Shown in pieces: positions 1-64,000 of a stretch of DNA of 64,000 bases. The notes under the pieces were generated by a model. That model searched no databases. It was not told where the DNA came from and saw only the letters and a program-made list of their open reading frames with translations. Source of the DNA: an uncultured Holophagales bacterium (GTDB lineage: Bacteria; Acidobacteriota; Thermoanaerobaculia; Multivoradales; UBA5704). Position numbers and translations under genes: made by a program. Within the stretch, counting starts at the first letter, position 1, and each line of letters starts with the position of its first letter. The stretch covers positions 142,125 to 206,124 of the forward strand of contig CAWJQA010000009.1 in NCBI GenBank assembly GCA_963844885.1, written 5' to 3'.

Positions 1-1
1 G

Positions 2-1240
2 GCCACCGCGGCCGGGGATCTCTCCGCCCGGATCGACCAGGCCGCCCAGGCGGTCGCTCCGGAGGCCGTCGAGATCCGCCACCGCCTCCACCAGAACCCC
101 GAGCTGAGCAACCGGGAGACGGCGACGGCCGCGCTCGTGGCCGACTATCTCAGGAAGATCGGCCTGGAGCCGCGGACCGGCATCGCCAAGACCGGCGTCG
201 TCGCGGTGCTCAAGGGCGGCAAGCCCGGACCGGTGATCGCCGTCCGCGCCGACATGGACGCCCTCCCGGTCACCGAGCAGACCGACTTCCCGTTCGAGTC
301 CACGAAGCGCGACACCTTCCTCGGCCAGGAGGTCGGGGTGGCCCATGCCTGCGGGCACGACATCCACACCTCCGTGCAGCTCGGCGTGGCGTCGGTCCTC
401 GCGTCGATCCGGAAAGACCTCCCCGGGACGGTGATCTTCATCTTCCAGCCGGCCGAGGAGGGTCCGCCGCCGGGCGAGGAGGCGGGTGCGCCGCTGATGC
501 TCGCCGAAGGGGTCTTCCAGGACGCCAAGCCCAAGGCCATCTTCGCCCTGCACTCCTTCCCCGACCTCCCGGTCGGGCAGGTGGGCTACAACTCCGGGCC
601 GACCATGGCGGCGGTGGACCAGTTCGTCATCAAGATCATCGGCAAGCAGGCGCACGGGGCCTATCCCCACCTGAGCGTGGACCCGATCGTCATCGCCTCG
701 CAGGTCGTGCTGGCGCTGCAGACCATCCGGTCGCGCAACCTTCCCGCCATGGAGCCCAGCGTCCTGACCGTGGGCATCTTCCGCGGCGGGGAGCGTTTCA
801 ACATCATCCCCGGCGAGGTCCACCTCGAAGGGACCGTGCGCACCTACAACGAAGAGATTCGCTCGGAAGTCGAGCGCCGCATGCGCGAGATCGTGGACGG
901 GATCACGAAGGCGGGCGGCGGCTCGTTCGAGATGGAGTACAGGAAAAACGCGCCGGCCACGGTCAACGACCCGGCGCTGACCCGGACCTCGGCGGCGCTC
1001 CTGGAGCGCTCGCTGGGGGCCGGCAACGTCAAGGTCGTCGAGCCGTCCATGGCCGGCGAGGACTTCGCCTACTTCGCCGACGAGATCCCCGGGTTCTACT
1101 TCCGGCTGGGCGTCCTCGCGCCGGGGACCAGCTCGGGCGGCCTCCACACCCCGACCTTCCGCGGCGACGACAGCTCGATCGCCGTCGGGATCAAAGCCAT
1201 GTCGCGGCTGCTGGTGGACACCCTGCGCGAGGGGCGCTAA
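2..1240 (+). CDS. M20D-family amidohydrolase (aminoacylase/hippurate-hydrolase-like), 5' end cut by the window edge
   Basis: The frame is open from nt 2 (..IRHRLHQNPELSNRE.. lies upstream of the ORF-track GTG at 137). It has the HACGHD metal-binding motif and full-length colinearity with M20D enzymes. Confidence 0.85.
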   Translation, partial: ATAAGDLSARIDQAAQAVAPEAVEIRHRLHQNPELSNRETATAALVADYLRKIGLEPRTGIAKTGVVAVLKGGKPGPVIAVRADMDALPVTEQTDFPFESTKRDTFLGQEVGVAHACGHDIHTSVQLGVASVLASIRKDLPGTVIFIFQPAEEGPPPGEEAGAPLMLAEGVFQDAKPKAIFALHSFPDLPVGQVGYNSGPTMAAVDQFVIKIIGKQAHGAYPHLSVDPIVIASQVVLALQTIRSRNLPAMEPSVLTVGIFRGGERFNIIPGEVHLEGTVRTYNEEIRSEVERRMREIVDGITKAGGGSFEMEYRKNAPATVNDPALTRTSAALLERSLGAGNVKVVEPSMAGEDFAYFADEIPGFYFRLGVLAPGTSSGGLHTPTFRGDDSSIAVGIKAMSRLLVDTLREGR

Positions 1241-1273
1241 TCATTCATCGATTTCTGGTTCCGAGGTGACGGA

Positions 1274-2902
1274 ATGCAAAACGAAGGGCCGTTCAAAAGC
1301 AGCTTTGGGATTGAAAACCACGGCATCACGGAAGCCGGGACGGTGTACTGGAACCTGCCGCCGGCCCGCCTGCACGAGATGGCCGTCCAGCGCGGCGAGG
1401 GCGTGACCGCCGCCGGCGGGCCGATCGTCTGCCTCACCGGTCCGCACACCGGCCGGTCGCCCGACGACAAGTTCGTGATCTCCGACCCGTCGATCGACGG
1501 CGACATCTGGTGGGGTAATGTCAACCGCAAGTTCGACCGCGAAAAGTTCGAAGGCCTCCTCGCCAAGGCGCGGGAGCACGTGAAGAGCCGCGACCTTTTC
1601 GTTTTCGACGGCTGGGCCGGCGCGGCGGACGCCGATCCCGCCCACCGGATGGCCGTGCGGATCGTCACCGAGAACGCCTGGCACAGCCACTTCGCGCGCA
1701 ACATGTTCGTGCGCGAGGAGGATCCGCGGAAGCTGGCCGCTTTCGAGCCCGAGTTCGTGGTCTGGAACGTCGCCTCGCTGCAGGCCGACCCGGCCACCGA
1801 CGGCACCCGCGGCGGCACCTTCATCCTGCTCGACCTGGCGCGGCGCATGGTCTTGATCGGCGGCACCCAGTACGCCGGTGAGATCAAGAAAAGCATCTTC
1901 AGCGTCATGAATTATTACCTGCCCAAGAAGGGCGTCCTCTCCATGCATTGCAGCGCCAACTACGGCGCCACCAAGGACGACGTTTCCCTCTTCTTCGGCC
2001 TCTCCGGCACCGGCAAGACGACCCTCTCGGCCGATCCGCACCGCACGCTGATCGGCGACGACGAGCACGGCTGGAGCGACCAGGGGGTGTTCAACATCGA
2101 AGGCGGCTGCTACGCGAAAGTGATCCGCCTGAGCCCCGAGGGCGAGCCCGAGATCTACACCACGACCCGCACCTTCGGCACGGTGCTGGAAAACGTGGTC
2201 TGCGATCCCGAGACCCGGGAGCTCGACCTCGACTCCGAGCGCTACACCGAGAACACCCGCGCCAGCTATCCGCTCACCCAGCTCCAGAACGTGGACCTGG
2301 GCGGCATGGCCGGCCATCCGAAAAACATTGTCTTTCTCACCTGCGACGCCTTCGGAGTGCTGCCGCCGATCGCGCGGCTGACCGACGAGCAGGCGATGTA
2401 CCACTTCCTCTCCGGCTACACCGCGAAGGTGGCGGGCACGGAGAAGGGGGTCACGGAGCCGAAGGTCACCTTCAGCACCTGCTTCGGCGCGCCCTTCCTG
2501 CCGCTCCATCCGGCCGTCTACGCCGGCATGCTGGGCGAGAAGCTCAAGAAACACGGCGCCAAGGTCTGGCTGCTCAACACCGGCTGGACCGGCGGCCCGG
2601 TCGGTGTGGGCCAGCGGATCAAGCTCGCCTACACCCGCCGCATGGTCACCGCGGCGCTCTCGGGTGAGCTGGACGGCGTGGACACCTGGACCGATCCGCA
2701 CTTCGGCCTGGCCGTGCCGGTGAAGATCGAGGGCGTGCCCGACCCGGTGCTGCACCCCCGGGAGACCTGGAAGAGCCCCGCGGACTACGACGCCAAGGCG
2801 AGCCAGCTCGCCGAGATGTTCGCCGACAACTTCGAGAAGTACGAAGACCACGTGAGGGACGGCGTCAAGGCCGCCGGCCCCCGCAAGGTCAAGGCGGGCT
2901 GA
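1274..2902 (+). CDS. pckA: Phosphoenolpyruvate carboxykinase (ATP)
   Basis: 542-aa ORF with the GLSGTGKTTLS kinase-1a motif and the typical ATP-PEPCK layout (..LIGDDEHGW.., ..NTGWTGG..). Confidence 0.96.
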   Translation: MQNEGPFKSSFGIENHGITEAGTVYWNLPPARLHEMAVQRGEGVTAAGGPIVCLTGPHTGRSPDDKFVISDPSIDGDIWWGNVNRKFDREKFEGLLAKAREHVKSRDLFVFDGWAGAADADPAHRMAVRIVTENAWHSHFARNMFVREEDPRKLAAFEPEFVVWNVASLQADPATDGTRGGTFILLDLARRMVLIGGTQYAGEIKKSIFSVMNYYLPKKGVLSMHCSANYGATKDDVSLFFGLSGTGKTTLSADPHRTLIGDDEHGWSDQGVFNIEGGCYAKVIRLSPEGEPEIYTTTRTFGTVLENVVCDPETRELDLDSERYTENTRASYPLTQLQNVDLGGMAGHPKNIVFLTCDAFGVLPPIARLTDEQAMYHFLSGYTAKVAGTEKGVTEPKVTFSTCFGAPFLPLHPAVYAGMLGEKLKKHGAKVWLLNTGWTGGPVGVGQRIKLAYTRRMVTAALSGELDGVDTWTDPHFGLAVPVKIEGVPDPVLHPRETWKSPADYDAKASQLAEMFADNFEKYEDHVRDGVKAAGPRKVKAG

Positions 2903-3012
2903 AGCCGCATGCCCAGGTAAGAAAGATGATGTAAGAGATGTAAAGCCTCCTCCTCTCTGGAAATCAACGCCTTGGCCGGCGTTGTTGGACCGGGTGACGA
3001 GGAGGGGGTGAG

Positions 3013-4355
3013 ATGAGCCAGATCGAACAGGGACAAAAATCGGCCGACATCCTGGCCACGCTCGGCATGGACGAGAACGGCCGGAGCCGGACGTGGAAGC
3101 GCAGGATCGTCTGGATCCTGGTCGTGGCCGCGGTGATCGCCGTGGCCGCCTACGTCGTTTGGGGCCGCGGGGGAAAGGAGAGCGGGCCGCGCTACGTCAC
3201 CAACCCGGCGCGGATCGGCGACCTCGTGGAGACCGTCTCCGCCACCGGTACGCTCGCGGCGCTCGACACCGTCCAGGTGGGCTCCGAGACCTCGGGCCGG
3301 ATCCTGGAGGTGCTGGTCGACTTCAACGACCAGGTCCAGAAGGGACAGGTGCTCGCCACGATCGACCCCGAGCAAGCCCGGGCGCGCGCCGACGAGGCCG
3401 CCGCCCAGCTCCAGGCCGCCCGCGCCTCTCTGGCCCGCGCCCAGGCGACCGTGGCGGAGTCCGCCCAGAACCTGGCCCGGCTGCGGAGCCTCCGCGCCTC
3501 CGGTCTGATCTCGGAGCAGGACTTCGACACCGCGCAGGCGACGGCGCAGCGCTCCCAGGCCGACGTCGCTTCGGCGCGCGCCCAGGTCACGGTCGCCCAG
3601 GCCTCGCTCGCCGAAGCGCGCACGAACCTGGGGCGCACCTCGGTCCGCTCGCCCATCTCGGGCATCGTCCTCTCCCGCGCGGTCGAGCCGGGCCAGACGG
3701 TGGCGGCGTCCTTCCAGACGCCCGTGCTGTTCACGATCGCCCGCGACCTCACCGCCATGTCGCTGCACGTCCAGGTGGACGAGGCCGACGTCGGCAAGGT
3801 GAAAGAAGGCCAGCGCTCCACCTTCACCGTGGACGCCTACCCGGACCGCCGGTTCGACGCCCAGCTCGTCTCGCTACGCAACGTGGCGGTCACGGCGCAG
3901 AACGTCGTCACCTATGAAGCCGTGCTCTCCGTGGACAACTCCGATCTGCGGCTCCGTCCGGGGATGACCGCGACCGCCACGATCGTCACCTCCAGGAAAG
4001 AAGGCGTCCTCCTGGTGCCGAACGCCGCGCTCCGGTTCACGCCTCCCGAGGTGACCGCCGCCGGCCAGTCGCGGAGGACGGGCCTGTTCCTGCCCGGCAT
4101 CAGCCGCGGCGGGCCTCCGGGCGGGTCCCGGCAGCGGCAGCAGCAGTCCAACGGAAATACCGGGAACGGGGCGCGGCCGGCGGATCGGCAGGCGGCCGGG
4201 AACGCCACCGTCTGGGTCCTGCGCGACGGCAAGCCGGTCGCCGTCCCGGTGACGTCCGGAGCCACGGACGGCCGCGATACGGTGGTGAGCTCCGCACAGC
4301 TCGAAGCGGGCGACGAGGTCATCGTCGACATCGCGGTCCAGGAGGACAAGGCGTC

Positions 4356-4359
<4 letters not shown>
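3013..4359 (+). CDS. Efflux periplasmic adaptor subunit (HlyD/MacA family)
   Basis: N-terminal TM anchor, a coiled-coil stretch (QAARASLARAQATVAES..) and beta-barrel/lipoyl-like segments. Its stop overlaps the start of the ABC ATPase gene. Confidence 0.85.
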
Positions 4360-5098
<739 letters not shown>

Positions 5099-5099
<1 letters not shown>

Positions 5100-6299
5100 T
5101 GCTCTGGACGACGCTCCTCATGTCGTTGCGGGAGATCCGCCGCAACTCCCTGCGCTCGCTGTTGACGATGCTCGGCGTGATCATCGGCGTCGGCGCGGTC
5201 GTGGTCCTCGTCACCCTTGGCAAAGGGGCGAGCGCCAAGGTGGAGTCCGACATCGCCAAGCTCGGCAACAACCTGCTCATCGTTTCGCCGGGCGCCAGCC
5301 GGCGGGGCTCCTCCTTCAGCACCGCCCGGCCGCTCGAGCGTGGCGACGTCGCCGCCATCGAGCGCGAGGTCACCGGCATCGCCGCCGTCGCGCCGGCCTC
5401 TCAAAAGCAGACGCCGGTGATCTCCGGCAACCGCAACTGGAGCACCTCGGTCGTCGGCACGACCGCCACCTATCTGGAAGTACGCGGCTATCAGGTCGGT
5501 ACGGGCCGGTCGTTCACCGACTCCGAGGCCGCGTCCGGGCGCGCCGTGGTGATCCTGGGCCAGACCGTACGCAAGGAGCTGTTCGGATCGCAAGACCCGA
5601 TCGGTCAACAGGTCCGTGTCTGCCCGCATGCCGGCCGAGGTGATCGGCGTCCTCGCCTCCAAGGGCCAGGCGGCCATGGGAATGGATCAGGACGACGTCG
5701 TCGTGATGCCGCTCGTCACCTACCAGCGCCGCATCGCGGGCAACACCGACATCTCCTCCATCTACGTTTCGGCGGCCAAGGGCCGTTCGACCACCCTCGT
5801 TCAGACCCAGATCGAGGCGCTGCTGCGCCAGCGGCGGCGCCCGGCCGGCGAGGACGACTTCAACGTGCGCGACATGGCGGAGATCGCGGCCACCATGGCG
5901 AGCGCCACCGGAGCACTGACGGCGCTGCTCGGCGCCATCGCCGGCGTGAGCCTGCTGGTGGGCGGCATCGGCATCATGAACATCATGCTCGTCTCCGTGA
6001 CCGAGCGCACCCGGGAGATCGGCATCCGCCTGTCGATCGGAGCGCTGCCGCGCGAGGTTTTGTTGCAGTTCCTCGTCGAGGCGGTCGTCCTGTCGAGCCT
6101 CGGCGGCGCGCTCGGCATCCTCTCGGGGCTCGGCGGAGGCTGGTTCGCGGCCCGCGCCCTGGAGGTACCGTTCCTGGTCGTGCCCCAGATCGTGGTGGTC
6201 GCCTTCCTCTTCTCGGCGGCCGTGGGCGTGATCTTCGGCATCCTGCCTGCCCGCCGGGCCGCCCGGCTGAACCCGATCGAGGCGCTGCGGCACGAGTAG
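5099..6299 (+). pseudogene. ABC transporter permease (MacB-like periplasmic core plus FtsX domain), frame-disrupted as sequenced
   Basis: The N-terminal part (MLWTTLLMSLREIRRN.. to ..DPIGQQVRV) is in the frame of ATG 5099. The C-terminal part ([15 protein letters not shown].. to ..[10 protein letters not shown]) is in the +1 frame from about 5620. One extra base near 5619-5622 joins them. Confidence 0.85.
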
Positions 6300-6332
6300 A
6301 GACCGCGGCACGAGTAGGTACAATCTCTTCCC

Positions 6333-7451
6333 ATGAGCTGCCCGCCGTGGGAACCCCGCTACCGTCTCACACCGGCCATGGCCCGGTCTCTCATGGAAGT
6401 GGGAGCGGCCAGCGCGGTCGTGGAGCACCTGGCCATCCCTCCGGGTGTCCGCGAGGAGCTTCGGCGCCGGGCCCGGGTACGCTCGACGCACTTCTCGACC
6501 CGCATCGAGGGCAACCGTCTCACGCTGGCCGAGGCGGAGGAGGTGGTCGGCGGTGGCGGCGATAGCCGTGTCCGATTCCACGGGCGTGAACGGGATGTGA
6601 CCGAGGTCCGGAACTACTGGAACGCCCTCCTCAAAGTTGAGGAGTGGGCGGCGGGCGGGCGGCCCTTGGACGAGGATCTCATCCAGCGCATTCACGCGCT
6701 CGTGGAGAGGGGAGCCCGCTCGAAACCGAGCTCCTGGCGCGACGGGCAGAACGTGATCCGCGACTCGGAGTCCGGAGCCCTCGTCTACCTGCCGCCCGAG
6801 GCGAAGGACGTGCCTCTCCTGATGTCCGGGCTGGTCGCATGGGTACGGCAGGCGGAGGAGGAGCTGATTCCGGTGCCTATCATCGCCGGCCTGGCCCACT
6901 ACCAGTTCGTGACGATCCATCCGTATTACGACGGGAACGGCCGCACGGCCCGGCTGCTCGCCACCTTCCTTCTCCAGCGCGGAGGTCATGGGCTGCAAGG
7001 ACTCTTCTCTCTGGAAGAGCACCATGCCCGGGATCTTGCTGCCTACTACGGCTCCCTCATGGTCCACCCCCACCACAACTACTACGAAGGCCGGGCCGAG
7101 GCCGATCTGACTCCCTGGCTGGAGTATTTTCTCGACACGCTGGCCGATGTGTTCACGGCCGCGAAAATCGAGGCGCTGCACGCCGCGGAGACCGGGATCT
7201 CCCTGGAGCCGCAAGAGTTGCGCCGGTTGGACCCGCGCGCACGGACGGTGCTCGGCCTGTTCTCGATCCACGAGAGAATCACCGCCCGGCATGTGGCCGC
7301 GGCGCTCGGTCTTTCGGACCGCATGGCGCGCCTCCTGCTCCGGCAATGGGCGGATGAAGGCTGGCTCGAGGTGGCAGACGCCGCCCGCCGGACCCGCTCC
7401 TACGCGTTATCGGCAATTTATCGGCAATTTATCGGTAATCCATCGGCATAG
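6333..7451 (+). CDS. Fic/DOC family protein (AMPylase-type) with a C-terminal winged-helix-like region
   Basis: The Fic motif HPYYDGNGRTARLL matches HxFx(D/E)GNGRxxR. The ORF is 372 aa. Confidence 0.88.
   Translation: MSCPPWEPRYRLTPAMARSLMEVGAASAVVEHLAIPPGVREELRRRARVRSTHFSTRIEGNRLTLAEAEEVVGGGGDSRVRFHGRERDVTEVRNYWNALLKVEEWAAGGRPLDEDLIQRIHALVERGARSKPSSWRDGQNVIRDSESGALVYLPPEAKDVPLLMSGLVAWVRQAEEELIPVPIIAGLAHYQFVTIHPYYDGNGRTARLLATFLLQRGGHGLQGLFSLEEHHARDLAAYYGSLMVHPHHNYYEGRAEADLTPWLEYFLDTLADVFTAAKIEALHAAETGISLEPQELRRLDPRARTVLGLFSIHERITARHVAAALGLSDRMARLLLRQWADEGWLEVADAARRTRSYALSAIYRQFIGNPSA
7407..7450. repeat. Four tandem copies of an 11-bp unit (TTATCGGCAAT x2, TTATCGGTAAT, CCATCGGCATA)
   Basis: Read directly from the sequence. 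It overlaps the last codons and stop of the Fic gene and is AT-rich relative to its surroundings. Confidence 0.9.
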
Positions 7452-7537
7452 ACGACGGCGGTACTGGAGTAGAATCAGGCCGAAGGAGCCCTCCGGAGAC
7501 CTGAAGGAAGCTCCGGCGTATTGATGAGGAGTCTGTC

Positions 7538-8531
7538 ATGGCTGAAGGACGTCTGCTTCGGAAGCTCATCAAGGCCGGTAGCCAGGCTGCTACTGAGGAT
7601 TTCCGTACTGCCGCCGAGGAGCTGATTCGGCTGGAGCGGGAGAAAAAGCATCATCTGCTAGCCAACGACCTGGAGCGCATCCTCTACGGGGAGCGCTCGT
7701 CGTCGTCGCGCCCGATACCCAGAGGGGGCCAGACATCTCCCAAGGATCGGGAGCGCGGCCTCGCTCTGCTCGAATTTCGGGAACCTGTGCGCGATCAGAC
7801 CGACATCGTCCTCTCGGACGAGAACCGGTCTGTTCTGCCAGACTCTCATGGAGCAGAACAGGGGCGAGCTTTTGGCGAGCTACGGCCTGAGACCCATCTC
7901 GCGCCTTCTCTTCTGCGGTCCGCCGGGTTGTGGGAAAACGCTCGCTGCCGAGGTCTTGGCGAGCGAATTGGGCCTCCAGCTAGCGACGGTCAGGTTCGAC
8001 GCGGTCGTGTCCTCCTTTCTGGGTGAGACAGCTTCCAATTTGCGTAAGGTCTTCGATTCTCTCGCGACCCAGAAGGTCGTTGCGCTTTTCGATGAGTTCG
8101 ACGCCATTGGAAAAGAGCGCGAGGATCCGACGGAACACGGCGAGTTGAAGAGAGTTGTGAATTCATTTCTTCAGATGGTGGATGCCTACCGTGGTCCGAG
8201 CCTTCTCGTCGCGGCGACGAACCATGAACGTGTGCTCGACAGGGCCATCTGGCGACGATTTGACGAGGTTCTCTTTTTCGACAAACCCAACCTGGAGCAG
8301 ATCCGCCAGCTCTTGCAGGTGAAGCTCCGTGGTGTGCGCTACGATCTGCCTCTCGCAGACCCGGGTTTTCTCAATCACTTGACGGGGTTCACCCAGGCAG
8401 CGATCGAAAGGGTGCTGATTCGTGCCATCAAGGCGATGGCGCTCAAAGGCCGGCAGTTCCTGACCATTGATCTCGTTTCCGAGGCCCGGGAACGAGAAGA
8501 GCGCCGTACCACCCTCCTGACCAAGCTGTAA
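7538..8531 (+). pseudogene. AAA+ ATPase, IetA-like; one frame disruption as sequenced
   Basis: Walker A GPPGCGKT, Walker B VALFDEFD, sensor-1 LVAATNH and RRFD. The N-terminal domain (7538 frame) joins the ATPase ORF (7848 frame) if one C is removed near 7838 (..ENRSVL/QTLMEQNRGELL..). Confidence 0.8.
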
Positions 8532-8549
8532 ACGGGATGATTCCGTCGA

Positions 8550-10875
8550 ATGCCAGACCCGCTCCATCACCTTCCCTTGCCGCGCCTTGAGCCGGTCAAC
8601 GAACGCCGGACCAAAGGTTCTGGCCCTCGACGCTCTGTACCGGATGACCCGCGCGCTCACGCCCGCAAGCTGAGGAAGGAGCTGGATCAAAGGGTGGAGG
8701 CTGCCGGGAGAGAAACGGGTGCGTTCGATCCGCGCCTCCTGTTGAAACTCGAAGTTGAAGGCATTCAACCTGAAGATCTCGAAGCGATCCCCGGTCTGCA
8801 GTTGGTCAGCCAGGAGGGTAAATCCCTGTTGGTGCTTTTCGCGGATGAACGTGGTCTGATCGAGTTCCGGAGCCGCCTCGACCAGATTGCTGCCGGACGA
8901 AAAGCCGTCCGGCAGGAACGTCCTCTTCGCGATCAAGGGAATCGAGGGTTGGAGTCGGGAGGATCGGCGGGGCCCCGCACTTCGGCGCGAAGGTTTACCG
9001 TGGGTCGAATCCTTCGTTGTCAACGTTGAGCTCTGGCCTCTTGAGCGCCAGCCCGACCGCAAGAGGATGATCGAGTCGTTTCGTCAGTGGTGCGGAGGCC
9101 GAAGCATTTCGATCCTGGACTTGCTGGACCAGGAAACCATCGTCCTATGCCGGATCAAGCTGACCTCCCACGGGTTTGAAAATCTCCTCGAGCACCGGGA
9201 TGTCCGGGAGGTGGATCTTCCTCCTCGTTACCAGCTCGATTTTAGCTTGTTGAGCCTGGACCTGCAATCCATTCCAGAGGTTCTTCCGCCAGGAGACGAT
9301 GCCCCCAGAATTGTCGTCCTGGACAGCGGCCTGGCCACGAATCATCCCCTCGTCGCGCCTGCGGTGGGCGATGCTCAGAGCTTCGTGCCAGGGTTCGGGG
9401 CCGAGGATGAGCACGGCCACGGCACGATGGTTGGAGGGATCGCTCTCTACGGCGATCTCGAAGAAGCCGCTGCCAGTGGAGCATTCTCACCAGTCTTGCG
9501 CCTCTTCAGCGGGCGGATCACCGACAGTGACAATGAGAACAGCACGGATTTTATCGAGCGTTATATCGAGGAGGCGGTCAACTATTTTGTCACGCTCTAT
9601 GGCTGCAAGGTGTTCAACCTTTCGCTGGGCGATGCTCGGCGGCCCTTCGTGGAAGGACATGTTCGTGGTCTCGCCGCGGTTCTCGATTCGCTGGCGCGGC
9701 AATACAGAGTCCTGTTCGTAGTATCGGCAGGGAATTTTGCGGGCAGCGAAGGTTCTCCCGAAAATTGGGGTAAGGAGTACCCCCATTACTTGTTCAATGG
9801 CGAGGCTCGACTCCTCGATCCTGCGCCGGCTCTCAACGTGCTGACGGTAGGTAGCCTTGCGCGCTACGAGGTTCCAAGGATGGCCCAGCGATTCCCGAAT
9901 GATCCTGCCTATCAGGTGATCGCGCGGAGGGACCAGCCCTCTCCCTTTTCTCGATCCGGCCCGGGGCCGAACGGAGCCATCAAGCCGGACGTGGCCGAAT
10001 ATGGCGGAAACCTCTACGTGGATCTTCGCACCGGACAGCGCGATGCTCGGGGACTGAACGAGCTCGGAGAGCTTGGCCTTTCCGGGGGTTCGCCGCTGGC
10101 AAACTCTTCTGTATTGATTCAGGGACGAGCTTCGCGGCTCCGAAAGTGACGCACCTTGCTGGCCGCCTGCTGACCGAGTACCCCGACGCCTCTCCGGATC
10201 TGCTGCGTGCTTTGATCGTCGCCCACAGCAGTCATCCCGAAGCAGCGTTGGATCTCCTGGAAAGGGACGAGAAGAAGATCTACCATTTGCTGGGCTACGG
10301 ACGGCCGGATGGGGAAGCGGCGATCCTTTCCAGCGAGCGGAATGTGACGCTCCTTCGCGAGGACAGCCTTGGTGAGAACGAGCATCACTTCTATGAGATC
10401 CCTCTTCCGGAAGACTTCCTCCGAAAGCCAACCCGCAGAGGTCGCAGGATCACGGTGGCTCTTGCCCATACTCCGCTGGTGCGAAGGACCAGACTCGGGT
10501 ACCGAGCCGGCAGCTTTCAGTTTCGCGTAGTGCGCTACGGGAGCCTGCAAGAAGTCATCAATGTTTTCCGTCGGACCCCTCCAGATCAGCGGGAGGAGAT
10601 GATTCCAGAGGCTGGAAAGTTCCGGCCTACCGCACAAAGCAGGAGCAAGGGAACCGCTCAGGCTGGGACGTGGAATATCCGGCAGGTCGAACTCGCGATG
10701 GCAGGAAAAGAGCTTGTTCCTGGTCGTCACCCGCACGGTTCCTCCCTGGGCAACAGGTCTGGCCACTCACGAGCCGTACGCCGTGGTCGTTGTCATCCAG
10801 GACCGGTCCGCCGAGCAGGTGCGGTACTACACGCAGCTCGCGCAGAAACTCCGGGTGCCGCGCATTCGGCTATAG
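8550..10875 (+). pseudogene. S8 (subtilisin-like) serine peptidase, IetS-like; three frame disruptions as sequenced
   Basis: Catalytic Asp VVLDSG, His HGHGTMVGG, Asn SAGN and Ser GTSFAAPKV. The Ser motif lies in the 10146 frame. Frame switches are near 8900 (A run), 10085 (G run) and 10695. The true C-terminus ..EPYAVVVVIQDRSAEQVRYYTQLAQKLRVPRIRL ends at TAG 10873-10875. Confidence 0.8.
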
Positions 10876-10926
10876 CCGGTTGTCTTCCCGAAGCAGCACG
10901 TGTCTGATCGGAGGGAGGAGCCCGTC

Positions 10927-11238
10927 ATGAAGAGAATCCTGTCCGCCTTGGCTCTTGTGTCCTCGCCGGCCGGCGAGGATTTCTGGGGGGCGCTTTGGAA
11001 ACCGGCCGAAAAGACCGGACCGGGGCCGATGAGCGAGGCGCTCCGGACCGGCCGCGCCGTCGAACGCGGCGGCACGCTTTACGCCGTGTCCGAGGGCCGG
11101 CTCCTCCACTACACGGCGGACGGCAAGCTTCTGGGCGAGGTGAAGCACGCGTCGGCCCTGGCGGTCACGGACGGCGATCAGGTGCTGGCGGCCGTGGGCA
11201 CTGAGGTGGTCGAGCTACCCGCCGGCGGTACGCTGTGA
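10927..11238 (+). CDS. Hypothetical small protein
   Basis: ATG 10927 is preceded by GGAGGGAGGAG. The stop overlaps the start of the next gene (GTGA). I recognise no family. Confidence 0.5.
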   Translation: MKRILSALALVSSPAGEDFWGALWKPAEKTGPGPMSEALRTGRAVERGGTLYAVSEGRLLHYTADGKLLGEVKHASALAVTDGDQVLAAVGTEVVELPAGGTL

Positions 11239-13712
11239 GAAGCCAAATCGTGAACGCCCGTCTCGTCTCTGTCGTGGCCGTCATCGCGAGCCTGCTGCTG
11301 GCCGGGACGGCGCAGGCCCAGAGGCGGCTCGGCACCAAGGATCAGGAATATCTCGAAGGTGTTTTGCACGATCTTCTCTACGATCCACCGCAAGGTGCCG
11401 AGAGTGTCTCCGTCATCACCAGGATGCGCACGATGTCGAGAGATTTCGCCGACGCGTATCGGGCCGGCTGGCTGGTGCATGGCAAGGACGCAGAGCCGGA
11501 CCGCGTCTATTTCGCGGACGGCGATTCGATTCCCGTCAGTCCCGAGCTGAAGCTCACCCGGGTCAACTTCGTCGCGGATTGCCGTTTCATCTACAACCGG
11601 GCTCTCTATGACAGTGCGGCCGATGCGGCTCGCGGCCGGGTTTCCGATCAGGCGCTGCCGAATCGGGGGAGCAATGAGCTGGCGCATGCCGCCTGGCTCT
11701 ATCGTCTCGGCAACGAAGACCTGGCCGCGCGCGCCCTCGCCGCGGCCCGGAACGCCGTGAACGACGTTTATCCCAAGCCCGATTCGGAGCAGGACCCACG
11801 CCTGTATCTGCGGAGCGATTTTCTCTGGTGGGCTTTCGACGCCATGGTCCATGCCTACATGGTGCGCGCGGATGCGGAGGCGCTGGCTCATGGCGAGACC
11901 CTGTTGCGGCTGCGCGGCGAGGAGACCGCGGAGTCTCACCCCGCCGTCGAAAAAGGTTCAGCGCTAATCGAGGATCTCAAGCGCCGGCAACGGAACGGCA
12001 CCCTCGGACAGGCGCCGCCGCCCTGGCCCGCCGATTTCGAGACGTGGGATACAAAGAAAAAGACGGCTTGGCTGATCGATTCGCTGGATGAGGCCGGCAT
12101 GCCGCTGGAAGGCGCACCCGGCGGACTGAAACCCTATCTGGACGTCCGCATCGGCGCCCTCGTTCAGCTCGGGGAGGCCGCCGTCCCCGACCTCCTCGAT
12201 GCCTTGGAGACGGACGGACGGTTGACGCGCTATGTCTATGCCTGGCGCGATTTCGTTCCCGACCGGGACATCATGACCGTCCGCGAAACCGAGCTGGACG
12301 CGATCACGTCGATCCTCCATCTCGGGGACATGTTCAACGGTGCGGTTTTCGTGGAAATTCCCCAGCTTCCCGAGACGGTGCGGCGCCTGCGCGCCTACTG
12401 GGCCGAGAACAAGTCGCAGTCCCTCGACGGGCGGCAGATGAAGGCGCTGACCGATCCGAACGTGGATTTCAAGGCGAAGCGCGAGGCTGTGAAAAACCTT
12501 GTGAATCCCGCCGGGGTGCCCAAGCCGAACCCGCCGAACCCACCGAACCCGGTAATCGCAAGGTTTTCCGATCCGACGGCGGCGGAAGCGATCCTGGCCG
12601 CGATGGACGCCGAGCTCGCCGCCTACGAAGCCGGGCCGCGGAGTCAGGGCGAAGGCTACTACTTTTATGAGCGCCGGAGCATCGCGGAGACCTATCTGTC
12701 GGCGCTGATCGGCCTGGGAGACTCCCGCATCGCGCCGGAGCTGGCCCGGCGCGCCGCGGCTGCGACGGCCGCCGCGGACGACCGCAGGGGCTGGGCGCTT
12801 GCCGCGCACTTTCTCGGCGATCCGAAACCTTTCGCGGCTTTCGCCGAGGATTTCCGCGCCGGCCGGCTCCCGTATCCTCCCGGCCAGGACGGGAAGGAAG
12901 GCTGGCTGGAGGCGGCCGTCGCCGCGCTCAGCCGGGCCGGCACGCCGGAAGCTTCGCGCGCGCTCGATGCGCTGGCCGAGCCGGGACACCCTGCCCACGT
13001 GGCGATCGTCCGGCTGATCCTCGGCCGGTCCACCGTGCTGGCTTACGAAAACAACCTTTGGTTTCAACACCCGTACTGCCTGCGCATCCTGCGCCGGCTT
13101 CTCGACGACACCTCGCCCACGGGCCTGACCCAGGTTCTCGAAGGTGCAAGCTTCGCGCGCCGGGGTGAGCACGGCTTCGGCGGCACCGCGCCCGACTTTC
13201 TCGCCGCGTTGCACAGCCCCCATCGGGAGATCCCGGAGCTCACCCGCGACGCCGCGGCGCTGCAGCTCGCCGACCTCGTTTTCGGCGCGCCGCGCGCCCT
13301 GCCCTTTTTCGACGCCCCGGACAAGCGGCTCGCCCTGCTGAAATCGACGCTCGACCGGTACCGCTTCGAGCGCGCAAGCCCCTGGCTCGCCGGATACTTC
13401 GGGGCCGATCCGGCCAATCCGCATTTCATGCCCGGCATCCAGCCGCTGGGCCGCGCCGCCACCGCGGCCGACGTGGAGCAGGGAAAAGCGATCTTTCACC
13501 TCGACGGCCAGGCCCGGCCGGTGGACATGAAGCTGCCGGCCCTGGCCACGCTGCTGGCCGGCCGGTTCACCGAGCAGCCGTCGCCGGCGGTGATTCTCCA
13601 GGCGGAGGCCGGCCCCGGCGGCGAGGTGACCTACGGCGTTCTCACGGCCGAAGAGATCCTGACGGTGCCCGCCTCGAAGCTGGAGAACATTCGGCCGCTC
13701 CCCTCACCGTGA
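11235..13712 (+). CDS. Hypothetical secreted protein (825 aa)
   Basis: Signal-peptide-like N-terminus ..[17 protein letters not shown] and a long ORF with ordinary composition. No recognised domain. The start could instead be GTG 11250. Confidence 0.6.
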
Positions 13713-13745
13713 CGGGGCCGCGGGCTCCGCGGTAGAATTCGTCCC

Positions 13746-14672
13746 ATGCGCTGCCGATTCATCACCGCCGACGTCTTCACCAGCCGTCCCCTGGAGGGCA
13801 ATCCCCTGGCCGTCTTTCCGGACGTCCGGGGCCTCTCCGACGGCCTCATGCAACGGATCGCCCGGGAATTCAATCTCTCGGAGACGGTCTTCGTATTTCC
13901 TCCGGACGATCCGGCCCACACCCGCAAGCTGCGAATCTTCACGCCCAAGACCGAGCTCCCGTTCGCCGGCCATCCGACGGTAGGCACCGCCTACGTGCTG
14001 GCCGCCCTGGGTGAAATTCCGCTGACCGGAGACGATACCCGCATCGTGTTCGAGGAGGCCGTGGGCCCTGTGCCGGTCCGGATCCTCTGCGAGGCCGGCC
14101 GGCCTGTGTTTACCCAACTTTCCGTGGCGCAGCTTCCCGAGATCGGCCCACCGCCGCCGCTGGCGCCGGAGCTTCTGGCCGAGATGCTCTCTCTCGATTC
14201 TGGCGACGTGATCAGCGACGGCGAGGATTTTCCTCAACCCTTTTCCTGTGGCAACGCCTTTCTTTTCGTTCCATTGAGCAGCCGGGACGCCTTGCGCCGC
14301 GCCCGTTTGAGGATCGATCTCTGGGACAAGCTCCTCGCCGACACCTGGGCCTCGAAGCTCTATCTCTTCTGCAAGGAGCCCGAGCTGCCCGGCTCGCACT
14401 ATCGGGCGAGGATGTTCTCTCCGGCGCTCGGCATCGGTGAGGACCCCGCCACCGGAGCCGCCGTCTCCGCCTTCGGAGGCTACGTCGGCCTCCGTGCCCG
14501 GGAGGCGGATGGCACCGTGAGCCGGGTCGTCGAACAGGGCTTCGAGATGGGCCGCCCGAGCCTTCTCCACCTGGAAGTGGACAAGCAAGCCGGCGAAATC
14601 ACCGCCGTGCGGGTGGGCGGCGCCTCGGTGATGGTCTCGGAAGGGGTGATGGAGGTGCCGGAAGGCTTATAA
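13746..14672 (+). CDS. PhzF-family isomerase
   Basis: N-terminus [24 protein letters not shown] and ..FNLSETVFV.. are typical of the PhzF/YddE family. 308 aa. Confidence 0.88.
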
Positions 14673-17600
14673 TCTTTCCAAAACCCGCCGCGCCCTCTCC
14701 CGCTGCTCGCCGTTGGCGATCACCGCCATGTTGGTGGCGAGGCGCTCCCAGAGCTCGCGGGCCTGCCGGGGACGATGAAGGGCTTCGAGCGCCGTGGCCG
14801 CGGCTTCGAGCAGAAAACCGCTGTGAACCTCCAGCCAGCCGCGCGCCGTCTTCGCGCGGATCCGGCGCAGGACATCCATCAGACGGACCGGGTCGAGCCG
14901 AACGAGAATTTCGACAGCACGCGGATCGCGCCGCCGGGATCTGAAGCTACGCCACAGGTGATCGGCCAGGCGCGGCACGAACAGGCGGCGGACGAGGTCG
15001 TCCGCACCGGCCTGGACGCCGAGGGTGGCCGCAGTGATCAATACCTGGTCCGGCAGCGTGCGGCACTCGGCCGCCGGCCTCAGCAGCGGCACCGCCAACT
15101 CGGGTCTCTGAGCCAGCTCGGGCAGGTCCAATACCAGCGGGATCGTCACCTCGTTCAGGTCGGCCGGCTTGAGCCCCCGCCGAAGCTCGGCGATCAGGTC
15201 GGCCGGGTGGACCCGTGCAAGCTTCCGGCGCAGCTCCGAACCCTCCTCCAGGCAGGCGAACCGGTGTCCGAGATCCAATGGTCCGTCGTCGTACCAGTCG
15301 GAGGCGACCAGCGCCGGCACCTCCCCATCCGGAACCCGGCGCGTTCCCATGCGTTCGGCGAGGTCGTCCGCGAAGTCTGAACAGATCGTTTCAAATCCCA
15401 GCGTGCCGTCGTGGCAGTAGGCCTGAAACACGAGCAGCCAGCCGTCGCCCGTCAGCGCCAGCAGGCAGCGGCCCACCACCCGGCCCGCGTCGTCGCGCGC
15501 GTAGATCACGCGTTTGTTGATGTCCGCGGCGTTGGTGAACACGGAAAAATAATTGAACGACCCGGGGCTGAGACAGGTCTGGAAATGCCCACCCATCCGG
15601 AACACTTCGAGCGGATCGTCCTCCAGCTTCAGGTGCAGCCGCAGCTCTCCCGCCTGGCCTTCGGCGGACACGGTGCGCGTTCCAACCCCGTCGAGCCACG
15701 GTGTCCAGTCCAGATGCGCCAGGCGCTCGCGGAACGAAAGGTTTTGCGGCGCGTCGCGGAAATCCCAGGGCGGCGGGCCGCACCGCTCGCAGAAGAGCCG
15801 CCAGGCCAGCGTGCGATGGCGGGGCTTCAGCCGGGCCGCGGTCGCCACCAGCGTGAGATTCTCCGTCCCCACCATCCAGGCGGGGACCTCCTCGATGCCG
15901 ATCAGGCTGCGGAGCGCCTCCGGCAGATGCGTGTCCAGATCGCGCTCCCAACGCTCCAGGATCGTCCGGCCGCGGGCGCGGTCGAGCTTCGTGCGCAGCC
16001 GCTCGATCCGGGCGGCGCTCAGAGTCGCCGGCCGTTCGAGCCGAGCCCGAAGGTTCGCAAGCCGAGTGTTGAGAGCCGGCTTGCGGTCCTCTTCGGCCTG
16101 TTCGAGCCGACCCTGGATCGCTTCGATCTCCCTCTCCAGCCGCCCCGCGGTGGGAAGATCCTCCGCCAGCCAGCGGCCGACCCGGGCTTCGGCATCCTCC
16201 AGCACGCCGGCCAGCCGGCGGAGCTGCGGATGAAGCTCGTCCGGATAGCCTTCCATCCAGGCCGGCATGCCGGCGGCAGGCTCGCCGAGGACAGGGAGAG
16301 GCAGAGGCCGGACCCCCGCCGCGCCGAGGATGATCGACTTCACGACGCAGGCCAGCAACCGCGACAGTTGCCGGGTCAGCACCGACTCCCGGATGAAGTG
16401 GACGAGATCGCCGGAGCTGAGCGGTTCGAGAACGGCCTCCGGCCATTCGCTCAAGAGGAGCCCGAAGTGCTGATCCGGGTCTGTGAGGGCTTTCAGCACG
16501 TCCGCGAAGCTCTCGGGCCGGCTCCGGCAGAGCCGGACGGCCAGCCGGACCGCATCGCTCGAATCGTAATCGTGAAGGCGGCCGGCTTTGATCAGCGAGT
16601 CCAGGAGCGCCGCCACCAGCGCGGGATCGCGGGCGAGGCCCGGATCGCCGGCCTGGAAGAACAACTCCACCACCCTCGTCGCCTCATCCCGCCCGAGCCC
16701 GCCGCGGATCTCCGCCACCGCGGCGAGATGATCGTAGACGTCCAGGATCTGCTTACGGGCCTGGTCCCCCTCTATCTCGATTTCATCTTCGACGAAAACG
16801 TGCCGCATACTCAAGCCGGCCTCGGCCCAGGGACGTAGCAGCGCCTTCGGATCGGCGACGGGCCTCCGCTTCAGGTAACGCTCGAAGCCCGCGAGCATCT
16901 TGGGAACGGAAGACTCGGGCTCGCCGGCCAGAGTGCTCCAATACAGGAGGAGCTGTGTCCGGCCGGGCGTCCGGCCGGAATTGCCGGCCTCGGCGGGGAT
17001 GAGCTCCAGAGCTCGGGCCAGCGGCTCCGTCCAGGCCGACGCCTCCGGCTTCGACGTCCGGCGCAGCCTCTCCAGCAACTCGGCGGCCCGGAACGCGGAT
17101 GGAGCCGCCTTCTGATGTATCTCCACTCGCCTGCGGAGCGCGTGGCGCGACCTTCTCTCGTAGTGTTGGACCGTGACGCCGCGCGCCTCGCGGAGCAGCC
17201 GGCGGGTCGTCTCCCACCAGGAAGCCCACCGCTCGACCGACGGGAGCGGCGTGGCCAGCGCGAACAGGCGGAGGCACAGGCGCTGGGTGCGGCGGCCCTG
17301 CCGGATCACATCCTCGCACCACAGAACGAGATGAGAACCCAGATTGCCGGAAGGCAAGGTCTCCGGCAGCGGCGCCGTGGGCCGCTTCGCGATCGCACCG
17401 AGAATCTGGGCGCAGATCTCTTCAGAGCACGTTGCCACCTCGTAGATACGCGGGTCGAAGAGGCAGGACGCCAGCGGCTCGACCGGCTCCCGGCCATGCT
17501 CCGCCGCGAGCTGCAGGAGCCGCAGGGCGGTCACCAGCGCCCGATCCCGGCCCAGGCGCTCCGTGAGCAGCTCGAAACCGCCGGCCCAGCCGACGGCCGC

Positions 17601-18155
17601 TTCGAGCATCGCCCGTCCCCTTCGCGGATCGCCGGCCTGGACCCAGGCGAGGGCGTCGAGAAGAGGCCGCAGGCGGGGCTCGGCCTCGGCCATCCGCGCC
17701 GCCCGGTCGCGGAGTGACCGCGGCTCGAAAAGATCCTCGAAGGCGCGAGGCGGGAGCGGACCGCCGTGATGGATCGCACCCTTGAGCAGCTCCAGGCGCC
17801 GCTCGATCGACTCCATCCACCGGTCCGGTTCGTCCGCGAGCCGCGGCAGAGCCGGCGCCAGCTCCGTCCGCAGCTTGTTGAGCGCGTACGTCGCGCGGCT
17901 GAGATGCCGGCCGTCGAGGGTGACTTCTTCCGCGGGCGCCTGCACAGGCACGGTGATCCAGCGCACGCCGTCCGCCGCGGCCTCGACGGGAAAGCCTTCG
18001 AGCCATCCCAGATTGGCCGCCTGCAACATCTTGGCGCGCGCCGCCATGGCGCTCTTCGAGGTCTCCTTCCGCGGCTCAGGACGCATCCGGAGAGCATGGC
18101 ATGGTCCGGAAGGATTCGGAGCCGCGGCGAGTGGAGGGAACGACTCGTTCCCCAC
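14667..18155 (-). CDS. Large hypothetical protein (up to 1162 aa); start uncertain
   Basis: Uninterrupted ORF with helical-repeat-like composition and no domain I recognise. The track start at 18155 is a GTG inside repeat unit 1. Alternative ATGs lie at 18086, 18047 and 18029. Confidence 0.65.
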   Translation of the reverse strand: MGNESFPPLAAAPNPSGPCHALRMRPEPRKETSKSAMAARAKMLQAANLGWLEGFPVEAAADGVRWITVPVQAPAEEVTLDGRHLSRATYALNKLRTELAPALPRLADEPDRWMESIERRLELLKGAIHHGGPLPPRAFEDLFEPRSLRDRAARMAEAEPRLRPLLDALAWVQAGDPRRGRAMLEAAVGWAGGFELLTERLGRDRALVTALRLLQLAAEHGREPVEPLASCLFDPRIYEVATCSEEICAQILGAIAKRPTAPLPETLPSGNLGSHLVLWCEDVIRQGRRTQRLCLRLFALATPLPSVERWASWWETTRRLLREARGVTVQHYERRSRHALRRRVEIHQKAAPSAFRAAELLERLRRTSKPEASAWTEPLARALELIPAEAGNSGRTPGRTQLLLYWSTLAGEPESSVPKMLAGFERYLKRRPVADPKALLRPWAEAGLSMRHVFVEDEIEIEGDQARKQILDVYDHLAAVAEIRGGLGRDEATRVVELFFQAGDPGLARDPALVAALLDSLIKAGRLHDYDSSDAVRLAVRLCRSRPESFADVLKALTDPDQHFGLLLSEWPEAVLEPLSSGDLVHFIRESVLTRQLSRLLACVVKSIILGAAGVRPLPLPVLGEPAAGMPAWMEGYPDELHPQLRRLAGVLEDAEARVGRWLAEDLPTAGRLEREIEAIQGRLEQAEEDRKPALNTRLANLRARLERPATLSAARIERLRTKLDRARGRTILERWERDLDTHLPEALRSLIGIEEVPAWMVGTENLTLVATAARLKPRHRTLAWRLFCERCGPPPWDFRDAPQNLSFRERLAHLDWTPWLDGVGTRTVSAEGQAGELRLHLKLEDDPLEVFRMGGHFQTCLSPGSFNYFSVFTNAADINKRVIYARDDAGRVVGRCLLALTGDGWLLVFQAYCHDGTLGFETICSDFADDLAERMGTRRVPDGEVPALVASDWYDDGPLDLGHRFACLEEGSELRRKLARVHPADLIAELRRGLKPADLNEVTIPLVLDLPELAQRPELAVPLLRPAAECRTLPDQVLITAATLGVQAGADDLVRRLFVPRLADHLWRSFRSRRRDPRAVEILVRLDPVRLMDVLRRIRAKTARGWLEVHSGFLLEAAATALEALHRPRQARELWERLATNMAVIANGEQRERARRVLERL

Positions 18156-18510
18156 TCATCGAGAGGCTCGTCAAGGAGGGAACGAACCGTTCCCCGCTCA
18201 TCGAGAGGCTCATCGAGGAGGGAACGCCCCGTTCCCCGTTCATCGAGAGGCTCATCGAGGAGGGAACGAACCGTTCCCCGTTCATCGAGAGGCTCGTCAA
18301 GGAGGGAACGACCCGTTCCCCGTTCATCGAGAGGCTCATCAAGGAGGGAACGACCCGTTCCCCGCTCATCGAGAGGCTCGTCGAGGAGGGAACGACCCGT
18401 TCCCCGTTCATCGAGAGGCTCATCAAGGGGGGAACGACCCGTTCCCCATTGATCGAGAGGCTCGTCAAGGAGGGAACGACCCATTCCCCGTCATTCGGGA
18501 GGCTTACGCT
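18133..18510 (-). repeat. 42-bp tandem repeat, 8 full units plus 1 degenerate, each with the palindrome GGGAACG-N3-CGTTCCC; reads LLDEPLDERGTGRS on the minus strand
   Basis: Units were delimited by hand at 18133, 18175, 18217, 18259, 18301, 18343, 18385, 18427 and 18469. There are no unique spacers. Confidence 0.95.
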
Positions 18511-18829
18511 TTCGGCTGGACCGCCGACGAGGCCGCAGCCCGAACTCGACGAGCTGTTCGCTCTGGTGCCCGTAGTGGTCCTTGATCCAAGCGCGCATCG
18601 CCGTGGCCGTCTTGCGTCCGCTCTCCAGGGTTTCCTTGAGGGCCTCGCTGGCGGCCTGCTTCGCAGCCCGGTGGGCATCGCGCTTGGCGGCGAGCTCGAG
18701 GGCTTCCTGGTACATGGCCTGGAGCCGCTGGCGGTAGTCGTCGAGGATCGGAATGTCCTCCTTGCCGGCAAGCGAGTCGAGCAGCCGCCTCCACCCCTGG
18801 ACAGTGTTTCCGTGAGTATCCCGGGCCAT
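18491..18829 (-). CDS. Hypothetical small protein (112 aa from ATG 18829)
   Basis: ATG is preceded by GGAGGA. The helical, charged sequence MARDTHGNTVQGWRRLLDSL.. matches no family I recognise. Confidence 0.55.
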   Translation of the reverse strand: MARDTHGNTVQGWRRLLDSLAGKEDIPILDDYRQRLQAMYQEALELAAKRDAHRAAKQAASEALKETLESGRKTATAMRAWIKDHYGHQSEQLVEFGLRPRRRSSRKRKPPE

Positions 18830-18856
18830 GCTTCCTCCACGAGGGTCGTTCACGGA

Positions 18857-18886
18857 AATGTACCGGCGGGGCGGGTTGGGCGTCAA
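18857..18886 (-). promoter_or_regulatory. Putative sigma-70 promoter for the 112-aa gene
   Basis: On the minus strand: TTGACG, an 18-nt spacer, then TACATT, followed by GGAGGA and the ATG. Confidence 0.4.
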
Positions 18887-18915
18887 CGGGGTAGTGTGGC
18901 GGCCCAGTCGCCAGG

Positions 18916-18924
18916 TGGTATAAT
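18916..18924 (+). promoter_or_regulatory. Putative extended -10 element (TGGTATAAT) upstream of vapBC
   Basis: A perfect TATAAT with TGn immediately upstream, about 150 nt before the antitoxin start. The -35 is poor. Confidence 0.4.
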
Positions 18925-19075
18925 TGCTCAAGGGGAGGACAAGTCGTAGGCAGCAGTACCCCGGTCGAATGGTGCTCGCCGTCTGGGGATCATGCCCTCA
19001 GCCCGAGGCGGGTTCGTTGTTCGATAAGGTATTCTCCATGAAGCCGCTGGTTGCGGCAGGAAGCTGAGGAATCCC

Positions 19076-19345
19076 GTGATCAGGGTCAGTCTCAAGGAAG
19101 CCGAGGGCCGTCTCGGGCATCTGATGCAGGAGGTCGCCGCCGGCGAAGAGGTCGTCATTGCGAGCGCCGCCGGCCAGGCAGTGCGGCTCGTGCCCGTTCC
19201 TCAAGAAGGCAGGGAGAGCCAAGTCCCGAAGACGGTCGGACATGCTCTAGACCGCTTCATCGGCACGTGGACGGCCGAGCAGGAAGCCGAAGTCCTCAAG
19301 GCTGTCGAGATTTTCGGGCAGGTCGACGAATCCTTCTGGCAGTGA
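19076..19345 (+). CDS. Type II antitoxin (Phd/YefM-like) of a VapBC pair
   Basis: 89 aa, GTG start after GAGGAA, N-terminus MIRVSLKEAEGRLGHLMQEVAAGEEVVI. The stop overlaps the toxin start (GTGA). Confidence 0.75.
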   Translation: MIRVSLKEAEGRLGHLMQEVAAGEEVVIASAAGQAVRLVPVPQEGRESQVPKTVGHALDRFIGTWTAEQEAEVLKAVEIFGQVDESFWQ

Positions 19346-19752
19346 AGATACTCCTCGATACGAACGCCTATTCCGCCCTTCGGCGTGGCCACGAGGGTGT
19401 AGCCGAACTGATAATGCAGTCGGAACGGGTTCTCTTCTCGGCCGTCGTGGCCGGAGAGCTGCTGTTCGGTTTTCGGAACGGCTCCCGATACGAGGAAAAC
19501 GCTCGTGCGCTCGGGGACTTCCTTGAAGATCCGACTGTTCACCTGCTGCCAATCACCTGGGATACGGCAGATCTCTTCGGTCGTATTTCCGCCGAACTGC
19601 GCAGAAGGGGAAGACCCATCCCCACCAACGACATCTGGATCGCGGCGCACGCAATAGAAAAAGGCGCGGACCTCCTGTCCTCCGATCCGCACTTCGGCAA
19701 CATCGAAGGGCTCTCCTGGCGAACCTTTGTGTCATCCCAGACTACGTCCTGA
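19342..19752 (+). CDS. vapC: PIN-domain toxin VapC
   Basis: VKILLDTNAYSAL.. (first acidic residue), ..AGELLFG.., and ..NDIWIAAHA.. followed by ..LLSSDPHF. This is the typical PIN layout. Confidence 0.85.
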   Translation: MKILLDTNAYSALRRGHEGVAELIMQSERVLFSAVVAGELLFGFRNGSRYEENARALGDFLEDPTVHLLPITWDTADLFGRISAELRRRGRPIPTNDIWIAAHAIEKGADLLSSDPHFGNIEGLSWRTFVSSQTTS

Positions 19753-19767
19753 GCTACTGGCGTTACC

Positions 19768-19883
19768 TCGCCGCCTCGGATCGACTCCTCGCGCGGCACC
19801 CCGACGCGCAGGTCTGGACGATGCAGGTCGGCTCTCGATATGCCCGCCGCTTTGGACCACGCTTCAAGACGGCAGCAGCTTGA
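19768..19883 (+). pseudogene. 3' fragment of a paralogue of the 20247-20624 gene
   Basis: About 85 nt (19768-19852) are roughly 90% identical by eye to 20409-20493. It reads ..LAASDRLLARHPDAQVWTMQVGSRYARRFGPRFKTAAA* and has no start of its own. Confidence 0.6.
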
Positions 19884-20181
19884 CGGCGGCGTCGAGAGGG
19901 CCGTAGACCTCGGTGGCGAGCTCCTCTCCCAGCCAGATCCCGAGAAATCGCCGGCGGACCTCCTCCGGGCTCGCGTCGGGGTAACGGGAACGGATGCCGG
20001 CAAGCACGAGCGCCCGGGAAGCATCGTTGGCCTCCATGACCAGTCGGATCTTCCTCCATGGCGGCATCCGCCTGTAGATCTCCAACTGGATCCGCTCCGC
20101 TTCAGGATCGGTGTCCGGATAGAGGGTCCGGTAGGGGACCTCGTGAGGCTTGAGCTTCCGTGGGGGCTCGCTCTCGCTCAT
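19864..20181 (-). CDS. Hypothetical small protein (105 aa from ATG 20181)
   Basis: The ORF has plausible composition (..AERIQLEIYRRMPPWRKIRLVMEANDASRALVLAGIRSRYPDASPEE..). There is no SD sequence and no recognised family. Confidence 0.45.
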   Translation of the reverse strand: MSESEPPRKLKPHEVPYRTLYPDTDPEAERIQLEIYRRMPPWRKIRLVMEANDASRALVLAGIRSRYPDASPEEVRRRFLGIWLGEELATEVYGPLDAAVKLLPS

Positions 20182-20246
20182 GGAGGTTATGATAGCCGAA
20201 GCGGGCGACCAACTCAGGCCTCGTACCCAAGGGGAGGACAAGTCGC

Positions 20247-20624
20247 ATGGCAACGGTACCCCGGTCGGATAGGGAACGAGAGGAGATCGCCCGCCGAGGC
20301 GACGAGATCTACGGAACCAGGGTTCGGCCGCATCTTGGTTCGGAAGACGAGGGGAAGTTTGTCCTCATCGACATCAAGAGCGGGAACTATGAGTTGGATC
20401 GTGATGAAGTCGCCGCCTCGGACCGACTCCTCGCCCGGCACCCCGACGCGCACGTCTGGATGGTGCAGGTCGGCTCCCGATATGCCCGCCGCCATGCGGA
20501 GCGAAGTGGGCGGGAGAGGCCGAAAAATATCGTGGCCGAGTTGGCAGGTGCGTTGAATGGGGCGGATATCGGAGATCCCAAGAACGAATATACCGAGTAC
20601 CTCCTGAAGAAGTATGCTCGGTGA
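20247..20624 (+). CDS. Hypothetical small protein with a possibly chimeric C-terminus
   Basis: ATG follows GGGGAGGA with 8-nt spacing. The core ..GKFVLIDIKSGNYELDRDEVAASDRLLARHPDAHVWMVQVGSRYARR is shared with the fragment at 19768. The tail after about 20494 is lower in GC and resembles an antitoxin C-terminus (..EYTEYLLKKYA). Confidence 0.55.
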   Translation: MATVPRSDREREEIARRGDEIYGTRVRPHLGSEDEGKFVLIDIKSGNYELDRDEVAASDRLLARHPDAHVWMVQVGSRYARRHAERSGRERPKNIVAELAGALNGADIGDPKNEYTEYLLKKYAR

Positions 20625-20664
20625 GTCTTCGGATTAGGCGCACAGCCTTACGGAACTGTCTTCG

Positions 20665-21102
20665 ATGGATTCCATGGCTCCCGAGGAAAGAAGCGCGCTC
20701 ATGGCACGGATCCGTTCCACGGATACGGCTCCTGAGCTTGTCGTACGACGCCTCATGCACCGGATGGGGTTTCGCTTCCGGCTCCATCAAAGGCACCTCC
20801 CTGGGAAGCCTGACCTCGTCTTTGCGGGGCGCAAGTGCATTGTGCTGGTGCATGGGTGCTTCTGGCACCGCCATGGGTGCGGTCTTTCTTCGAAGCCAAA
20901 GTCAAACAGCGCCTATTGGGAGGAAAAGATCGCCGCTAACATGGCACGCGATACCCGGAACCGCCGCCTGCTCCGAAAGCTAGGCTGGCATGTGATGGTG
21001 GTATGGGAATGTGAGACTCGCCGAGCCGACCTCACTTCGCTCGCCCGCAAGTTGCAGCGGTTTCTAACTGTCACAAGGAAAACAGTGCCAACGCGTCGCT
21101 AG
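20665..21102 (+). CDS. vsr: Very-short-patch repair endonuclease
   Basis: ..RSTDTAPE.., ..LPGKPDLVF.. and GCFWHRHGC.. are typical Vsr motifs. 145 aa. Confidence 0.9.
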   Translation: MDSMAPEERSALMARIRSTDTAPELVVRRLMHRMGFRFRLHQRHLPGKPDLVFAGRKCIVLVHGCFWHRHGCGLSSKPKSNSAYWEEKIAANMARDTRNRRLLRKLGWHVMVVWECETRRADLTSLARKLQRFLTVTRKTVPTRR

Positions 21103-21108
21103 AGATGC

Positions 21109-22269
21109 TCACAGCTGAGCCCACTTGCGGTAGGCTGTGGGGTCGTAGCGTGCGAGCTCTAGCAACCTGGCGGCCTCATCGATCATTTCGGTGTTCAGTG
21201 CTGCGTCTTCCCTGAGGATGCCATCCGCATCTTTGCGTCTCGCGATGCGGTTCATGGCCTTCACGGCCAGCGCACATTCGTCCAGCGAAGTATTTGATGG
21301 TTTCGCCAAGCCGACCGGATCTCCGGCGGGCTCGAAGGTCGGCGTGAAGCGTAAGGCTAGCGAAAAAAGATCCTCGTGCTTGACGCCCGGTTCAACGCGG
21401 TAGCCGATGACGCTTTTGACCTCGACTATCGTCGGAGGGCGATGCCTCAGAGAGATTACAGCAAGCCACTTGCATAGGCCGCACAGAAAAACTGGCAACA
21501 GGCCCGCCGGGTCTGCCACTGCCGCATTCAGCGCGGCCTGATCCTCTATTGCAAAGTATTCCCGCGACCTAGCCTTAAAGTCTGGGCAGCTAACGAGGTT
21601 GGCTAGATATTTTTCGATAAGCTTCGCCAGTGCTTCGGGATGCACGTGCTGTTGGCCCACGCGAGTCGTAAGCAGGAGCAGCCATGGACTCCAATTGCGT
21701 GCCTGCAACGCCATAAGCTTGTTCACGGCGTCGTAGTGCGTGTGTTCAAACGTATCAGGGGCATGCTGGCCAAATCCATCGCATAAGTCGAGGTTGATGA
21801 CATCAAATGGACCGAGTGTGCGCGCCTTTTTCCAGGCAATGGAAGCATCATTGGCGACGAGGACAAAATCGTCGGGTATGACATCGGAGCTCTGGTCGAC
21901 ACGCGGCATACGGCGCACCTCGTCGAGCGAAATGTTCAGCTCAGTTTGCTCCGGGCTCCTTGGCTGGGCAGCGTTATTGAAGCCAAGAAAGCGCAGTTTT
22001 ATATTGCGTGCCTCGCACACCTGTGCGTGGAAATAGCGCAGGTCGAGCAAATCGACACCGGGCAGGCCAAGGTACTTCAGTGTGCCGTCTGCGAGTGGCG
22101 AATCATCGAGCATTCGGCCAATCTGTTCACACCACTGATGGTGGCGCACGAACTGCTTGCGCGGCAGGTGCCACCGCAGGAAGTTTCTCTTCGCCGGCTC
22201 GGGTGCCTCATAGGCACCAGGTGAAACAATGTCGTCTGCGTGGCTGTCGGGCTGTTCGTCGTTCATCAT
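21109..22269 (-). CDS. Hypothetical protein (386 aa), third gene of the MTase/GHKL operon
   Basis: Its start overlaps the GHKL stop (ATGA at 22266-22269). Segments YLGLPGVDLLDLRYF and FDVINLDLCDGF faintly resemble Rossmann/SAM-methyltransferase-fold motifs. I see no nuclease motif. Confidence 0.6.
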   Translation of the reverse strand: MMNDEQPDSHADDIVSPGAYEAPEPAKRNFLRWHLPRKQFVRHHQWCEQIGRMLDDSPLADGTLKYLGLPGVDLLDLRYFHAQVCEARNIKLRFLGFNNAAQPRSPEQTELNISLDEVRRMPRVDQSSDVIPDDFVLVANDASIAWKKARTLGPFDVINLDLCDGFGQHAPDTFEHTHYDAVNKLMALQARNWSPWLLLLTTRVGQQHVHPEALAKLIEKYLANLVSCPDFKARSREYFAIEDQAALNAAVADPAGLLPVFLCGLCKWLAVISLRHRPPTIVEVKSVIGYRVEPGVKHEDLFSLALRFTPTFEPAGDPVGLAKPSNTSLDECALAVKAMNRIARRKDADGILREDAALNTEMIDEAARLLELARYDPTAYRKWAQL

Positions 22270-24263
22270 TCTTCAGGAGCGGCGAGAATTTCGTAGATTG
22301 CCTTAAGTAGTCTTTCCTGCTTGTGCTCGGAAACGGCGTCCAGCAGGCCGAACGATGCCAGCACCTGCGCAATCGACTTTAGCTTCGCTTCGAGTATCGC
22401 TGAGCGTGCTTCCGCTTGCCCCGTCTTCCTTCCCTGCCGAGCAGGCACGATGGCCGATTTCTTGAAGACGAAGGCATCGCCGGATGAGGAGGGGGTCTGG
22501 CCAGATTCCGAAAACTCGATCGCAGGTGGCCGCGCGGCGGGATCGCCAGCCTCCTGTGTCCAAACGTCGTTCGCGACCCGCTGAATGGCCGACAATCTGC
22601 CTTGCGTGCCCTCCTCAAGTGTCTGTTCCCGTACCCCACTGGCAAGGCGCTTCTGCGCGGTGGCTAATTGCCGAAGCGCGCTGTGCAGCCACCTCGTGAT
22701 GTAGACTGCATGCGGATGCGCGTTATTGAAAGATTCGCGGTCGATGTTGAGGGCGCTGTCCAGTCCTTCGCTAACAAAAATCTCGCATGTAATCTGGCGA
22801 AGCCTCGTCTGTTCCGCTACCTGGTAGCGCATGAAAGTAGGGTCAAACAGGGTGCCGCTTGAGCCATGAATACGAATCAGCGAACCCTGATGCTCGGTTG
22901 GTGCCACCTTGGGTGTCCAGAAAAGGTATGCCTCGAAAGCAAGTGGGCCGCCGCTGAGCTCCCGCTGAATCTTTGGAAATTCCTCGCGGCACTTGCCAAG
23001 GAACACGAGCGGCTTCTTCAAGGCATGGCCTGTCGTAGGCAGGCCTTTAAACTTGATCGGGCGAAAAAGCTGTAGATCGTCGAGATAGATCTCAAACTTT
23101 TCAGGCTGGCCCACAGGATCAGAGAGTCCTAGCTTCTCGCGGAGCGTCGTCCCAGGTTTTCTCGAATCGAGATCCTGGGCGGTTCTTTTTGGCTGATTTG
23201 AGAGCAGGAACGCCTCGGCCCAGCCGCCCAGGTCCATGTCGAACAGGTGTCCTTCGACGTAGGGTAGCGGCACAGCAAGGCTCAACTGCCAAACCATGCG
23301 GAGATAATAATCGAAGATGCGGTCTAATTGGGGATTGGGGCTAGTTTGATCCGCGTCTCTATCCCACACGCACTGCACAAGTTTGCCGAAAGCACCGGCA
23401 GGAGAGTCGTTCTCATCCCACGGCAGCGACGCGAACTGATTCGACGTTTTCTTGAGAAGTTGGGCCGAACTGTCGGAGCTATCGACGCGCCCGATGTGGA
23501 ACTTGGGTGGCTTGATGATCTGTTGATCCTCAGGTCCCTGAGAGCCCTCGTTCTGCTGGATTGCCTCCCAAATTTCGCGACTCCGCAATGTGTCGCGGGC
23601 TTGGGGCCGGATGCTCGTCAGCACGATCGTGGTTCCATGTGATTCAAGGTCGGCCGCCTTCTCGCGCCAAATGTTGACCTTGCCAGACTCGAACTTATCA
23701 TCGCCGCCGCGAGCAACAGCGATACCGTCATCAGAGTACTGCCGCAGCGCGACGGTGGCGACTGTGCGGAATCTGTCACCCTTAGTCTTGGTTATAATCT
23801 GAAACGAATATGTGAGCTGGGAGACAGAAAATAGGCCGATGCCAATCTTGCCAATCAGAAACCGGCCGCCCGGACTCCGAAGCGGATCAGCACCCGTGAT
23901 CTCCAGGAGCGGGCCGGCCTCGCTTCGCTTTGCGCTGCCGCCAATGTGGAATAGCATGTGAGCTAGCGCTTCCGGAGTCATGCCGTGCCCATTGTCCTCA
24001 ACCATGATACGATCAAAGCGCGGGGCGTCGGTCTTAATAACGACACAGGTCGCGTCAGCGTCGTATGCATTTGAGACTAGTTCGCGCAGCGCTGATCCGG
24101 GCTGCCGGTAAATGCCGTCAGTTATCCGCGCGATTACACGCTGATCAGTCTTTAGCGTAGTGCGGACAAGGTTGTCGCCGCTTTCGCTACTGCGGATAGA
24201 AGCAGCGAGCTCGTGTTCCTCATGGACTTCGTTCGCTTGGCGTTCGGGCGGCGTGGAACTCAT
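22266..24263 (-). CDS. GHKL-superfamily ATPase (HATPase_c_3 / MORC-Hsp90-like), 665 aa
   Basis: N-box ELVSNAYDA, G1 EDNGHGM and G2 IGKIGIGLFS. The start overlaps the methyltransferase stop (ATGA at 24260-24263). Confidence 0.8.
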   Translation of the reverse strand: MSSTPPERQANEVHEEHELAASIRSSESGDNLVRTTLKTDQRVIARITDGIYRQPGSALRELVSNAYDADATCVVIKTDAPRFDRIMVEDNGHGMTPEALAHMLFHIGGSAKRSEAGPLLEITGADPLRSPGGRFLIGKIGIGLFSVSQLTYSFQIITKTKGDRFRTVATVALRQYSDDGIAVARGGDDKFESGKVNIWREKAADLESHGTTIVLTSIRPQARDTLRSREIWEAIQQNEGSQGPEDQQIIKPPKFHIGRVDSSDSSAQLLKKTSNQFASLPWDENDSPAGAFGKLVQCVWDRDADQTSPNPQLDRIFDYYLRMVWQLSLAVPLPYVEGHLFDMDLGGWAEAFLLSNQPKRTAQDLDSRKPGTTLREKLGLSDPVGQPEKFEIYLDDLQLFRPIKFKGLPTTGHALKKPLVFLGKCREEFPKIQRELSGGPLAFEAYLFWTPKVAPTEHQGSLIRIHGSSGTLFDPTFMRYQVAEQTRLRQITCEIFVSEGLDSALNIDRESFNNAHPHAVYITRWLHSALRQLATAQKRLASGVREQTLEEGTQGRLSAIQRVANDVWTQEAGDPAARPPAIEFSESGQTPSSSGDAFVFKKSAIVPARQGRKTGQAEARSAILEAKLKSIAQVLASFGLLDAVSEHKQERLLKAIYEILAAPEE

Positions 24264-25354
24264 TGGCCGAGGAGCGCTCTCTTTACAGCCTTCGCAATGC
24301 TGCGCGCGAGCGGCGGTGGGACGGCATTGGACACTTGCTCTACCTGCTCCGACAAGTTGCCTTCCAAAACGAACTTATGTGGGAAGCCCTGCAGGCGCAA
24401 TGCCTCGTAGATACTGATCCTGCGGCTTCCATTAGGATGGATATAAATCTCCCGGTGGCCAAACGCGATCGTTGGACTCGCTTTCTGCCAGTCTAGCCGC
24501 TTGAAGCTGCGTCCGTCCACTCTCGCTGCGTCTGGAGCACCAAAGCGCTGTGATTTTGGTGTCATGGTCCAATGGTTAGGATGTACAGGAATTTCCAATG
24601 GAGAAAGGCCGCGCCTGTAGAACGCCGGCGGCTTCAATCCACCGATAGCTTCGCGAACTGTCGACTTGCCCTTTCGTTTTCTTGGCCGCACCTCAGTATA
24701 TCCTTTGCCCCTGCGCATGCCTGACAGCACAATCCTGCGGCGATTCTGCGGCACACCGAAGTCTAAGGCACAGACTTCTTCTTCCCTGGTAGCGAAGCCA
24801 AGGTCGGAAATCCCATTGACAAGCGCCTGGTAGGTGGGCGCGTGCTTTTTGTCGCGGATGCCGAGCACGTTTTCAAAGACGCAGAACTCAACGCTGTAAG
24901 TTTTCTGCAGCTCAGCGATGATTTCGCGGTAGACATCAGGAAGTCTGTTGCGCGGGTCGTCGGCTTGGGCGCTCGTGTTTGCCCGCGAGAAGCCTTGGCA
25001 GGGAGGTCCGCCGATTACGCCGATTCGTTCGCCAGCGCGAATCGATTTCGCAACCAAGGCAGTCACGCCTACAGGTTTTAACTCAATCAGATCAGCGGCG
25101 GCGCTTTGGGTCTCAGGAAAATTCCGTCTATGCGTGCGAAAGGCGGCTTCCGAAGAGTCGATGGCGACCACAATCTGGAAGCCTGCGTCCTTGAATCCAA
25201 GGTCCAGTCCGCCGGCGCCTGAGAACAAGCTTACTATTTTAGGGAGTTCGATGGGCGCCTGAACGGCAGTGGGTAGCGGAGCCACGGCCTTCAGCGGGCT
25301 GGCTGATTCGGAGTACTCCATGCGGACAGCGTCGTGCCTCATTTTCGCGCTCAT
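24260..25354 (-). CDS. dcm: DNA (cytosine-5)-methyltransferase
   Basis: Motif I LFSGAGGLDLGF, motif IV GGPPCQGFS, motif VI FENV, motif VIII QNRRR and motif X SNAVPPPLA. Confidence 0.93.
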   Translation of the reverse strand: MSAKMRHDAVRMEYSESASPLKAVAPLPTAVQAPIELPKIVSLFSGAGGLDLGFKDAGFQIVVAIDSSEAAFRTHRRNFPETQSAAADLIELKPVGVTALVAKSIRAGERIGVIGGPPCQGFSRANTSAQADDPRNRLPDVYREIIAELQKTYSVEFCVFENVLGIRDKKHAPTYQALVNGISDLGFATREEEVCALDFGVPQNRRRIVLSGMRRGKGYTEVRPRKRKGKSTVREAIGGLKPPAFYRRGLSPLEIPVHPNHWTMTPKSQRFGAPDAARVDGRSFKRLDWQKASPTIAFGHREIYIHPNGSRRISIYEALRLQGFPHKFVLEGNLSEQVEQVSNAVPPPLARSIAKAVKRALLGQ

Positions 25355-25446
25355 CTTACCTCATCCTGATGTGCGCCCCAACTGGCGACTCGATGGCCAC
25401 CTGCCGAGCGAGAGGCGCTTCGCGCGAAGCCAGGAGGGAGATAGCC

Positions 25447-26199
25447 TCAGATCGCCGCGCCGAACAGCTCGAGGAGAAGAGTCGTGCGCTCCTCTTCGCT
25501 GTCCAGGATTCTCTCGTGCCTCTCGCCACCGCGGGTGGTGATCAGCTTCATCCCGCTCAGGGTGATGCGCCCGTCCAGCGTCGCGAGGGAGCAGAGGGTC
25601 TGCCGGGTGAAGTGCGAGTCCGGAGAAGTCTGGTGGTAGTGGCACATACCGGCGTAGTCCGCGTACTCGTACGGCTGGAGAGTGAAGCGGTACTGCGGCT
25701 GCCAGGGGTCCTCGGCGCCGTCCCGACGCAGGAGGAGGAGATGACTGCCGGCCTCGTCGATCCGGAAGGCGCGCTCACCCTCCGGCTGCTCTCCGCGCTC
25801 GTCCAGCCGCAGCGGGTCGCGGAACGAATCTCCGAAGCCGACGTCCGCGAGCCAGGGTTTGTCCAGGGTGACCCGGAGCGCCATGTGATCAAACTCGGGG
25901 CCAAAGGTGCCGTCCGCCCTTGCCACGCCGGCCGAGAGTCTATCGACCCGGAATCCGAGGCCGCGCAACAGAGCCGCGAACAGCCCGTTGAGCTCGTAGC
26001 AGAAGCCGCCGCGCCGGCGCGCCACCACCTTTTCGAAAAGGGACGCGTCGTTGAGGACGATCGGCTGGCCGGCGTGGATGCTGAGGTTCTCGAAGGGAAC
26101 CGTCTGGAGATGGGCCACCTGCAAGGCCCGCAAGGTCTCCGCTGTGGGGGCCAGCGGGCCGTGGTAGTCGATCCGGTCAAGGTAAGCCTGAATGTCCAT
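25447..26199 (-). CDS. Arylamine N-acetyltransferase
   Basis: MDIQAYLDRIDYHG.., ..VPFENL.. and the catalytic-Cys motif RRGGFCYELN. The start is placed at ATG 26199; the upstream extension in the track looks spurious. Confidence 0.85.
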   Translation of the reverse strand: MDIQAYLDRIDYHGPLAPTAETLRALQVAHLQTVPFENLSIHAGQPIVLNDASLFEKVVARRRGGFCYELNGLFAALLRGLGFRVDRLSAGVARADGTFGPEFDHMALRVTLDKPWLADVGFGDSFRDPLRLDERGEQPEGERAFRIDEAGSHLLLLRRDGAEDPWQPQYRFTLQPYEYADYAGMCHYHQTSPDSHFTRQTLCSLATLDGRITLSGMKLITTRGGERHERILDSEEERTTLLLELFGAAI

Positions 26200-26280
26200 G
26201 AGCGCCCCTGGCACCTTCTGAAGAAGTACTCCTGACCATGTTCCGGCGCGTCTTGCTTGATACGGCACTCTGTCGACGTC

Positions 26281-26691
26281 TCAGAGCCGCTGAAGCGCCG
26301 CCGCGAGCCGGTCGCGAATCTTTTCGATCTCCTCGGCCGCATAAGGCACGGCCGCGCCGGAGCCCCAGACGGGACCGGGCCAGGCTGGATCGGTTTCGAA
26401 TCGGGCGACAACGTGGATATGGAGCTGAGGTACGATGTTGCCCAGGGCGCCGACGTTCAGCTTGGCCGGCTCGAAAAGCCGTTCCAACGCCCGGCTCACG
26501 AGAGTGATTTCCTCGATGAGCTGCGTCCGATCGTCAGGCGCCAGCTCGTGAATCTCTCGCACCGCTTCCCGCTCCGGCACCAGGATCAGCCAGGGAAAAC
26601 GGCGGTCCTTCATCAGCAGCACATGGCAGAGCGGCAGTCGAGCCACCTCGACGGTATCGCGGGCCAGCGTGGGATGAAGGGTGAAGGGCAT
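26281..26691 (-). CDS. HIT-family protein
   Basis: Histidine triad ..PQLHIHVVAR... 136 aa from ATG 26691. The longer track ORF is Arg/Pro-rich upstream. Confidence 0.8.
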   Translation of the reverse strand: MPFTLHPTLARDTVEVARLPLCHVLLMKDRRFPWLILVPEREAVREIHELAPDDRTQLIEEITLVSRALERLFEPAKLNVGALGNIVPQLHIHVVARFETDPAWPGPVWGSGAAVPYAAEEIEKIRDRLAAALQRL

Positions 26692-26699
26692 GCTGAGAA

Positions 26700-28685
26700 T
26701 CAGGCCGCCGGAGCCACTTCGCCGCGAAGAATAAAGACGAAGGTCGAGCCATCGCCCGGAACGCTCTCCACCCGGATCTCTCCTCCCAGAAGCTCGGCCA
26801 GCCGCTTGCTCATCGCAAGGCCCAGGCCGGCGCCGCTGTAGTGGCGGCTCGGCGAGCCGTCGAGCTGCTGGAAGGGGATGAAAAGCTTCTCCAGGTCGGC
26901 GGCGGCAATGCCGATGCCGGTGTCGCTGACCGCGAAACGGATTTCGACGAGTTTGGCTTCGAGAGGGCGCGCGGAGAGGGTTATGCGCACCTCGCCTCTG
27001 GGTGTGAACTTCACGGCGTTGTCCAGAAGATTGAGGAGGATCTGGCGGGTGCGTGCGCGGTCGCCGATCAGGGCTTCCGGCGTGCCTTCGGCGATGGTGG
27101 AGCGGACCGCGAGACCCTGGCGGGCGGCCATCGGCGCGATGGCCTCCAGGCATTCGGCGACGAGATCTTTCAGGACGAAGGGTGCGCGCTCGACGATCAG
27201 TTTTCTCGATTCCATCCGGGAGAAGTCGAGGACGTCGTCGATCAGCGCGAGGAGAGAGTTGCCGCTGAGCTGGATGGCTTGGAGGTATTCGCGCTGGCGC
27301 GGTTGGAGGTCGGTGGTGGCGAGCACTTCGGTCATGCCGATGACGCCGTTGAGCGGAGTGCGGATCTCGTGGCTGATGTTGGCGAGGAACTCGCTCTTGG
27401 CGCGGCTCGCGGCGAGAGCTTTTTCCATGGCGACCTCCAGGGCCCGGGTGCGGTCGCGCACCTGTTCCTCCAGCCGGAGGCGGAGCCGGTCGAGCTCGTC
27501 ATGAACGCGCCGGAAGCGGTCGGCGAGGGCCATGCCCATCGTCATCAGAACCGCCGCGAAGCCGAAGCCCGTCAGGGAGAGGGGGATCGGCAGGGGGATG
27601 AGCTGCCGCGCCAGCTCCAGGGCCTGGACGCCGATCATGACGAGCCCGCCGACGGCGATCTTCCGCGCCTCCGCTTCGCCCCGCCAGGCTTCCAGGACGA
27701 TCAGCACCGCCGCCAGGACGAGCAGCGGCAAGAGCCACAGCATGCGGGCGAGCGAGCTGGTGATCACCGGCTGGACGCTGGGCCAGAGCCCGATGAAGGC
27801 GGCGATGGCCACGTGGGAAACCTGATAGGCGCGAAGCAGGGGACGGATGGGCCGGGCGAAGAAACTCCAGAGAAACTGGATCGCCACCGCCGCGGCGAGA
27901 TGGCCGGTCAGGTCGCTCGTCCGGACGGCGATGCCGAGCCCGGCGGTGAGCTGGTAGATCCAGTAGGTGCTGGCGAAGGTGTTGACCGCGAAAGCCAGAG
28001 AGAGCAGGCCGAACCAGAGGTGCGCGACCTGGGTGCGGCGGCGCCCGAAGAGGAGAAGGTGGTAGAGGGCCGCGGCGATGAAGAACGCGGCCAGCACGAG
28101 GAGCGGCACCTCGTTGAGCAGGGCGCCCGTCCAGGCGGCGCGCGTGCGGTCGTTCAGAGCCCGATCGAAGCCGAGGATCAGCTCGTGACCGACCGGTCCC
28201 GCGTCAGGGTCCCGGTCCGAGGCCCAGTCCACCCGCCGCACGCGGATCGCGAGGCTCAGGGTCCCGGTCGGCCCGACGGCGTCGCGAGGCACGCGCAAGA
28301 CCGTGGGCTCCGCGAACGGCAGATCGGAGGACCAGCCGCGCGAACGGCCGAGCAGCCGGCCGTCCGCGTAGACTTCGTAGCCGCCGACGTTGGGGGCTCC
28401 CAGGAGCAGGCCCAGACGGTCGCGGTCGGCCGCGAGGCGGGCTTCGTCGTCGAGGGGGATCACCCCTCGGAACCAGGCGAGGCCGTCGAGATCCTGCAGG
28501 CCCTGTTCTTGCCAGGTGGCCGGCAGGGGGACCGCCTTCCAGGCGGAGTCGTCGAAGCCGGGGCTTGCCCAGGCAGGATCATCGCCTGCCCGGACCTTCC
28601 ACTCCGCGGCCGAGGCTCCGGTCGCGAGCAGGAAGGCAAGGAGGCTGATCGCGATCACGAGCGCACGACGTTCGGTTGGGCTCAT
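26700..28685 (-). CDS. Sensor histidine kinase with an N-terminal periplasmic domain plus 7TM sensor module
   Basis: Signal/TM segment, multiple TM helices, H-box [14 protein letters not shown] and an HATPase_c domain (..DNAVKFT.., ..DTGIGI.., ..GAGLGLA..). Confidence 0.88.
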
Positions 28686-28742
28686 GAGCTATACGGCATG
28701 ATAGCGCGTTTCCCCACGAGCCGGCTCGAAGGGAACCTTACT

Positions 28743-29090
28743 TCAAACAGAGGGTTCGAAAAAGTAGGAAGCCCGTGTCTTGATGCGGCCGTTCTCGAAG
28801 GTGTAGACGTCGGCGAAGCGCACGTCCAGGGCCTTGCCGTTGCGATGCACCCCCGTGAAACGGCCCCAGCTCGCGCCGCTCTCCTCGTCCACCACGACGC
28901 GGGTGAGGCCGTGCTCGCCCGCGGCGATGACCCGCACCTCGCGGTAGAAGTGCAGCAGCTCGTCGATGCCGCGGATGGGCTCGTAGCCGGGACGCTCGTA
29001 GACGACGTCGTCCGTGAAAAAGGCGCGCAGGCCGTCGAAGTCCCGGGTGTCGATCTTGTGGAACATGTCGCGGATGAACTGCTGGTTCAC
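28743..29090 (-). CDS. NTF2/SnoaL-like small protein
   Basis: 115 aa with the pattern ..FFTDDVVYERPGYEPIRG.., typical of SnoaL-like ketosteroid-isomerase-fold proteins. Confidence 0.6.
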   Translation of the reverse strand: MNQQFIRDMFHKIDTRDFDGLRAFFTDDVVYERPGYEPIRGIDELLHFYREVRVIAAGEHGLTRVVVDEESGASWGRFTGVHRNGKALDVRFADVYTFENGRIKTRASYFFEPSV

Positions 29091-29112
29091 GGTTTGCCTC
29101 CCTGAGAACGGC

Positions 29113-30192
29113 CTATCCGGCCAGGTATTGTTCCACGTCGCCGCGCGTGGCCCGCACGGAGATGCTCAGGCGGGGATCGGCCATCGCGGCGAGCAGGCTC
29201 TTGCGCAGCTCGCGGGTGACGGGGCCGGGCTTGCCGTCGCCGACGTCCTGGTGGCCCACCTTGACGACCGGGATGAGGCCGGCGCCGGTACCGGTGAGGA
29301 AAACTTCCCGGTCCGCGCCGGTGAGGTCGCTCGGGAGCATGGCCGATGTCTCTTCGACCGTATGGCCGGCGGCGCGGGCGGCCTTCATGATCAGGCCGCG
29401 GGTGATCCCTTCCAGGCAGTATTCGGCCGGCGGGGTCAGGACGGTGACGCGGCCCGGATCGCTCTCCCAGCCCTCGTTCCGGATCACCAGGAAGAGGTTG
29501 TCGGCGCTGGCTTCGGACACGAACCCCTGCTGGGTCAGCATGAGGGTCTCGGGGCGCTTCTCGGCCAGGGTCTCCAGGAGCGCCCGGATGTTGTTCAGGT
29601 AGTTGCTGGCCTTGACGTTCGGATCGAGGACGTCCGCGCCGGGCCGGCGCACCTGCCGGGCCACGGAAAGCTCGATGCCGCGCTCGTAGAGGGCTTCCGG
29701 GTAGAGCTGGAGGCGCGCGGCGATGGCGAGGACGGTGCTGCCGATGCAGCGCGGCGGATAGATTCCCAGGTCGCCCAGGCCGCGGGTGAGGACGAGGCGC
29801 ACGTAGGCCCGTTCGAGGCGGTCGAGGTCGGCCTCGGCGATGGTCCGGAGAATCTGCAGGGTGAGGTCGACCGGATCGTACGGGACGGGGATGCTCAGGC
29901 TGCGGGCGCCGCTCTGGAGGCGGGCCAGGTGCTCGCGCCAGGTGAAGAGGCGGCCCTGGACGACCAGGAGCCCTTCGAACACCGAGTCGCCGTAGAGGGC
30001 GCCGTGGTCGAAGACGGAGAGGCCGACCTCGTCGGGCCGGAAGATGCCGTGGCGGCGTTCGAGAGGCTCGGCCGTCCCCGGGGTGGCGGTCTCGGTGCCG
30101 GGGGCCGTGCGCAGCACGCGCGGCGTCAGCCCTTCGAGCCAGGGCATGCTCAGGAAGATGCGGCAGGTCTTGGCGATCTCTTGCAGATCCAT
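29113..30192 (-). CDS. Class IV (branched-chain/D-amino-acid) aminotransferase
   Basis: ..GDSVFEGL.., ..KASNYLNN.., ..EASADNLFLV.. and ..LEGITR... The start is set at ATG 30192 (MDLQEI..); the upstream track extension is shadow sequence. Confidence 0.8.
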   Translation of the reverse strand: MDLQEIAKTCRIFLSMPWLEGLTPRVLRTAPGTETATPGTAEPLERRHGIFRPDEVGLSVFDHGALYGDSVFEGLLVVQGRLFTWREHLARLQSGARSLSIPVPYDPVDLTLQILRTIAEADLDRLERAYVRLVLTRGLGDLGIYPPRCIGSTVLAIAARLQLYPEALYERGIELSVARQVRRPGADVLDPNVKASNYLNNIRALLETLAEKRPETLMLTQQGFVSEASADNLFLVIRNEGWESDPGRVTVLTPPAEYCLEGITRGLIMKAARAAGHTVEETSAMLPSDLTGADREVFLTGTGAGLIPVVKVGHQDVGDGKPGPVTRELRKSLLAAMADPRLSISVRATRGDVEQYLAG

Positions 30193-30300
30193 AGGTGTGA
30201 TGGAGGGCTGGGCGCCCGTCTCCTCCTCCTTCTGTCTTGACCCGGACTCTATCAACCAGAGATAGTGCGATGAACCGGCCGATGCGCGCCAGGAGCTGAC

Positions 30301-31481
<1,181 letters not shown>

Positions 31482-33690
31482 CCCTGCACGTAATCCACGC
31501 CGATCTCGCGCAGGATGTCGAGCGTCTGGCGGTTTTCCACCGACTCGGCGATCGTGCGGATGCCCATGACCTGGCCGATCTGGTGGATCGACTCGACCAG
31601 CGCCCTCTGCACCGGGCTGCCCACCATGTCGCGCACGAAGGTGCCGTCGATCTTCAGGAAATCGACCGACAGGTTCTTCAGGTAGGCGAAGGACGACAGG
31701 CCGCTGCCGAAGTCGTCGAGGACGAAGCGGCAGCCGAACTTCTTGAGGATGTCGATGAACCGCATGGCCTGCGTCAGGTTGCCCACCGCCGCGGTCTCGG
31801 TGATCTCGAAGCAGATCCGGGTCGGCTCGACGCCGGTCAGCTCCATCTCCTCCAGGACGTATTCGAGGAAATACTCGTCGCCGATCGACTGGCCCGAGAG
31901 ATTGATCGCGAAGCAGGTCTCGTCGCCGTGGGAGAGGGTGCGGCAGGCCAGCGAGACGAAGGCGGCGTGGATGACCCAGCGGTCGATGCTGGCGATGAGG
32001 TGGTAGCGCTCGGCGGCCGGGATGAAGGCGCCGGGCGAGGCGATGCGCCCTTCCTCGTCGATCATGCGGATGAAGATCTCGCAGAGAGGCGGCTCATGGC
32101 CGTTCGGCCGCAGCGGCTCGATGCTCTGCCGGTAGAGGAAGAAGCGGTGCTCGGCGAAGGCCTTGTGGATGCGGTGGATCCACTGCATCTCGCCGTAGCG
32201 CTCGGCGAGGGCGCTGTCGTCCGGCTGGTACTCGTGCATCCGGTTGCGGCCGGTCTCCTTGGCGACGTAGCAGGCGGCGTCCGCGGCCGAGAGCACCTGG
32301 GCCATGTCGAGGCTCTCGCCGGTGATGGGGACGAGGCCGATGCTGACGCCGATCTCGAAGATCCGCTCCTGCCAGCCGAACCGGAAGCTCCGGACCTCGG
32401 TGCGCAGGGCGTCTCCCACCTTGCGGGCGCCGTCGAGCTCGGTGTCCTCCAGGATCACGCCGAACTCGTCGCCGCCGAGGCGGGCCAGGGTGTCGGTCTT
32501 GCGTAGCCGGGTCTTGAGCAGGGCGGTCACCTGCTTGAGCATCTCGTCGCCGGCCAGATGGCCGCAGGTGTCGTTGACCACCTTGAACTCGTCGAGGTCG
32601 AGGTAGAACAGGGCGTGCAGGCGCCCGTCCTCGCGGGCGGTGTTCAGGCAGTGCTGGAGGCGCTTCTCGAACTCGCGGCGGTTGATGAGGCCGGTGAGAG
32701 GGTCGTGCCGGGCGAGGAACATCATCTCCCGTTCCATGCCGCGGATCTGGGTGACGTCCTTGAAGACGAGCACGCAGCCGGCGACGCGCCCGAGGCGGTC
32801 GCGGATCGGACCCGCCGAATCGCGGACGGCGAAGTCGCGGCCGTCGCGCCGGGTGAGCAGGGAGTAGCCGGGCAGCTCGATCACGTCCTCTTCCTGGAGG
32901 CAGCGCTCGACCGGGTTGGCGAGCGGCTTGCCCGTGGCCTCGTCCATGACGATGAAAATCTTTCCCACCGGCAGGCCGCACGCCTCGGCCGAGGTCCAGC
33001 CGGTCAGGCGCTCGGCCACCGGGTTCAGGTAGTCGACGATGCCGGCGGCGTCGGTGCGGATGACACCGTCGCCGATCGAGGCGAGGGTGATCTGCGCGAG
33101 CTCTTTCTCCTGGGCGAGGGCCTCGACCATGGTGCGCAGCCGCTCTTCGCCGTCGCGGGCGACCTGCCGGGCCTGCTCCAGCCGGGTGTTGGTCTCGATC
33201 AGGCTCTGCTCGGCCAGCTTGCGCTCGGTGATGTCCACCGCCGAGGCCAGCGCCAGGCCTTCCGGCATGCCGGCTTCGGGAGGGAGAAGAGTGGAAGTGG
33301 CGTCGACCCAGCGCTCCCGGCCGTCCTTGGTCACGATCTTGAATTCGTAGCGCGAGGGCACGGGCTCTCCCCGGAAGCGCGCCCGGACGCGCTCGCGGAT
33401 CAGCGACTGGAAATCCGGATGCACCATGTGCCAGGCGGGAAGGCCCACCACCTCCCCGGCGGTGTATCCGGTCAGCCTCTCGATCGCCGGGTTGACGTAG
33501 AGCACCTCATCCTCCCGGTAGACGAGGATGGCCGTGGCCGTGGACTCGGCGAGAGTTCGAAACCACCGGTCCGTCTGGATCGCCGGACCGTGGGCGGGAG
33601 TGGCGAAGGGTTGACTCATGCGCCTCAAGTGACCACAGGTTAACGTCGCCGGAAAACTCATGCAAGAGACAAGCCCGCGCTTGATCCCGA

Positions 33691-33735
33691 TCCCCCTCTC
33701 CCCGGCCCTCTCCCCCGTGCCGGGGGAGAGGGAGC
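33691..33735. repeat. REP-like palindromic element (11-bp stem CCCTCTCCCCC / GGGGGAGAGGG, 5-nt loop)
   Basis: The hairpin is at 33706-33732. The roughly 45-nt block is near-identical to 56698-56742. Confidence 0.8.
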
Positions 33736-33741
33736 AGGAAA

Positions 33742-35280
33742 TCAACCCCGGACGGCGGGGGCGAGGAGGAGGGCGAGGGCGGGATCGGCGAGGCGATTGT
33801 TCTCCGCCAGGGCCATCAGCTCCTTGAGGCCGCCCCGGAAGTGCCAGGAGCGGAAGCCGCCCTGCCGCATGACCTCGGCCAGGTGGGCGCTCTTGAGCCC
33901 GACCTCGCAGATCAGGACGTACTCCCGGTCGCGGCTGAACGAGGGCCAGGTTTCGAGCGCGTGCCGGAAGTCGAGGTGGATTGCTCCCGGGTAGTGCCAG
34001 GCCTGGAACGCCGACCGCGACCGCAGGTCGAGGACGGTGGCGCCCTCGGGGATGCCGTCGGTCTCGAAGCCCCCCCCTCCGATACCGCCGAGCGCCGCCT
34101 CGTCCAGGTTGCGCAGGTCGTAGACGGTCCGGGCCTCGACGAGCTCCTCCAGCCGGCCGCGGGTCATGGTGGCCTCGTCGCGCTGGACTTCGGAGAGGGA
34201 TGCCTTCGTGGAGGGCCGCTTCGGGACGAGGTCGCAGTACTCGCCGACCGCCGCGGACAGGTCGTAGATGCCCATCTTCCGGGCCACGGCGAGGATCTCG
34301 TCCTTGTTGAAGCCGATGAGCGGGCGCAGCACGGGCATGGACGGCGAGACGGCCTGGGAGATGACCGCCAGGTTCTGGAGGGTCTGGGAGGAGACCTGGC
34401 CCATGGCCTCGCCGGTGATCAGGCCCAGGTTGCGCGTCTTGCGGGCGACGCTCTCCCCGGCCTTGAGCATCAGGCGTTTGAGGACGATCTGCCAGTTGCG
34501 GGGCCGGTTCCTCTCCTGAAGCTCCGGGATGAGCGGCTGGAGGTCCACCTCGAACAGGCGCGGCTTGTAGCCGTAGCTCCAGAGGTCGGCCACCACTTTC
34601 ATGACCTTGAGCACGCCGAGCCGGTGCGCGGCGCCGCCCAGGTTGCAGAAGAGATAGTCGAGCTGGACCCCCCGCTTGAGCATCAGCCAGCTCGCCACGG
34701 CCGAGTCGAAGCCGCCGGAGACCAGGGCCAGGCCGCGCCCTTCCACGCCCACGGGCAGGCCGCCGAAGCCGCGCGTCTTGTCGTGGAAGTAGTGGCCCGA
34801 TCCGGGCTCCAGCTCGACGTAGGCGGTCACCTCCGGCTCGCGCAGGTTCACCTTGGAGCCGGGCGCGTTCTGGAGGAGGGCGGCGCCGAGCGCGCGCTCC
34901 AACGCCATGGAGTCGAAGGGGATCTCCTCGCGTCCGCCGCGGCGGCTGGCCCGCGCCGCGAAGGTCCGGCCGCGGACCCCTTCGGCGAAGATCTCGACGC
35001 CCGTCCGGGTGATGTCCTCCAGATCCGTCCACGGGCGGCGCTCCACCAGGGAGACGGACTGGATGCCGAAGACGCGCGGCAGGACGTCCAGGGCCACCAG
35101 GGGCACCGGAGTTTCCAGGTAGAACCGGCTCCACGTCGTTTCGAGGCGGTGCGGAATGCCGTGCGAGGTCAGGGCGTTGCGCACGTTGTGGGCCAGGCGG
35201 CGCTGGAAGCGGATACGGGTGTTTCGCGCCTTCGTGTAGAAGTCGCCGGCCAGGCGGAGGATGAGGAGAGGATCGGACAT
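33742..35280 (-). CDS. thiI: tRNA 4-thiouridine synthase ThiI with a C-terminal rhodanese domain
   Basis: THUMP-like N-terminus, PP-loop LVSGGFDS, and a rhodanese-like C-terminus with ..ICEVGLKS... Confidence 0.9.
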   Translation of the reverse strand: MSDPLLILRLAGDFYTKARNTRIRFQRRLAHNVRNALTSHGIPHRLETTWSRFYLETPVPLVALDVLPRVFGIQSVSLVERRPWTDLEDITRTGVEIFAEGVRGRTFAARASRRGGREEIPFDSMALERALGAALLQNAPGSKVNLREPEVTAYVELEPGSGHYFHDKTRGFGGLPVGVEGRGLALVSGGFDSAVASWLMLKRGVQLDYLFCNLGGAAHRLGVLKVMKVVADLWSYGYKPRLFEVDLQPLIPELQERNRPRNWQIVLKRLMLKAGESVARKTRNLGLITGEAMGQVSSQTLQNLAVISQAVSPSMPVLRPLIGFNKDEILAVARKMGIYDLSAAVGEYCDLVPKRPSTKASLSEVQRDEATMTRGRLEELVEARTVYDLRNLDEAALGGIGGGGFETDGIPEGATVLDLRSRSAFQAWHYPGAIHLDFRHALETWPSFSRDREYVLICEVGLKSAHLAEVMRQGGFRSWHFRGGLKELMALAENNRLADPALALLLAPAVRG

Positions 35281-35319
35281 GGCGCACCTGGAGCCCGGGA
35301 AGGGACGGCCAGTCGGCTC

Positions 35320-35547
35320 CTAGCGCTGGCTTGCGTGCAGGATCGTCAGGCCGACGAGATCGTCTCCTTCATAGCGGAGGATGACGTCCTCGTCCGTCAA
35401 TTCGCTGTCCGTGGCGTAACTCGGCTTCTTGAAATTGACGTAGACCACGTCGGCTTCCCGGTCGTAAGACACCCAAAGATAGTCGTCGGGAGTCTGTTGG
35501 ACCGCCGGGACGAGCTTCAGGAACTCTCGGATGTCGGCTACGGCCAT
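35320..35547 (-). CDS. DUF2283-like small protein
   Basis: 75 aa. ..VSYDREADVVYVNF.. and ..DLVGLTILHAS are typical of DUF2283. ATG follows GGAGGA. Confidence 0.65.
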   Translation of the reverse strand: MAVADIREFLKLVPAVQQTPDDYLWVSYDREADVVYVNFKKPSYATDSELTDEDVILRYEGDDLVGLTILHASQR

Positions 35548-35655
35548 AGTTGTGTCCTCCGATCGAGAGAGCGGACGCGGCGGGTCAGGAAGGCCGTTTC
35601 TGGACGTGACACTTCCGATCACCCGCGCATTGTAGCGGAGTAGTCTCTCCGTGAG

Positions 35656-38544
35656 CTACGGCCGCCAGACCGTGACCGCCCACCAGCGGAAGGCGTCTTC
35701 CAGGGGCGAGCCGGGAGTCGGATCGTCCAGCACCCGGGCGACTCCGAGGCGGACGTCCAGGGCCGGAACCCGGCCGAGGGGGATGGGATCGGTGGACCAG
35801 CGCCACTCCAGTCCGGCCAGCGTCAGCCACTCCCCCCGCGGGGAGCCGCCGGACCGGACGCGGTGGCGCTCGAAGAAGGCCGGCGCCGGCAGGAAGCCGA
35901 GGTCCAGCTCCGCCCGCTGCGTCTCGAAGCCGGTCCCGAGAAGTGTCCCCACCGGGAGGGCCGGCGAGACGATCCGGCCCGAGAGGAGCGGCTCCGGGAG
36001 GAGGCTGCTGTCCGCGCCGCCGAGTTGGAACCGGTCGAAGGGGTGGAGGACGTCCGACGAGATGCCGCGCCGCCAGTCCAGGACGAGACGGGTGTCGCCC
36101 TGGCCGATTCCGAGCCGCGCCCGGCCGCTGGAGCGCGACCAGGCGTCGCCGTCCGTCCAGCCGGCCTCGTGGCGGGCGGCGAGCCCGGCGCTCAGGCGCC
36201 ACGGGCCATACCGGCGGAAGAGAGAGAACCCGGCGGAGAGCGCGGCGATCCGCTGGTCGAGCGCCGGTCCGGCCTCCGGCTCCACCTGCCCGAACAGAGT
36301 CCGGCCGTCGATCTGAACCGAGCCGCCGCTCCAGGCGTGGTTCCAGCGCGCGGACACCACGGCGCCGCGGCGGTCCACGTCGAGCGCGGCCTGCTCGGAC
36401 GGGCGCTCTCCGGCCTGGAAGAGATGGAGCCCGATCTCGATCGGCCAGCCGCGCCACGCGGCGGAGACCGCTCCGCCCTCCACCCCGCCGCCGCCGGAGA
36501 GCGAGCCCAGGACGAGCCAGTCGAGCCGGCCGACCACGTCGCCGCCCCGCACTCCCACCTCGGCCGCGCCGCCGGAGGAGGAGCCGGAGCCGCCGATCAA
36601 CGGCAGAAGCTCCTGCTTCCCCAGGCCGTACGGCCGGGACGCGCCCGGCTCGGTTATCGCGAACGGCACGAACGACGCGGGCCTCTCCGGCTCAGAAGGC
36701 CGGACGACCGGCGCCAGGCCGGACGGAAGATCCGGGAGCGCGGCAACGGCCTCCTGGGGGAGATCGAGCCGCCGGAGGTCGAGGCCGTCCGGTTCGAGCG
36801 CGAGATAGAAGAGGCCGTCCGGGGCAGGGGCGGGAGAGAACGCGGCGCCGCCGGTGCGGGTAACCGCGAACGGCTCGCCGTCGAGAGGAAACGCCCAGAC
36901 GTCGATGAACCCGTGGTCACCGGCCACGGCATAGACGGTACGGCCGTCCGGGCTCCAGGAGGGAGCCGCAACGGTCCCGTCCTGTGGCGGCGCGAGCGTC
37001 CGCTCCTCACCCGACGCCAGCTCCCGGATCACCAGCCGCCAGACGCCTTCCCGGTGGCGGGCGAAGGCGATGCGGCTGCCGTCGGGAGAGATCCGCGGCC
37101 GGTCGTAGACCTCCTCAATCGACGGCGGGGACGGCGGCGTGATCTCCGTCACCACGCCCGTCCCGAGGTCGGCCCGGACGAGCTGCGAGGCGCCGTTTCG
37201 TTGGCGGACGGCCACCGCCCAGGCGCCGTCCGGGGCCGGGTCGGGATCGCGCAGATCGGCCTGCCGGGTGATCCGCCGGACCGCGCCGGACTCGAGGTGT
37301 CCAGAAGAACAGATCGGGATGCAGGAAGCCTTCGCGGTCGGGCTCGAAGCGGACGAAGAGGATCGACCGCCCGTCCGGCATCCAGCGCGGCATGGTCGGC
37401 TCGACGCCGTCCGAGGCGCCGAGCTATGAAGCGGCTTCCGGGGAAACGGCTTCGTGCGCTCGGCGGGGACGTCCTCGGGGTCGCGCTCCAGCAGCTTGCG
37501 GCGCTGCTCCTCCCAGTCCTTCTCTGCTTTTTCGTCGGGCTCGGTCGACCAGACCACGAGGCGGCCGGGTTGATCGCGGGAGCCGAGGACGATCGCGAGG
37601 CGTCTTGCCGTCCGGGGAGACGGCCGGATCGCCGGTGGACCAGGAGAGATCCTGCCAGAGCTCCCCTTCCCGCGAGTGGAGCGGCGAGGCGGCGCTCGGC
37701 CTCCAGAGAGCGCCAGGCCATCTCGGCGCAGAAGCGCCCGTAGAGGTTGGCGGGAGAGTCGCCGAAGACCCCCTGGAAGGCGTCGTCGAAGTCGCGGACG
37801 CGGCGCGCGGCCATAGCGCGCCCAGAGCTTGCGCAGACTGCCCGGGCCGGCGCGCTCCACCAGCCATTCGAGGTAGGCCGAGCCCACCAGGTAGGCCATG
37901 CTCATGCCCTCCCAACTCTGGGAGTCCGAGGCGAGCCGGCCGTAGCCCGGCAGCTTGCCGGCCTCGGCCCAGCGCCGCAGGATCGCGGCGCGCAGGTCGC
38001 TGTTGGGGCGCCCCGAGCCGGTGAGCCGGCCCTCGACGACCGTCGCGTAACCTTCCACGACCCACCGCGGAGCGCCGAGCGGGATCGGGCCGACGGGCGC
38101 GATGCGGGAGAGGAGCTGCCGCCAGGGGTTCCGCGACGGCCGGAGCAGATGGACGAGATGGGTCTCCTCATGGACGAGAAGCAATTCGGACCACTCCGTA
38201 TAGTGGCCGATGACCGATTCCGGGCCCGGCGGGCTGGTCCACACCACGAGCCGTGGCCAGCCCAGGATGGGCAGGGCCATGCCGTTGGCATCGCGACCGG
38301 ATCGGAGACGAGCACGTCCACCGTCTCCGGCGGCGTCGTATCCGACCTCCGCCGCGACCCGCTCGCGGATCGACTCCAAACGCTCCGCCGCCCGCCGCGC
38401 CCAGGCCTCGGAAGCGGCGGGATGGTGGACGCGGAAGTGGGCCGTCTCCAGCGTCCGCCAGTCGGCGGACGGACCCTGGGCGGCGGCGGGCAGGGCCAGG
38501 AGGAGGGCGAGGGCCGCCCCTGACCTCAAAATCTCAGCGCGCAA
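35656..38544 (-). pseudogene. Secreted peptidase-like / TolB-type beta-propeller / barrel protein; at least 7 frame disruptions as sequenced
   Basis: Signal peptide, an HEETH zinc-peptidase-like motif, repeated ..SPDG.. propeller blades and a Gly-rich C-terminal barrel-like part. Sense sequence hops between frames near 38330, 38288, 37815, 37675, 37600, 37422 and 37300. Confidence 0.65.
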
Positions 38545-38728
38545 GCCAAAATCTCACGGAATGGCTCAAAATCTCAGACCCCGGGCTCATCCCCTGAGAT
38601 TTTGCCTCAAAATCTCAGACCCCGGGCCCTTCCCCTGAGATTTTGGCTCAAAATCTCAGACCCCGGGCTCTTCCCCTGAGATTTCGGCTCAAAATCTCAG
38701 ACCCCGGGCTCTTCCCCTGAGATTTTGG
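38525..38728. repeat. Tandem array of 41-bp hairpin units (4 full copies plus 2 partial)
   Basis: The unit is CTCAAAATCTCAG-ACCCCGGGCTCTTCCC-CTGAGATTTTGG. Full copies start at 38565, 38606, 38647 and 38688. Partial copies at 38525 and 38546 overlap the first codons of the 35656-38544 gene. Confidence 0.93.
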
Positions 38729-38752
38729 CTTGCGGGCGGTCCGGAGACCGGC

Positions 38753-38974
38753 TCAGGAGGCCTTCGGCGGCAGATCGCGGGCCTGCGGGTCGTCCTCGAA
38801 CCCGTGATGCTTGTGACTGCCGTCACAGAAAGGCTTGTTCGCCGACATCCCGCAGCGGCACAGGGAGACCACCGTCCGGCCTCCCAGCCCGTAGGCGTTG
38901 CCGGCCGGGTCCTGGAGCTGGATGCCGTCCCCCTCCACGCGCAGGGGTCCGTTCTTCATCACGGTCACCTTCAT
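38753..38974 (-). CDS. CDGSH iron-sulfur domain protein
   Basis: CRCGMSANKPFCDGSH motif. 73 aa from ATG 38974, after GGAGGAGG. Confidence 0.85.
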   Translation of the reverse strand: MKVTVMKNGPLRVEGDGIQLQDPAGNAYGLGGRTVVSLCRCGMSANKPFCDGSHKHHGFEDDPQARDLPPKAS

Positions 38975-39108
38975 GACGTCCTCCTCCCAATCCTGGAGCC
39001 AGAGCATCCGGCTCCCGTCCAAGAGTTTCTCAGGATGCTCCGGCCGTCAACCCCGGCCCGATCGTCTGCCCATGCGCTCCTCCTTGGTGCGCTATCCTAA
39101 GCGGCCTC

Positions 39109-40164
39109 ATGCAACCCGGCGAGCCTTCCGAAGCCTCCTTCCTCAGGACGTGGGGTATCCGCCTGCTCAAGGCGGGTCTCACGGTGCTGGCGCTGTGGCT
39201 GACCTGGCGGCTGCTCCAGGACATCGAGTGGTCGCTCCTGGAGGAGCGGCTGGAGGAAGCGAACTGGTACTTCCTCATCCCGGGATTGCTGTTCATGACC
39301 GGGCGCTACGTGCTGTGGGAAGCCCGGCTGCGGCGGGCGTCTTTTCTGGCGGTCCAGCGCGTCCCGCGGGGCGGGCTGGTGTTCTGGGTGCTGCTGGCTT
39401 CGGCGGCGCTCAACCTGATCACGCCGTCGGCGCGGTTGATCGGCGGGCTGGTGCGGGCGCGCTACTTCGCCCGCAACCTGGCTCTGCCGTTCGGCCAGGT
39501 CTACGGGGTGGTGCTCTACGACCAGGTGGCGCACCACGTGGTGATGAGCACCTGTACCTGGATCGCGGTGATCGTGGCGGCGCCGCTCTTCGGCCAGGCC
39601 TGGTTCGGGGTGCTGGCCGCGGTGGCGCTGGTCGCGGTGATCGCCGGCCTGCTGCTCTGGAGCCGGCGGAGCCGGACGTTCGAGGAGAACCCGCTGGTGC
39701 TCTTCCTGGCGCGGCGGGCCGCGAAGGCGGAGGGCCGGACGCAGCGCCTCTACGCCCACGGCCACGAGGCGGTCGGAGTCTTCGTCCGTCTGCTCGGCTA
39801 CAGGCGGCTCCACGGCCAGGCCGCCCTGCTGGGAGCGGGCTTCTTCGCCACGAACATCCTCGCCCAGTGGTGCGTCTTCCGTTCCCTGGGGATGGACGTG
39901 AACCCCGTGGTGATCCTGGCCGGAGTCGCCCTGGGCAACGCGGCGGGGATGCTGACGGGGACCCCCGGCGGCGTGGGCACCACCGAGGCGGCCATGGTCG
40001 CCTCCTTCGCCGCCATGGGGATGGACCGCGTGGACGCGGCGGCGGGAACGCTTCTGTACCGGGGCCTCCACTACCTGAGCATCCTCGGTCTGGGCCTGCC
40101 GGCGCTCCTGGCGCTGGAGCTGCGGAGCGGGGCCGAGCCGGCGGACGCGGCACCGCCGGCTTGA
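39109..40164 (+). CDS. Flippase-like / lysylphosphatidylglycerol-synthase TM-region family membrane protein (UPF0104)
   Basis: A 351-aa polytopic membrane protein. N-terminus ..LKAGLTVLALWLTWRLL.. and overall pattern fit UPF0104. Confidence 0.6.
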   Translation: MQPGEPSEASFLRTWGIRLLKAGLTVLALWLTWRLLQDIEWSLLEERLEEANWYFLIPGLLFMTGRYVLWEARLRRASFLAVQRVPRGGLVFWVLLASAALNLITPSARLIGGLVRARYFARNLALPFGQVYGVVLYDQVAHHVVMSTCTWIAVIVAAPLFGQAWFGVLAAVALVAVIAGLLLWSRRSRTFEENPLVLFLARRAAKAEGRTQRLYAHGHEAVGVFVRLLGYRRLHGQAALLGAGFFATNILAQWCVFRSLGMDVNPVVILAGVALGNAAGMLTGTPGGVGTTEAAMVASFAAMGMDRVDAAAGTLLYRGLHYLSILGLGLPALLALELRSGAEPADAAPPA

Positions 40165-40180
40165 CGGCGAGTTTCGTCCG

Positions 40181-43100
40181 CTACTGGAAGTACCCGCTCA
40201 CGTCCACGATCAGGTGGACCGTTCCCACCGAGTTGTTCTTCACCGCGATCCCGCCGCTGGCATCCGTGGCGAGCTGGATGATGGCGTTGTTCGCCAGGGT
40301 CGCGCCCGCCGCGAAGTTGATCGTGCTGGACAACGGTGCGGCCTGGTTCGCCGGGTACAGGTTCAGATTGCCCACGGTGGCCGGCGAGATGACGATGATG
40401 GTGAGCGCCAACGCCTTCGCGGTGGACGGTATGCCGCAGGTGCCGCCGGTCATCACGAAGGTACGGGTCGACGACCCCGCCAGGATCGGTCCGCCGAGCG
40501 GCCCGTCCGCGTTACGCGTATCCACCAGGCGGCAGGGCGAGACGGTGTAGAAGTCCAGTCCGGCGTCGACCGTCCCCGAGGTACAGGTTCCAGCCGTTCC
40601 CACGTTGCCGAGCGTCACGGAATCGACGTACCAGCCCCAGTCGGTCTGAGCGATAGATTCGTCATCCCCTTCGTGCCAGCGCAGGCGGGCACCGGCCGCG
40701 CCGGTGAACGAGCCGAGGTTGGCCGTGACCTGCGTCATGGCCCCGATGGTGCCGTTGCACCAGGCGTGCTTGCCGCCGAGCGGATTTCCGAAGCTGGCGC
40801 TCACCGTCCCGGTGAAGCCGCCGGCGGTGAAGGCGGCGTCGGGCACGACCGTCCAGTTGGCGCCTCCATCCGTGGAGATCTCCAGCGTGCCGGCGTCGAA
40901 GCACGAAGTGGTGCTCTCGAAGGCGTAGGTGTGCCAGAAGGACAGCGTCGAGCCGGCCAGCGGAACGAACTGCGGAGAGACCAGGACCCGCTCGGAGGTG
41001 GCGGGCAGGCTGTCGGAGAACCAGGAGTGGGTGGGAGTCTGCGACTGGGCCGTCGAGAGCGCCCAGTCCGAGGCGCCCGCGAGCGCCGCGTGCGTCCAGC
41101 CGGGGTTGTCGAAGCCGCCGGCACCCTCGAAGGTCTCGGTGAGGGTGGAGGTGGAGACCGGACCGGTCGGCGTGGAGCTCCGGCGGACCGTGTTGCCGTC
41201 GGCGACCGCATTCGAGGTGTCGACCGCGCGCACGACGTAATAGTAGGTGGTGCCGCTCGTCAGAGCCGCCGAGCTGTCGCCGTAGCTCGTGCCGGCCACG
41301 CCGGTGGCGATCTGGTTGGCGGGGCCGGGCGTGAAGCTGGACGAGGTCGAGCGGTACACGGTGTAGGTGACCGGCCCGGCGCAGCCGGGGGTGGCGGCCG
41401 CCCACGACAGCGCAAGCCCGCAGGTGGCGGCGGCGTTGTTCGTGACGGTCGCGAGGCCCGCGAACGACGGCGGCAGCGTGCAGGTGCCGGTCGCCGTGGC
41501 CTGGACGCAGGCCGACGCGGCGGACTCGCAGTTGCCGGTCGCGTCGAGGCCGTGTACCCGGTAGGCGTAGGTGGAGCCCCCCGAGACCGAGTTGTCGTTG
41601 TAGGGCGAGCCCGCGACGGAGCTCGCGATGCGGGCGAACGTGCCGGGCGAAGCGCACGTTCCGGGCGCGCGGTAGACGTTGAACGCCGTCGCGGCGGGAG
41701 CGCCGTTGGCCCAGGTCACCTGGATCTGGTTCGGGGCCGTGGCCGTCGCCGTGCCGATGGCGGGAGCGCCGGGTGCCGTGCAGGCGGTGTCCGTCACCTT
41801 CGCCGTCCAGATCTCCTCGAAGCTGTTGCTCCGGCGGTCGGTCCAGGAGGGGAAGAAGATGCCCGCGTAGCCGGACAGGCCGTTGTAGTCGCCGAACTGG
41901 TTGCCCGAGTCGGCGCCGGCCGTGGTCTCGTCCGTCTGCGCCGTGGTCACCTTCACCGCCGGGAACCAGGTGGCGCCGTCGTCGAACGAGGACTGGTACC
42001 AGACGTCCACCTTCTTGCGCGTGGCGTCGTTGACGGTGTCGTAATACATGATCGCCAGCGCCCCGGTCGTCTCGTCGACGGCCATCCAGGGGTTGAACTG
42101 GTCGTTGGCGGACGCCTGGTTGTTGAGCATGACCGGCGCCGACCACGTCGTGCCGCCGTTGGTGGACCGCGAGTACCAGATGCGGGTCTTGCAGGTGGAC
42201 GCCGCGTTGGAGCCGGGCTCATTGGCGGACGACGTACAGCCCGTGGCGCCGGTGAGGTCGGTCCACGCGGCATGGACGACGTCCTTGGTCGCCGTGCGGT
42301 AGGCGCCGGCGGTGACGTAGATGAGGGCCCGGCGGCCGTTGAACGACGGCACGCCGATATCGTAGCTGTCGAAGGTGGAGGCGATCTGCACGGGCGTGCC
42401 ATAGGAGACGCCGCCGTTCGTCGACTTGACGACGAAGATCTTGCGGTTCGTCGTGGTGGGCCAGAAGCCGAAGACGTCGCCGAAGGCGTTGGTCTTGACG
42501 TCGGCACCGATGGCCGTGCCGGTGGACTCGGCGCCGCTCACCTGGATCGCCGTCTGCCAGGAGCCGGCGGGGCCTGTCCGGCGGTTCATGAAGGCCGGGT
42601 TGCCGTTGTGCCAGATGACGTAGATGTTGTCCTTGTACGGCGACGCCGCGCTGTGGTCCACCCACATGATCTGCTTGTCGGCGCTGGTCTGCGCACCGGA
42701 GAACGTGGCGTCGAACGTCCAGGTGGCGCCGTTGTCCACCGACTTGTAGGCGCGCATCTTCAGGGCCGTAACGCTGGCGTTGATGCCGATCGTGGTCGAC
42801 CAGGCGGTGCCGTCCGAGGTCCAGTCGACGGTCGGGTCGGAGTGGAAGGCGTCGCCGGTCTCGAGGGCGAGGCTCGTCTGGCTCCAGGTGGCGCCGCCGT
42901 CGAGCGAGTAGAACTGCGCCTGCATGCCGCTGCCGGAGATGTTGTTGGACGCGCCGATGATCTTCATCGGGTCCCAGAAGTTGACGCGGATGTCGGACTC
43001 GCTGCGCGGCGCGGTCTGGGCGCCCGAGATCCGCCTCTCGCCGGAAACCGTCGCGGCCCGGTCCGGGTCCGGCCCGGAGTCCTTCTCCGGCACGCCCGGG

Positions 43101-43459
43101 ATGAGATCCTGGTGGGACACCATCCACTCATGGACCTCCTTGAGGACGAACGGGTAGCCGCCGGTGGGGTCGGCCGCGGAGTAGGTCATCTCCGGATGGG
43201 CGCGGCGCCAGAGCACGCGCAACCAGAGAGGGACCTTGATCGTGTCCTTGACCTCCTCCGGGTTGAGCAAGGAGAAGTCCTGGTTGGCGGCGATCAGCGC
43301 TTCGAGGGCGCTGTGAGGACGCACGGCGTCGCGGTGGAGTTGCTCGTCGAGCGACGGCCACGCGGGGGCTTCCGCGGCGAAGGCGCCCGCGGGAAACGCC
43401 GAGGAAAACGCCGAGGAAAACGCGATACCGAGCAGGAGAAGCAATGGCCACTTGGACAT
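40181..43459 (-). CDS. Secreted BNR/Asp-box (sialidase-like) protein with Fn3-like and C-terminal beta-rich domains
   Basis: Signal peptide MSKWPLLLLLGIAF.. and five Asp-box motifs (SLDGGATW, SVDNGATW, STNGGVSY, STNGGTTW, SFDDGATW). The start is set at ATG 43459. Confidence 0.8.
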   Translation of the reverse strand: MSKWPLLLLLGIAFSSAFSSAFPAGAFAAEAPAWPSLDEQLHRDAVRPHSALEALIAANQDFSLLNPEEVKDTIKVPLWLRVLWRRAHPEMTYSAADPTGGYPFVLKEVHEWMVSHQDLIPGVPEKDSGPDPDRAATVSGERRISGAQTAPRSESDIRVNFWDPMKIIGASNNISGSGMQAQFYSLDGGATWSQTSLALETGDAFHSDPTVDWTSDGTAWSTTIGINASVTALKMRAYKSVDNGATWTFDATFSGAQTSADKQIMWVDHSAASPYKDNIYVIWHNGNPAFMNRRTGPAGSWQTAIQVSGAESTGTAIGADVKTNAFGDVFGFWPTTTNRKIFVVKSTNGGVSYGTPVQIASTFDSYDIGVPSFNGRRALIYVTAGAYRTATKDVVHAAWTDLTGATGCTSSANEPGSNAASTCKTRIWYSRSTNGGTTWSAPVMLNNQASANDQFNPWMAVDETTGALAIMYYDTVNDATRKKVDVWYQSSFDDGATWFPAVKVTTAQTDETTAGADSGNQFGDYNGLSGYAGIFFPSWTDRRSNSFEEIWTAKVTDTACTAPGAPAIGTATATAPNQIQVTWANGAPAATAFNVYRAPGTCASPGTFARIASSVAGSPYNDNSVSGGSTYAYRVHGLDATGNCESAASACVQATATGTCTLPPSFAGLATVTNNAAATCGLALSWAAATPGCAGPVTYTVYRSTSSSFTPGPANQIATGVAGTSYGDSSAALTSGTTYYYVVRAVDTSNAVADGNTVRRSSTPTGPVSTSTLTETFEGAGGFDNPGWTHAALAGASDWALSTAQSQTPTHSWFSDSLPATSERVLVSPQFVPLAGSTLSFWHTYAFESTTSCFDAGTLEISTDGGANWTVVPDAAFTAGGFTGTVSASFGNPLGGKHAWCNGTIGAMTQVTANLGSFTGAAGARLRWHEGDDESIAQTDWGWYVDSVTLGNVGTAGTCTSGTVDAGLDFYTVSPCRLVDTRNADGPLGGPILAGSSTRTFVMTGGTCGIPSTAKALALTIIVISPATVGNLNLYPANQAAPLSSTINFAAGATLANNAIIQLATDASGGIAVKNNSVGTVHLIVDVSGYFQ

Positions 43460-43658
43460 AGAGAGGTCTCCTCCTAGTTTGGCCGGACACCCTACCACAG
43501 AAGGCGGGGCTCTCGGACGACGACGATTTCCGGGGTACAGGTAGGCATTCTCCTTGAAAATTGGGGAAATTGCCCACAACCTGTTGACAAGTGGTCGGTC
43601 GATCAGAAGAATGGACTTCGCGCCTTTTGAGTGGCGTAACCACAGCAAAGGAGGAGCC

Positions 43659-44105
43659 TTGGGCACGACAGATGACGATACCGAGAAACTTGGAGACAGG
43701 ATCGCCCGGCTGCGGCGGGCGAAGGGATGGAACCAGAAGGATTTCGGCAGGCACCTGGGCATGAAGGCCGCCCAGGTCAGCAAGTGCGAACGCGGCAGCC
43801 TCGTACCGCGGGCCGATCTTCTGAGGCGGCTGTCGGAGGTGCTCGGGGTGAGCAGCGACTACCTGCTGACCGGGCGCTCCTTCGGCGAGCCGCAGCGGGA
43901 TTTCCGGCTCCGGGAGCGGCTGGAGGCTCTGGAGCAGCTACCAGAGCCCCAGCGCAACAACCTGGTTGAATTCCTGGATGCCCTGCTCTCCTCTCACCGG
44001 CTCCTGCGGCAGCTCGAGCAGGAGCGCGAGCGGAAGAGGGCGGAGATGAAACCGCCGAAGCCGGGCGCAAAGACTCGCCGCCACCCGCCGCGGATCCGGG
44101 ACTAG
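43659..44105 (+). CDS. XRE-family HTH transcriptional regulator
   Basis: HTH segment ..RLRRAKGWNQKDFGRHLGMKAAQVSKCERG... I favour TTG 43659, which sits 2 nt after AAAGGAGGAG. The in-frame alternatives ATG 43611 and TTG 43554 have no SD. Confidence 0.75.
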   Translation: MGTTDDDTEKLGDRIARLRRAKGWNQKDFGRHLGMKAAQVSKCERGSLVPRADLLRRLSEVLGVSSDYLLTGRSFGEPQRDFRLRERLEALEQLPEPQRNNLVEFLDALLSSHRLLRQLEQERERKRAEMKPPKPGAKTRRHPPRIRD

Positions 44106-44140
44106 AGCTGAGAGATGCCGGCCTGGCCGCCGCCCCCTGG

Positions 44141-45895
44141 TCAACGGGAGGCGGCGGCGCGGGCTGTTCCTTCGGGCTGGCCTCCATCGCGGGGAAAAAA
44201 CAGCAGCGCCCGCGTTCCACCGCCCGGCCGGTCCTCCAGGCGGATGCGGCCACCGTGCAGAGTCATGATCCGGTGGGCCAGCGCCAGCCCCAGACCCACC
44301 CCGCCCCTGCGGCCGGTCGCGAAGGGGTGGAAGAGCCGCTCCCGCATCTCCGCGGACAGGCCGGGCCCCCGGTCCTCCACGGCCAGCTCCACTCCGTCAT
44401 CCACCAGGTCGATCGACAGATCCACCGGCTCGGCTCGTACCGACGCTTGTAGGGAATTATGGAGGAGGTTGCGCACGGCCCTCTCCAGGAGCTGGGAGTC
44501 GCCGCGCAGGCGAACCCCCTCCGCGGCCGGCGCGACGCGGACCCGCACCGGCGGGCCACCGGCGAGAGCGGGATCGGCCGCCGCCCGCCGCGCCAGCTCG
44601 GCCAGATCGACCTCCTCCAGGCGCGCGGTGCCGGGGCGGGCGAAGGAGAGGAAGTCCTGGAGCACCCGCTCCAGGTGGTCGGCCTCGCGCCGGATCTCGG
44701 CCAGGTAGTCGGCGATCGACTCCTCGTCGGGCCGGCGCTCGATCAAGGTGAGGTAGCCGCGCAGGGTGGCCAGGCTGTTGCGCAGCTCGTGCGCCACGCC
44801 GCCGGCCATCTCTCCGAGGCGGGCCAGGCTGTCGGCGATCCGGCTCTCCTCGGCCCGGCGCCGCACCTCCGTGAGGTCGGCGAACAGGACCAGCCAGCCG
44901 CGGACGCCGCCGTCGTCGCGACGCAAGGGGTGGACGGTGAGACCGACGGTGCGCGCTTCGCCGCCGGCCCGGATGGCGCACTCTTCCCTCCGCGGCGCGG
45001 TCTGCTCGGCCACGGCCGAGGCCAGGAGGTCGCGCAGCTCGGGCTGCCCTGCCAGGGCGTCGGCGAGAGGGGTCCCGGAGGGCGGCGGCTCGATTCCGAG
45101 CAGCCCGGCGGCCACCGGGTTGAGGGCGAGGACACGGCCGGCCCGGTCCAGCAGGAGGAGACCGCTCTGGAGGCTGGAGGACAGCGTCCGCTCCAGGGCG
45201 GCGATGTCGTCTTCGGCGCGGCGCGAATCACCGGTAAGGGAAACCATGGCGCGCTCGAACGTCGAGACCAGGAACTCGACCTCCCCCTCTCCCGCCTCCT
45301 GCTCGGCCCCCATCTGCCGGGCGCGCTCCAGAAGAGTCTCCCAGGGTGTCATCAGGTGCCGGAGAAAGGAGAAGACCAGCAGGAGCAGCGCCGCGTTGAG
45401 GCCCAGGACGACCACCGACAGCACGGTCAAGGCGCGCCGCTGGCCTGCCAGGACCCCGGCCGGCAGCTCGACGCGCACCCATCGCCGCGGCTCCAGGGGG
45501 GCGAAGCCGGCGACGCCGTCCGGCAGGGCGTCGCCGGGACCGGCGCCCACGGGCTTCCGCAGGTCCAGGCCGTCCGGCGCCCGGAGCCCGCCGTCCGGAA
45601 GGTCTCCCGAGGCCACCAAGGCGTTCCCCTCCTCGTCCATCACGGCCACGCTGCGCGCCTGCGGTGCGAGAGCCTGGAGCTCCGCCGCCGTGGCGACCCC
45701 GAAGCGGCCCTGGTCCCGAAGCCTTCCGGCCACGCCGGCCGCCAGCCGGGCGGCCTCCTCCTGGCGCTCCTCCACCAGGAGGCCCAGGGCGCTGCGGTAC
45801 GAGAACAGGGTGAAGGTGGAGAGGACGACCAGCAACAACAGCGCCACCGGCAGGAGGATCAGCACCTCGCGGCGCAGCCCGAGACGGCCGCTCAT
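44141..45895 (-). CDS. Membrane PAS sensor histidine kinase (NtrB/PilS-like)
   Basis: Two TM helices, a PAS-like segment, H-box GGVAHELRNSL, N-box LLHNSLQA, G1 DRGPGL and G2 GGVGLGLA. The ATG at 45895 overlaps the pilD stop (ATGA). Confidence 0.85.
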   Translation of the reverse strand: MSGRLGLRREVLILLPVALLLLVVLSTFTLFSYRSALGLLVEERQEEAARLAAGVAGRLRDQGRFGVATAAELQALAPQARSVAVMDEEGNALVASGDLPDGGLRAPDGLDLRKPVGAGPGDALPDGVAGFAPLEPRRWVRVELPAGVLAGQRRALTVLSVVVLGLNAALLLLVFSFLRHLMTPWETLLERARQMGAEQEAGEGEVEFLVSTFERAMVSLTGDSRRAEDDIAALERTLSSSLQSGLLLLDRAGRVLALNPVAAGLLGIEPPPSGTPLADALAGQPELRDLLASAVAEQTAPRREECAIRAGGEARTVGLTVHPLRRDDGGVRGWLVLFADLTEVRRRAEESRIADSLARLGEMAGGVAHELRNSLATLRGYLTLIERRPDEESIADYLAEIRREADHLERVLQDFLSFARPGTARLEEVDLAELARRAAADPALAGGPPVRVRVAPAAEGVRLRGDSQLLERAVRNLLHNSLQASVRAEPVDLSIDLVDDGVELAVEDRGPGLSAEMRERLFHPFATGRRGGVGLGLALAHRIMTLHGGRIRLEDRPGGGTRALLFFPRDGGQPEGTARAAASR

Positions 45896-46683
45896 AGGAA
45901 CTGAAGGTAGTAGTTGATGATGGCCGGCGCGGCGAACAGCGCGACCAGCCCGCCGAAAGCCAGGAAGGTGCCGAACGGCAGGCGCGTGCGCATCCCTTCG
46001 CCGGAGCGGCGCATCAGGACGATCCCCACGATCGAGCCGCTGAGCACGGCGAAGAAGAACGCCACGAGCATCGCCTTCCAACCCAGAAAGGCGCCGATCA
46101 GGGCCAGCATCTTGGCGTCTCCGAGCCCCATCCCCTCCTCCCGGCGGATCAGCCACCACGAGCCGTAGATGGCGAGCGTGATGCCGCCTCCCGCCGCGGC
46201 GCCCACCAGCGGCTCCGTCATGTGACTCCAAGGCAGATGGAGGAGGACGACCAGCATCGCGTGCCCTAGGAAACCCAGCGCGATCCCCGGCCAGGTGATC
46301 CGGTCGGGCAGGATCATGTGGTCGGCGTCGATCATCGCCAGCACGATCATCAGGCAGGCGAAGACGGCCGCGACCAGCGCCTGCGGCCTCAGCCCGAAGG
46401 CGACGTAGCACCCCACCATCACCAGCGAGGTACACGCCTCGATCAGCGGATAGCGCCAGGAGATCCCCGCGCCGCAGCTCCGGCAGCGTCCGCCGAGCAG
46501 CAGGAAAGAGAGGACCGGCAGGTTGTCGAGCGCGCGGATCGGCGCCCCGCAAGCCGGGCACCGCGACCGCGGCAGGACCGTCGAGAGGCCCAGCGGGATG
46601 CGGTAGATCACGACGTTCAGATAGCTGCCGACGAGCAGCCCGAGCACCGCCACGTAGAGCGCGATCAGGAGTTGGAGCGACAC
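45892..46683 (-). CDS. pilD: Prepilin peptidase (A24 family)
   Basis: ..GSYLNVVIYRIP.., the Cys pairs CPACGAPI / CRSCGAGI, and a polytopic C-terminal part with ..GLGDAKM... Confidence 0.9.
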   Translation of the reverse strand: MSLQLLIALYVAVLGLLVGSYLNVVIYRIPLGLSTVLPRSRCPACGAPIRALDNLPVLSFLLLGGRCRSCGAGISWRYPLIEACTSLVMVGCYVAFGLRPQALVAAVFACLMIVLAMIDADHMILPDRITWPGIALGFLGHAMLVVLLHLPWSHMTEPLVGAAAGGGITLAIYGSWWLIRREEGMGLGDAKMLALIGAFLGWKAMLVAFFFAVLSGSIVGIVLMRRSGEGMRTRLPFGTFLAFGGLVALFAAPAIINYYLQFL

Positions 46684-46695
46684 AGTGGCGCGATT

Positions 46696-49097
46696 CTAAC
46701 CGCGTCCGGGCTCGTGGCGCCTGTCGCGGATCAGGAGCAGCGCCGTCGCCGCCAGGGTGAGCAGGCTGATCCCGGCGCCGATGGGTACCAGGGGGTCGCG
46801 ATAGCGCAGCTCCAGGACATGCTCGCCCTCGGGCAGCTCCAGGCCGATCTGACAGGCGGCGGTGAGGAGGACGGGCACCGGCCTGCCGTCCACCTCGGCC
46901 TTCCAGCCTTCATCGAAGGTGGACGCGACCACGAAGAAGGCCGGCGAGGCCGAGCGGTAGCGCAGCCGCAGCCAGCCGCCGCGGTCGGTCAGCTCGAGCG
47001 GCTCCGGCAGCCGCCGGTAGACCGCCTCCCCTCCCGGCCCGCCCGGGCGGACGGCGTGCTCCCGCCGCATCAGGTCGTAGCCCTCGGACCGGGCCGCGGC
47101 GAGGGCCGAGTCCAGGTCGGGATGGAACACCGCCCGCGGCACGAAGCGGTGGACGGGCAGGACGTACGGATTCTTCAACACCCGCATCAGCGGCGCCCGC
47201 GGGTTCCGCTTCGCCTCGGCCGCCCAGCCGGCGGGGTCCTTGCGGAGCATCAGGGTGCCCACGTTCCAGGCTCCGAGGTAGTGAAGGGCGTTCAGCGACG
47301 CGCGGCTCCCCCAGTCCTGATGAAGGGTGTCGACCCCCCGCGCGGCCCACCGCGTGAGCATGAGGTCGAAATCCTCGTTCAGGGCGTAGGGGATGTGCCA
47401 GAGGAGAGCGCTGTAGGGCTCCATCCGGCCGAGCGCGGCGCGGACCGGGGCCAGGGCGGGATCGCCGCGGCGAGGCACGAAGTCCGGCTCGCCGCCGGTG
47501 GTCTCCTGGACGTACAGCCGCGTCTCCGGCTGAATCACCACGGGCGGCGCCCCGCCGTACAGGCTCGCGGGCGCGACCAGTACCAGGCCGTGGCCGTAGT
47601 GCCAGAGATCCGCGGCCAGCAGCGCCAGCGCCAGCCCCGTGAGGAGGCGGGCCGGCGGCCGGCGCCAACGGCAGAGAGCCAGGAGCGCCGCGACCAGCAG
47701 CGCCGTGGCAATGGCCGCCCACCCCTCACCGCGCAGATAGACAAGGCCGTGCTGGATCTTCTCCGGCGTCATGCCCGGGCCGCCGTGGGTACGCACGAAC
47801 CACTCGCCGAGCCGCGGGACCCGATAGAGCAGGCCGGTGAGCGTCCCGGCCAGAGCCGCCAGCACCAGCGCGAGCGCCAGCGGGAAATCGGCCCGCTCGG
47901 GCCTCCCCTCGCCGCGCTCGCGGATCAGCCACCCCCAGCCCAGGGCGCCCGCGAACACGAGGGCCGCCACCGCGAGGATCGCGAACTTCTCCGGGAAGCG
48001 GAGCACCGCGAGCACCGGCACCGCCTCGCGCAGCGGCTCATAGAGAGGGTTGTGCCGGCCCAGGGCGAGAAACCCGCCGGTGGCGAAGGCCAGCCCCCAG
48101 GCGGCCCGGCGCGGCACCGGCCACTGCGCCAGGGCGGCGGCGGCGAGAACGGCCAGGAGCAGCCCCGGGTAGATCGACGGCACGTACGGGTAGTCCCGGT
48201 CGTGGAGGTTCCAGCCGAAGAACAGCTTCTCGTGGTCGCGGGTGGGGTCGCCGAAGAAGCGGGGAAAGACGAGCTCCAGGAGCCGGGCCGGCGGCGCCGA
48301 CCAGACCGTGGCCCGTCGCGCCTCCAGGCCGCCGGCCCGGGGCGAGCCCGCCAGCCGCGCCGCGGTGGGGAGCCATTGGACCGCGGCCAGGAGGACGGCC
48401 AGAGCCAGCGGCACGAGGATCCTGGGCAGGGCGCGGAAGCGGCCGGGCCCGCCCCGAGTCCCCTCCCGAATACTGCCGCCGCGGTCATCGCCAGCACACC
48501 GAGGCCGGTGATGACGACCGTGGCCGGCTCGCCGTTGAGGAGTTGGAGGGCAAGGGCCAGGCCGGCCAGGAGCGCCGGCCGCCGCCACCGTCCGGGCTCG
48601 GCGCGGAGCGCCGCATCGGCCTGGCCGATCACCCAGGGAAACCAGGCCATGCTGCAAAACAGGGTCAACGCGCTGATCAGGGAGAGCGACGCGCCGCTGC
48701 CGGTGTAGCCCAGCGCGGCCAGGGCCGCGGCCCCCCGGCCGGCGCCCAGCCGCCGCGCCAGCCACCAGGCGCCCGCGAAGGCCACGGCCGAGTGCAGCAC
48801 CACCAGGAGGCTCAAGGCGTAGGCCGGAGGCACCACGAAGACGAGCCAGCCCGGCGGGTAGAAGGCCGCGTAACTCGGATTGGAAAGCACCGGCTGGCCA
48901 CCGTTGAGCCAGGGGCTCCACAGCGGCGAGCCGCTCTCTACCAGCAGCCGGAAGGTGGCCCGGAGGGGCAGGTGGAACAGAGGGATGTCCCGGTTCGCCA
49001 GGACCCGCTCCGGCGACAGGAGCGGGGCGAAGAAGCTCAGCAGCCAGGCCGATCCGAGCAGCGCGGGGGGAGCGATCCAGGCGATCCGGCGGCGCAA
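46696..49097 (-). pseudogene. YfhO-family polytopic membrane protein (putative extracytoplasmic glycosyltransferase); one frame disruption as sequenced
   Basis: The N-terminus ..ANRDIPLFHLPLRATFRLLVESGSPLWSPWLNGGQPVLSNPSYAAFYPPGW.. (49097 frame) continues as ..RFRALPRILVPLALAVLLAAVQWLP.. in the 48921 frame. The switch is at about 48440-48475. Confidence 0.7.
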
Positions 49098-49104
49098 TCC
49101 CTCC

Positions 49105-49623
49105 TCAACCCTTCTGCGGCCAGCGCACCATGAAGCCGTCCGCCCAGACGATGTCCTGGTTATAGTCCGTGGGGTCGAACGAAGTCACCGTGTAGTCGCT
49201 GCCCGAGGCCACGTTGTCCCGCCCGCGGCTGAGGATCAGCATCACCTGCCGGGCGTGTACGTCCTCGATCTTCACATAGTACTCGTACGGGAACTTCCAG
49301 CCGTCCCGGGGCGGTACGACCTGAAGGTACGTCGGCACCAGGATGCTCTCCATCACCGCCAGCGACTTCTGGCTGCCGTAGGAAGCCAGAGACACGTTCG
49401 AGTTGGTCTGGCCGGCCGCGGCGGCGCCGACCTCGTCGGTCAACCATGAAAACAGCGCCGTGCCGGTGATCCGCATGTCCGCCATCGTCCGCTTCTGCTT
49501 GGTCTTCTGCATCGCATCCAGCAGGTTCGGGATCAGCATGGCCGCGATGAGTCCGATGATCGCGATGACGATGAGCAGCTCGATGAGCGTAAATCCTTTT
49601 TGTCCGCACGTCTCCCTGCGCAT
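49105..49623 (-). CDS. Prepilin-type N-terminal cleavage/methylation domain protein (pilin/pseudopilin-like), divergent copy
   Basis: Leader MRRETCGQKG followed by FTLIELLIVIAIIGLIAA. The C-terminus ..DIVWADGFMVRWPQKG is shared with the three copies downstream in the window. SD is GGAGGTG. Confidence 0.88.
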   Translation of the reverse strand: MRRETCGQKGFTLIELLIVIAIIGLIAAMLIPNLLDAMQKTKQKRTMADMRITGTALFSWLTDEVGAAAAGQTNSNVSLASYGSQKSLAVMESILVPTYLQVVPPRDGWKFPYEYYVKIEDVHARQVMLILSRGRDNVASGSDYTVTSFDPTDYNQDIVWADGFMVRWPQKG

Positions 49624-49656
49624 TTCAATTCACCTCCAGGAATGTTCAGTTCATAG

Positions 49657-49672
49657 GGCAAGACACGTGCCA
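49657..49672 (-). promoter_or_regulatory. Sigma-54 type -24/-12 promoter (TGGCACGTGTCTTGCC)
   Basis: The minus-strand sequence matches TGGCACG-N4-TTGC exactly and lies about 35 nt upstream of ATG 49623. Confidence 0.7.
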
Positions 49673-49768
49673 GAGCGGGCAATGGCGTAGTACCAATGTT
49701 TTCAATTACTTGGGTCATAGCCGGTCGGCGATGGATCGACAAAAAACGTCAGCTTGGGACACGGGATG

Positions 49769-51133
49769 TCACCTGCCCGCCGGTCCGGCCCAGGCTGCGA
49801 CGATCCGCCGCAGCCGTTCCACCCCCCGGTCGAGCTCGTCGAGGGGGATGCGCTCGTCCGGTCCGTGGATGCCCTTGAGGTCGTCGCCGCCCACGGCGAA
49901 GGGAGCGACGCCATAGGCCGGTATGCCCCGTTCCCGAAAGTACCGGGAGTCGGTGAAGCCCGGCACGAAGGTCGGGACGACCGGCGCGTCGGCGGTCAGA
50001 ACCTGCTGGAAAGCGCCGTAGAGCCGGCCGGTGACCGGGGACGGCGGCACCGGCGGCGAGGTCACCAGAACCTTCACCTCGAAGCCTTTGCCGAGCGCCT
50101 CTTTGATCCCGGCGAGGAAGGCCTGGGTATCGGTGTCGGGGAGCAGCCGGATGTCGACCAAGGCCGTGGCGCGCTCGGGGACGACATTGATCCTCTCGCC
50201 ACCGCGCAGGACCGTCACCTGGACGGTGTCGAGGAACAGGTTGGCCATGCCGGGGAGCAGGAACTCGCTCGGCCCTTCGGGCTTCACGACGTCGTCGATG
50301 TGACCCAGGATGCGCTTCCAGTAGTCGTTGTGCAGCGGCGCGATGGCCTGCACGTACTGGCGCGCGGCGGGGCTGACCCGCCAGCGCTCCGGCCGCTGGA
50401 GCAGCCGCGCGAGCCCCTCGACGAGCTGGTGGGTGGCGCTCTCGGGGTTGAGGCCCGAAGCGTGGCCGCCGCGTCCCGAGGCCGCGACCTCCAGCCAGAG
50501 CGGACGCTTCTGGGCCACTTCGATCCCCCACCAGAGCAGCCGGCCGTTGGCGGTCTGCGCGCGCCCGCCTTCGCCCAGCACCGCCTCCGCTCCCGCGAAC
50601 ATCTCCGGCCGGTGCTCGAGGAGCCACCCGGTGCCTTCGATGCCGCCGTTCTCCTCGTCGGCCACGGCCAGGTAGACCACGTCGTGCTCGATGGGGACCC
50701 GGCGCCGCTTCAGGTCGACGAACGCCGCCAGCTCGGCGATGCCGAGGCTCTTGTCGTCGAGAGCGCCGCGGCCCCAGAGGCGCCCCTCGCGGACCTCGCC
50801 GGAGAACGGCGGCGCGGTCCAGCCGGGCCCGGGGCTCACCACGTCCATGTGGTGGAGAAGGACGAGCGCCCGCTTGTCGCTGCGGGGCGAGGAGAGGCGG
50901 GCCCAGAGGCTGGCTCGGCCGTTCGCCGTGCGGGCCACGTGAACCGGGATCCCCTCGCGCCGGAGGATCTGCGCCAGGTACGCGGCGGACAGATGCTCCC
51001 GGCCGGGCGGATTGGTGGTGTCGATGCGCAAATAGCCCTGCAGCCAGAGGCCGGCCTCGGACAGCTCCGGGGGATTGCCGGCGGCCAGCAGGAAGGCGGC
51101 CAGCGAAGCGAGGACCAGGGTTCTTCGAAGCAT
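49769..51133 (-). CDS. M20-family metallopeptidase (ArgE/DapE/ACY1/CPG2-like), secreted or anchored
   Basis: Signal-like N-terminus, ..LLHHMDVV.., ..GRGALDDK.. and ..VADEENGG.. metal-ligand motifs. 454 aa. Confidence 0.85.
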   Translation of the reverse strand: MLRRTLVLASLAAFLLAAGNPPELSEAGLWLQGYLRIDTTNPPGREHLSAAYLAQILRREGIPVHVARTANGRASLWARLSSPRSDKRALVLLHHMDVVSPGPGWTAPPFSGEVREGRLWGRGALDDKSLGIAELAAFVDLKRRRVPIEHDVVYLAVADEENGGIEGTGWLLEHRPEMFAGAEAVLGEGGRAQTANGRLLWWGIEVAQKRPLWLEVAASGRGGHASGLNPESATHQLVEGLARLLQRPERWRVSPAARQYVQAIAPLHNDYWKRILGHIDDVVKPEGPSEFLLPGMANLFLDTVQVTVLRGGERINVVPERATALVDIRLLPDTDTQAFLAGIKEALGKGFEVKVLVTSPPVPPSPVTGRLYGAFQQVLTADAPVVPTFVPGFTDSRYFRERGIPAYGVAPFAVGGDDLKGIHGPDERIPLDELDRGVERLRRIVAAWAGPAGR

Positions 51134-51156
51134 CGGGACGTGTATCCAAGTTTAAA

Positions 51157-51192
51157 ACAAAAAAAGAGGGCGCCACCAACCGGAGGCGCCCC
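51157..51192 (-). terminator. Intrinsic terminator after pilin copy 1
   Basis: On the minus strand: GGGCGCC-loop-GGCGCCC followed by a T run (plus-strand A run 51157-51165). Confidence 0.7.
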
Positions 51193-51229
51193 TATCGACG
51201 AGGAAATACCGGTTCGCTGCGGCGTACCG

Positions 51230-51754
51230 CTAGTTCTTCTGCGGCCAGCGAACAAAGAAACCGTCGGCCCAGACGATGTCCTGGTCGTAGTTCGTCGGAT
51301 CGAACGAGGTCACCGAGTAGGTGCCCGAGCCCTCGGCCGTCTTGTTGCGGCCCAGGCTGCGGATCGCCATGACGGTCGCGGCGAGCGGGTTCGCCGTGTT
51401 CAGGTAGAAGTCGTAAGGCGTCTTCCAGCCGTCGGCGCCCGGAACGTCCTGCATGTACTGCGGCACCAGCACGCTGCCCACCTGCGCCGCCGTCAGGGAC
51501 GTGCCGTAGGAGGCAAGGACCACGTCCGAGGCCGCGGCGCCGGCCGCGGCCGCGCCGACCTGGTCGGTCAGCCAGGAAAACATCGCCGTGCCGGTATTCC
51601 GGATGTCCGCTACGGTCCGCTTCTGCTTCGCCTTCTGAAGGGCGTCGAGGAAGTTCGGGATCAACAGCGCCGCAATGATGCCGATGATGGCCACCACGAT
51701 CAGCAGCTCAATCAGCGTAAAGCCCTTCTGACGGTTCCGCATTCTGCTCAACAT
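51230..51754 (-). CDS. Prepilin-type pilin-like protein, tandem copy 1
   Basis: Leader MLSRMRNRQKG followed by FTLIELLIVVAIIGIIAA. The mature sequence is identical to copy 2. SD is GGAGGAG. Confidence 0.9.
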   Translation of the reverse strand: MLSRMRNRQKGFTLIELLIVVAIIGIIAALLIPNFLDALQKAKQKRTVADIRNTGTAMFSWLTDQVGAAAAGAAASDVVLASYGTSLTAAQVGSVLVPQYMQDVPGADGWKTPYDFYLNTANPLAATVMAIRSLGRNKTAEGSGTYSVTSFDPTNYDQDIVWADGFFVRWPQKN

Positions 51755-51822
51755 GTAACGTCTCCTCCGGCCTTCCGGCCAAATTCGCCCAATGAGCTCA
51801 AGGATGTTGATTTACAGGGTAC

Positions 51823-51838
51823 TGCACGGCGGATGCCA
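51823..51838 (-). promoter_or_regulatory. Sigma-54 type -24/-12 promoter (TGGCATCCGCCGTGCA)
   Basis: GG and GC are at canonical spacing, about 70 nt upstream of ATG 51754. Confidence 0.55.
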
Positions 51839-51941
51839 GGCCTGTCCCCCTCTACAGGGTTCGTCAAACTCGACAACCAGTGTCAAATTGACCCTCAACG
51901 GCTGACAACGGCTGTCATAACGATTGACCTGATTCGAGGAC

Positions 51942-51974
51942 AAAAAAGGGGGCGCCACCAACCGGAGGCGCCCC
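51942..51974 (-). terminator. Intrinsic terminator after pilin copy 2
   Basis: The same GGGGCGCC..GGCGCCCC hairpin plus T run as at 51157. Confidence 0.7.
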
Positions 51975-52011
51975 ATCTGAGGAGGGAGTGTTGGCTTGCT
52001 GCGTTGTGCTG

Positions 52012-52536
52012 CTAGTTCTTCTGCGGCCAGCGGACGAAGAAGCCGTCGGCCCAGACGATGTCCTGGTCGTAGTTCGTCGGATCGAACGAGGTCACCGAGT
52101 AGGTGCCCGAGCCCTCGGCCGTCTTGTTGCGGCCCAGGCTGCGGATCGCCATGACGGTCGCGGCGAGCGGGTTCGCCGTGTTCAGGTAGAAGTCGTAGGG
52201 CGTCTTCCAGCCGTCGGCGCCCGGGACGTCCTGCATGTACTGCGGCACCAGCACGCTGCCCACCTGCGCCGCCGTCAGGGACGTGCCGTAGGAGGCAAGA
52301 ACGACGTCCGAGGCTGCGGCGCCGGCCGCGGCCGCGCCGACCTGGTCGGTCAGCCAGGAGAACATCGCCGTACCGGTGTTGCGGATGTCGGCCACGGTCC
52401 GCTTCTGCTTCGCCTTCTGCAGGGCATCCAGGAAGTTCGGGATCAACAGCGCCGCGATGATGCCGATGATGGCCACCACGATCAGCAGCTCGATCAGCGT
52501 GAAGCCCTTCTGACGGTTCCGGATTCGGCTCAACAT
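52012..52536 (-). CDS. Prepilin-type pilin-like protein, tandem copy 2
   Basis: I chose the start at the second ATG (52536), 9 nt after GGAGGAG. Leader MLSRIRNRQKG followed by FTLIELL... Confidence 0.9.
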   Translation of the reverse strand: MLSRIRNRQKGFTLIELLIVVAIIGIIAALLIPNFLDALQKAKQKRTVADIRNTGTAMFSWLTDQVGAAAAGAAASDVVLASYGTSLTAAQVGSVLVPQYMQDVPGADGWKTPYDFYLNTANPLAATVMAIRSLGRNKTAEGSGTYSVTSFDPTNYDQDIVWADGFFVRWPQKN

Positions 52537-52608
52537 GACTTGCATCTCCTCCAGGACTTGCCCTGGTTGAATTTACCCCTTGGGGTCTTACGGTTGCCGG
52601 TTTTATAC

Positions 52609-52624
52609 AGCAGGGTCGATGCCA
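52609..52624 (-). promoter_or_regulatory. Sigma-54 type -24/-12 promoter (TGGCATCGACCCTGCT)
   Basis: GG and GC are at canonical spacing, about 73 nt upstream of ATG 52536. Confidence 0.55.
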
Positions 52625-52781
52625 TGGTACCGACGGCCGCAAGTATCTGATTCCATTGGATCAGTATTTTTTGAACCCGACAAAAATTGCCAGTGGCTCC
52701 AGAACCGGATGACATCGGTTGCCACCCCGGCCGTCCTCGATCAGGGACACTCGAGGCTTGGCGGAAAGAAGCAGCCGGAAC

Positions 52782-52814
52782 AAAAAAAGAGGCGCCACCA
52801 ACCGGAGGCGCCCC
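52782..52814 (-). terminator. Intrinsic terminator after pilin copy 3
   Basis: The same hairpin plus T run as at 51157 and 51942. Confidence 0.7.
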
Positions 52815-52851
52815 GACTGAGGAGGGAGTGTTGGTCTACTGCGTTGTGCTG

Positions 52852-53376
52852 TTAGTTCTTCTGCGGCCAGCGGACGAAGAAGCCGTCGGCCCAGACGATG
52901 TCCTGGTCGTAGTTCGTCGGATCGAACGAGGTCACCGAATAGGTGCCCGAACCCTCGGCCGTCTTGTTGCGGCCCAGGCTGCGGATGGCCATGACGTTCG
53001 CGGCCAGCGGGTTCGCCGTATTCAGGTAGAAATCGTAGGGCGTCTTCCAGCCGTCGGCGCCCGGGACGTCCTGCATGTACTGCGGCACCAGCACGCTGCC
53101 CACCTGCGCCGCCGTCAGGGCGGTGCCGTAGGAGCTGAGGACGACGTCCGAAGCCGCGGCGCCGGCCGCGGCGGCGCCGACCTGGTCGGTCAGCCACGAA
53201 AACATCGCGGTGCCGGTATTCCGAATGTCGGCCACGGTCCGCTTCTGCTTCGCCTTCTGAAGGGCGTCGAGGAAGTTGGGGATCAGCAGCGCCGCGATGA
53301 TGCCGATGATGGCCACCACGATCAGCAGCTCGATCAGCGTGAAGCCCTTCTGACGGTTCCGGATTCTGCTCAACAT
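52852..53376 (-). CDS. Prepilin-type pilin-like protein, tandem copy 3
   Basis: Start at ATG 53376, after GGGAGGAG. It differs from copies 1 and 2 at three residues. Confidence 0.9.
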   Translation of the reverse strand: MLSRIRNRQKGFTLIELLIVVAIIGIIAALLIPNFLDALQKAKQKRTVADIRNTGTAMFSWLTDQVGAAAAGAAASDVVLSSYGTALTAAQVGSVLVPQYMQDVPGADGWKTPYDFYLNTANPLAANVMAIRSLGRNKTAEGSGTYSVTSFDPTNYDQDIVWADGFFVRWPQKN

Positions 53377-53448
53377 AGGGTTCTCCTCCCTGGTTTCCAA
53401 TGTTCTGGCCCCGTCCTAGGGGACCGTCGCTCGTTCGGTTCCTTGAAT

Positions 53449-53464
53449 AGCAGGCCCGATGCCA
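53449..53464 (-). promoter_or_regulatory. Sigma-54 type -24/-12 promoter (TGGCATCGGGCCTGCT)
   Basis: GG and GC are at canonical spacing, about 73 nt upstream of ATG 53376. Confidence 0.55.
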
Positions 53465-53551
53465 ACCCGTAAACCATTGAATATACGGGTTTTTCTCTTC
53501 ACGGCCGGACACAAAGTGTCAGCGCCGGCTCGGCGTGGGTGACACCGGTTG

Positions 53552-54997
53552 TCAGCCCGTTGTTTTCTCGCCGAGAATCAGCCTGCGGACCAGATCGCGG
53601 TAGACCTCGACCCCCTCCACGAACCCCGGCAGGGCGAAGCGCTCGTTCGCCTTGTCGACCTGCAGGGTGTCGGTGTTCATGATGAGGAAGGGGGAGAAGC
53701 CATAGGACGGGATCCCGGCCGCGCGGAAGAAGCGGGAGTCGGTCGCGGTCCACGGCAGGAAGTAGGGGCCGGAGGGCGCCTCGGGGTAGTGGTCCTTGAG
53801 CGTCGCGGTGATCTGCCGGAACACCGGGTGGTCGACGGGGCTGCCGTGGTTGACGGCGGGCGGCGCGTCGATGGTCCAGGAGAGGCCGTGGAGCATCCAG
53901 GCCGGCACCAGCTTCGGCAGCTCCTCCTCCAGCTTCGCACCCGGCAGGAGGTGGATCTTGATCAGGAGCTGCCAGCCGCCGCCCGGGGCCTCCTCGGGCC
54001 TGAACGGCACCGCTTCGTTGCGGAACATCGAGCGCAGGTAGTCCGGCAGCTTGTGGAACGACGCCTGGCTCGCAATCGTGGCGTCCGGATCGGCGAGAAG
54101 GTCACGCAGCTCCTGGCGGTCACGGGTGGGGCCGTAGACCTTCAGGGCTTCCCTTACTTCGGGGATGACGCGGAGGTCGGTTTCGGTGAAGCCGGTCTCT
54201 TTCAAGGTGCTGCGGAGCTGGTCGAGCGGCTCGCGGGTCTCGCTGCAGACGAGGAGGTCGACGTAGCGCTTCTGGGCGACCTCGGTGCCCCAGAACTTGA
54301 TGTCGTCCCGGGCCCGCGCCTCGACCACGCCGCCTTCGGTGAGGACGGCCCAGAAGTCCCGGACCATCTCCGGGTGCTCGCGCAGGATGCGGCGCACCCC
54401 CAGGCGGCTCCCCCTCTCCTCGCTGCTGGTCGCCAGGAAGAGGACGGAGCGCGCGAGGGGTTTGCCGCTCGCCTTGAGGTCGGCCATGGCCAGGAGCTGG
54501 GCCACGGCCACGCTCTTCATGTCGAACACGCCGCGGCCATAGATCCAGGGCGATTCGACAAAGGCTTCGAACGGCGGATGGAACCACTCGGCCGGGTCGA
54601 CCTTCTCCACGTCGATGTGGTTGTGGAGGACGAGCGGGTGAGGGTCCTTCCCTGCGAGGAGGGCGTAGAGGTTGGCCTTGCGCTTGCCTACGATCTCGAT
54701 GCGGGTGGGGATGCCCGCCTTCTCCAGCCGGGCGGCGAGGAACCGGGCGCCGGCCACCTCGTCGCCCGTGGCTTCGCTGGTGTCGATCCGCACGTACTCG
54801 CGCAGGAGCTGGACCTCCGGCAGGCTCAGGTAGTCCACCTTGGCCCAGCGGTCCAGGACGCCGGACCGCAGCGGCCGGTTCAGGAAGGTGACGAGCACCC
54901 AGGCGATCCCTCCGATGAGGAGGAGGCTCCCGTAGAGGGCGGCGCGTGCGGCCATCCGCCGTCGGCGCTGAAAGGGGGTCCAGGTCTTCTTCGACAT
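53552..54997 (-). CDS. M20-family metallopeptidase with an N-terminal membrane anchor
   Basis: MSKKTWTPFQRRRRMAARAALYGSLLLIGGIAWVLV.. anchor, ..LHNHIDVE.., ..GRGVFDMK.. and ..TSSEERG... The start is ATG 54997; the 775-aa track ORF is an extension through shadow sequence. Confidence 0.82.
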   Translation of the reverse strand: MSKKTWTPFQRRRRMAARAALYGSLLLIGGIAWVLVTFLNRPLRSGVLDRWAKVDYLSLPEVQLLREYVRIDTSEATGDEVAGARFLAARLEKAGIPTRIEIVGKRKANLYALLAGKDPHPLVLHNHIDVEKVDPAEWFHPPFEAFVESPWIYGRGVFDMKSVAVAQLLAMADLKASGKPLARSVLFLATSSEERGSRLGVRRILREHPEMVRDFWAVLTEGGVVEARARDDIKFWGTEVAQKRYVDLLVCSETREPLDQLRSTLKETGFTETDLRVIPEVREALKVYGPTRDRQELRDLLADPDATIASQASFHKLPDYLRSMFRNEAVPFRPEEAPGGGWQLLIKIHLLPGAKLEEELPKLVPAWMLHGLSWTIDAPPAVNHGSPVDHPVFRQITATLKDHYPEAPSGPYFLPWTATDSRFFRAAGIPSYGFSPFLIMNTDTLQVDKANERFALPGFVEGVEVYRDLVRRLILGEKTTG

Positions 54998-55027
54998 GAG
55001 CGGGGATGATACTAGGTCAATCAGGTT

Positions 55028-56752
55028 GTGTATGCTCACCGGCGGACGAACCTCATCTTGAACGCGATCCCCGAAACCACGCCTCCGGACCGCCCGGACC
55101 GCCCGGACCAGATACCCCGCTGGCTGTTCCCGGCCGCGGCCGTGGCGTGCCTCGCCTATCTCGGCGCCGAGCTCTTCCTGGTCGGAGGCCTCGGCTTTCC
55201 GCTGGACGACTCCTGGATCCACCTCCAGTTCGCGCGCAACCTGGCCGCGGGAAAGGGTCTCTCGTACAACCCCGGCGAGCTGGTCACCGGCTCGACCGCG
55301 CCGCTCTGGACGGCCCTGCTCTCGGTCCTCTTCCTCTTGCCCGGGCCGCCCGGAATTGTCGTCGCGTGGACCAAGCTGCTCGGGATCGCCTTTCACCTCG
55401 CCGGGGTATCGGCCACCTGGCGCCTCGGCCGGGAGCTGGGGCTCGGCCGCGGTCTGGCCGGCCTCGCCGCCGTGCTGATGCTGACCACTTCCTGGCTGGT
55501 CTGGTCGGCCCTGTCCGGGATGGAGGTGCCGCTCTTCATCTTTCTGTCCCTCTCGGGCATCCGCCTCCATCTCCGGGAACGGGAGCAGCCGGAACGCCCC
55601 CCGCTGGCCGCGCCGGTGCTGGCGGTGGCGGCCCTGGCCCGGCCGGAAGGGCTGATGCTGCTGGTGCTCGCCCTGATCGACCGGCTGCTGGTGTTCGAAC
55701 GCAGTGGGGAAGACGGTCCGCTCCTCTGGCGCCGGCCCCCCCTCCGGTCGCTCCGGCCCGTGATCGCGGGCGCGCTGCTGGCGGTCCTGGCCCTCGCCGG
55801 TCCTCTCCTCTTCTACCGTTGGGCCGGCGGCTCGTTCCTCCCGACCACCTTCGGCGCCAAGGGGGGCGGCCTGCGGCAACTGGTGCCCAACCTCTCATAC
55901 GTATACACCGTGCTCGGCGTCTGGTTCCGGTCGCAGCCTTTCCTGTCCCTGGTGGCCGGCGCCGGGGTGGTGGCGCTCCTCGCCCGTCTCGGGACGCGGC
56001 GGGACCGGGGTCTCCTGCCGGCCCTGTGGGTGGTGGGCCTGCCGCTGGCCTACTCGATGATGGCGGCCTCGCCCACGAAGCTGATGGGCAACTTCGGCCG
56101 CTACTATTTCCCGCTGATCCCGGTGGTGATCCTCCTCGGCGCCCTGGGTCTGGAGCCGGCGGCGCGCGCGCTCGCCCCGCGGCCGCAGGAAGAGGGCGGA
56201 CGAGGGGTCCGGATCCCGCTCGGAGCGCTGCTGGCCGGCGTGATCCTGGCCACGGCTCTTTGGGGATTCGCGCAAGGAGCTGTGCGGTACGCGCGCAACG
56301 TCGCCAATGTCGAGGACAGCGACGTGCGCATCGCCCGCTGGCTCGGCGAGCGCTTGCCGCCGCAGGCCCTGCTGGCGGTCAACGACATCGGCGCCATCAA
56401 GTTCCTCCTCCCGAACCCGGTCCTGGACCTGGCCGGGATCGCGAACCCGGAGATCCGGGGCGAGGTGTCGCAGCTCGAGGCCTCCGGCCTGCCGTGGCAG
56501 TCCGCCATGGCCGAGGCGATCGCCCGCCGCCGGCCGGACTACGTGGTGGTCTTCCCCAAGTGGTTGACGGGGCTGGACGGCGACCCCCGCTTCCTGCCGC
56601 TCTATCGGCTCAAGATCCCGGACAACATCACGATGGGGGGAGACGAGATCGTGGTCTACGCGACGGCCTGGACCCGGTATCCATTGATTGATCCCGTTCC
56701 CCCTCTCCCCAACCCTCTCCCCCGTGCCGGGGGAGAGGGAGCTTCCCGCTGA
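55028..56752 (+). CDS. Polytopic GT-C-like membrane glycosyltransferase (ArnT/PMT-like)
   Basis: First-loop acidic motif ..GFPLDDSWIHLQFARN.. and many TM helices. The last 15 or so codons are encoded by a REP-like element. Confidence 0.55.
   Translation: MYAHRRTNLILNAIPETTPPDRPDRPDQIPRWLFPAAAVACLAYLGAELFLVGGLGFPLDDSWIHLQFARNLAAGKGLSYNPGELVTGSTAPLWTALLSVLFLLPGPPGIVVAWTKLLGIAFHLAGVSATWRLGRELGLGRGLAGLAAVLMLTTSWLVWSALSGMEVPLFIFLSLSGIRLHLREREQPERPPLAAPVLAVAALARPEGLMLLVLALIDRLLVFERSGEDGPLLWRRPPLRSLRPVIAGALLAVLALAGPLLFYRWAGGSFLPTTFGAKGGGLRQLVPNLSYVYTVLGVWFRSQPFLSLVAGAGVVALLARLGTRRDRGLLPALWVVGLPLAYSMMAASPTKLMGNFGRYYFPLIPVVILLGALGLEPAARALAPRPQEEGGRGVRIPLGALLAGVILATALWGFAQGAVRYARNVANVEDSDVRIARWLGERLPPQALLAVNDIGAIKFLLPNPVLDLAGIANPEIRGEVSQLEASGLPWQSAMAEAIARRRPDYVVVFPKWLTGLDGDPRFLPLYRLKIPDNITMGGDEIVVYATAWTRYPLIDPVPPLPNPLPRAGGEGASR
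56698..56742. repeat. REP-like palindromic element, second copy
   Basis: The hairpin at 56713-56739 has the same stem as at 33706-33732. The flanking roughly 45 nt are near-identical. Confidence 0.8.
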
Positions 56753-56756
56753 TAGA

Positions 56757-57872
56757 ATGCGCACCGTGAACGTCCCCATCCTCGACCTGACCCGAGTCCA
56801 TCGCCGCATCGCGACCCCGCTGGAGGAGCGCTGGCGGCGCACCCTGTCCGAAAGCTCGTTCATCCTGGGCCCGGAGGTCCGGGAATTCGAGACCGCCTTC
56901 GCCGCCTACCTGGGAGTCGAGGCCTGCACCGGCCTCGCCAACGGCACCGACGCGCTGGTGCTCGCGCTCCGCGCCTTGGGGCTCCGGCCCGGCGACGAGG
57001 TGATCGTCCCGTCCTTCTCCTTCTTCGCCACGGCCGAGGCCGTCCTCCTCCTGGGAGGCATGCCGGTCTTCGCGGACGTCGATCCCGAAACGCTGAACCT
57101 CGACCCCGCGGATGCCGCGCGCCGGGTGACGGAGCGGACCGTGGGTCTCATCCCCGTCCATCTCTATGGCCGGCCGATCGACGTAGACGCCACCCTGGCC
57201 GTCTGCGACAAGCACGGCCTTTGGATGCTCGAAGACGCGGCCCAGGCGCAGGGCGCGGCCTGGAAGGGCAAGCGGGTGGGCGGCTTCGGCCGCCTTGCCG
57301 CCTGGAGCTTCTACCCGACCAAGAACCTCGGCTGCTTCGGGGATGGCGGCGCCGTCACGGGCAACGACAAGGATCTGGTGGCCGCCGTTCACCGGCTGGC
57401 GAACCACGGCCAGACCAGCCGCTACCATCATGTCGAGGTCGGCACGAACAGCCGCCTCGACAGCCTGCAGGCGGCCGTCCTCAACTGCCGCCTCGCGCTC
57501 CTGGAAGAGGACAACACTCGCCGCCGCGAGCTGGCCTGCCGCTACCACGGCGCCTTCAACGGGGTCGGCGACCTGCGGCTGATCCCGGACCCGCCCGGCG
57601 CGCTGTCGGTCTACCACCAGTACACGGTCCGGACCTCGCGCCGGGACGAGCTGATGGAGCATCTGAAGTCCCGGGGCATCGCTTCGGCCGTCCACTACCC
57701 GGTGCCGATCCACCACCAGCCCGTCATGCGGAAGCTGGGAGCCGATCCCGGAGGCCTCCCGGTCTCCACGGCCGCGGCGAAGGAAGTGCTCTGCCTGCCG
57801 ATCTTCCCCGAGCTGACCGACGAGGAGCACGAGCGGGTCTGCGCGGGGGTGCGGGAGTTTTTCGGGGCGTAA
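56757..57872 (+). CDS. DegT/DnrJ/EryC1/StrS-family PLP-dependent sugar aminotransferase
   Basis: ..PILDLTR.., ..GTDALVLALRALG.. and the Lys motif ..SFYPTKNLG... Start at ATG 56757. Confidence 0.88.
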   Translation: MRTVNVPILDLTRVHRRIATPLEERWRRTLSESSFILGPEVREFETAFAAYLGVEACTGLANGTDALVLALRALGLRPGDEVIVPSFSFFATAEAVLLLGGMPVFADVDPETLNLDPADAARRVTERTVGLIPVHLYGRPIDVDATLAVCDKHGLWMLEDAAQAQGAAWKGKRVGGFGRLAAWSFYPTKNLGCFGDGGAVTGNDKDLVAAVHRLANHGQTSRYHHVEVGTNSRLDSLQAAVLNCRLALLEEDNTRRRELACRYHGAFNGVGDLRLIPDPPGALSVYHQYTVRTSRRDELMEHLKSRGIASAVHYPVPIHHQPVMRKLGADPGGLPVSTAAAKEVLCLPIFPELTDEEHERVCAGVREFFGA

Positions 57873-58418
57873 TGGCGCTACTTCGAAGACCCCGTCCTCC
57901 AGGAGACCCAAGCCTGGCTCAAGAAGGCCGTCATCGGCCTCAACCTGTGCCCCTTCGCCAAGGCGGTCCACATCGGGAACCGCATCCGGTACGCCGTCAG
58001 TCAGGCGGAGACTCCCGGGGAGTTGTTGGCCGACCTTCTGGTGGAGCTTCGGACTCTGGCGGACGCCGACCCCGAGGAGGTCGAAACCACGCTGCTGATC
58101 CACCCCCGGGTGCTCACGGACTTCGCCGACTACAACGACTTCCTCGACGTCGCCGACGACGCCTTGGACGAGCTCGACCTGACCGGCGAGATCCAGATCG
58201 CCAGCTTCCATCCGCTCTACCAGTTCGCCGGCTCCGATCCGGACGACATCGAGAACTACACCAACCGCTCACCCTACCCGATGCTCCACCTGTTGCGTGA
58301 GGAGAGCGTCGACCGGGCGGTGGAAGCCTTCCCCGAGACGGAGAAGATCTACGAATCCAACATGGAGACGCTCCGGGCGCTGGGCCGCGAAGGCTGGCGC
58401 CGCCTCGGGCTCAAGTAG
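57872..58418 (+). pseudogene. DUF1415-family protein; start region frame-disrupted as sequenced
   Basis: The conserved N-terminus ..RYFEDPVLQETQAWLKKAVIGLNLCPFAK.. begins right after the DegT TAA, in the same frame and with no start codon. ATG 57872 (TAATG overlap) is one base out of frame, and removing one G restores M-RYFEDP... Confidence 0.7.
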
Positions 58419-58420
58419 GC

Positions 58421-60055
58421 CTACTTCGGCAGCGCCTCCAGCAGCCGGCTCACCTGCTCGTTCGGCCGGACGGCCAGCGCGGTTCTCAGATCCCGGCGGG
58501 CCTCCTCGATCTTCCCCTGTCTCGCGCTGATCAGGGCGCGGAAGTAGAGGGCGCGCTGGCTCTCGGGATCGGCGGCCAGGACCCGGTCGAGCTCGGACCG
58601 GGCGGCTGAGGCCAGGGCGGGGTCGCGGTCGCCCGGCCAGCCTCCGAAAGGAGGAATGACCCGCAGCTCCAACCTGGCGAGCAGCGGCTCGAAACGGGGG
58701 ATGCGCCGCAGGTAGACCGCCCGGAAGTCGTCCCAATACACCAGGCCCCAACGGTCGCTCTGGAAGTCCGCGTCCCATTCGTGCTCGGTGATCAGAGCCC
58801 AATCCACCCGGTAGCGGTCCATCAGCTCCGGGAACGGCGTCGAGACATACTCCTTCACCAGCGGCGCGAAAACGTCGTTGCGGCCGTCCCAGAAAACCGG
58901 CTCTTTCAGACGCCAGAGAAGATAGCCGCCGATGTTCTGGTGGTTGAACATCCGCCCGCGGATGCCCTGGGCCAGGACGAACCGCGCCGCCGGCTCCGGC
59001 ACGCCGAGCGCCAGAAGCCGGGTCTCGAAACCGGTCCACGCCACCAACGCTGACACCGCGGTCAGCGCCGCCACTCCGAAGGCGGCCAGGCTGGACGGCT
59101 TCCGCTCCGCCCAGAGCCGGTGGATCACCGGCACGGCCAGGATCGCGGCGTGGAAGACAAACCGGGGAGACCGGTAGATGAGGCAGACGAAGACCGCGAT
59201 TCCCACGATCTCGGCCAGGGAGACCGGCACCCGCCGCAACGGCAGGAGACCGCCCAGGAGAAGGACGGCCAGGATCAGCAGCCCCGAGTTGGCCGCCGGG
59301 GACGAGGCCGCGAAGTGGCCCAGCTCCCAGGGGATGCCGCTGGCAAAGAGGATGCGGCTCAGCCGGAAGGGATAGAGAAGCGCCTCGATCCCGTTCGGGT
59401 TGACCAGGGAGAGGCCGGCGGACGCAGCCAGGGTGAGGAGGTACGGACGGGCCTTCCGCCGGAGAACCGCCTCCAGCGTGAAGAGGCCCAGAACGAACAG
59501 GCCGAAGATCACTCCCGAATGGAGGTTGGCCCAAACCCAGAAAAGCCCGGCCACGAGGACAAGCTCCAGGCTGCGGCCGGTCTGCCGGTAGCGGGCGAGC
59601 AGGAGAAGGGTCAAGGCGAGGAAAAGCTCGCTCAGGAGGGCGGCCCGGAAGATAACCTCCGCCGAGACGGTCCAGAGGCCGACCGCCAGGAGGCCCGTCA
59701 AAAGATACGGCGGCGGGTCCGCCGGCCCTTCCGTCCTTATGGTCCGGGCCAGAGTCCAACCGATCAGGAGGATGACGAGGACGCGGGCCGCGATCAGGGC
59801 AAGGTAGCCGCCGGCCAGCCAGATCCCGTACGCCAGGAGCGAGAACCCCCATTCGTGGGTGACCCAGGGAGCGCCCGCCCGGGTAAAGGAGAAGGGGTCC
59901 ACGTGAGGAACCGCCCCGTGCTCCACCATCCAGGCACCGCTTTGGAGATGCCAGAACAGGTCGTCGTGGGACAGGGGCCGGGCCGCCAGCGGCACGACGA
60001 GCGCCAGCAGCGCGATCCAGCCCAGCCAGTCGGGGAGAGAGCGTTTGAGCGGCAA
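58421..60055 (-). CDS. Polytopic membrane protein with a C-terminal TPR-like region
   Basis: 544 aa with many TM helices, an N-terminal ..SHDDLFWHLQSG.. motif, and the C-terminus ..ALYFRALISARQGKIEEARRDLRTALAVRPN... Confidence 0.55.
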   Translation of the reverse strand: MPLKRSLPDWLGWIALLALVVPLAARPLSHDDLFWHLQSGAWMVEHGAVPHVDPFSFTRAGAPWVTHEWGFSLLAYGIWLAGGYLALIAARVLVILLIGWTLARTIRTEGPADPPPYLLTGLLAVGLWTVSAEVIFRAALLSELFLALTLLLLARYRQTGRSLELVLVAGLFWVWANLHSGVIFGLFVLGLFTLEAVLRRKARPYLLTLAASAGLSLVNPNGIEALLYPFRLSRILFASGIPWELGHFAASSPAANSGLLILAVLLLGGLLPLRRVPVSLAEIVGIAVFVCLIYRSPRFVFHAAILAVPVIHRLWAERKPSSLAAFGVAALTAVSALVAWTGFETRLLALGVPEPAARFVLAQGIRGRMFNHQNIGGYLLWRLKEPVFWDGRNDVFAPLVKEYVSTPFPELMDRYRVDWALITEHEWDADFQSDRWGLVYWDDFRAVYLRRIPRFEPLLARLELRVIPPFGGWPGDRDPALASAARSELDRVLAADPESQRALYFRALISARQGKIEEARRDLRTALAVRPNEQVSRLLEALPK

Positions 60056-60218
60056 CGGGGCGTCCTCGGAGAGATCTTAGTGTAGTGGGTCACACTAGCG
60101 AACGGCGTGGCCTCACAAAACTCTCCTGGGGCGAGGGACTCGGCGGCGGGCCGGTCTTTTCAGCTTTCAGAGGATTCCGCGAGCAAGCCTTCAAAGCTGC
60201 CAAACCCCCGTCTTTGCT

Positions 60219-60548
60219 CATTTCGGACCTCTCATCAAGGTCGTCGAGCCTCTCATCGAGATCGACGGGCCTCTCGTCGAGCTCGTCGAGCCTCTCATCG
60301 ACCTCCTGAGCCTCTCGTTGATATCGATGAGCCTCTCATCGACCTTGACGAGCCTCCCATCGAGGTCGTCGAGCCTCTCGTTGAGCTCAATGAGCCTCTC
60401 ATCGAGTCCGTTGAGCCTCTCATCGAGGTCGACGAGCCTCCCGTCGAACCCTTCGAGCCTCTCGTGAGGTCGATGAGCCTCTCGTTGAGCTCGATGAGAG
60501 GCTCGTCGAGGACGTTGAGAGGCTCGTCAGACTCGTCGAGCCTCTCGG
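60219..60548 (+). repeat. About 16 tandem 21-bp units (two units are 20 bp) with core GAGCCTCTC; reads h-x-E-P-L-(I/V)-(E/D) heptads on the plus strand
   Basis: Units were delimited by hand, for example gtcgtcgagcctctcatcgag and atcgacgggcctctcgtcgag. The motif inverts to GAGAGGCTC in units at 60490-60531. Confidence 0.9.
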
Positions 60549-60749
60549 GAGCCCCTCGAAAAGGCCTCCCGAGGCGACTGCGGAGGGGAACCGTCTGATT
60601 CCTTCTTTACGCGCCTGTCGACAGACCCTCGCGCGACTCGATCCCAGGCGGATCGAGGTCGGAGGAGAGGACCATCGCCCTCGTGGGAGTCAGCGGTTGA
60701 CGTTCCTCGGGCCTCCGTTCTAGGCTTTTCATTGATCTGAAATTTGCCG

Positions 60750-61299
60750 ATGGCTTCCTCGAAGAAAGACCCCTTGGAAAGGCTGGCGACCGGGGAGCGC
60801 GTCTACCTCCGCCACCCCGCCCGCGGCGATGCGGGTGAGCTCGCCTCGCTGGTGCGGGCGAGCCGGGACTATCTCCGTCCCTGGGTCTATCCCCCGAGCA
60901 CGGCGGAGGGTTTCCGGCGGTATGTCGAGCGGGTCGCGCCGGACCGGTTCTTCCCCTGCTTGATCGGCCTCCGCGAGACGGACGCCCTCGTGGGCGTCGT
61001 CAACGTCAGCGAGATCGTCCGCGGCGTGTTTCTCAGCGCCTACCTCGGCTTCTACGGGCACGCCGGCTACTCAGGCCAGGGTCTGGTCCGCGAGGGAGTC
61101 GGGCTCCTTTGCCGCCATGCTTTCCGGAAAGCTGAAGCTTCACCGGCTCGAAGCGAACGTACAGCCCGAAAACCGGAGCTCACTGGCGCTCGTCCGGGCG
61201 CTCGGGTTCCGGAAGGAGGGGCTGTCGCGGCGGTACCTCAAGATCGGGGGACGGTGGCGCGATCACGAGCGGTGGGCGCTGCTGGCGGAGGATGTCTAG
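60750..61299 (+). pseudogene. GNAT N-acetyltransferase (RimJ/RimL-like); one frame disruption as sequenced
   Basis: The N-terminal part ..[38 protein letters not shown] joins [38 protein letters not shown] in the +1 frame at about 61125. Confidence 0.78.
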
Positions 61300-61304
61300 A
61301 GGTA

Positions 61305-61409
61305 GGAAAAGGACATAAAGGACTGCAACGACTGCAAGGACTTCAAAGGACGAAGAGGTCCAGCTTCCTTATGTCCTTGAAGTCCTTGCAGTCCTTTATG
61401 TCCTTTTCC
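61305..61409. terminator. Long imperfect inverted repeat (about 37 bp of stem, 21-nt loop) between convergent genes
   Basis: The left arm GGAAAAGGACATAAAGGACTGCAA..GGACTTCAA.GGAC pairs with the right arm at 61373-61409. The region is AT-rich and overlaps the last codons of the GT2 gene. Confidence 0.55.
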
Positions 61410-62878
61410 GCCGCACCAGCGGCGCCACCGCCAGCACCGCCATGTACAGGTAGCCCTGGACAAAGAGGTAGAGGAACGGCAGCGAAGCCCACATCCTCTC
61501 CTTGACCGCGTAAGCCAGGCAGCCGGCGAAGTACAGCGCCAGGGCCAGCTCGACCAGCATCGACAGGTTGCGGCCCGGGCGGTAGCGCTTGCCCAGCCAG
61601 TCCTCTCCGCGATGCTCGATGCGGTACTTGGGTGTGCGGTGGAAGGTGCCTCCTCGCCGAAACAGCCCGGAGAGCACCGCCCTCGCGTTGTTGACCGAGA
61701 GGCCGATCCCCACCCCGAGGACCGCCGGTAGGTACCGGATCTGCCGCCGCCAGTCCAGGCCGGCCGCCTTCTGGCTCACCATGTAAAAAGTCACGACCGA
61801 GACGGTCGCCGCCAGGAAGAGCGGCAGGTCCGTGAGCAGGAGGTTCAACACCGGGGCCCCCCGGCGGATCAGCATGGCCGGGAAGATCAGGACGGCCAGG
61901 ACCACCATCAGGGCGTAGCTGACGTTGTTCGTCAGGTGGACCACGGCCTCCAGCTTGACCCGCCACGGCAGCGGCGCCGCAGAATCCTGCCGAGGAGCTT
62001 GCGGCCGGTCTGGATCGACCCCTTGGCCCAGCGGTACTGCTGGCCCTTGAAGCCGTTGACGTCCACCGGCAGCTCCGAGGGGACGGCCAGGTCCGGCAGG
62101 TAGAGGAACCGCCAGCCGGCGAGCTGCGCGCGGTAGGAGAGGTCCAGATCCTCGGTCAGGGTGTCGTGCTGCCAGCCTCCCGAGCGTCTCGATCGCCTGC
62201 CGGCGCCAGATCCCCGCCGTGCCGTTGAAGTTGAAAAAGCAGCCGCTCCGGTTGCGGGCCGTGTGCTCGATCAGGAAATGGCCGTCCAGCAGGACCGCCT
62301 GCGCCCGGGTCAGCAGCGAATAGCCGCGGTTGATGTGCGCCCAGCTCCCCTGGACCATGCCCAGACCCTCGTCCGCGAAGTACGGCACGGTCCGGCGGAG
62401 GAAATCGGCCTGCGGCACGAAGTCGGCGTCGAAGACCGCGATCAGCTCGCCCCGGGCTCGGCTCAGCCCTGCCGCCAGGGCTCCCGCCTTGAAACCGTGC
62501 CGGTCCGCCCGGCGGAGGTGGTGGACGTCGAGCGCCCAGCCCGCGCTGCTCCTCGACGACCCGGGCGACGATCTCCGAGGTCTCGTCCGTGGAATCGTCC
62601 AGCACCTGGATCTCCAGCCGGCCCGCGGGGTAGTCGAGACGGCAGGCGGCTTCGATCAGCCTCCGGGCGACGTACATCTCGTTGTAGAGTGGGAGCTGAA
62701 CCGTGACCACGGGCCAGTCTTCGGGATCGGCAGGGCGGACCGGCACCCGGTCGCGGGTCCGCAGGTAGAGGACGACCAGCGCCAGGCGGTGCAGGCCGTA
62801 CAGGGCGAGCACCCCCAGGACGAGGTAATAGATTGCCAGAAGTACTGCCAACAAGACTGGTGCCCCCGGAACGCTCAT
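61396..62878 (-). pseudogene. Processive family-2 glycosyltransferase (cellulose-synthase-like); three frame disruptions as sequenced
   Basis: Motifs [28 protein letters not shown] and GQQYRWAKG (QxxRW) are recovered only by switching frames near 62541, 62180 and 61975. Confidence 0.78.
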
Positions 62879-62900
62879 CCCTGCTGCTCGCCCTCCCGCT

Positions 62901-64000
62901 CGTGGGCCTCGGCGCGGCCCTGGTCCTGGTCGGCGATCTCGCCCGTCATGTGCCTCTCACTCTCTGTCTTCTCGGTACCGCGTTCCTGTGGCTCGCCTTC
63001 GCGGCCCGGCGGCTCGAACGCTCCGCCTCCGGAAAGACGATCCTGCTCGGTGCGCTGCTCTTGAGGATCCCGCTGCTGGCGCTGCCTCTGACCCTGTCCG
63101 ACGACGCGCTGCGCTACCTCTGGGACGGCCGGGTGGCCCTCGCGGGCTTCAATCCCTATGCCCTCCCGCCTTCCGACCCCGCGCTGGCTCCGCTCCGGGA
63201 GGATCTCGGGGGTCTCTGGAAACGCCTGCCCCATGCCGAAGTCCCGACCGTCTATCCGCCGCTCGCGGTCGCGGCCTTCAGTATAGCGAGCCGCCTGCCG
63301 CTCCCGATCCTCGCCTGGAAGACCCTCGCCACCGCCGCCGACCTGGCGACCTGCTTCCTCCTCCTCGAGCTCGCCCGCCGCCGCGGCATTCCCGAAGGGC
63401 GGACCGCCTGGTACGCCTGGAGCCCGCTCGTGGCCCTGGAGGTGGCGGGCATGGGCCATGTGGATGCCCTCGGCGTGGCCGCCACGGTGGGCGCGGCGCT
63501 CGCGCTGACCGCCCGGAAGGAGCTGTCGGCGATGACCGCCGGGACCTGGGCCGCGGCCGGAGTGCTGGCGAAGCTGGTGCCGGCCGCCGCCCTCCCCATG
63601 TGGGCGCGGCAGAGCGGGCGGCCTCTCCGGCTGCTCGGCACGGCGGCGGTGCTCGTGGCCGCCGCGGTCCTGCCGGTGGTGGCCGCCACCGGCGGGGTGC
63701 CGCCGGGGCTGGTGACCTACGGCGTCTCCTGGGAGTTCAACGGCCCGGTCTACGAGCCGCTCTGGCGTCTGATCGACGCGGCCGGTATCGCCCCGTTCCT
63801 CTCCAGGACGCTGGCGGCGCTCGAACGCCGGACCGAGATGTGGTACGCCTGGGACTGGATCTACCCCTATCTCTATCCGCAGTTTCTGGCGAAGCTCCTG
63901 CTGGCCGCGGGGATGGGCCTGGCCGTGCTGCTCTCCCTCCGCGAAACCGACACGGTCGCCGGCACCCGGCGCCTTTTCGGCACGCTGCTGCTCCTGTCCG
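62901..64000 (+). CDS. DUF2029/GT87-like polytopic membrane glycosyltransferase, 3' end beyond the window
   Basis: I hand-translated this open frame, which is absent from the ORF track because it has no stop in the window: ..[32 protein letters not shown]... The start is uncertain (GTG 62901 or GTG 62859). Confidence 0.6.

Follow-up and report, generated by a model that had tools for sequence, protein, structure and literature searches.

ATP-dependent restriction-modification (R-M) systems of the CglI/NgoAVII type combine an m5C methylase with a two-subunit R-and-N enzyme. The subunits, a PLD-nuclease/B3 protein and an SF2 helicase-like ATPase, restrict DNA only jointly and with NTP hydrolysis, a three-gene operon logic like that of the locus described here. 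NCBIfam and PADLOC file the BbrUII/HgiDII proteins as Type II restriction enzymes. A further class was predicted computationally: GHKL ATPases termed paraMORCs occur in R-M operons with DCM and Vsr, and the main text notes, in the C-terminal domain of paraMORC5, a conserved HxH motif that might form a new nuclease site (Iyer, Abhiman and Aravind 2008, PMC2292703). One relative, VcSduA (paraMORC3), joins a GHKL ATPase in one chain to a PD-(D/E)xK nuclease (Shedu, DUF4263); it is experimentally proven to be anti-phage, and defence needs the ATPase motifs (PMC12137116). Finally, HEF_HK (PF19191)/Response_reg_2 (PF19192) pairs, described as 'two-component-like', lie beside C5 methylases. In these, a HATPase_c_3 GHKL gene is linked to an uncharacterised partner gene (91.6%), and the authors relate the pairs to paraMORCs (Bellieny-Rabelo et al. 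2021, PMC8011034).

The locus lies in a 64,000-nucleotide stretch (the window) of contig CAWJQA010000009.1 from an uncultured Holophagales bacterium. Four intact open reading frames are present, Vsr on the plus strand followed by partner, GHKL and Dcm on the minus strand. The features are as follows.

19076-19752, plus strand: Phd/YefM antitoxin and PIN toxin pair (PF02604, 7.6e-4; PF01850, 4.4e-16)
20665-21102, plus strand: Vsr, 145 aa (PF03852, 1e-30; TIGR00632, 7e-42)
21109-22269, minus strand: partner protein of the PP_RS20740 family, the '386-aa orphan' of an earlier sequence-only reading, 386 aa (NF047698, 2.8e-116; PF28273)
22266-22269, minus strand: ATGA stop/start overlap of GHKL and partner genes, reading gaATGAtg
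22266-24263, minus strand: GHKL ATPase, paraMORC-like, with a predicted Hsp90-type N-domain, 665 aa (PF13589, 2e-14)
22644-22943, minus strand: second conserved core of the GHKL protein, residues 441-540, with invariant residues including HxH
23574-24236, minus strand: GHKL ATPase domain, residues 10-230 approximately (N-box E61/N65, G1 D90-G94, G2 G138-S146)
24260-24263, minus strand: ATGA stop/start overlap of Dcm and GHKL genes, reading caATGAgt
24260-25354, minus strand: Dcm-type m5C methyltransferase, 364 aa (PF00145, 8e-47; TIGR00675, 3.5e-41)

Dcm is the first gene of the operon, and Dcm, GHKL and partner form one coupled minus-strand unit. Both ATGA overlaps, already noted in the sequence-only reading, can be read directly. 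The same is true of the junction with the convergent Vsr gene that it described: 6 nt separate the Vsr stop (tag, 21100-21102) from the partner stop (tca, TGA on the minus strand, 21109-21111), and PF03852 and TIGR00632 agree on the identity of Vsr. That reading erred in counting these genes among the few long ones without frame disruption, as other intact frames of 800-1279 aa are numerous in the window. Over roughly 19-26 kb of the window, GC drops from about 0.69 to about 0.57. The toxin-antitoxin pair shares this low-GC island with the operon and is context, outside the system.

What is conserved is the pair of GHKL and partner genes rather than the operon of three. This emerges from a survey of 80 genomic loci of the partner family, spread over at least six phyla. 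In 79 loci the partner gene is immediately preceded by the GHKL gene; translational coupling (overlap or gap <=25 nt) is seen in 78 of these 79, and the two proteins co-evolve (identity matrices, r = 0.965). Encoded together, translationally coupled and co-evolving, GHKL and partner almost certainly work as a single complex. In 67 of the 80 loci the pair has a linked Dcm-type gene, and besides the Dcm no gene recurs widely next to the pair when neighbours across the 80 loci are clustered. Among the neighbours are integrases, McrBC, an AspBHI-type enzyme, HsdR, MmeI-type enzymes, ApeA, HamB, DruE and MkoA. Linkage of partner homologues to GHKL (79/80), Dcm (67/80) and Vsr (19/80) genes in defence surroundings, for which the sequence-only reading had recommended a survey, is thereby documented. 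The pair family was not found in 72,556 plasmids and 50,697 phages, and PADLOC 2.0 matched neither protein to any named non-R-M defence system.

The Dcm gene product is, by its motifs and profile matches, a complete m5C DNA methyltransferase, in agreement with the sequence-only reading. The PF00145 match (8e-47) spans the full length; the translation shows FSGAGG, PPCQGFS, ENV, QNRRR and NAVPPP. Its nearest solved relative is M.HaeIII (6e-29), and the best-matching PADLOC model is DruM2/MTase_II. In the window's clade the gene is operonic with the pair, the Dcm stop overlapping the GHKL start. Across loci the linked Dcm differs in subfamily, size, position and strand. Its co-evolution with the pair is weaker (r = 0.61), and the methylase has been swapped repeatedly: between loci L024 and L035 the GHKLs are 83% and the partners 75% identical, the Dcms only 29%. 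Swapping between close pairs is commonly seen when a toxic effector has recruited a methylase for protection. A comparison that sought GHKL or partner changes localised to the methylase swaps found none, which would imply either an effector without its own sequence reader or swapped methylases of the same specificity. Within 7 kb of some nine intact pairs, most of them actinobacterial, no methylase is encoded. Where the Dcm is missing, the pair has HNH nucleases (L053, L059, L062, L063) or SNF2 and NOV_C (L049, L050) at its flanks, or stands beside an AspBHI_N+Mrr_cat m5C-dependent enzyme (L051). Vsr is an optional accessory of the Dcm, outside the core pair. It was detected by phmmer in 19 of 80 loci, in varying position and strand, and neighbour clustering groups 17 of these 19. 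The earlier view of Vsr as the companion of the methylase holds in that Vsr never occurs without a Dcm, but the association is optional.

The ATP motifs of the GHKL protein, ELVSNAYDA (N-box), DNGHGM (G1) and GIGLFS (G2), are all present as first reported, and they are intact and invariant in an alignment of 21 diverse GHKL partners. The PF13589 match (2e-14) is confined to residues 56-175. GHKL/MORC-type ATPases had been named for comparison; the N-domain searches point to Hsp90 rather than MORC. The best PDB profile matches of the N-domain are GRP94/Hsp82 N-domains (2e-7), the top 50 Foldseek matches of the ATPase domain are all Hsp90 N-domains (target TM ~0.6), and hhalign aligns the protein with E. 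coli HtpG over columns 51-164 (probability 96.8%). MutL equivalog models score 16-40 bits, all far short of their cut-offs (180-937). By these measures the N-domain is an intact Hsp90-type ATPase, not MutL- or MORC-like. Its best NCBIfam match is NF050001 (BbrUII/HgiDII; 60.8 bits, cut-off 550), and PADLOC 2.0 matches it weakly to REase_II models. Source annotations label the protein merely 'ATP-binding protein'. The second core, residues 441-540, equals the ATP motifs in conservation (mean column identity 0.75-0.81 over 21 diverse GHKLs). Its invariant residues are K452, R464, D474, E484, R487, E494, N506, D508, R509, E510, N513, H516 and H518, the last two forming HxH. The core matched nothing in Pfam at E<=10 and, among PDB profiles, gave two chance-level matches alone (E 0.72 and 0.84). 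It is a candidate transducer and/or catalytic site. A catalytic role is a guess because the predicted GHKL structure is unreliable past residue 230 (pTM 0.40). The protein is proposed to be an ATP-driven clamp or motor, and it may be the effector's catalytic subunit.

The partner was called an orphan. It indeed has no named function, but it belongs to a large curated family of about 600 clusters at 50% identity, matching NF047698 over its full length (2.8e-116; 389 bits, cut-off 200) and also PF28273. Both databases name the family by the locus tag PP_RS20740 alone and give no function. Profile and structure searches, advised earlier, led to this function-less family and identified no known type II restriction endonuclease. 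The sole phenotype on record is an unrelated furfural-tolerance mutation in PP_RS20740. The AF2 model (pLDDT 85, pTM 0.85) finds SAM methyltransferases as all its top Foldseek matches in PDB and BFVD (probability ~1, TM ~0.3, identity ~10%), and the predicted fold is of the class-I methyltransferase Rossmann type, highly divergent. No sequence-level relationship to the PDB or to KsgA was detected, nor HMM-level similarity to methyltransferase families or structures. On inspection GxGxG and (D/N/S)PP(Y/F/W) are absent, and strand 2 ends (FLGFN) without an acidic residue. Invariant are W33, H34, R37, K38, R42, Y66, P70, G71, D76, S128, N159, D161, Q189, W268, Y290, S303 and D349.

Comparative genomics favours a defence or R-M role for the pair. 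The restriction or defence module first proposed thus stands as regards its defence context and its methylase (67/80), although the conserved unit is the pair, and restriction activity we infer. That the operon is an ATP-dependent R-M-like defence module, with an obligate two-protein GHKL-partner effector, has in our judgement about an even chance of being right. The Dcm methylase would mark host DNA as self with 5-methylcytosine. The partner, which probably has no catalytic activity or else senses SAM, would read DNA or base state and load or license a dimeric GHKL clamp, which would spend ATP acting on DNA that lacks the mark. Damage might come from the 441-540 core with its invariant D/E/N/HxH residues or, in actinobacterial variants, from a nuclease encoded separately alongside the pair (HNH, or NOV_C/RE-fold together with an SNF2 helicase). 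Vsr would repair T:G mismatches arising from deamination of the m5C mark. In favour are the operon structure, the conservation, coupling and co-evolution of the pair, methylase linkage with swapping (67/80), defence and integrase neighbours, and the position of the window copy in a low-GC island by a toxin-antitoxin pair. The intact invariant ATPase motifs, the invariant polar cluster at 441-540 and the predicted methyltransferase fold of the partner also speak for it; paraMORC GHKLs with DCM and Vsr, and VcSduA, offer precedents. Against it stand methylase swaps without localised change in either protein, absence from plasmids and phages, and the lack of a named PADLOC non-R-M match. Domain, profile and PDB searches found no known nuclease fold or motif in GHKL or partner, and domain and profile searches bear out the earlier remark that the locus lacks a conventional restriction endonuclease. 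The nine methylase-less pairs, one of them by an m5C-dependent AspBHI/Mrr enzyme, are awkward for a strict model in which unmethylated DNA is attacked.

Those nine intact pairs without a Dcm within 7 kb fit a self-contained sensor and effector independent of absent methylation, either modification-dependent (Type IV-like) or infection-triggered. The Dcm would then be a frequent, non-essential neighbour, serving for example another purpose in the island, or marking the host so that the pair could distinguish foreign modification patterns. The HNH, SNF2 + NOV_C and AspBHI_N+Mrr_cat enzymes at Dcm-less loci agree with this, as does the lack of a specificity element that co-varies with the methylase. 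This is the most credible alternative, yet an unlikely one: the 67/80 linkage far exceeds island co-residence, the Dcm is the sole widely recurrent neighbour and overlaps the GHKL start in the window's clade, and a modification-dependent nuclease sharing an operon with a working m5C methylase would attack the cell's own DNA if the specificities did not differ. Next in rank among the unlikely readings, the pair might assist the methylase, either like MutL, by bringing in or stimulating Vsr or other repair where m5C is deaminated, or by controlling the site and timing of Dcm methylation. MutL, itself a GHKL ATPase, stimulates Vsr in E. coli (PMC2292703). In the window the Vsr and partner genes are immediate neighbours, and 5-methylcytosine is common to the associated genes (Dcm, Vsr, AspBHI-type enzymes); yet Vsr is present in just 19/80 loci, some pairs have neither Dcm nor Vsr, the ATPase appears Hsp90-like with every MutL model failing widely, and the surroundings are defence islands. 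Moreover, solitary Dcm-Vsr modules work widely without GHKL-partner proteins.

The methyltransferase-type fold, modelled with high confidence, also raises the idea of an enzymatically active partner, a methyltransferase or other SAM enzyme adding a second mark, in a BREX-like epigenetic defence with an ATPase and non-nucleolytic exclusion. Invariant Y66, P70, G71 and D76 follow strand 1, the place of class-I motif I, while N159, D161 and C163 follow strand 4, the place of motif IV, and pairs without Dcm would be accounted for. The missing canonical motifs, the absence of HMM-level matches to methyltransferase families or structures and the redundancy of a near-universal extra Dcm, were the partner to protect the host, make this improbable. 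Equally improbable is nuclease-free silencing, in which a MORC-like GHKL dimer would clamp and compact unmarked DNA and block its replication or expression uncut. The lack of a detectable nuclease is in keeping with it, as are reports that MORC-type GHKL clamps entrap and compact DNA (PMC8277788) and the DNA looping suggested for paraMORCs (PMC2292703), but the invariant acidic/histidine cluster at 441-540 looks catalytic, not structural, and actinobacterial variants recruit nucleases. A cytoplasmic two-component-like signalling pair, as proposed for the HEF_HK/Response_reg_2 genes, shares the gene order C5-MTase, GHKL, partner and downstream Vsr (PMC8011034). It is disfavoured and very improbable: PF19191 matches none of 21 GHKLs, PF19192 or any REC domain matches none of 41 partner-family members (E<=1), the ATPase appears Hsp90-like, not kinase-like, and the partner's predicted fold resembles methyltransferases, not CheY.

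The preferred reading, an R-M-like defence module, can be set against the known systems. HEF_HK/Response_reg_2 pairs likewise have a C5-MTase upstream, tight GHKL-partner linkage and often Vsr directly 3' of the partner (PMC8011034). With no PF19191/PF19192 matches, and a partner of methyltransferase rather than receiver fold, the two kinds of pair are analogous, or at most very distantly related. BbrUII/HgiDII enzymes (NF050001; PADLOC REase_II PDLC03419, PDLC03485) resemble the GHKL protein in length (~660-700 aa) and N-terminal GHKL domain. The N-terminal ~160 residues alone match, however, the C-terminal two-thirds being unrelated, and they have no known requirement for a second subunit. 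Neither the PLD-nuclease/B3 nor the SF2 helicase-like domains of CglI/NgoAVII systems were found here by domain searches. As in VcSduA, a GHKL ATPase encoded in a defence island would govern an effector that targets DNA (PMC12137116). VcSduA differs in being one chain that includes an identifiable nuclease, and in lacking both a methylase and a partner protein; domain searches found no DUF4263 in the proteins here. The paraMORCs, which the sequence-only reading cited correctly and to the point (PMC2292703), have in common with this locus an N-terminal GHKL domain with intact ATP motifs, a cytosine methylase and Vsr neighbourhood, lateral mobility and, in some lineages, SFII/SNF2 helicases, RE-fold proteins and HNH nucleases. 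They differ in that the ATPase here is nearest Hsp90, not MutL or MORC, and an obligate methyltransferase-fold partner gene is absent from the main-text descriptions (PMC2292703). The system is uncharacterised, the GHKL-partner pair and the partner fold being undescribed. Its module class was foreseen in outline by Iyer et al. 2008 (PMC2292703), and the GHKL protein is possibly a paraMORC5, its C-terminal HxH domain fitting the verbal description of that family.

The module around the methylase is a real, conserved and uncharacterised system. Its core is a pair of genes, one for a GHKL ATPase and one for a 386-aa partner protein. The sequence-only reading had proposed a three-gene module; the direction was right, but the core proves to be two genes, with an exchangeable methylase beside them. 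The four open reading frames (ORFs) lie exactly where that reading placed them, and every motif it quoted is found in the translations. Direct reading bears out both ATGA stop/start overlaps on the minus strand and the 6-nt spacer between the convergent stops of the Vsr and partner genes. The claim that long genes without disruption are few here does not stand: the window holds many intact ORFs of 800-1279 aa. The genes of the locus are:

19076-19752, plus strand: type II toxin-antitoxin pair, a Phd/YefM-type antitoxin (weak Pfam match, 7.6e-4) followed by a PIN-domain toxin (Pfam, 4.4e-16)
20665-21102, plus strand: Vsr, 145 aa (Pfam and NCBIfam)
21109-22269, minus strand: PP_RS20740-family partner, 386 aa (NF047698, PF28273)
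22266-24263, minus strand: GHKL protein, 665 aa (Pfam and NCBIfam; ATP-binding domain at residues 56-175 only)
24260-25354, minus strand: Dcm-type m5C methyltransferase, 364 aa (PF00145 over its full length, TIGR00675 above cut-off)

The methylase has motifs I, IV, VI, VIII and X and, with its full-length family match, appears to be active. GC content falls from about 0.69 to about 0.57 across roughly 19-26 kb of the window, and this low-GC island also carries the Phd/YefM-PIN pair. On the Dcm side it is bordered by housekeeping-type genes encoding an N-acetyltransferase, a HIT protein and a sensor kinase. Its left edge is marked by a tandem repeat at 18133-18504 (a 42-bp unit present 8.9 times with 90% matches, several reading frames being open), just upstream of an intact 1162-aa ORF (14667-18155, minus strand) with no Pfam family at E<=0.01. 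A 146-aa ORF at the same edge (18491-18931, minus strand) matches the H-NS N-terminal domain weakly (E 0.007); a gene resembling a xenogeneic silencer and a match by chance are both conceivable. Between the toxin-antitoxin pair and Vsr lie divergent ORFs of 129 aa (19864-20253, minus strand) and 125 aa (20247-20624, plus strand), neither with a Pfam match, which may be further island cargo. Promoter and terminator scans gave results at chance level.

Homologous loci were collected from one genome per species by an alignment-based scan of contigs; a scan of the same contigs with a single sequence found nothing. The resulting 80 loci are distributed over Pseudomonadota, Bacteroidota, Actinomycetota, Chloroflexota, Acidobacteriota and Latescibacterota. 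The GHKL gene stands immediately upstream of the partner gene on the same strand at 79 of them, the exception being cut by a contig end. GHKL stop and partner start overlap or lie at most 25 nt apart in 78 of these 79, and the pairwise identities of the two proteins are tightly correlated (r = 0.965). The GHKL protein and its partner thus form an obligate, co-evolving and co-translated two-protein unit.

The methylase is more loosely attached. A Dcm-type gene occurs within 7 kb of the pair at 67 of 80 loci, drawn from several subfamilies: about 360 aa and co-oriented upstream, about 510 aa upstream, about 600 aa divergent, or about 340 or 440 aa convergent downstream. Its identity correlates with that of the pair at only r = 0.61, and related pairs can carry unrelated methylases; between loci L024 and L035 the GHKL proteins are 83% identical, the partners 75% and the Dcms 29%. 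No specificity cassette co-varies with these exchanges, and no segment of the GHKL protein or the partner diverges specifically. Vsr is present at 19 of 80 loci by phmmer (clustering groups 17 of these), in variable position and always with Dcm. Unbiased clustering of all neighbouring ORFs reveals no further gene that recurs widely. Dcm is missing from the vicinity of nine intact pairs, most of them actinobacterial, and the ORFs scanned at Dcm-less loci include no other methyltransferase. Most of these pairs are flanked by HNH nucleases, by an SNF2 helicase with a NOV_C/RE-fold protein, or by an AspBHI/Mrr m5C-dependent enzyme; a Type I HsdR is also near the pair at L053, and a transposase and an integrase are the sole flanking genes at L071 and L079. 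Among 126 nearest non-core ORFs surveyed are integrases, helicases, McrBC, AspBHI-type, ApeA-HEPN, HamB, DruE, MkoA, TmtA and SngC homologues together with housekeeping genes, and particular clades add an MmeI-type enzyme and more integrases. The pair thus resides in a defence or mobile-island context, where it usually shares an operon with an m5C methylase that can be exchanged. Plasmid and phage collections contain no match to its family.

At Dcm-less L051 (Streptomyces), an AspBHI_N+Mrr_cat enzyme of the m5C-dependent Type IV class (8360-9589) starts 148 nt past the partner gene, and a KAP NTPase lies upstream. Six actinobacterial loci (L049, L050, L054, L055, L056 and L058) combine the pair with a four-gene set: an unknown protein of about 481 aa, an SNF2 helicase, a NOV_C/RE-fold protein and an HNH nuclease. 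L025-L037 derive from metagenome-assembled genomes (MAGs) of Acidimicrobiia and Poriferisodalis sponge symbionts; in six of them (L026, L027, L029, L030, L034 and L037) the partner is followed, 0.1-3.3 kb downstream, by an MmeI-type IIG restriction-modification enzyme whose domains were read on L027. In a Chloroflexia MAG (L068, 3957-8459), Dcm, GHKL, partner and Vsr are all present but split among numerous short ORFs, as if this copy were decaying. In Pseudomonas fungipugnans, each end of contigs 1 and 2, both several megabases long, carries GHKL-partner-Dcm (L072-L075). An ApeA-HEPN gene precedes it at L072, L074 and L075, the loci whose upstream flank is present; all four have an HTH regulator downstream, followed further on by an integrase at L073 and L074 (these domains were assigned on L069, a homologous locus). 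This arrangement suggests that the assembly is broken by a repeated mobile element.

The N-domain of the GHKL protein is Hsp90-like rather than MutL- or MORC-like, as judged from profile and model comparisons. PF13589 is found in 21 of 21 GHKL partners scanned, and the alignment shows no variation in the N-box, G1 and G2 residues. A PDB profile search ranks the GRP94 and Hsp82 N-domains best (2e-7), and all of the top 50 Foldseek matches are Hsp90 N-domains, a result that informs on this domain only because the AlphaFold2 model (pLDDT 61, pTM 0.40) is poor beyond residue 230. Alignment to E. coli HtpG by hhalign (probability 96.8%) spans columns 51-164, the ATP-binding core, with nothing aligned beyond. 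Membership of the Hsp90/HtpG chaperones is rejected, as NF010683 and NF003555 score far below cut-off and homology ends with the N-domain. Assignment to MutL likewise fails (16-40 bits against cut-offs of 180-937, over the N-terminal 60 or so residues only). The sequence LNIDRE, whose possible resemblance to the Hsp90 LNxSRE has no statistical support, was dropped as a candidate middle-domain catalytic-arginine motif since the HtpG alignment covers the N-domain alone.

The remainder of the protein has no recognizable relative in Pfam or the PDB. Residues 230-665 yield two chance-level profile matches to PDB sequences and none to Pfam, and the segments 225-440, 415-560 and 520-665 give nothing beyond chance level in profile and Pfam searches. 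A second conserved core is evident at residues 441-540, where conservation equals that of the ATP motifs and invariant polar residues abound, including D474, E484, E494, N506, D508, R509, E510, N513, H516 and H518. A low-confidence model places four strands and a helix at 441-515, with no profile match to an S5 or transducer domain.

The partner had been described as an orphan. It is instead a full-length member of NF047698 ('PP_RS20740 family protein'; 389 bits against a cut-off of 200), residues 11-384 aligning with profile positions 4-383 of 384. PF28273, named simply PP_RS20740 in Pfam, is already annotated on this exact protein and on each of the 120 homologues listed. When 1.84 billion representatives are searched exhaustively, the family comprises 607 clusters at 50% identity; among the 150 clusters listed nearly all members are stand-alone proteins of about 390 aa, with no fusion. 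The literature on the namesake gene comprises one paper found, which reports a furfural-tolerance mutation and calls the product a hypothetical protein. The AlphaFold2 model is confident (pLDDT 85, pTM 0.85, 27 homologues) and predicts a seven-stranded Rossmann-type fold with the strand order of class-I methyltransferases and a C-terminal beta-hairpin. Named top Foldseek matches in the PDB and viral models are almost all SAM-dependent methyltransferases (M.BseCI, KsgA/Erm, HNMT and others), at probability about 1.0 and E 1e-5 to 1e-3, but with TM no higher than about 0.3 and identity near 10%. The PDB gives no match by sequence or profile, hhalign of the family against E. coli KsgA reaches a probability of 0.3%, and neither HMMs nor profiles connect the partner with a methyltransferase, so the predicted relationship is visible by structure only. 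In the alignments and the model, the canonical SAM motif I (GxGxG), the acidic residue after strand 2 and catalytic motif IV are absent. Family-specific replacements are GLPGxD after strand 1, FLGFN at the end of strand 2 and NLDLCDGF after strand 4; an N-terminal WHxPRKQxVR is invariant. The partner is read here as a pseudo-methyltransferase or a SAM or DNA reader, an active enzyme being also possible.

On the working model, given roughly even chances, self DNA is marked by the methylase, and the GHKL-partner complex would serve as an ATP-dependent effector against DNA that is unmarked. (i) The methylase would place the m5C mark on self DNA. (ii) The partner would act as the DNA, base-state or SAM reader. 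(iii) The complex would act on DNA lacking the mark in an ATP-dependent manner. (iv) Cleavage may come from the 441-540 core of the GHKL protein or, in Actinobacteria, from adjacent stand-alone nucleases. (v) Vsr would repair deamination damage.

Three observations keep other explanations alive: Pfam, NCBIfam, PADLOC and PDB sequence and profile searches find no nuclease family in the GHKL protein or the partner, some pairs lack Dcm, and no specificity element co-varies with the methylase. Of the nuclease folds recognised in Type II restriction-modification systems (PD-(D/E)xK, HNH, PLD, GIY-YIG or half-pipe), these searches reveal none in either protein. The pair may be a methylation-independent or modification-dependent sensor and effector, an unlikely reading to be set beside both the nine Dcm-less pairs and the methylase found at most loci. 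That it is a repair or regulatory accessory of Dcm and Vsr is slightly less likely still; Vsr is present at 19 of 80 loci, and the pair also occurs without either. A partner that is an active second methyltransferase, in a BREX-like scheme, is doubtful: the predicted fold is that of such enzymes, and the canonical SAM and catalytic motifs are missing. Equally doubtful is a nuclease-free, MORC-like silencer, in which the pseudo-methyltransferase would read the cytosine-methylation state and an Hsp90/MORC-type ATP clamp would entrap and inactivate DNA without the host m5C. A two-component-like signalling pair is very improbable, being disfavoured by the fold and HMM data. Bellieny-Rabelo et al. 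2021 (PMC8011034) read an analogous gene order, formed by different families, as such a system; the families described here do not match the Pfam models of that study, and a Pfam scan of 41 diverse partner-family and 21 diverse GHKL members finds no REC or DHp domain. The HEF_HK/Response_reg_2 pair was also rejected, with 0 of 21 GHKL proteins matching PF19191 and 0 of 41 partners matching PF19192 at E<=1.

If the pair is the restriction component, it would represent a class of restriction or defence enzyme without a recognizable nuclease, in which an Hsp90-type ATPase is combined with a methyltransferase-shaped pseudo-enzyme and a change of cognate methylase is tolerated. Such a system would test the 2008 prediction of MutL/MORC-like ATPases in restriction-modification, scarcely followed up by direct experiment, and would be relevant to the origin of the link between MORC proteins and DNA methylation in eukaryotes. 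A further gain would be a system that current defence-finding tools miss, rare yet widespread (at least six phyla, about 600 clusters at 50% identity). Were the silencer reading true, the pair would be the bacterial equivalent, its logic inverted, of eukaryotic MORC-DNA methylation coupling, and a non-cutting class of restriction. The namesake gene belongs to the genetically tractable strain P. putida KT2440, and Pseudomonas relatives of the pair show 28-30% identity; if the KT2440 locus shares the arrangement, the hypothesis is directly testable there.

Among known systems, the nearest functional analogue is CglI/NgoAVII, an m5C methylase with a two-subunit, NTP-dependent restriction enzyme, which has no domain in common with the module. 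PADLOC-DB 2.0 has no match to the partner and only weak N-terminal matches of the GHKL protein to two REase_II models. The BbrUII/HgiDII family (NF050001) aligns with the GHKL protein over profile positions 16-173 of 659 only, and membership is rejected at 60.8 bits against a cut-off of 550. No description of the GHKL-PP_RS20740 pair or of the partner fold was found in the literature; what is added here is the partner fold, the Hsp90-like character of the ATPase, a second conserved core and the exchangeability of the methylase. The general class was, as noted in the sequence-only reading, predicted by Iyer et al. 2008 (PMC2292703), who place GHKL 'paraMORC' ATPases in restriction-modification operons with DCM and Vsr. 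Shared with paraMORCs are the N-terminal GHKL domain with conserved ATP-binding motifs and the neighbourhood of Dcm, Vsr and, in the actinobacterial subset, SNF2, NOV_C and HNH genes; that four-gene set resembles the helicase and RE-fold operons of the same study. The invariant H516-P-H518 fits the verbal account given there of the paraMORC5 C-terminal domain with its conserved HxH motif, and the protein is a possible paraMORC5 (PMC2292703). VcSduA, of paraMORC3 type, is a proven anti-phage GHKL-nuclease (PMC12137116); its architecture differs, but its activity supports a defence role for such ATPases.
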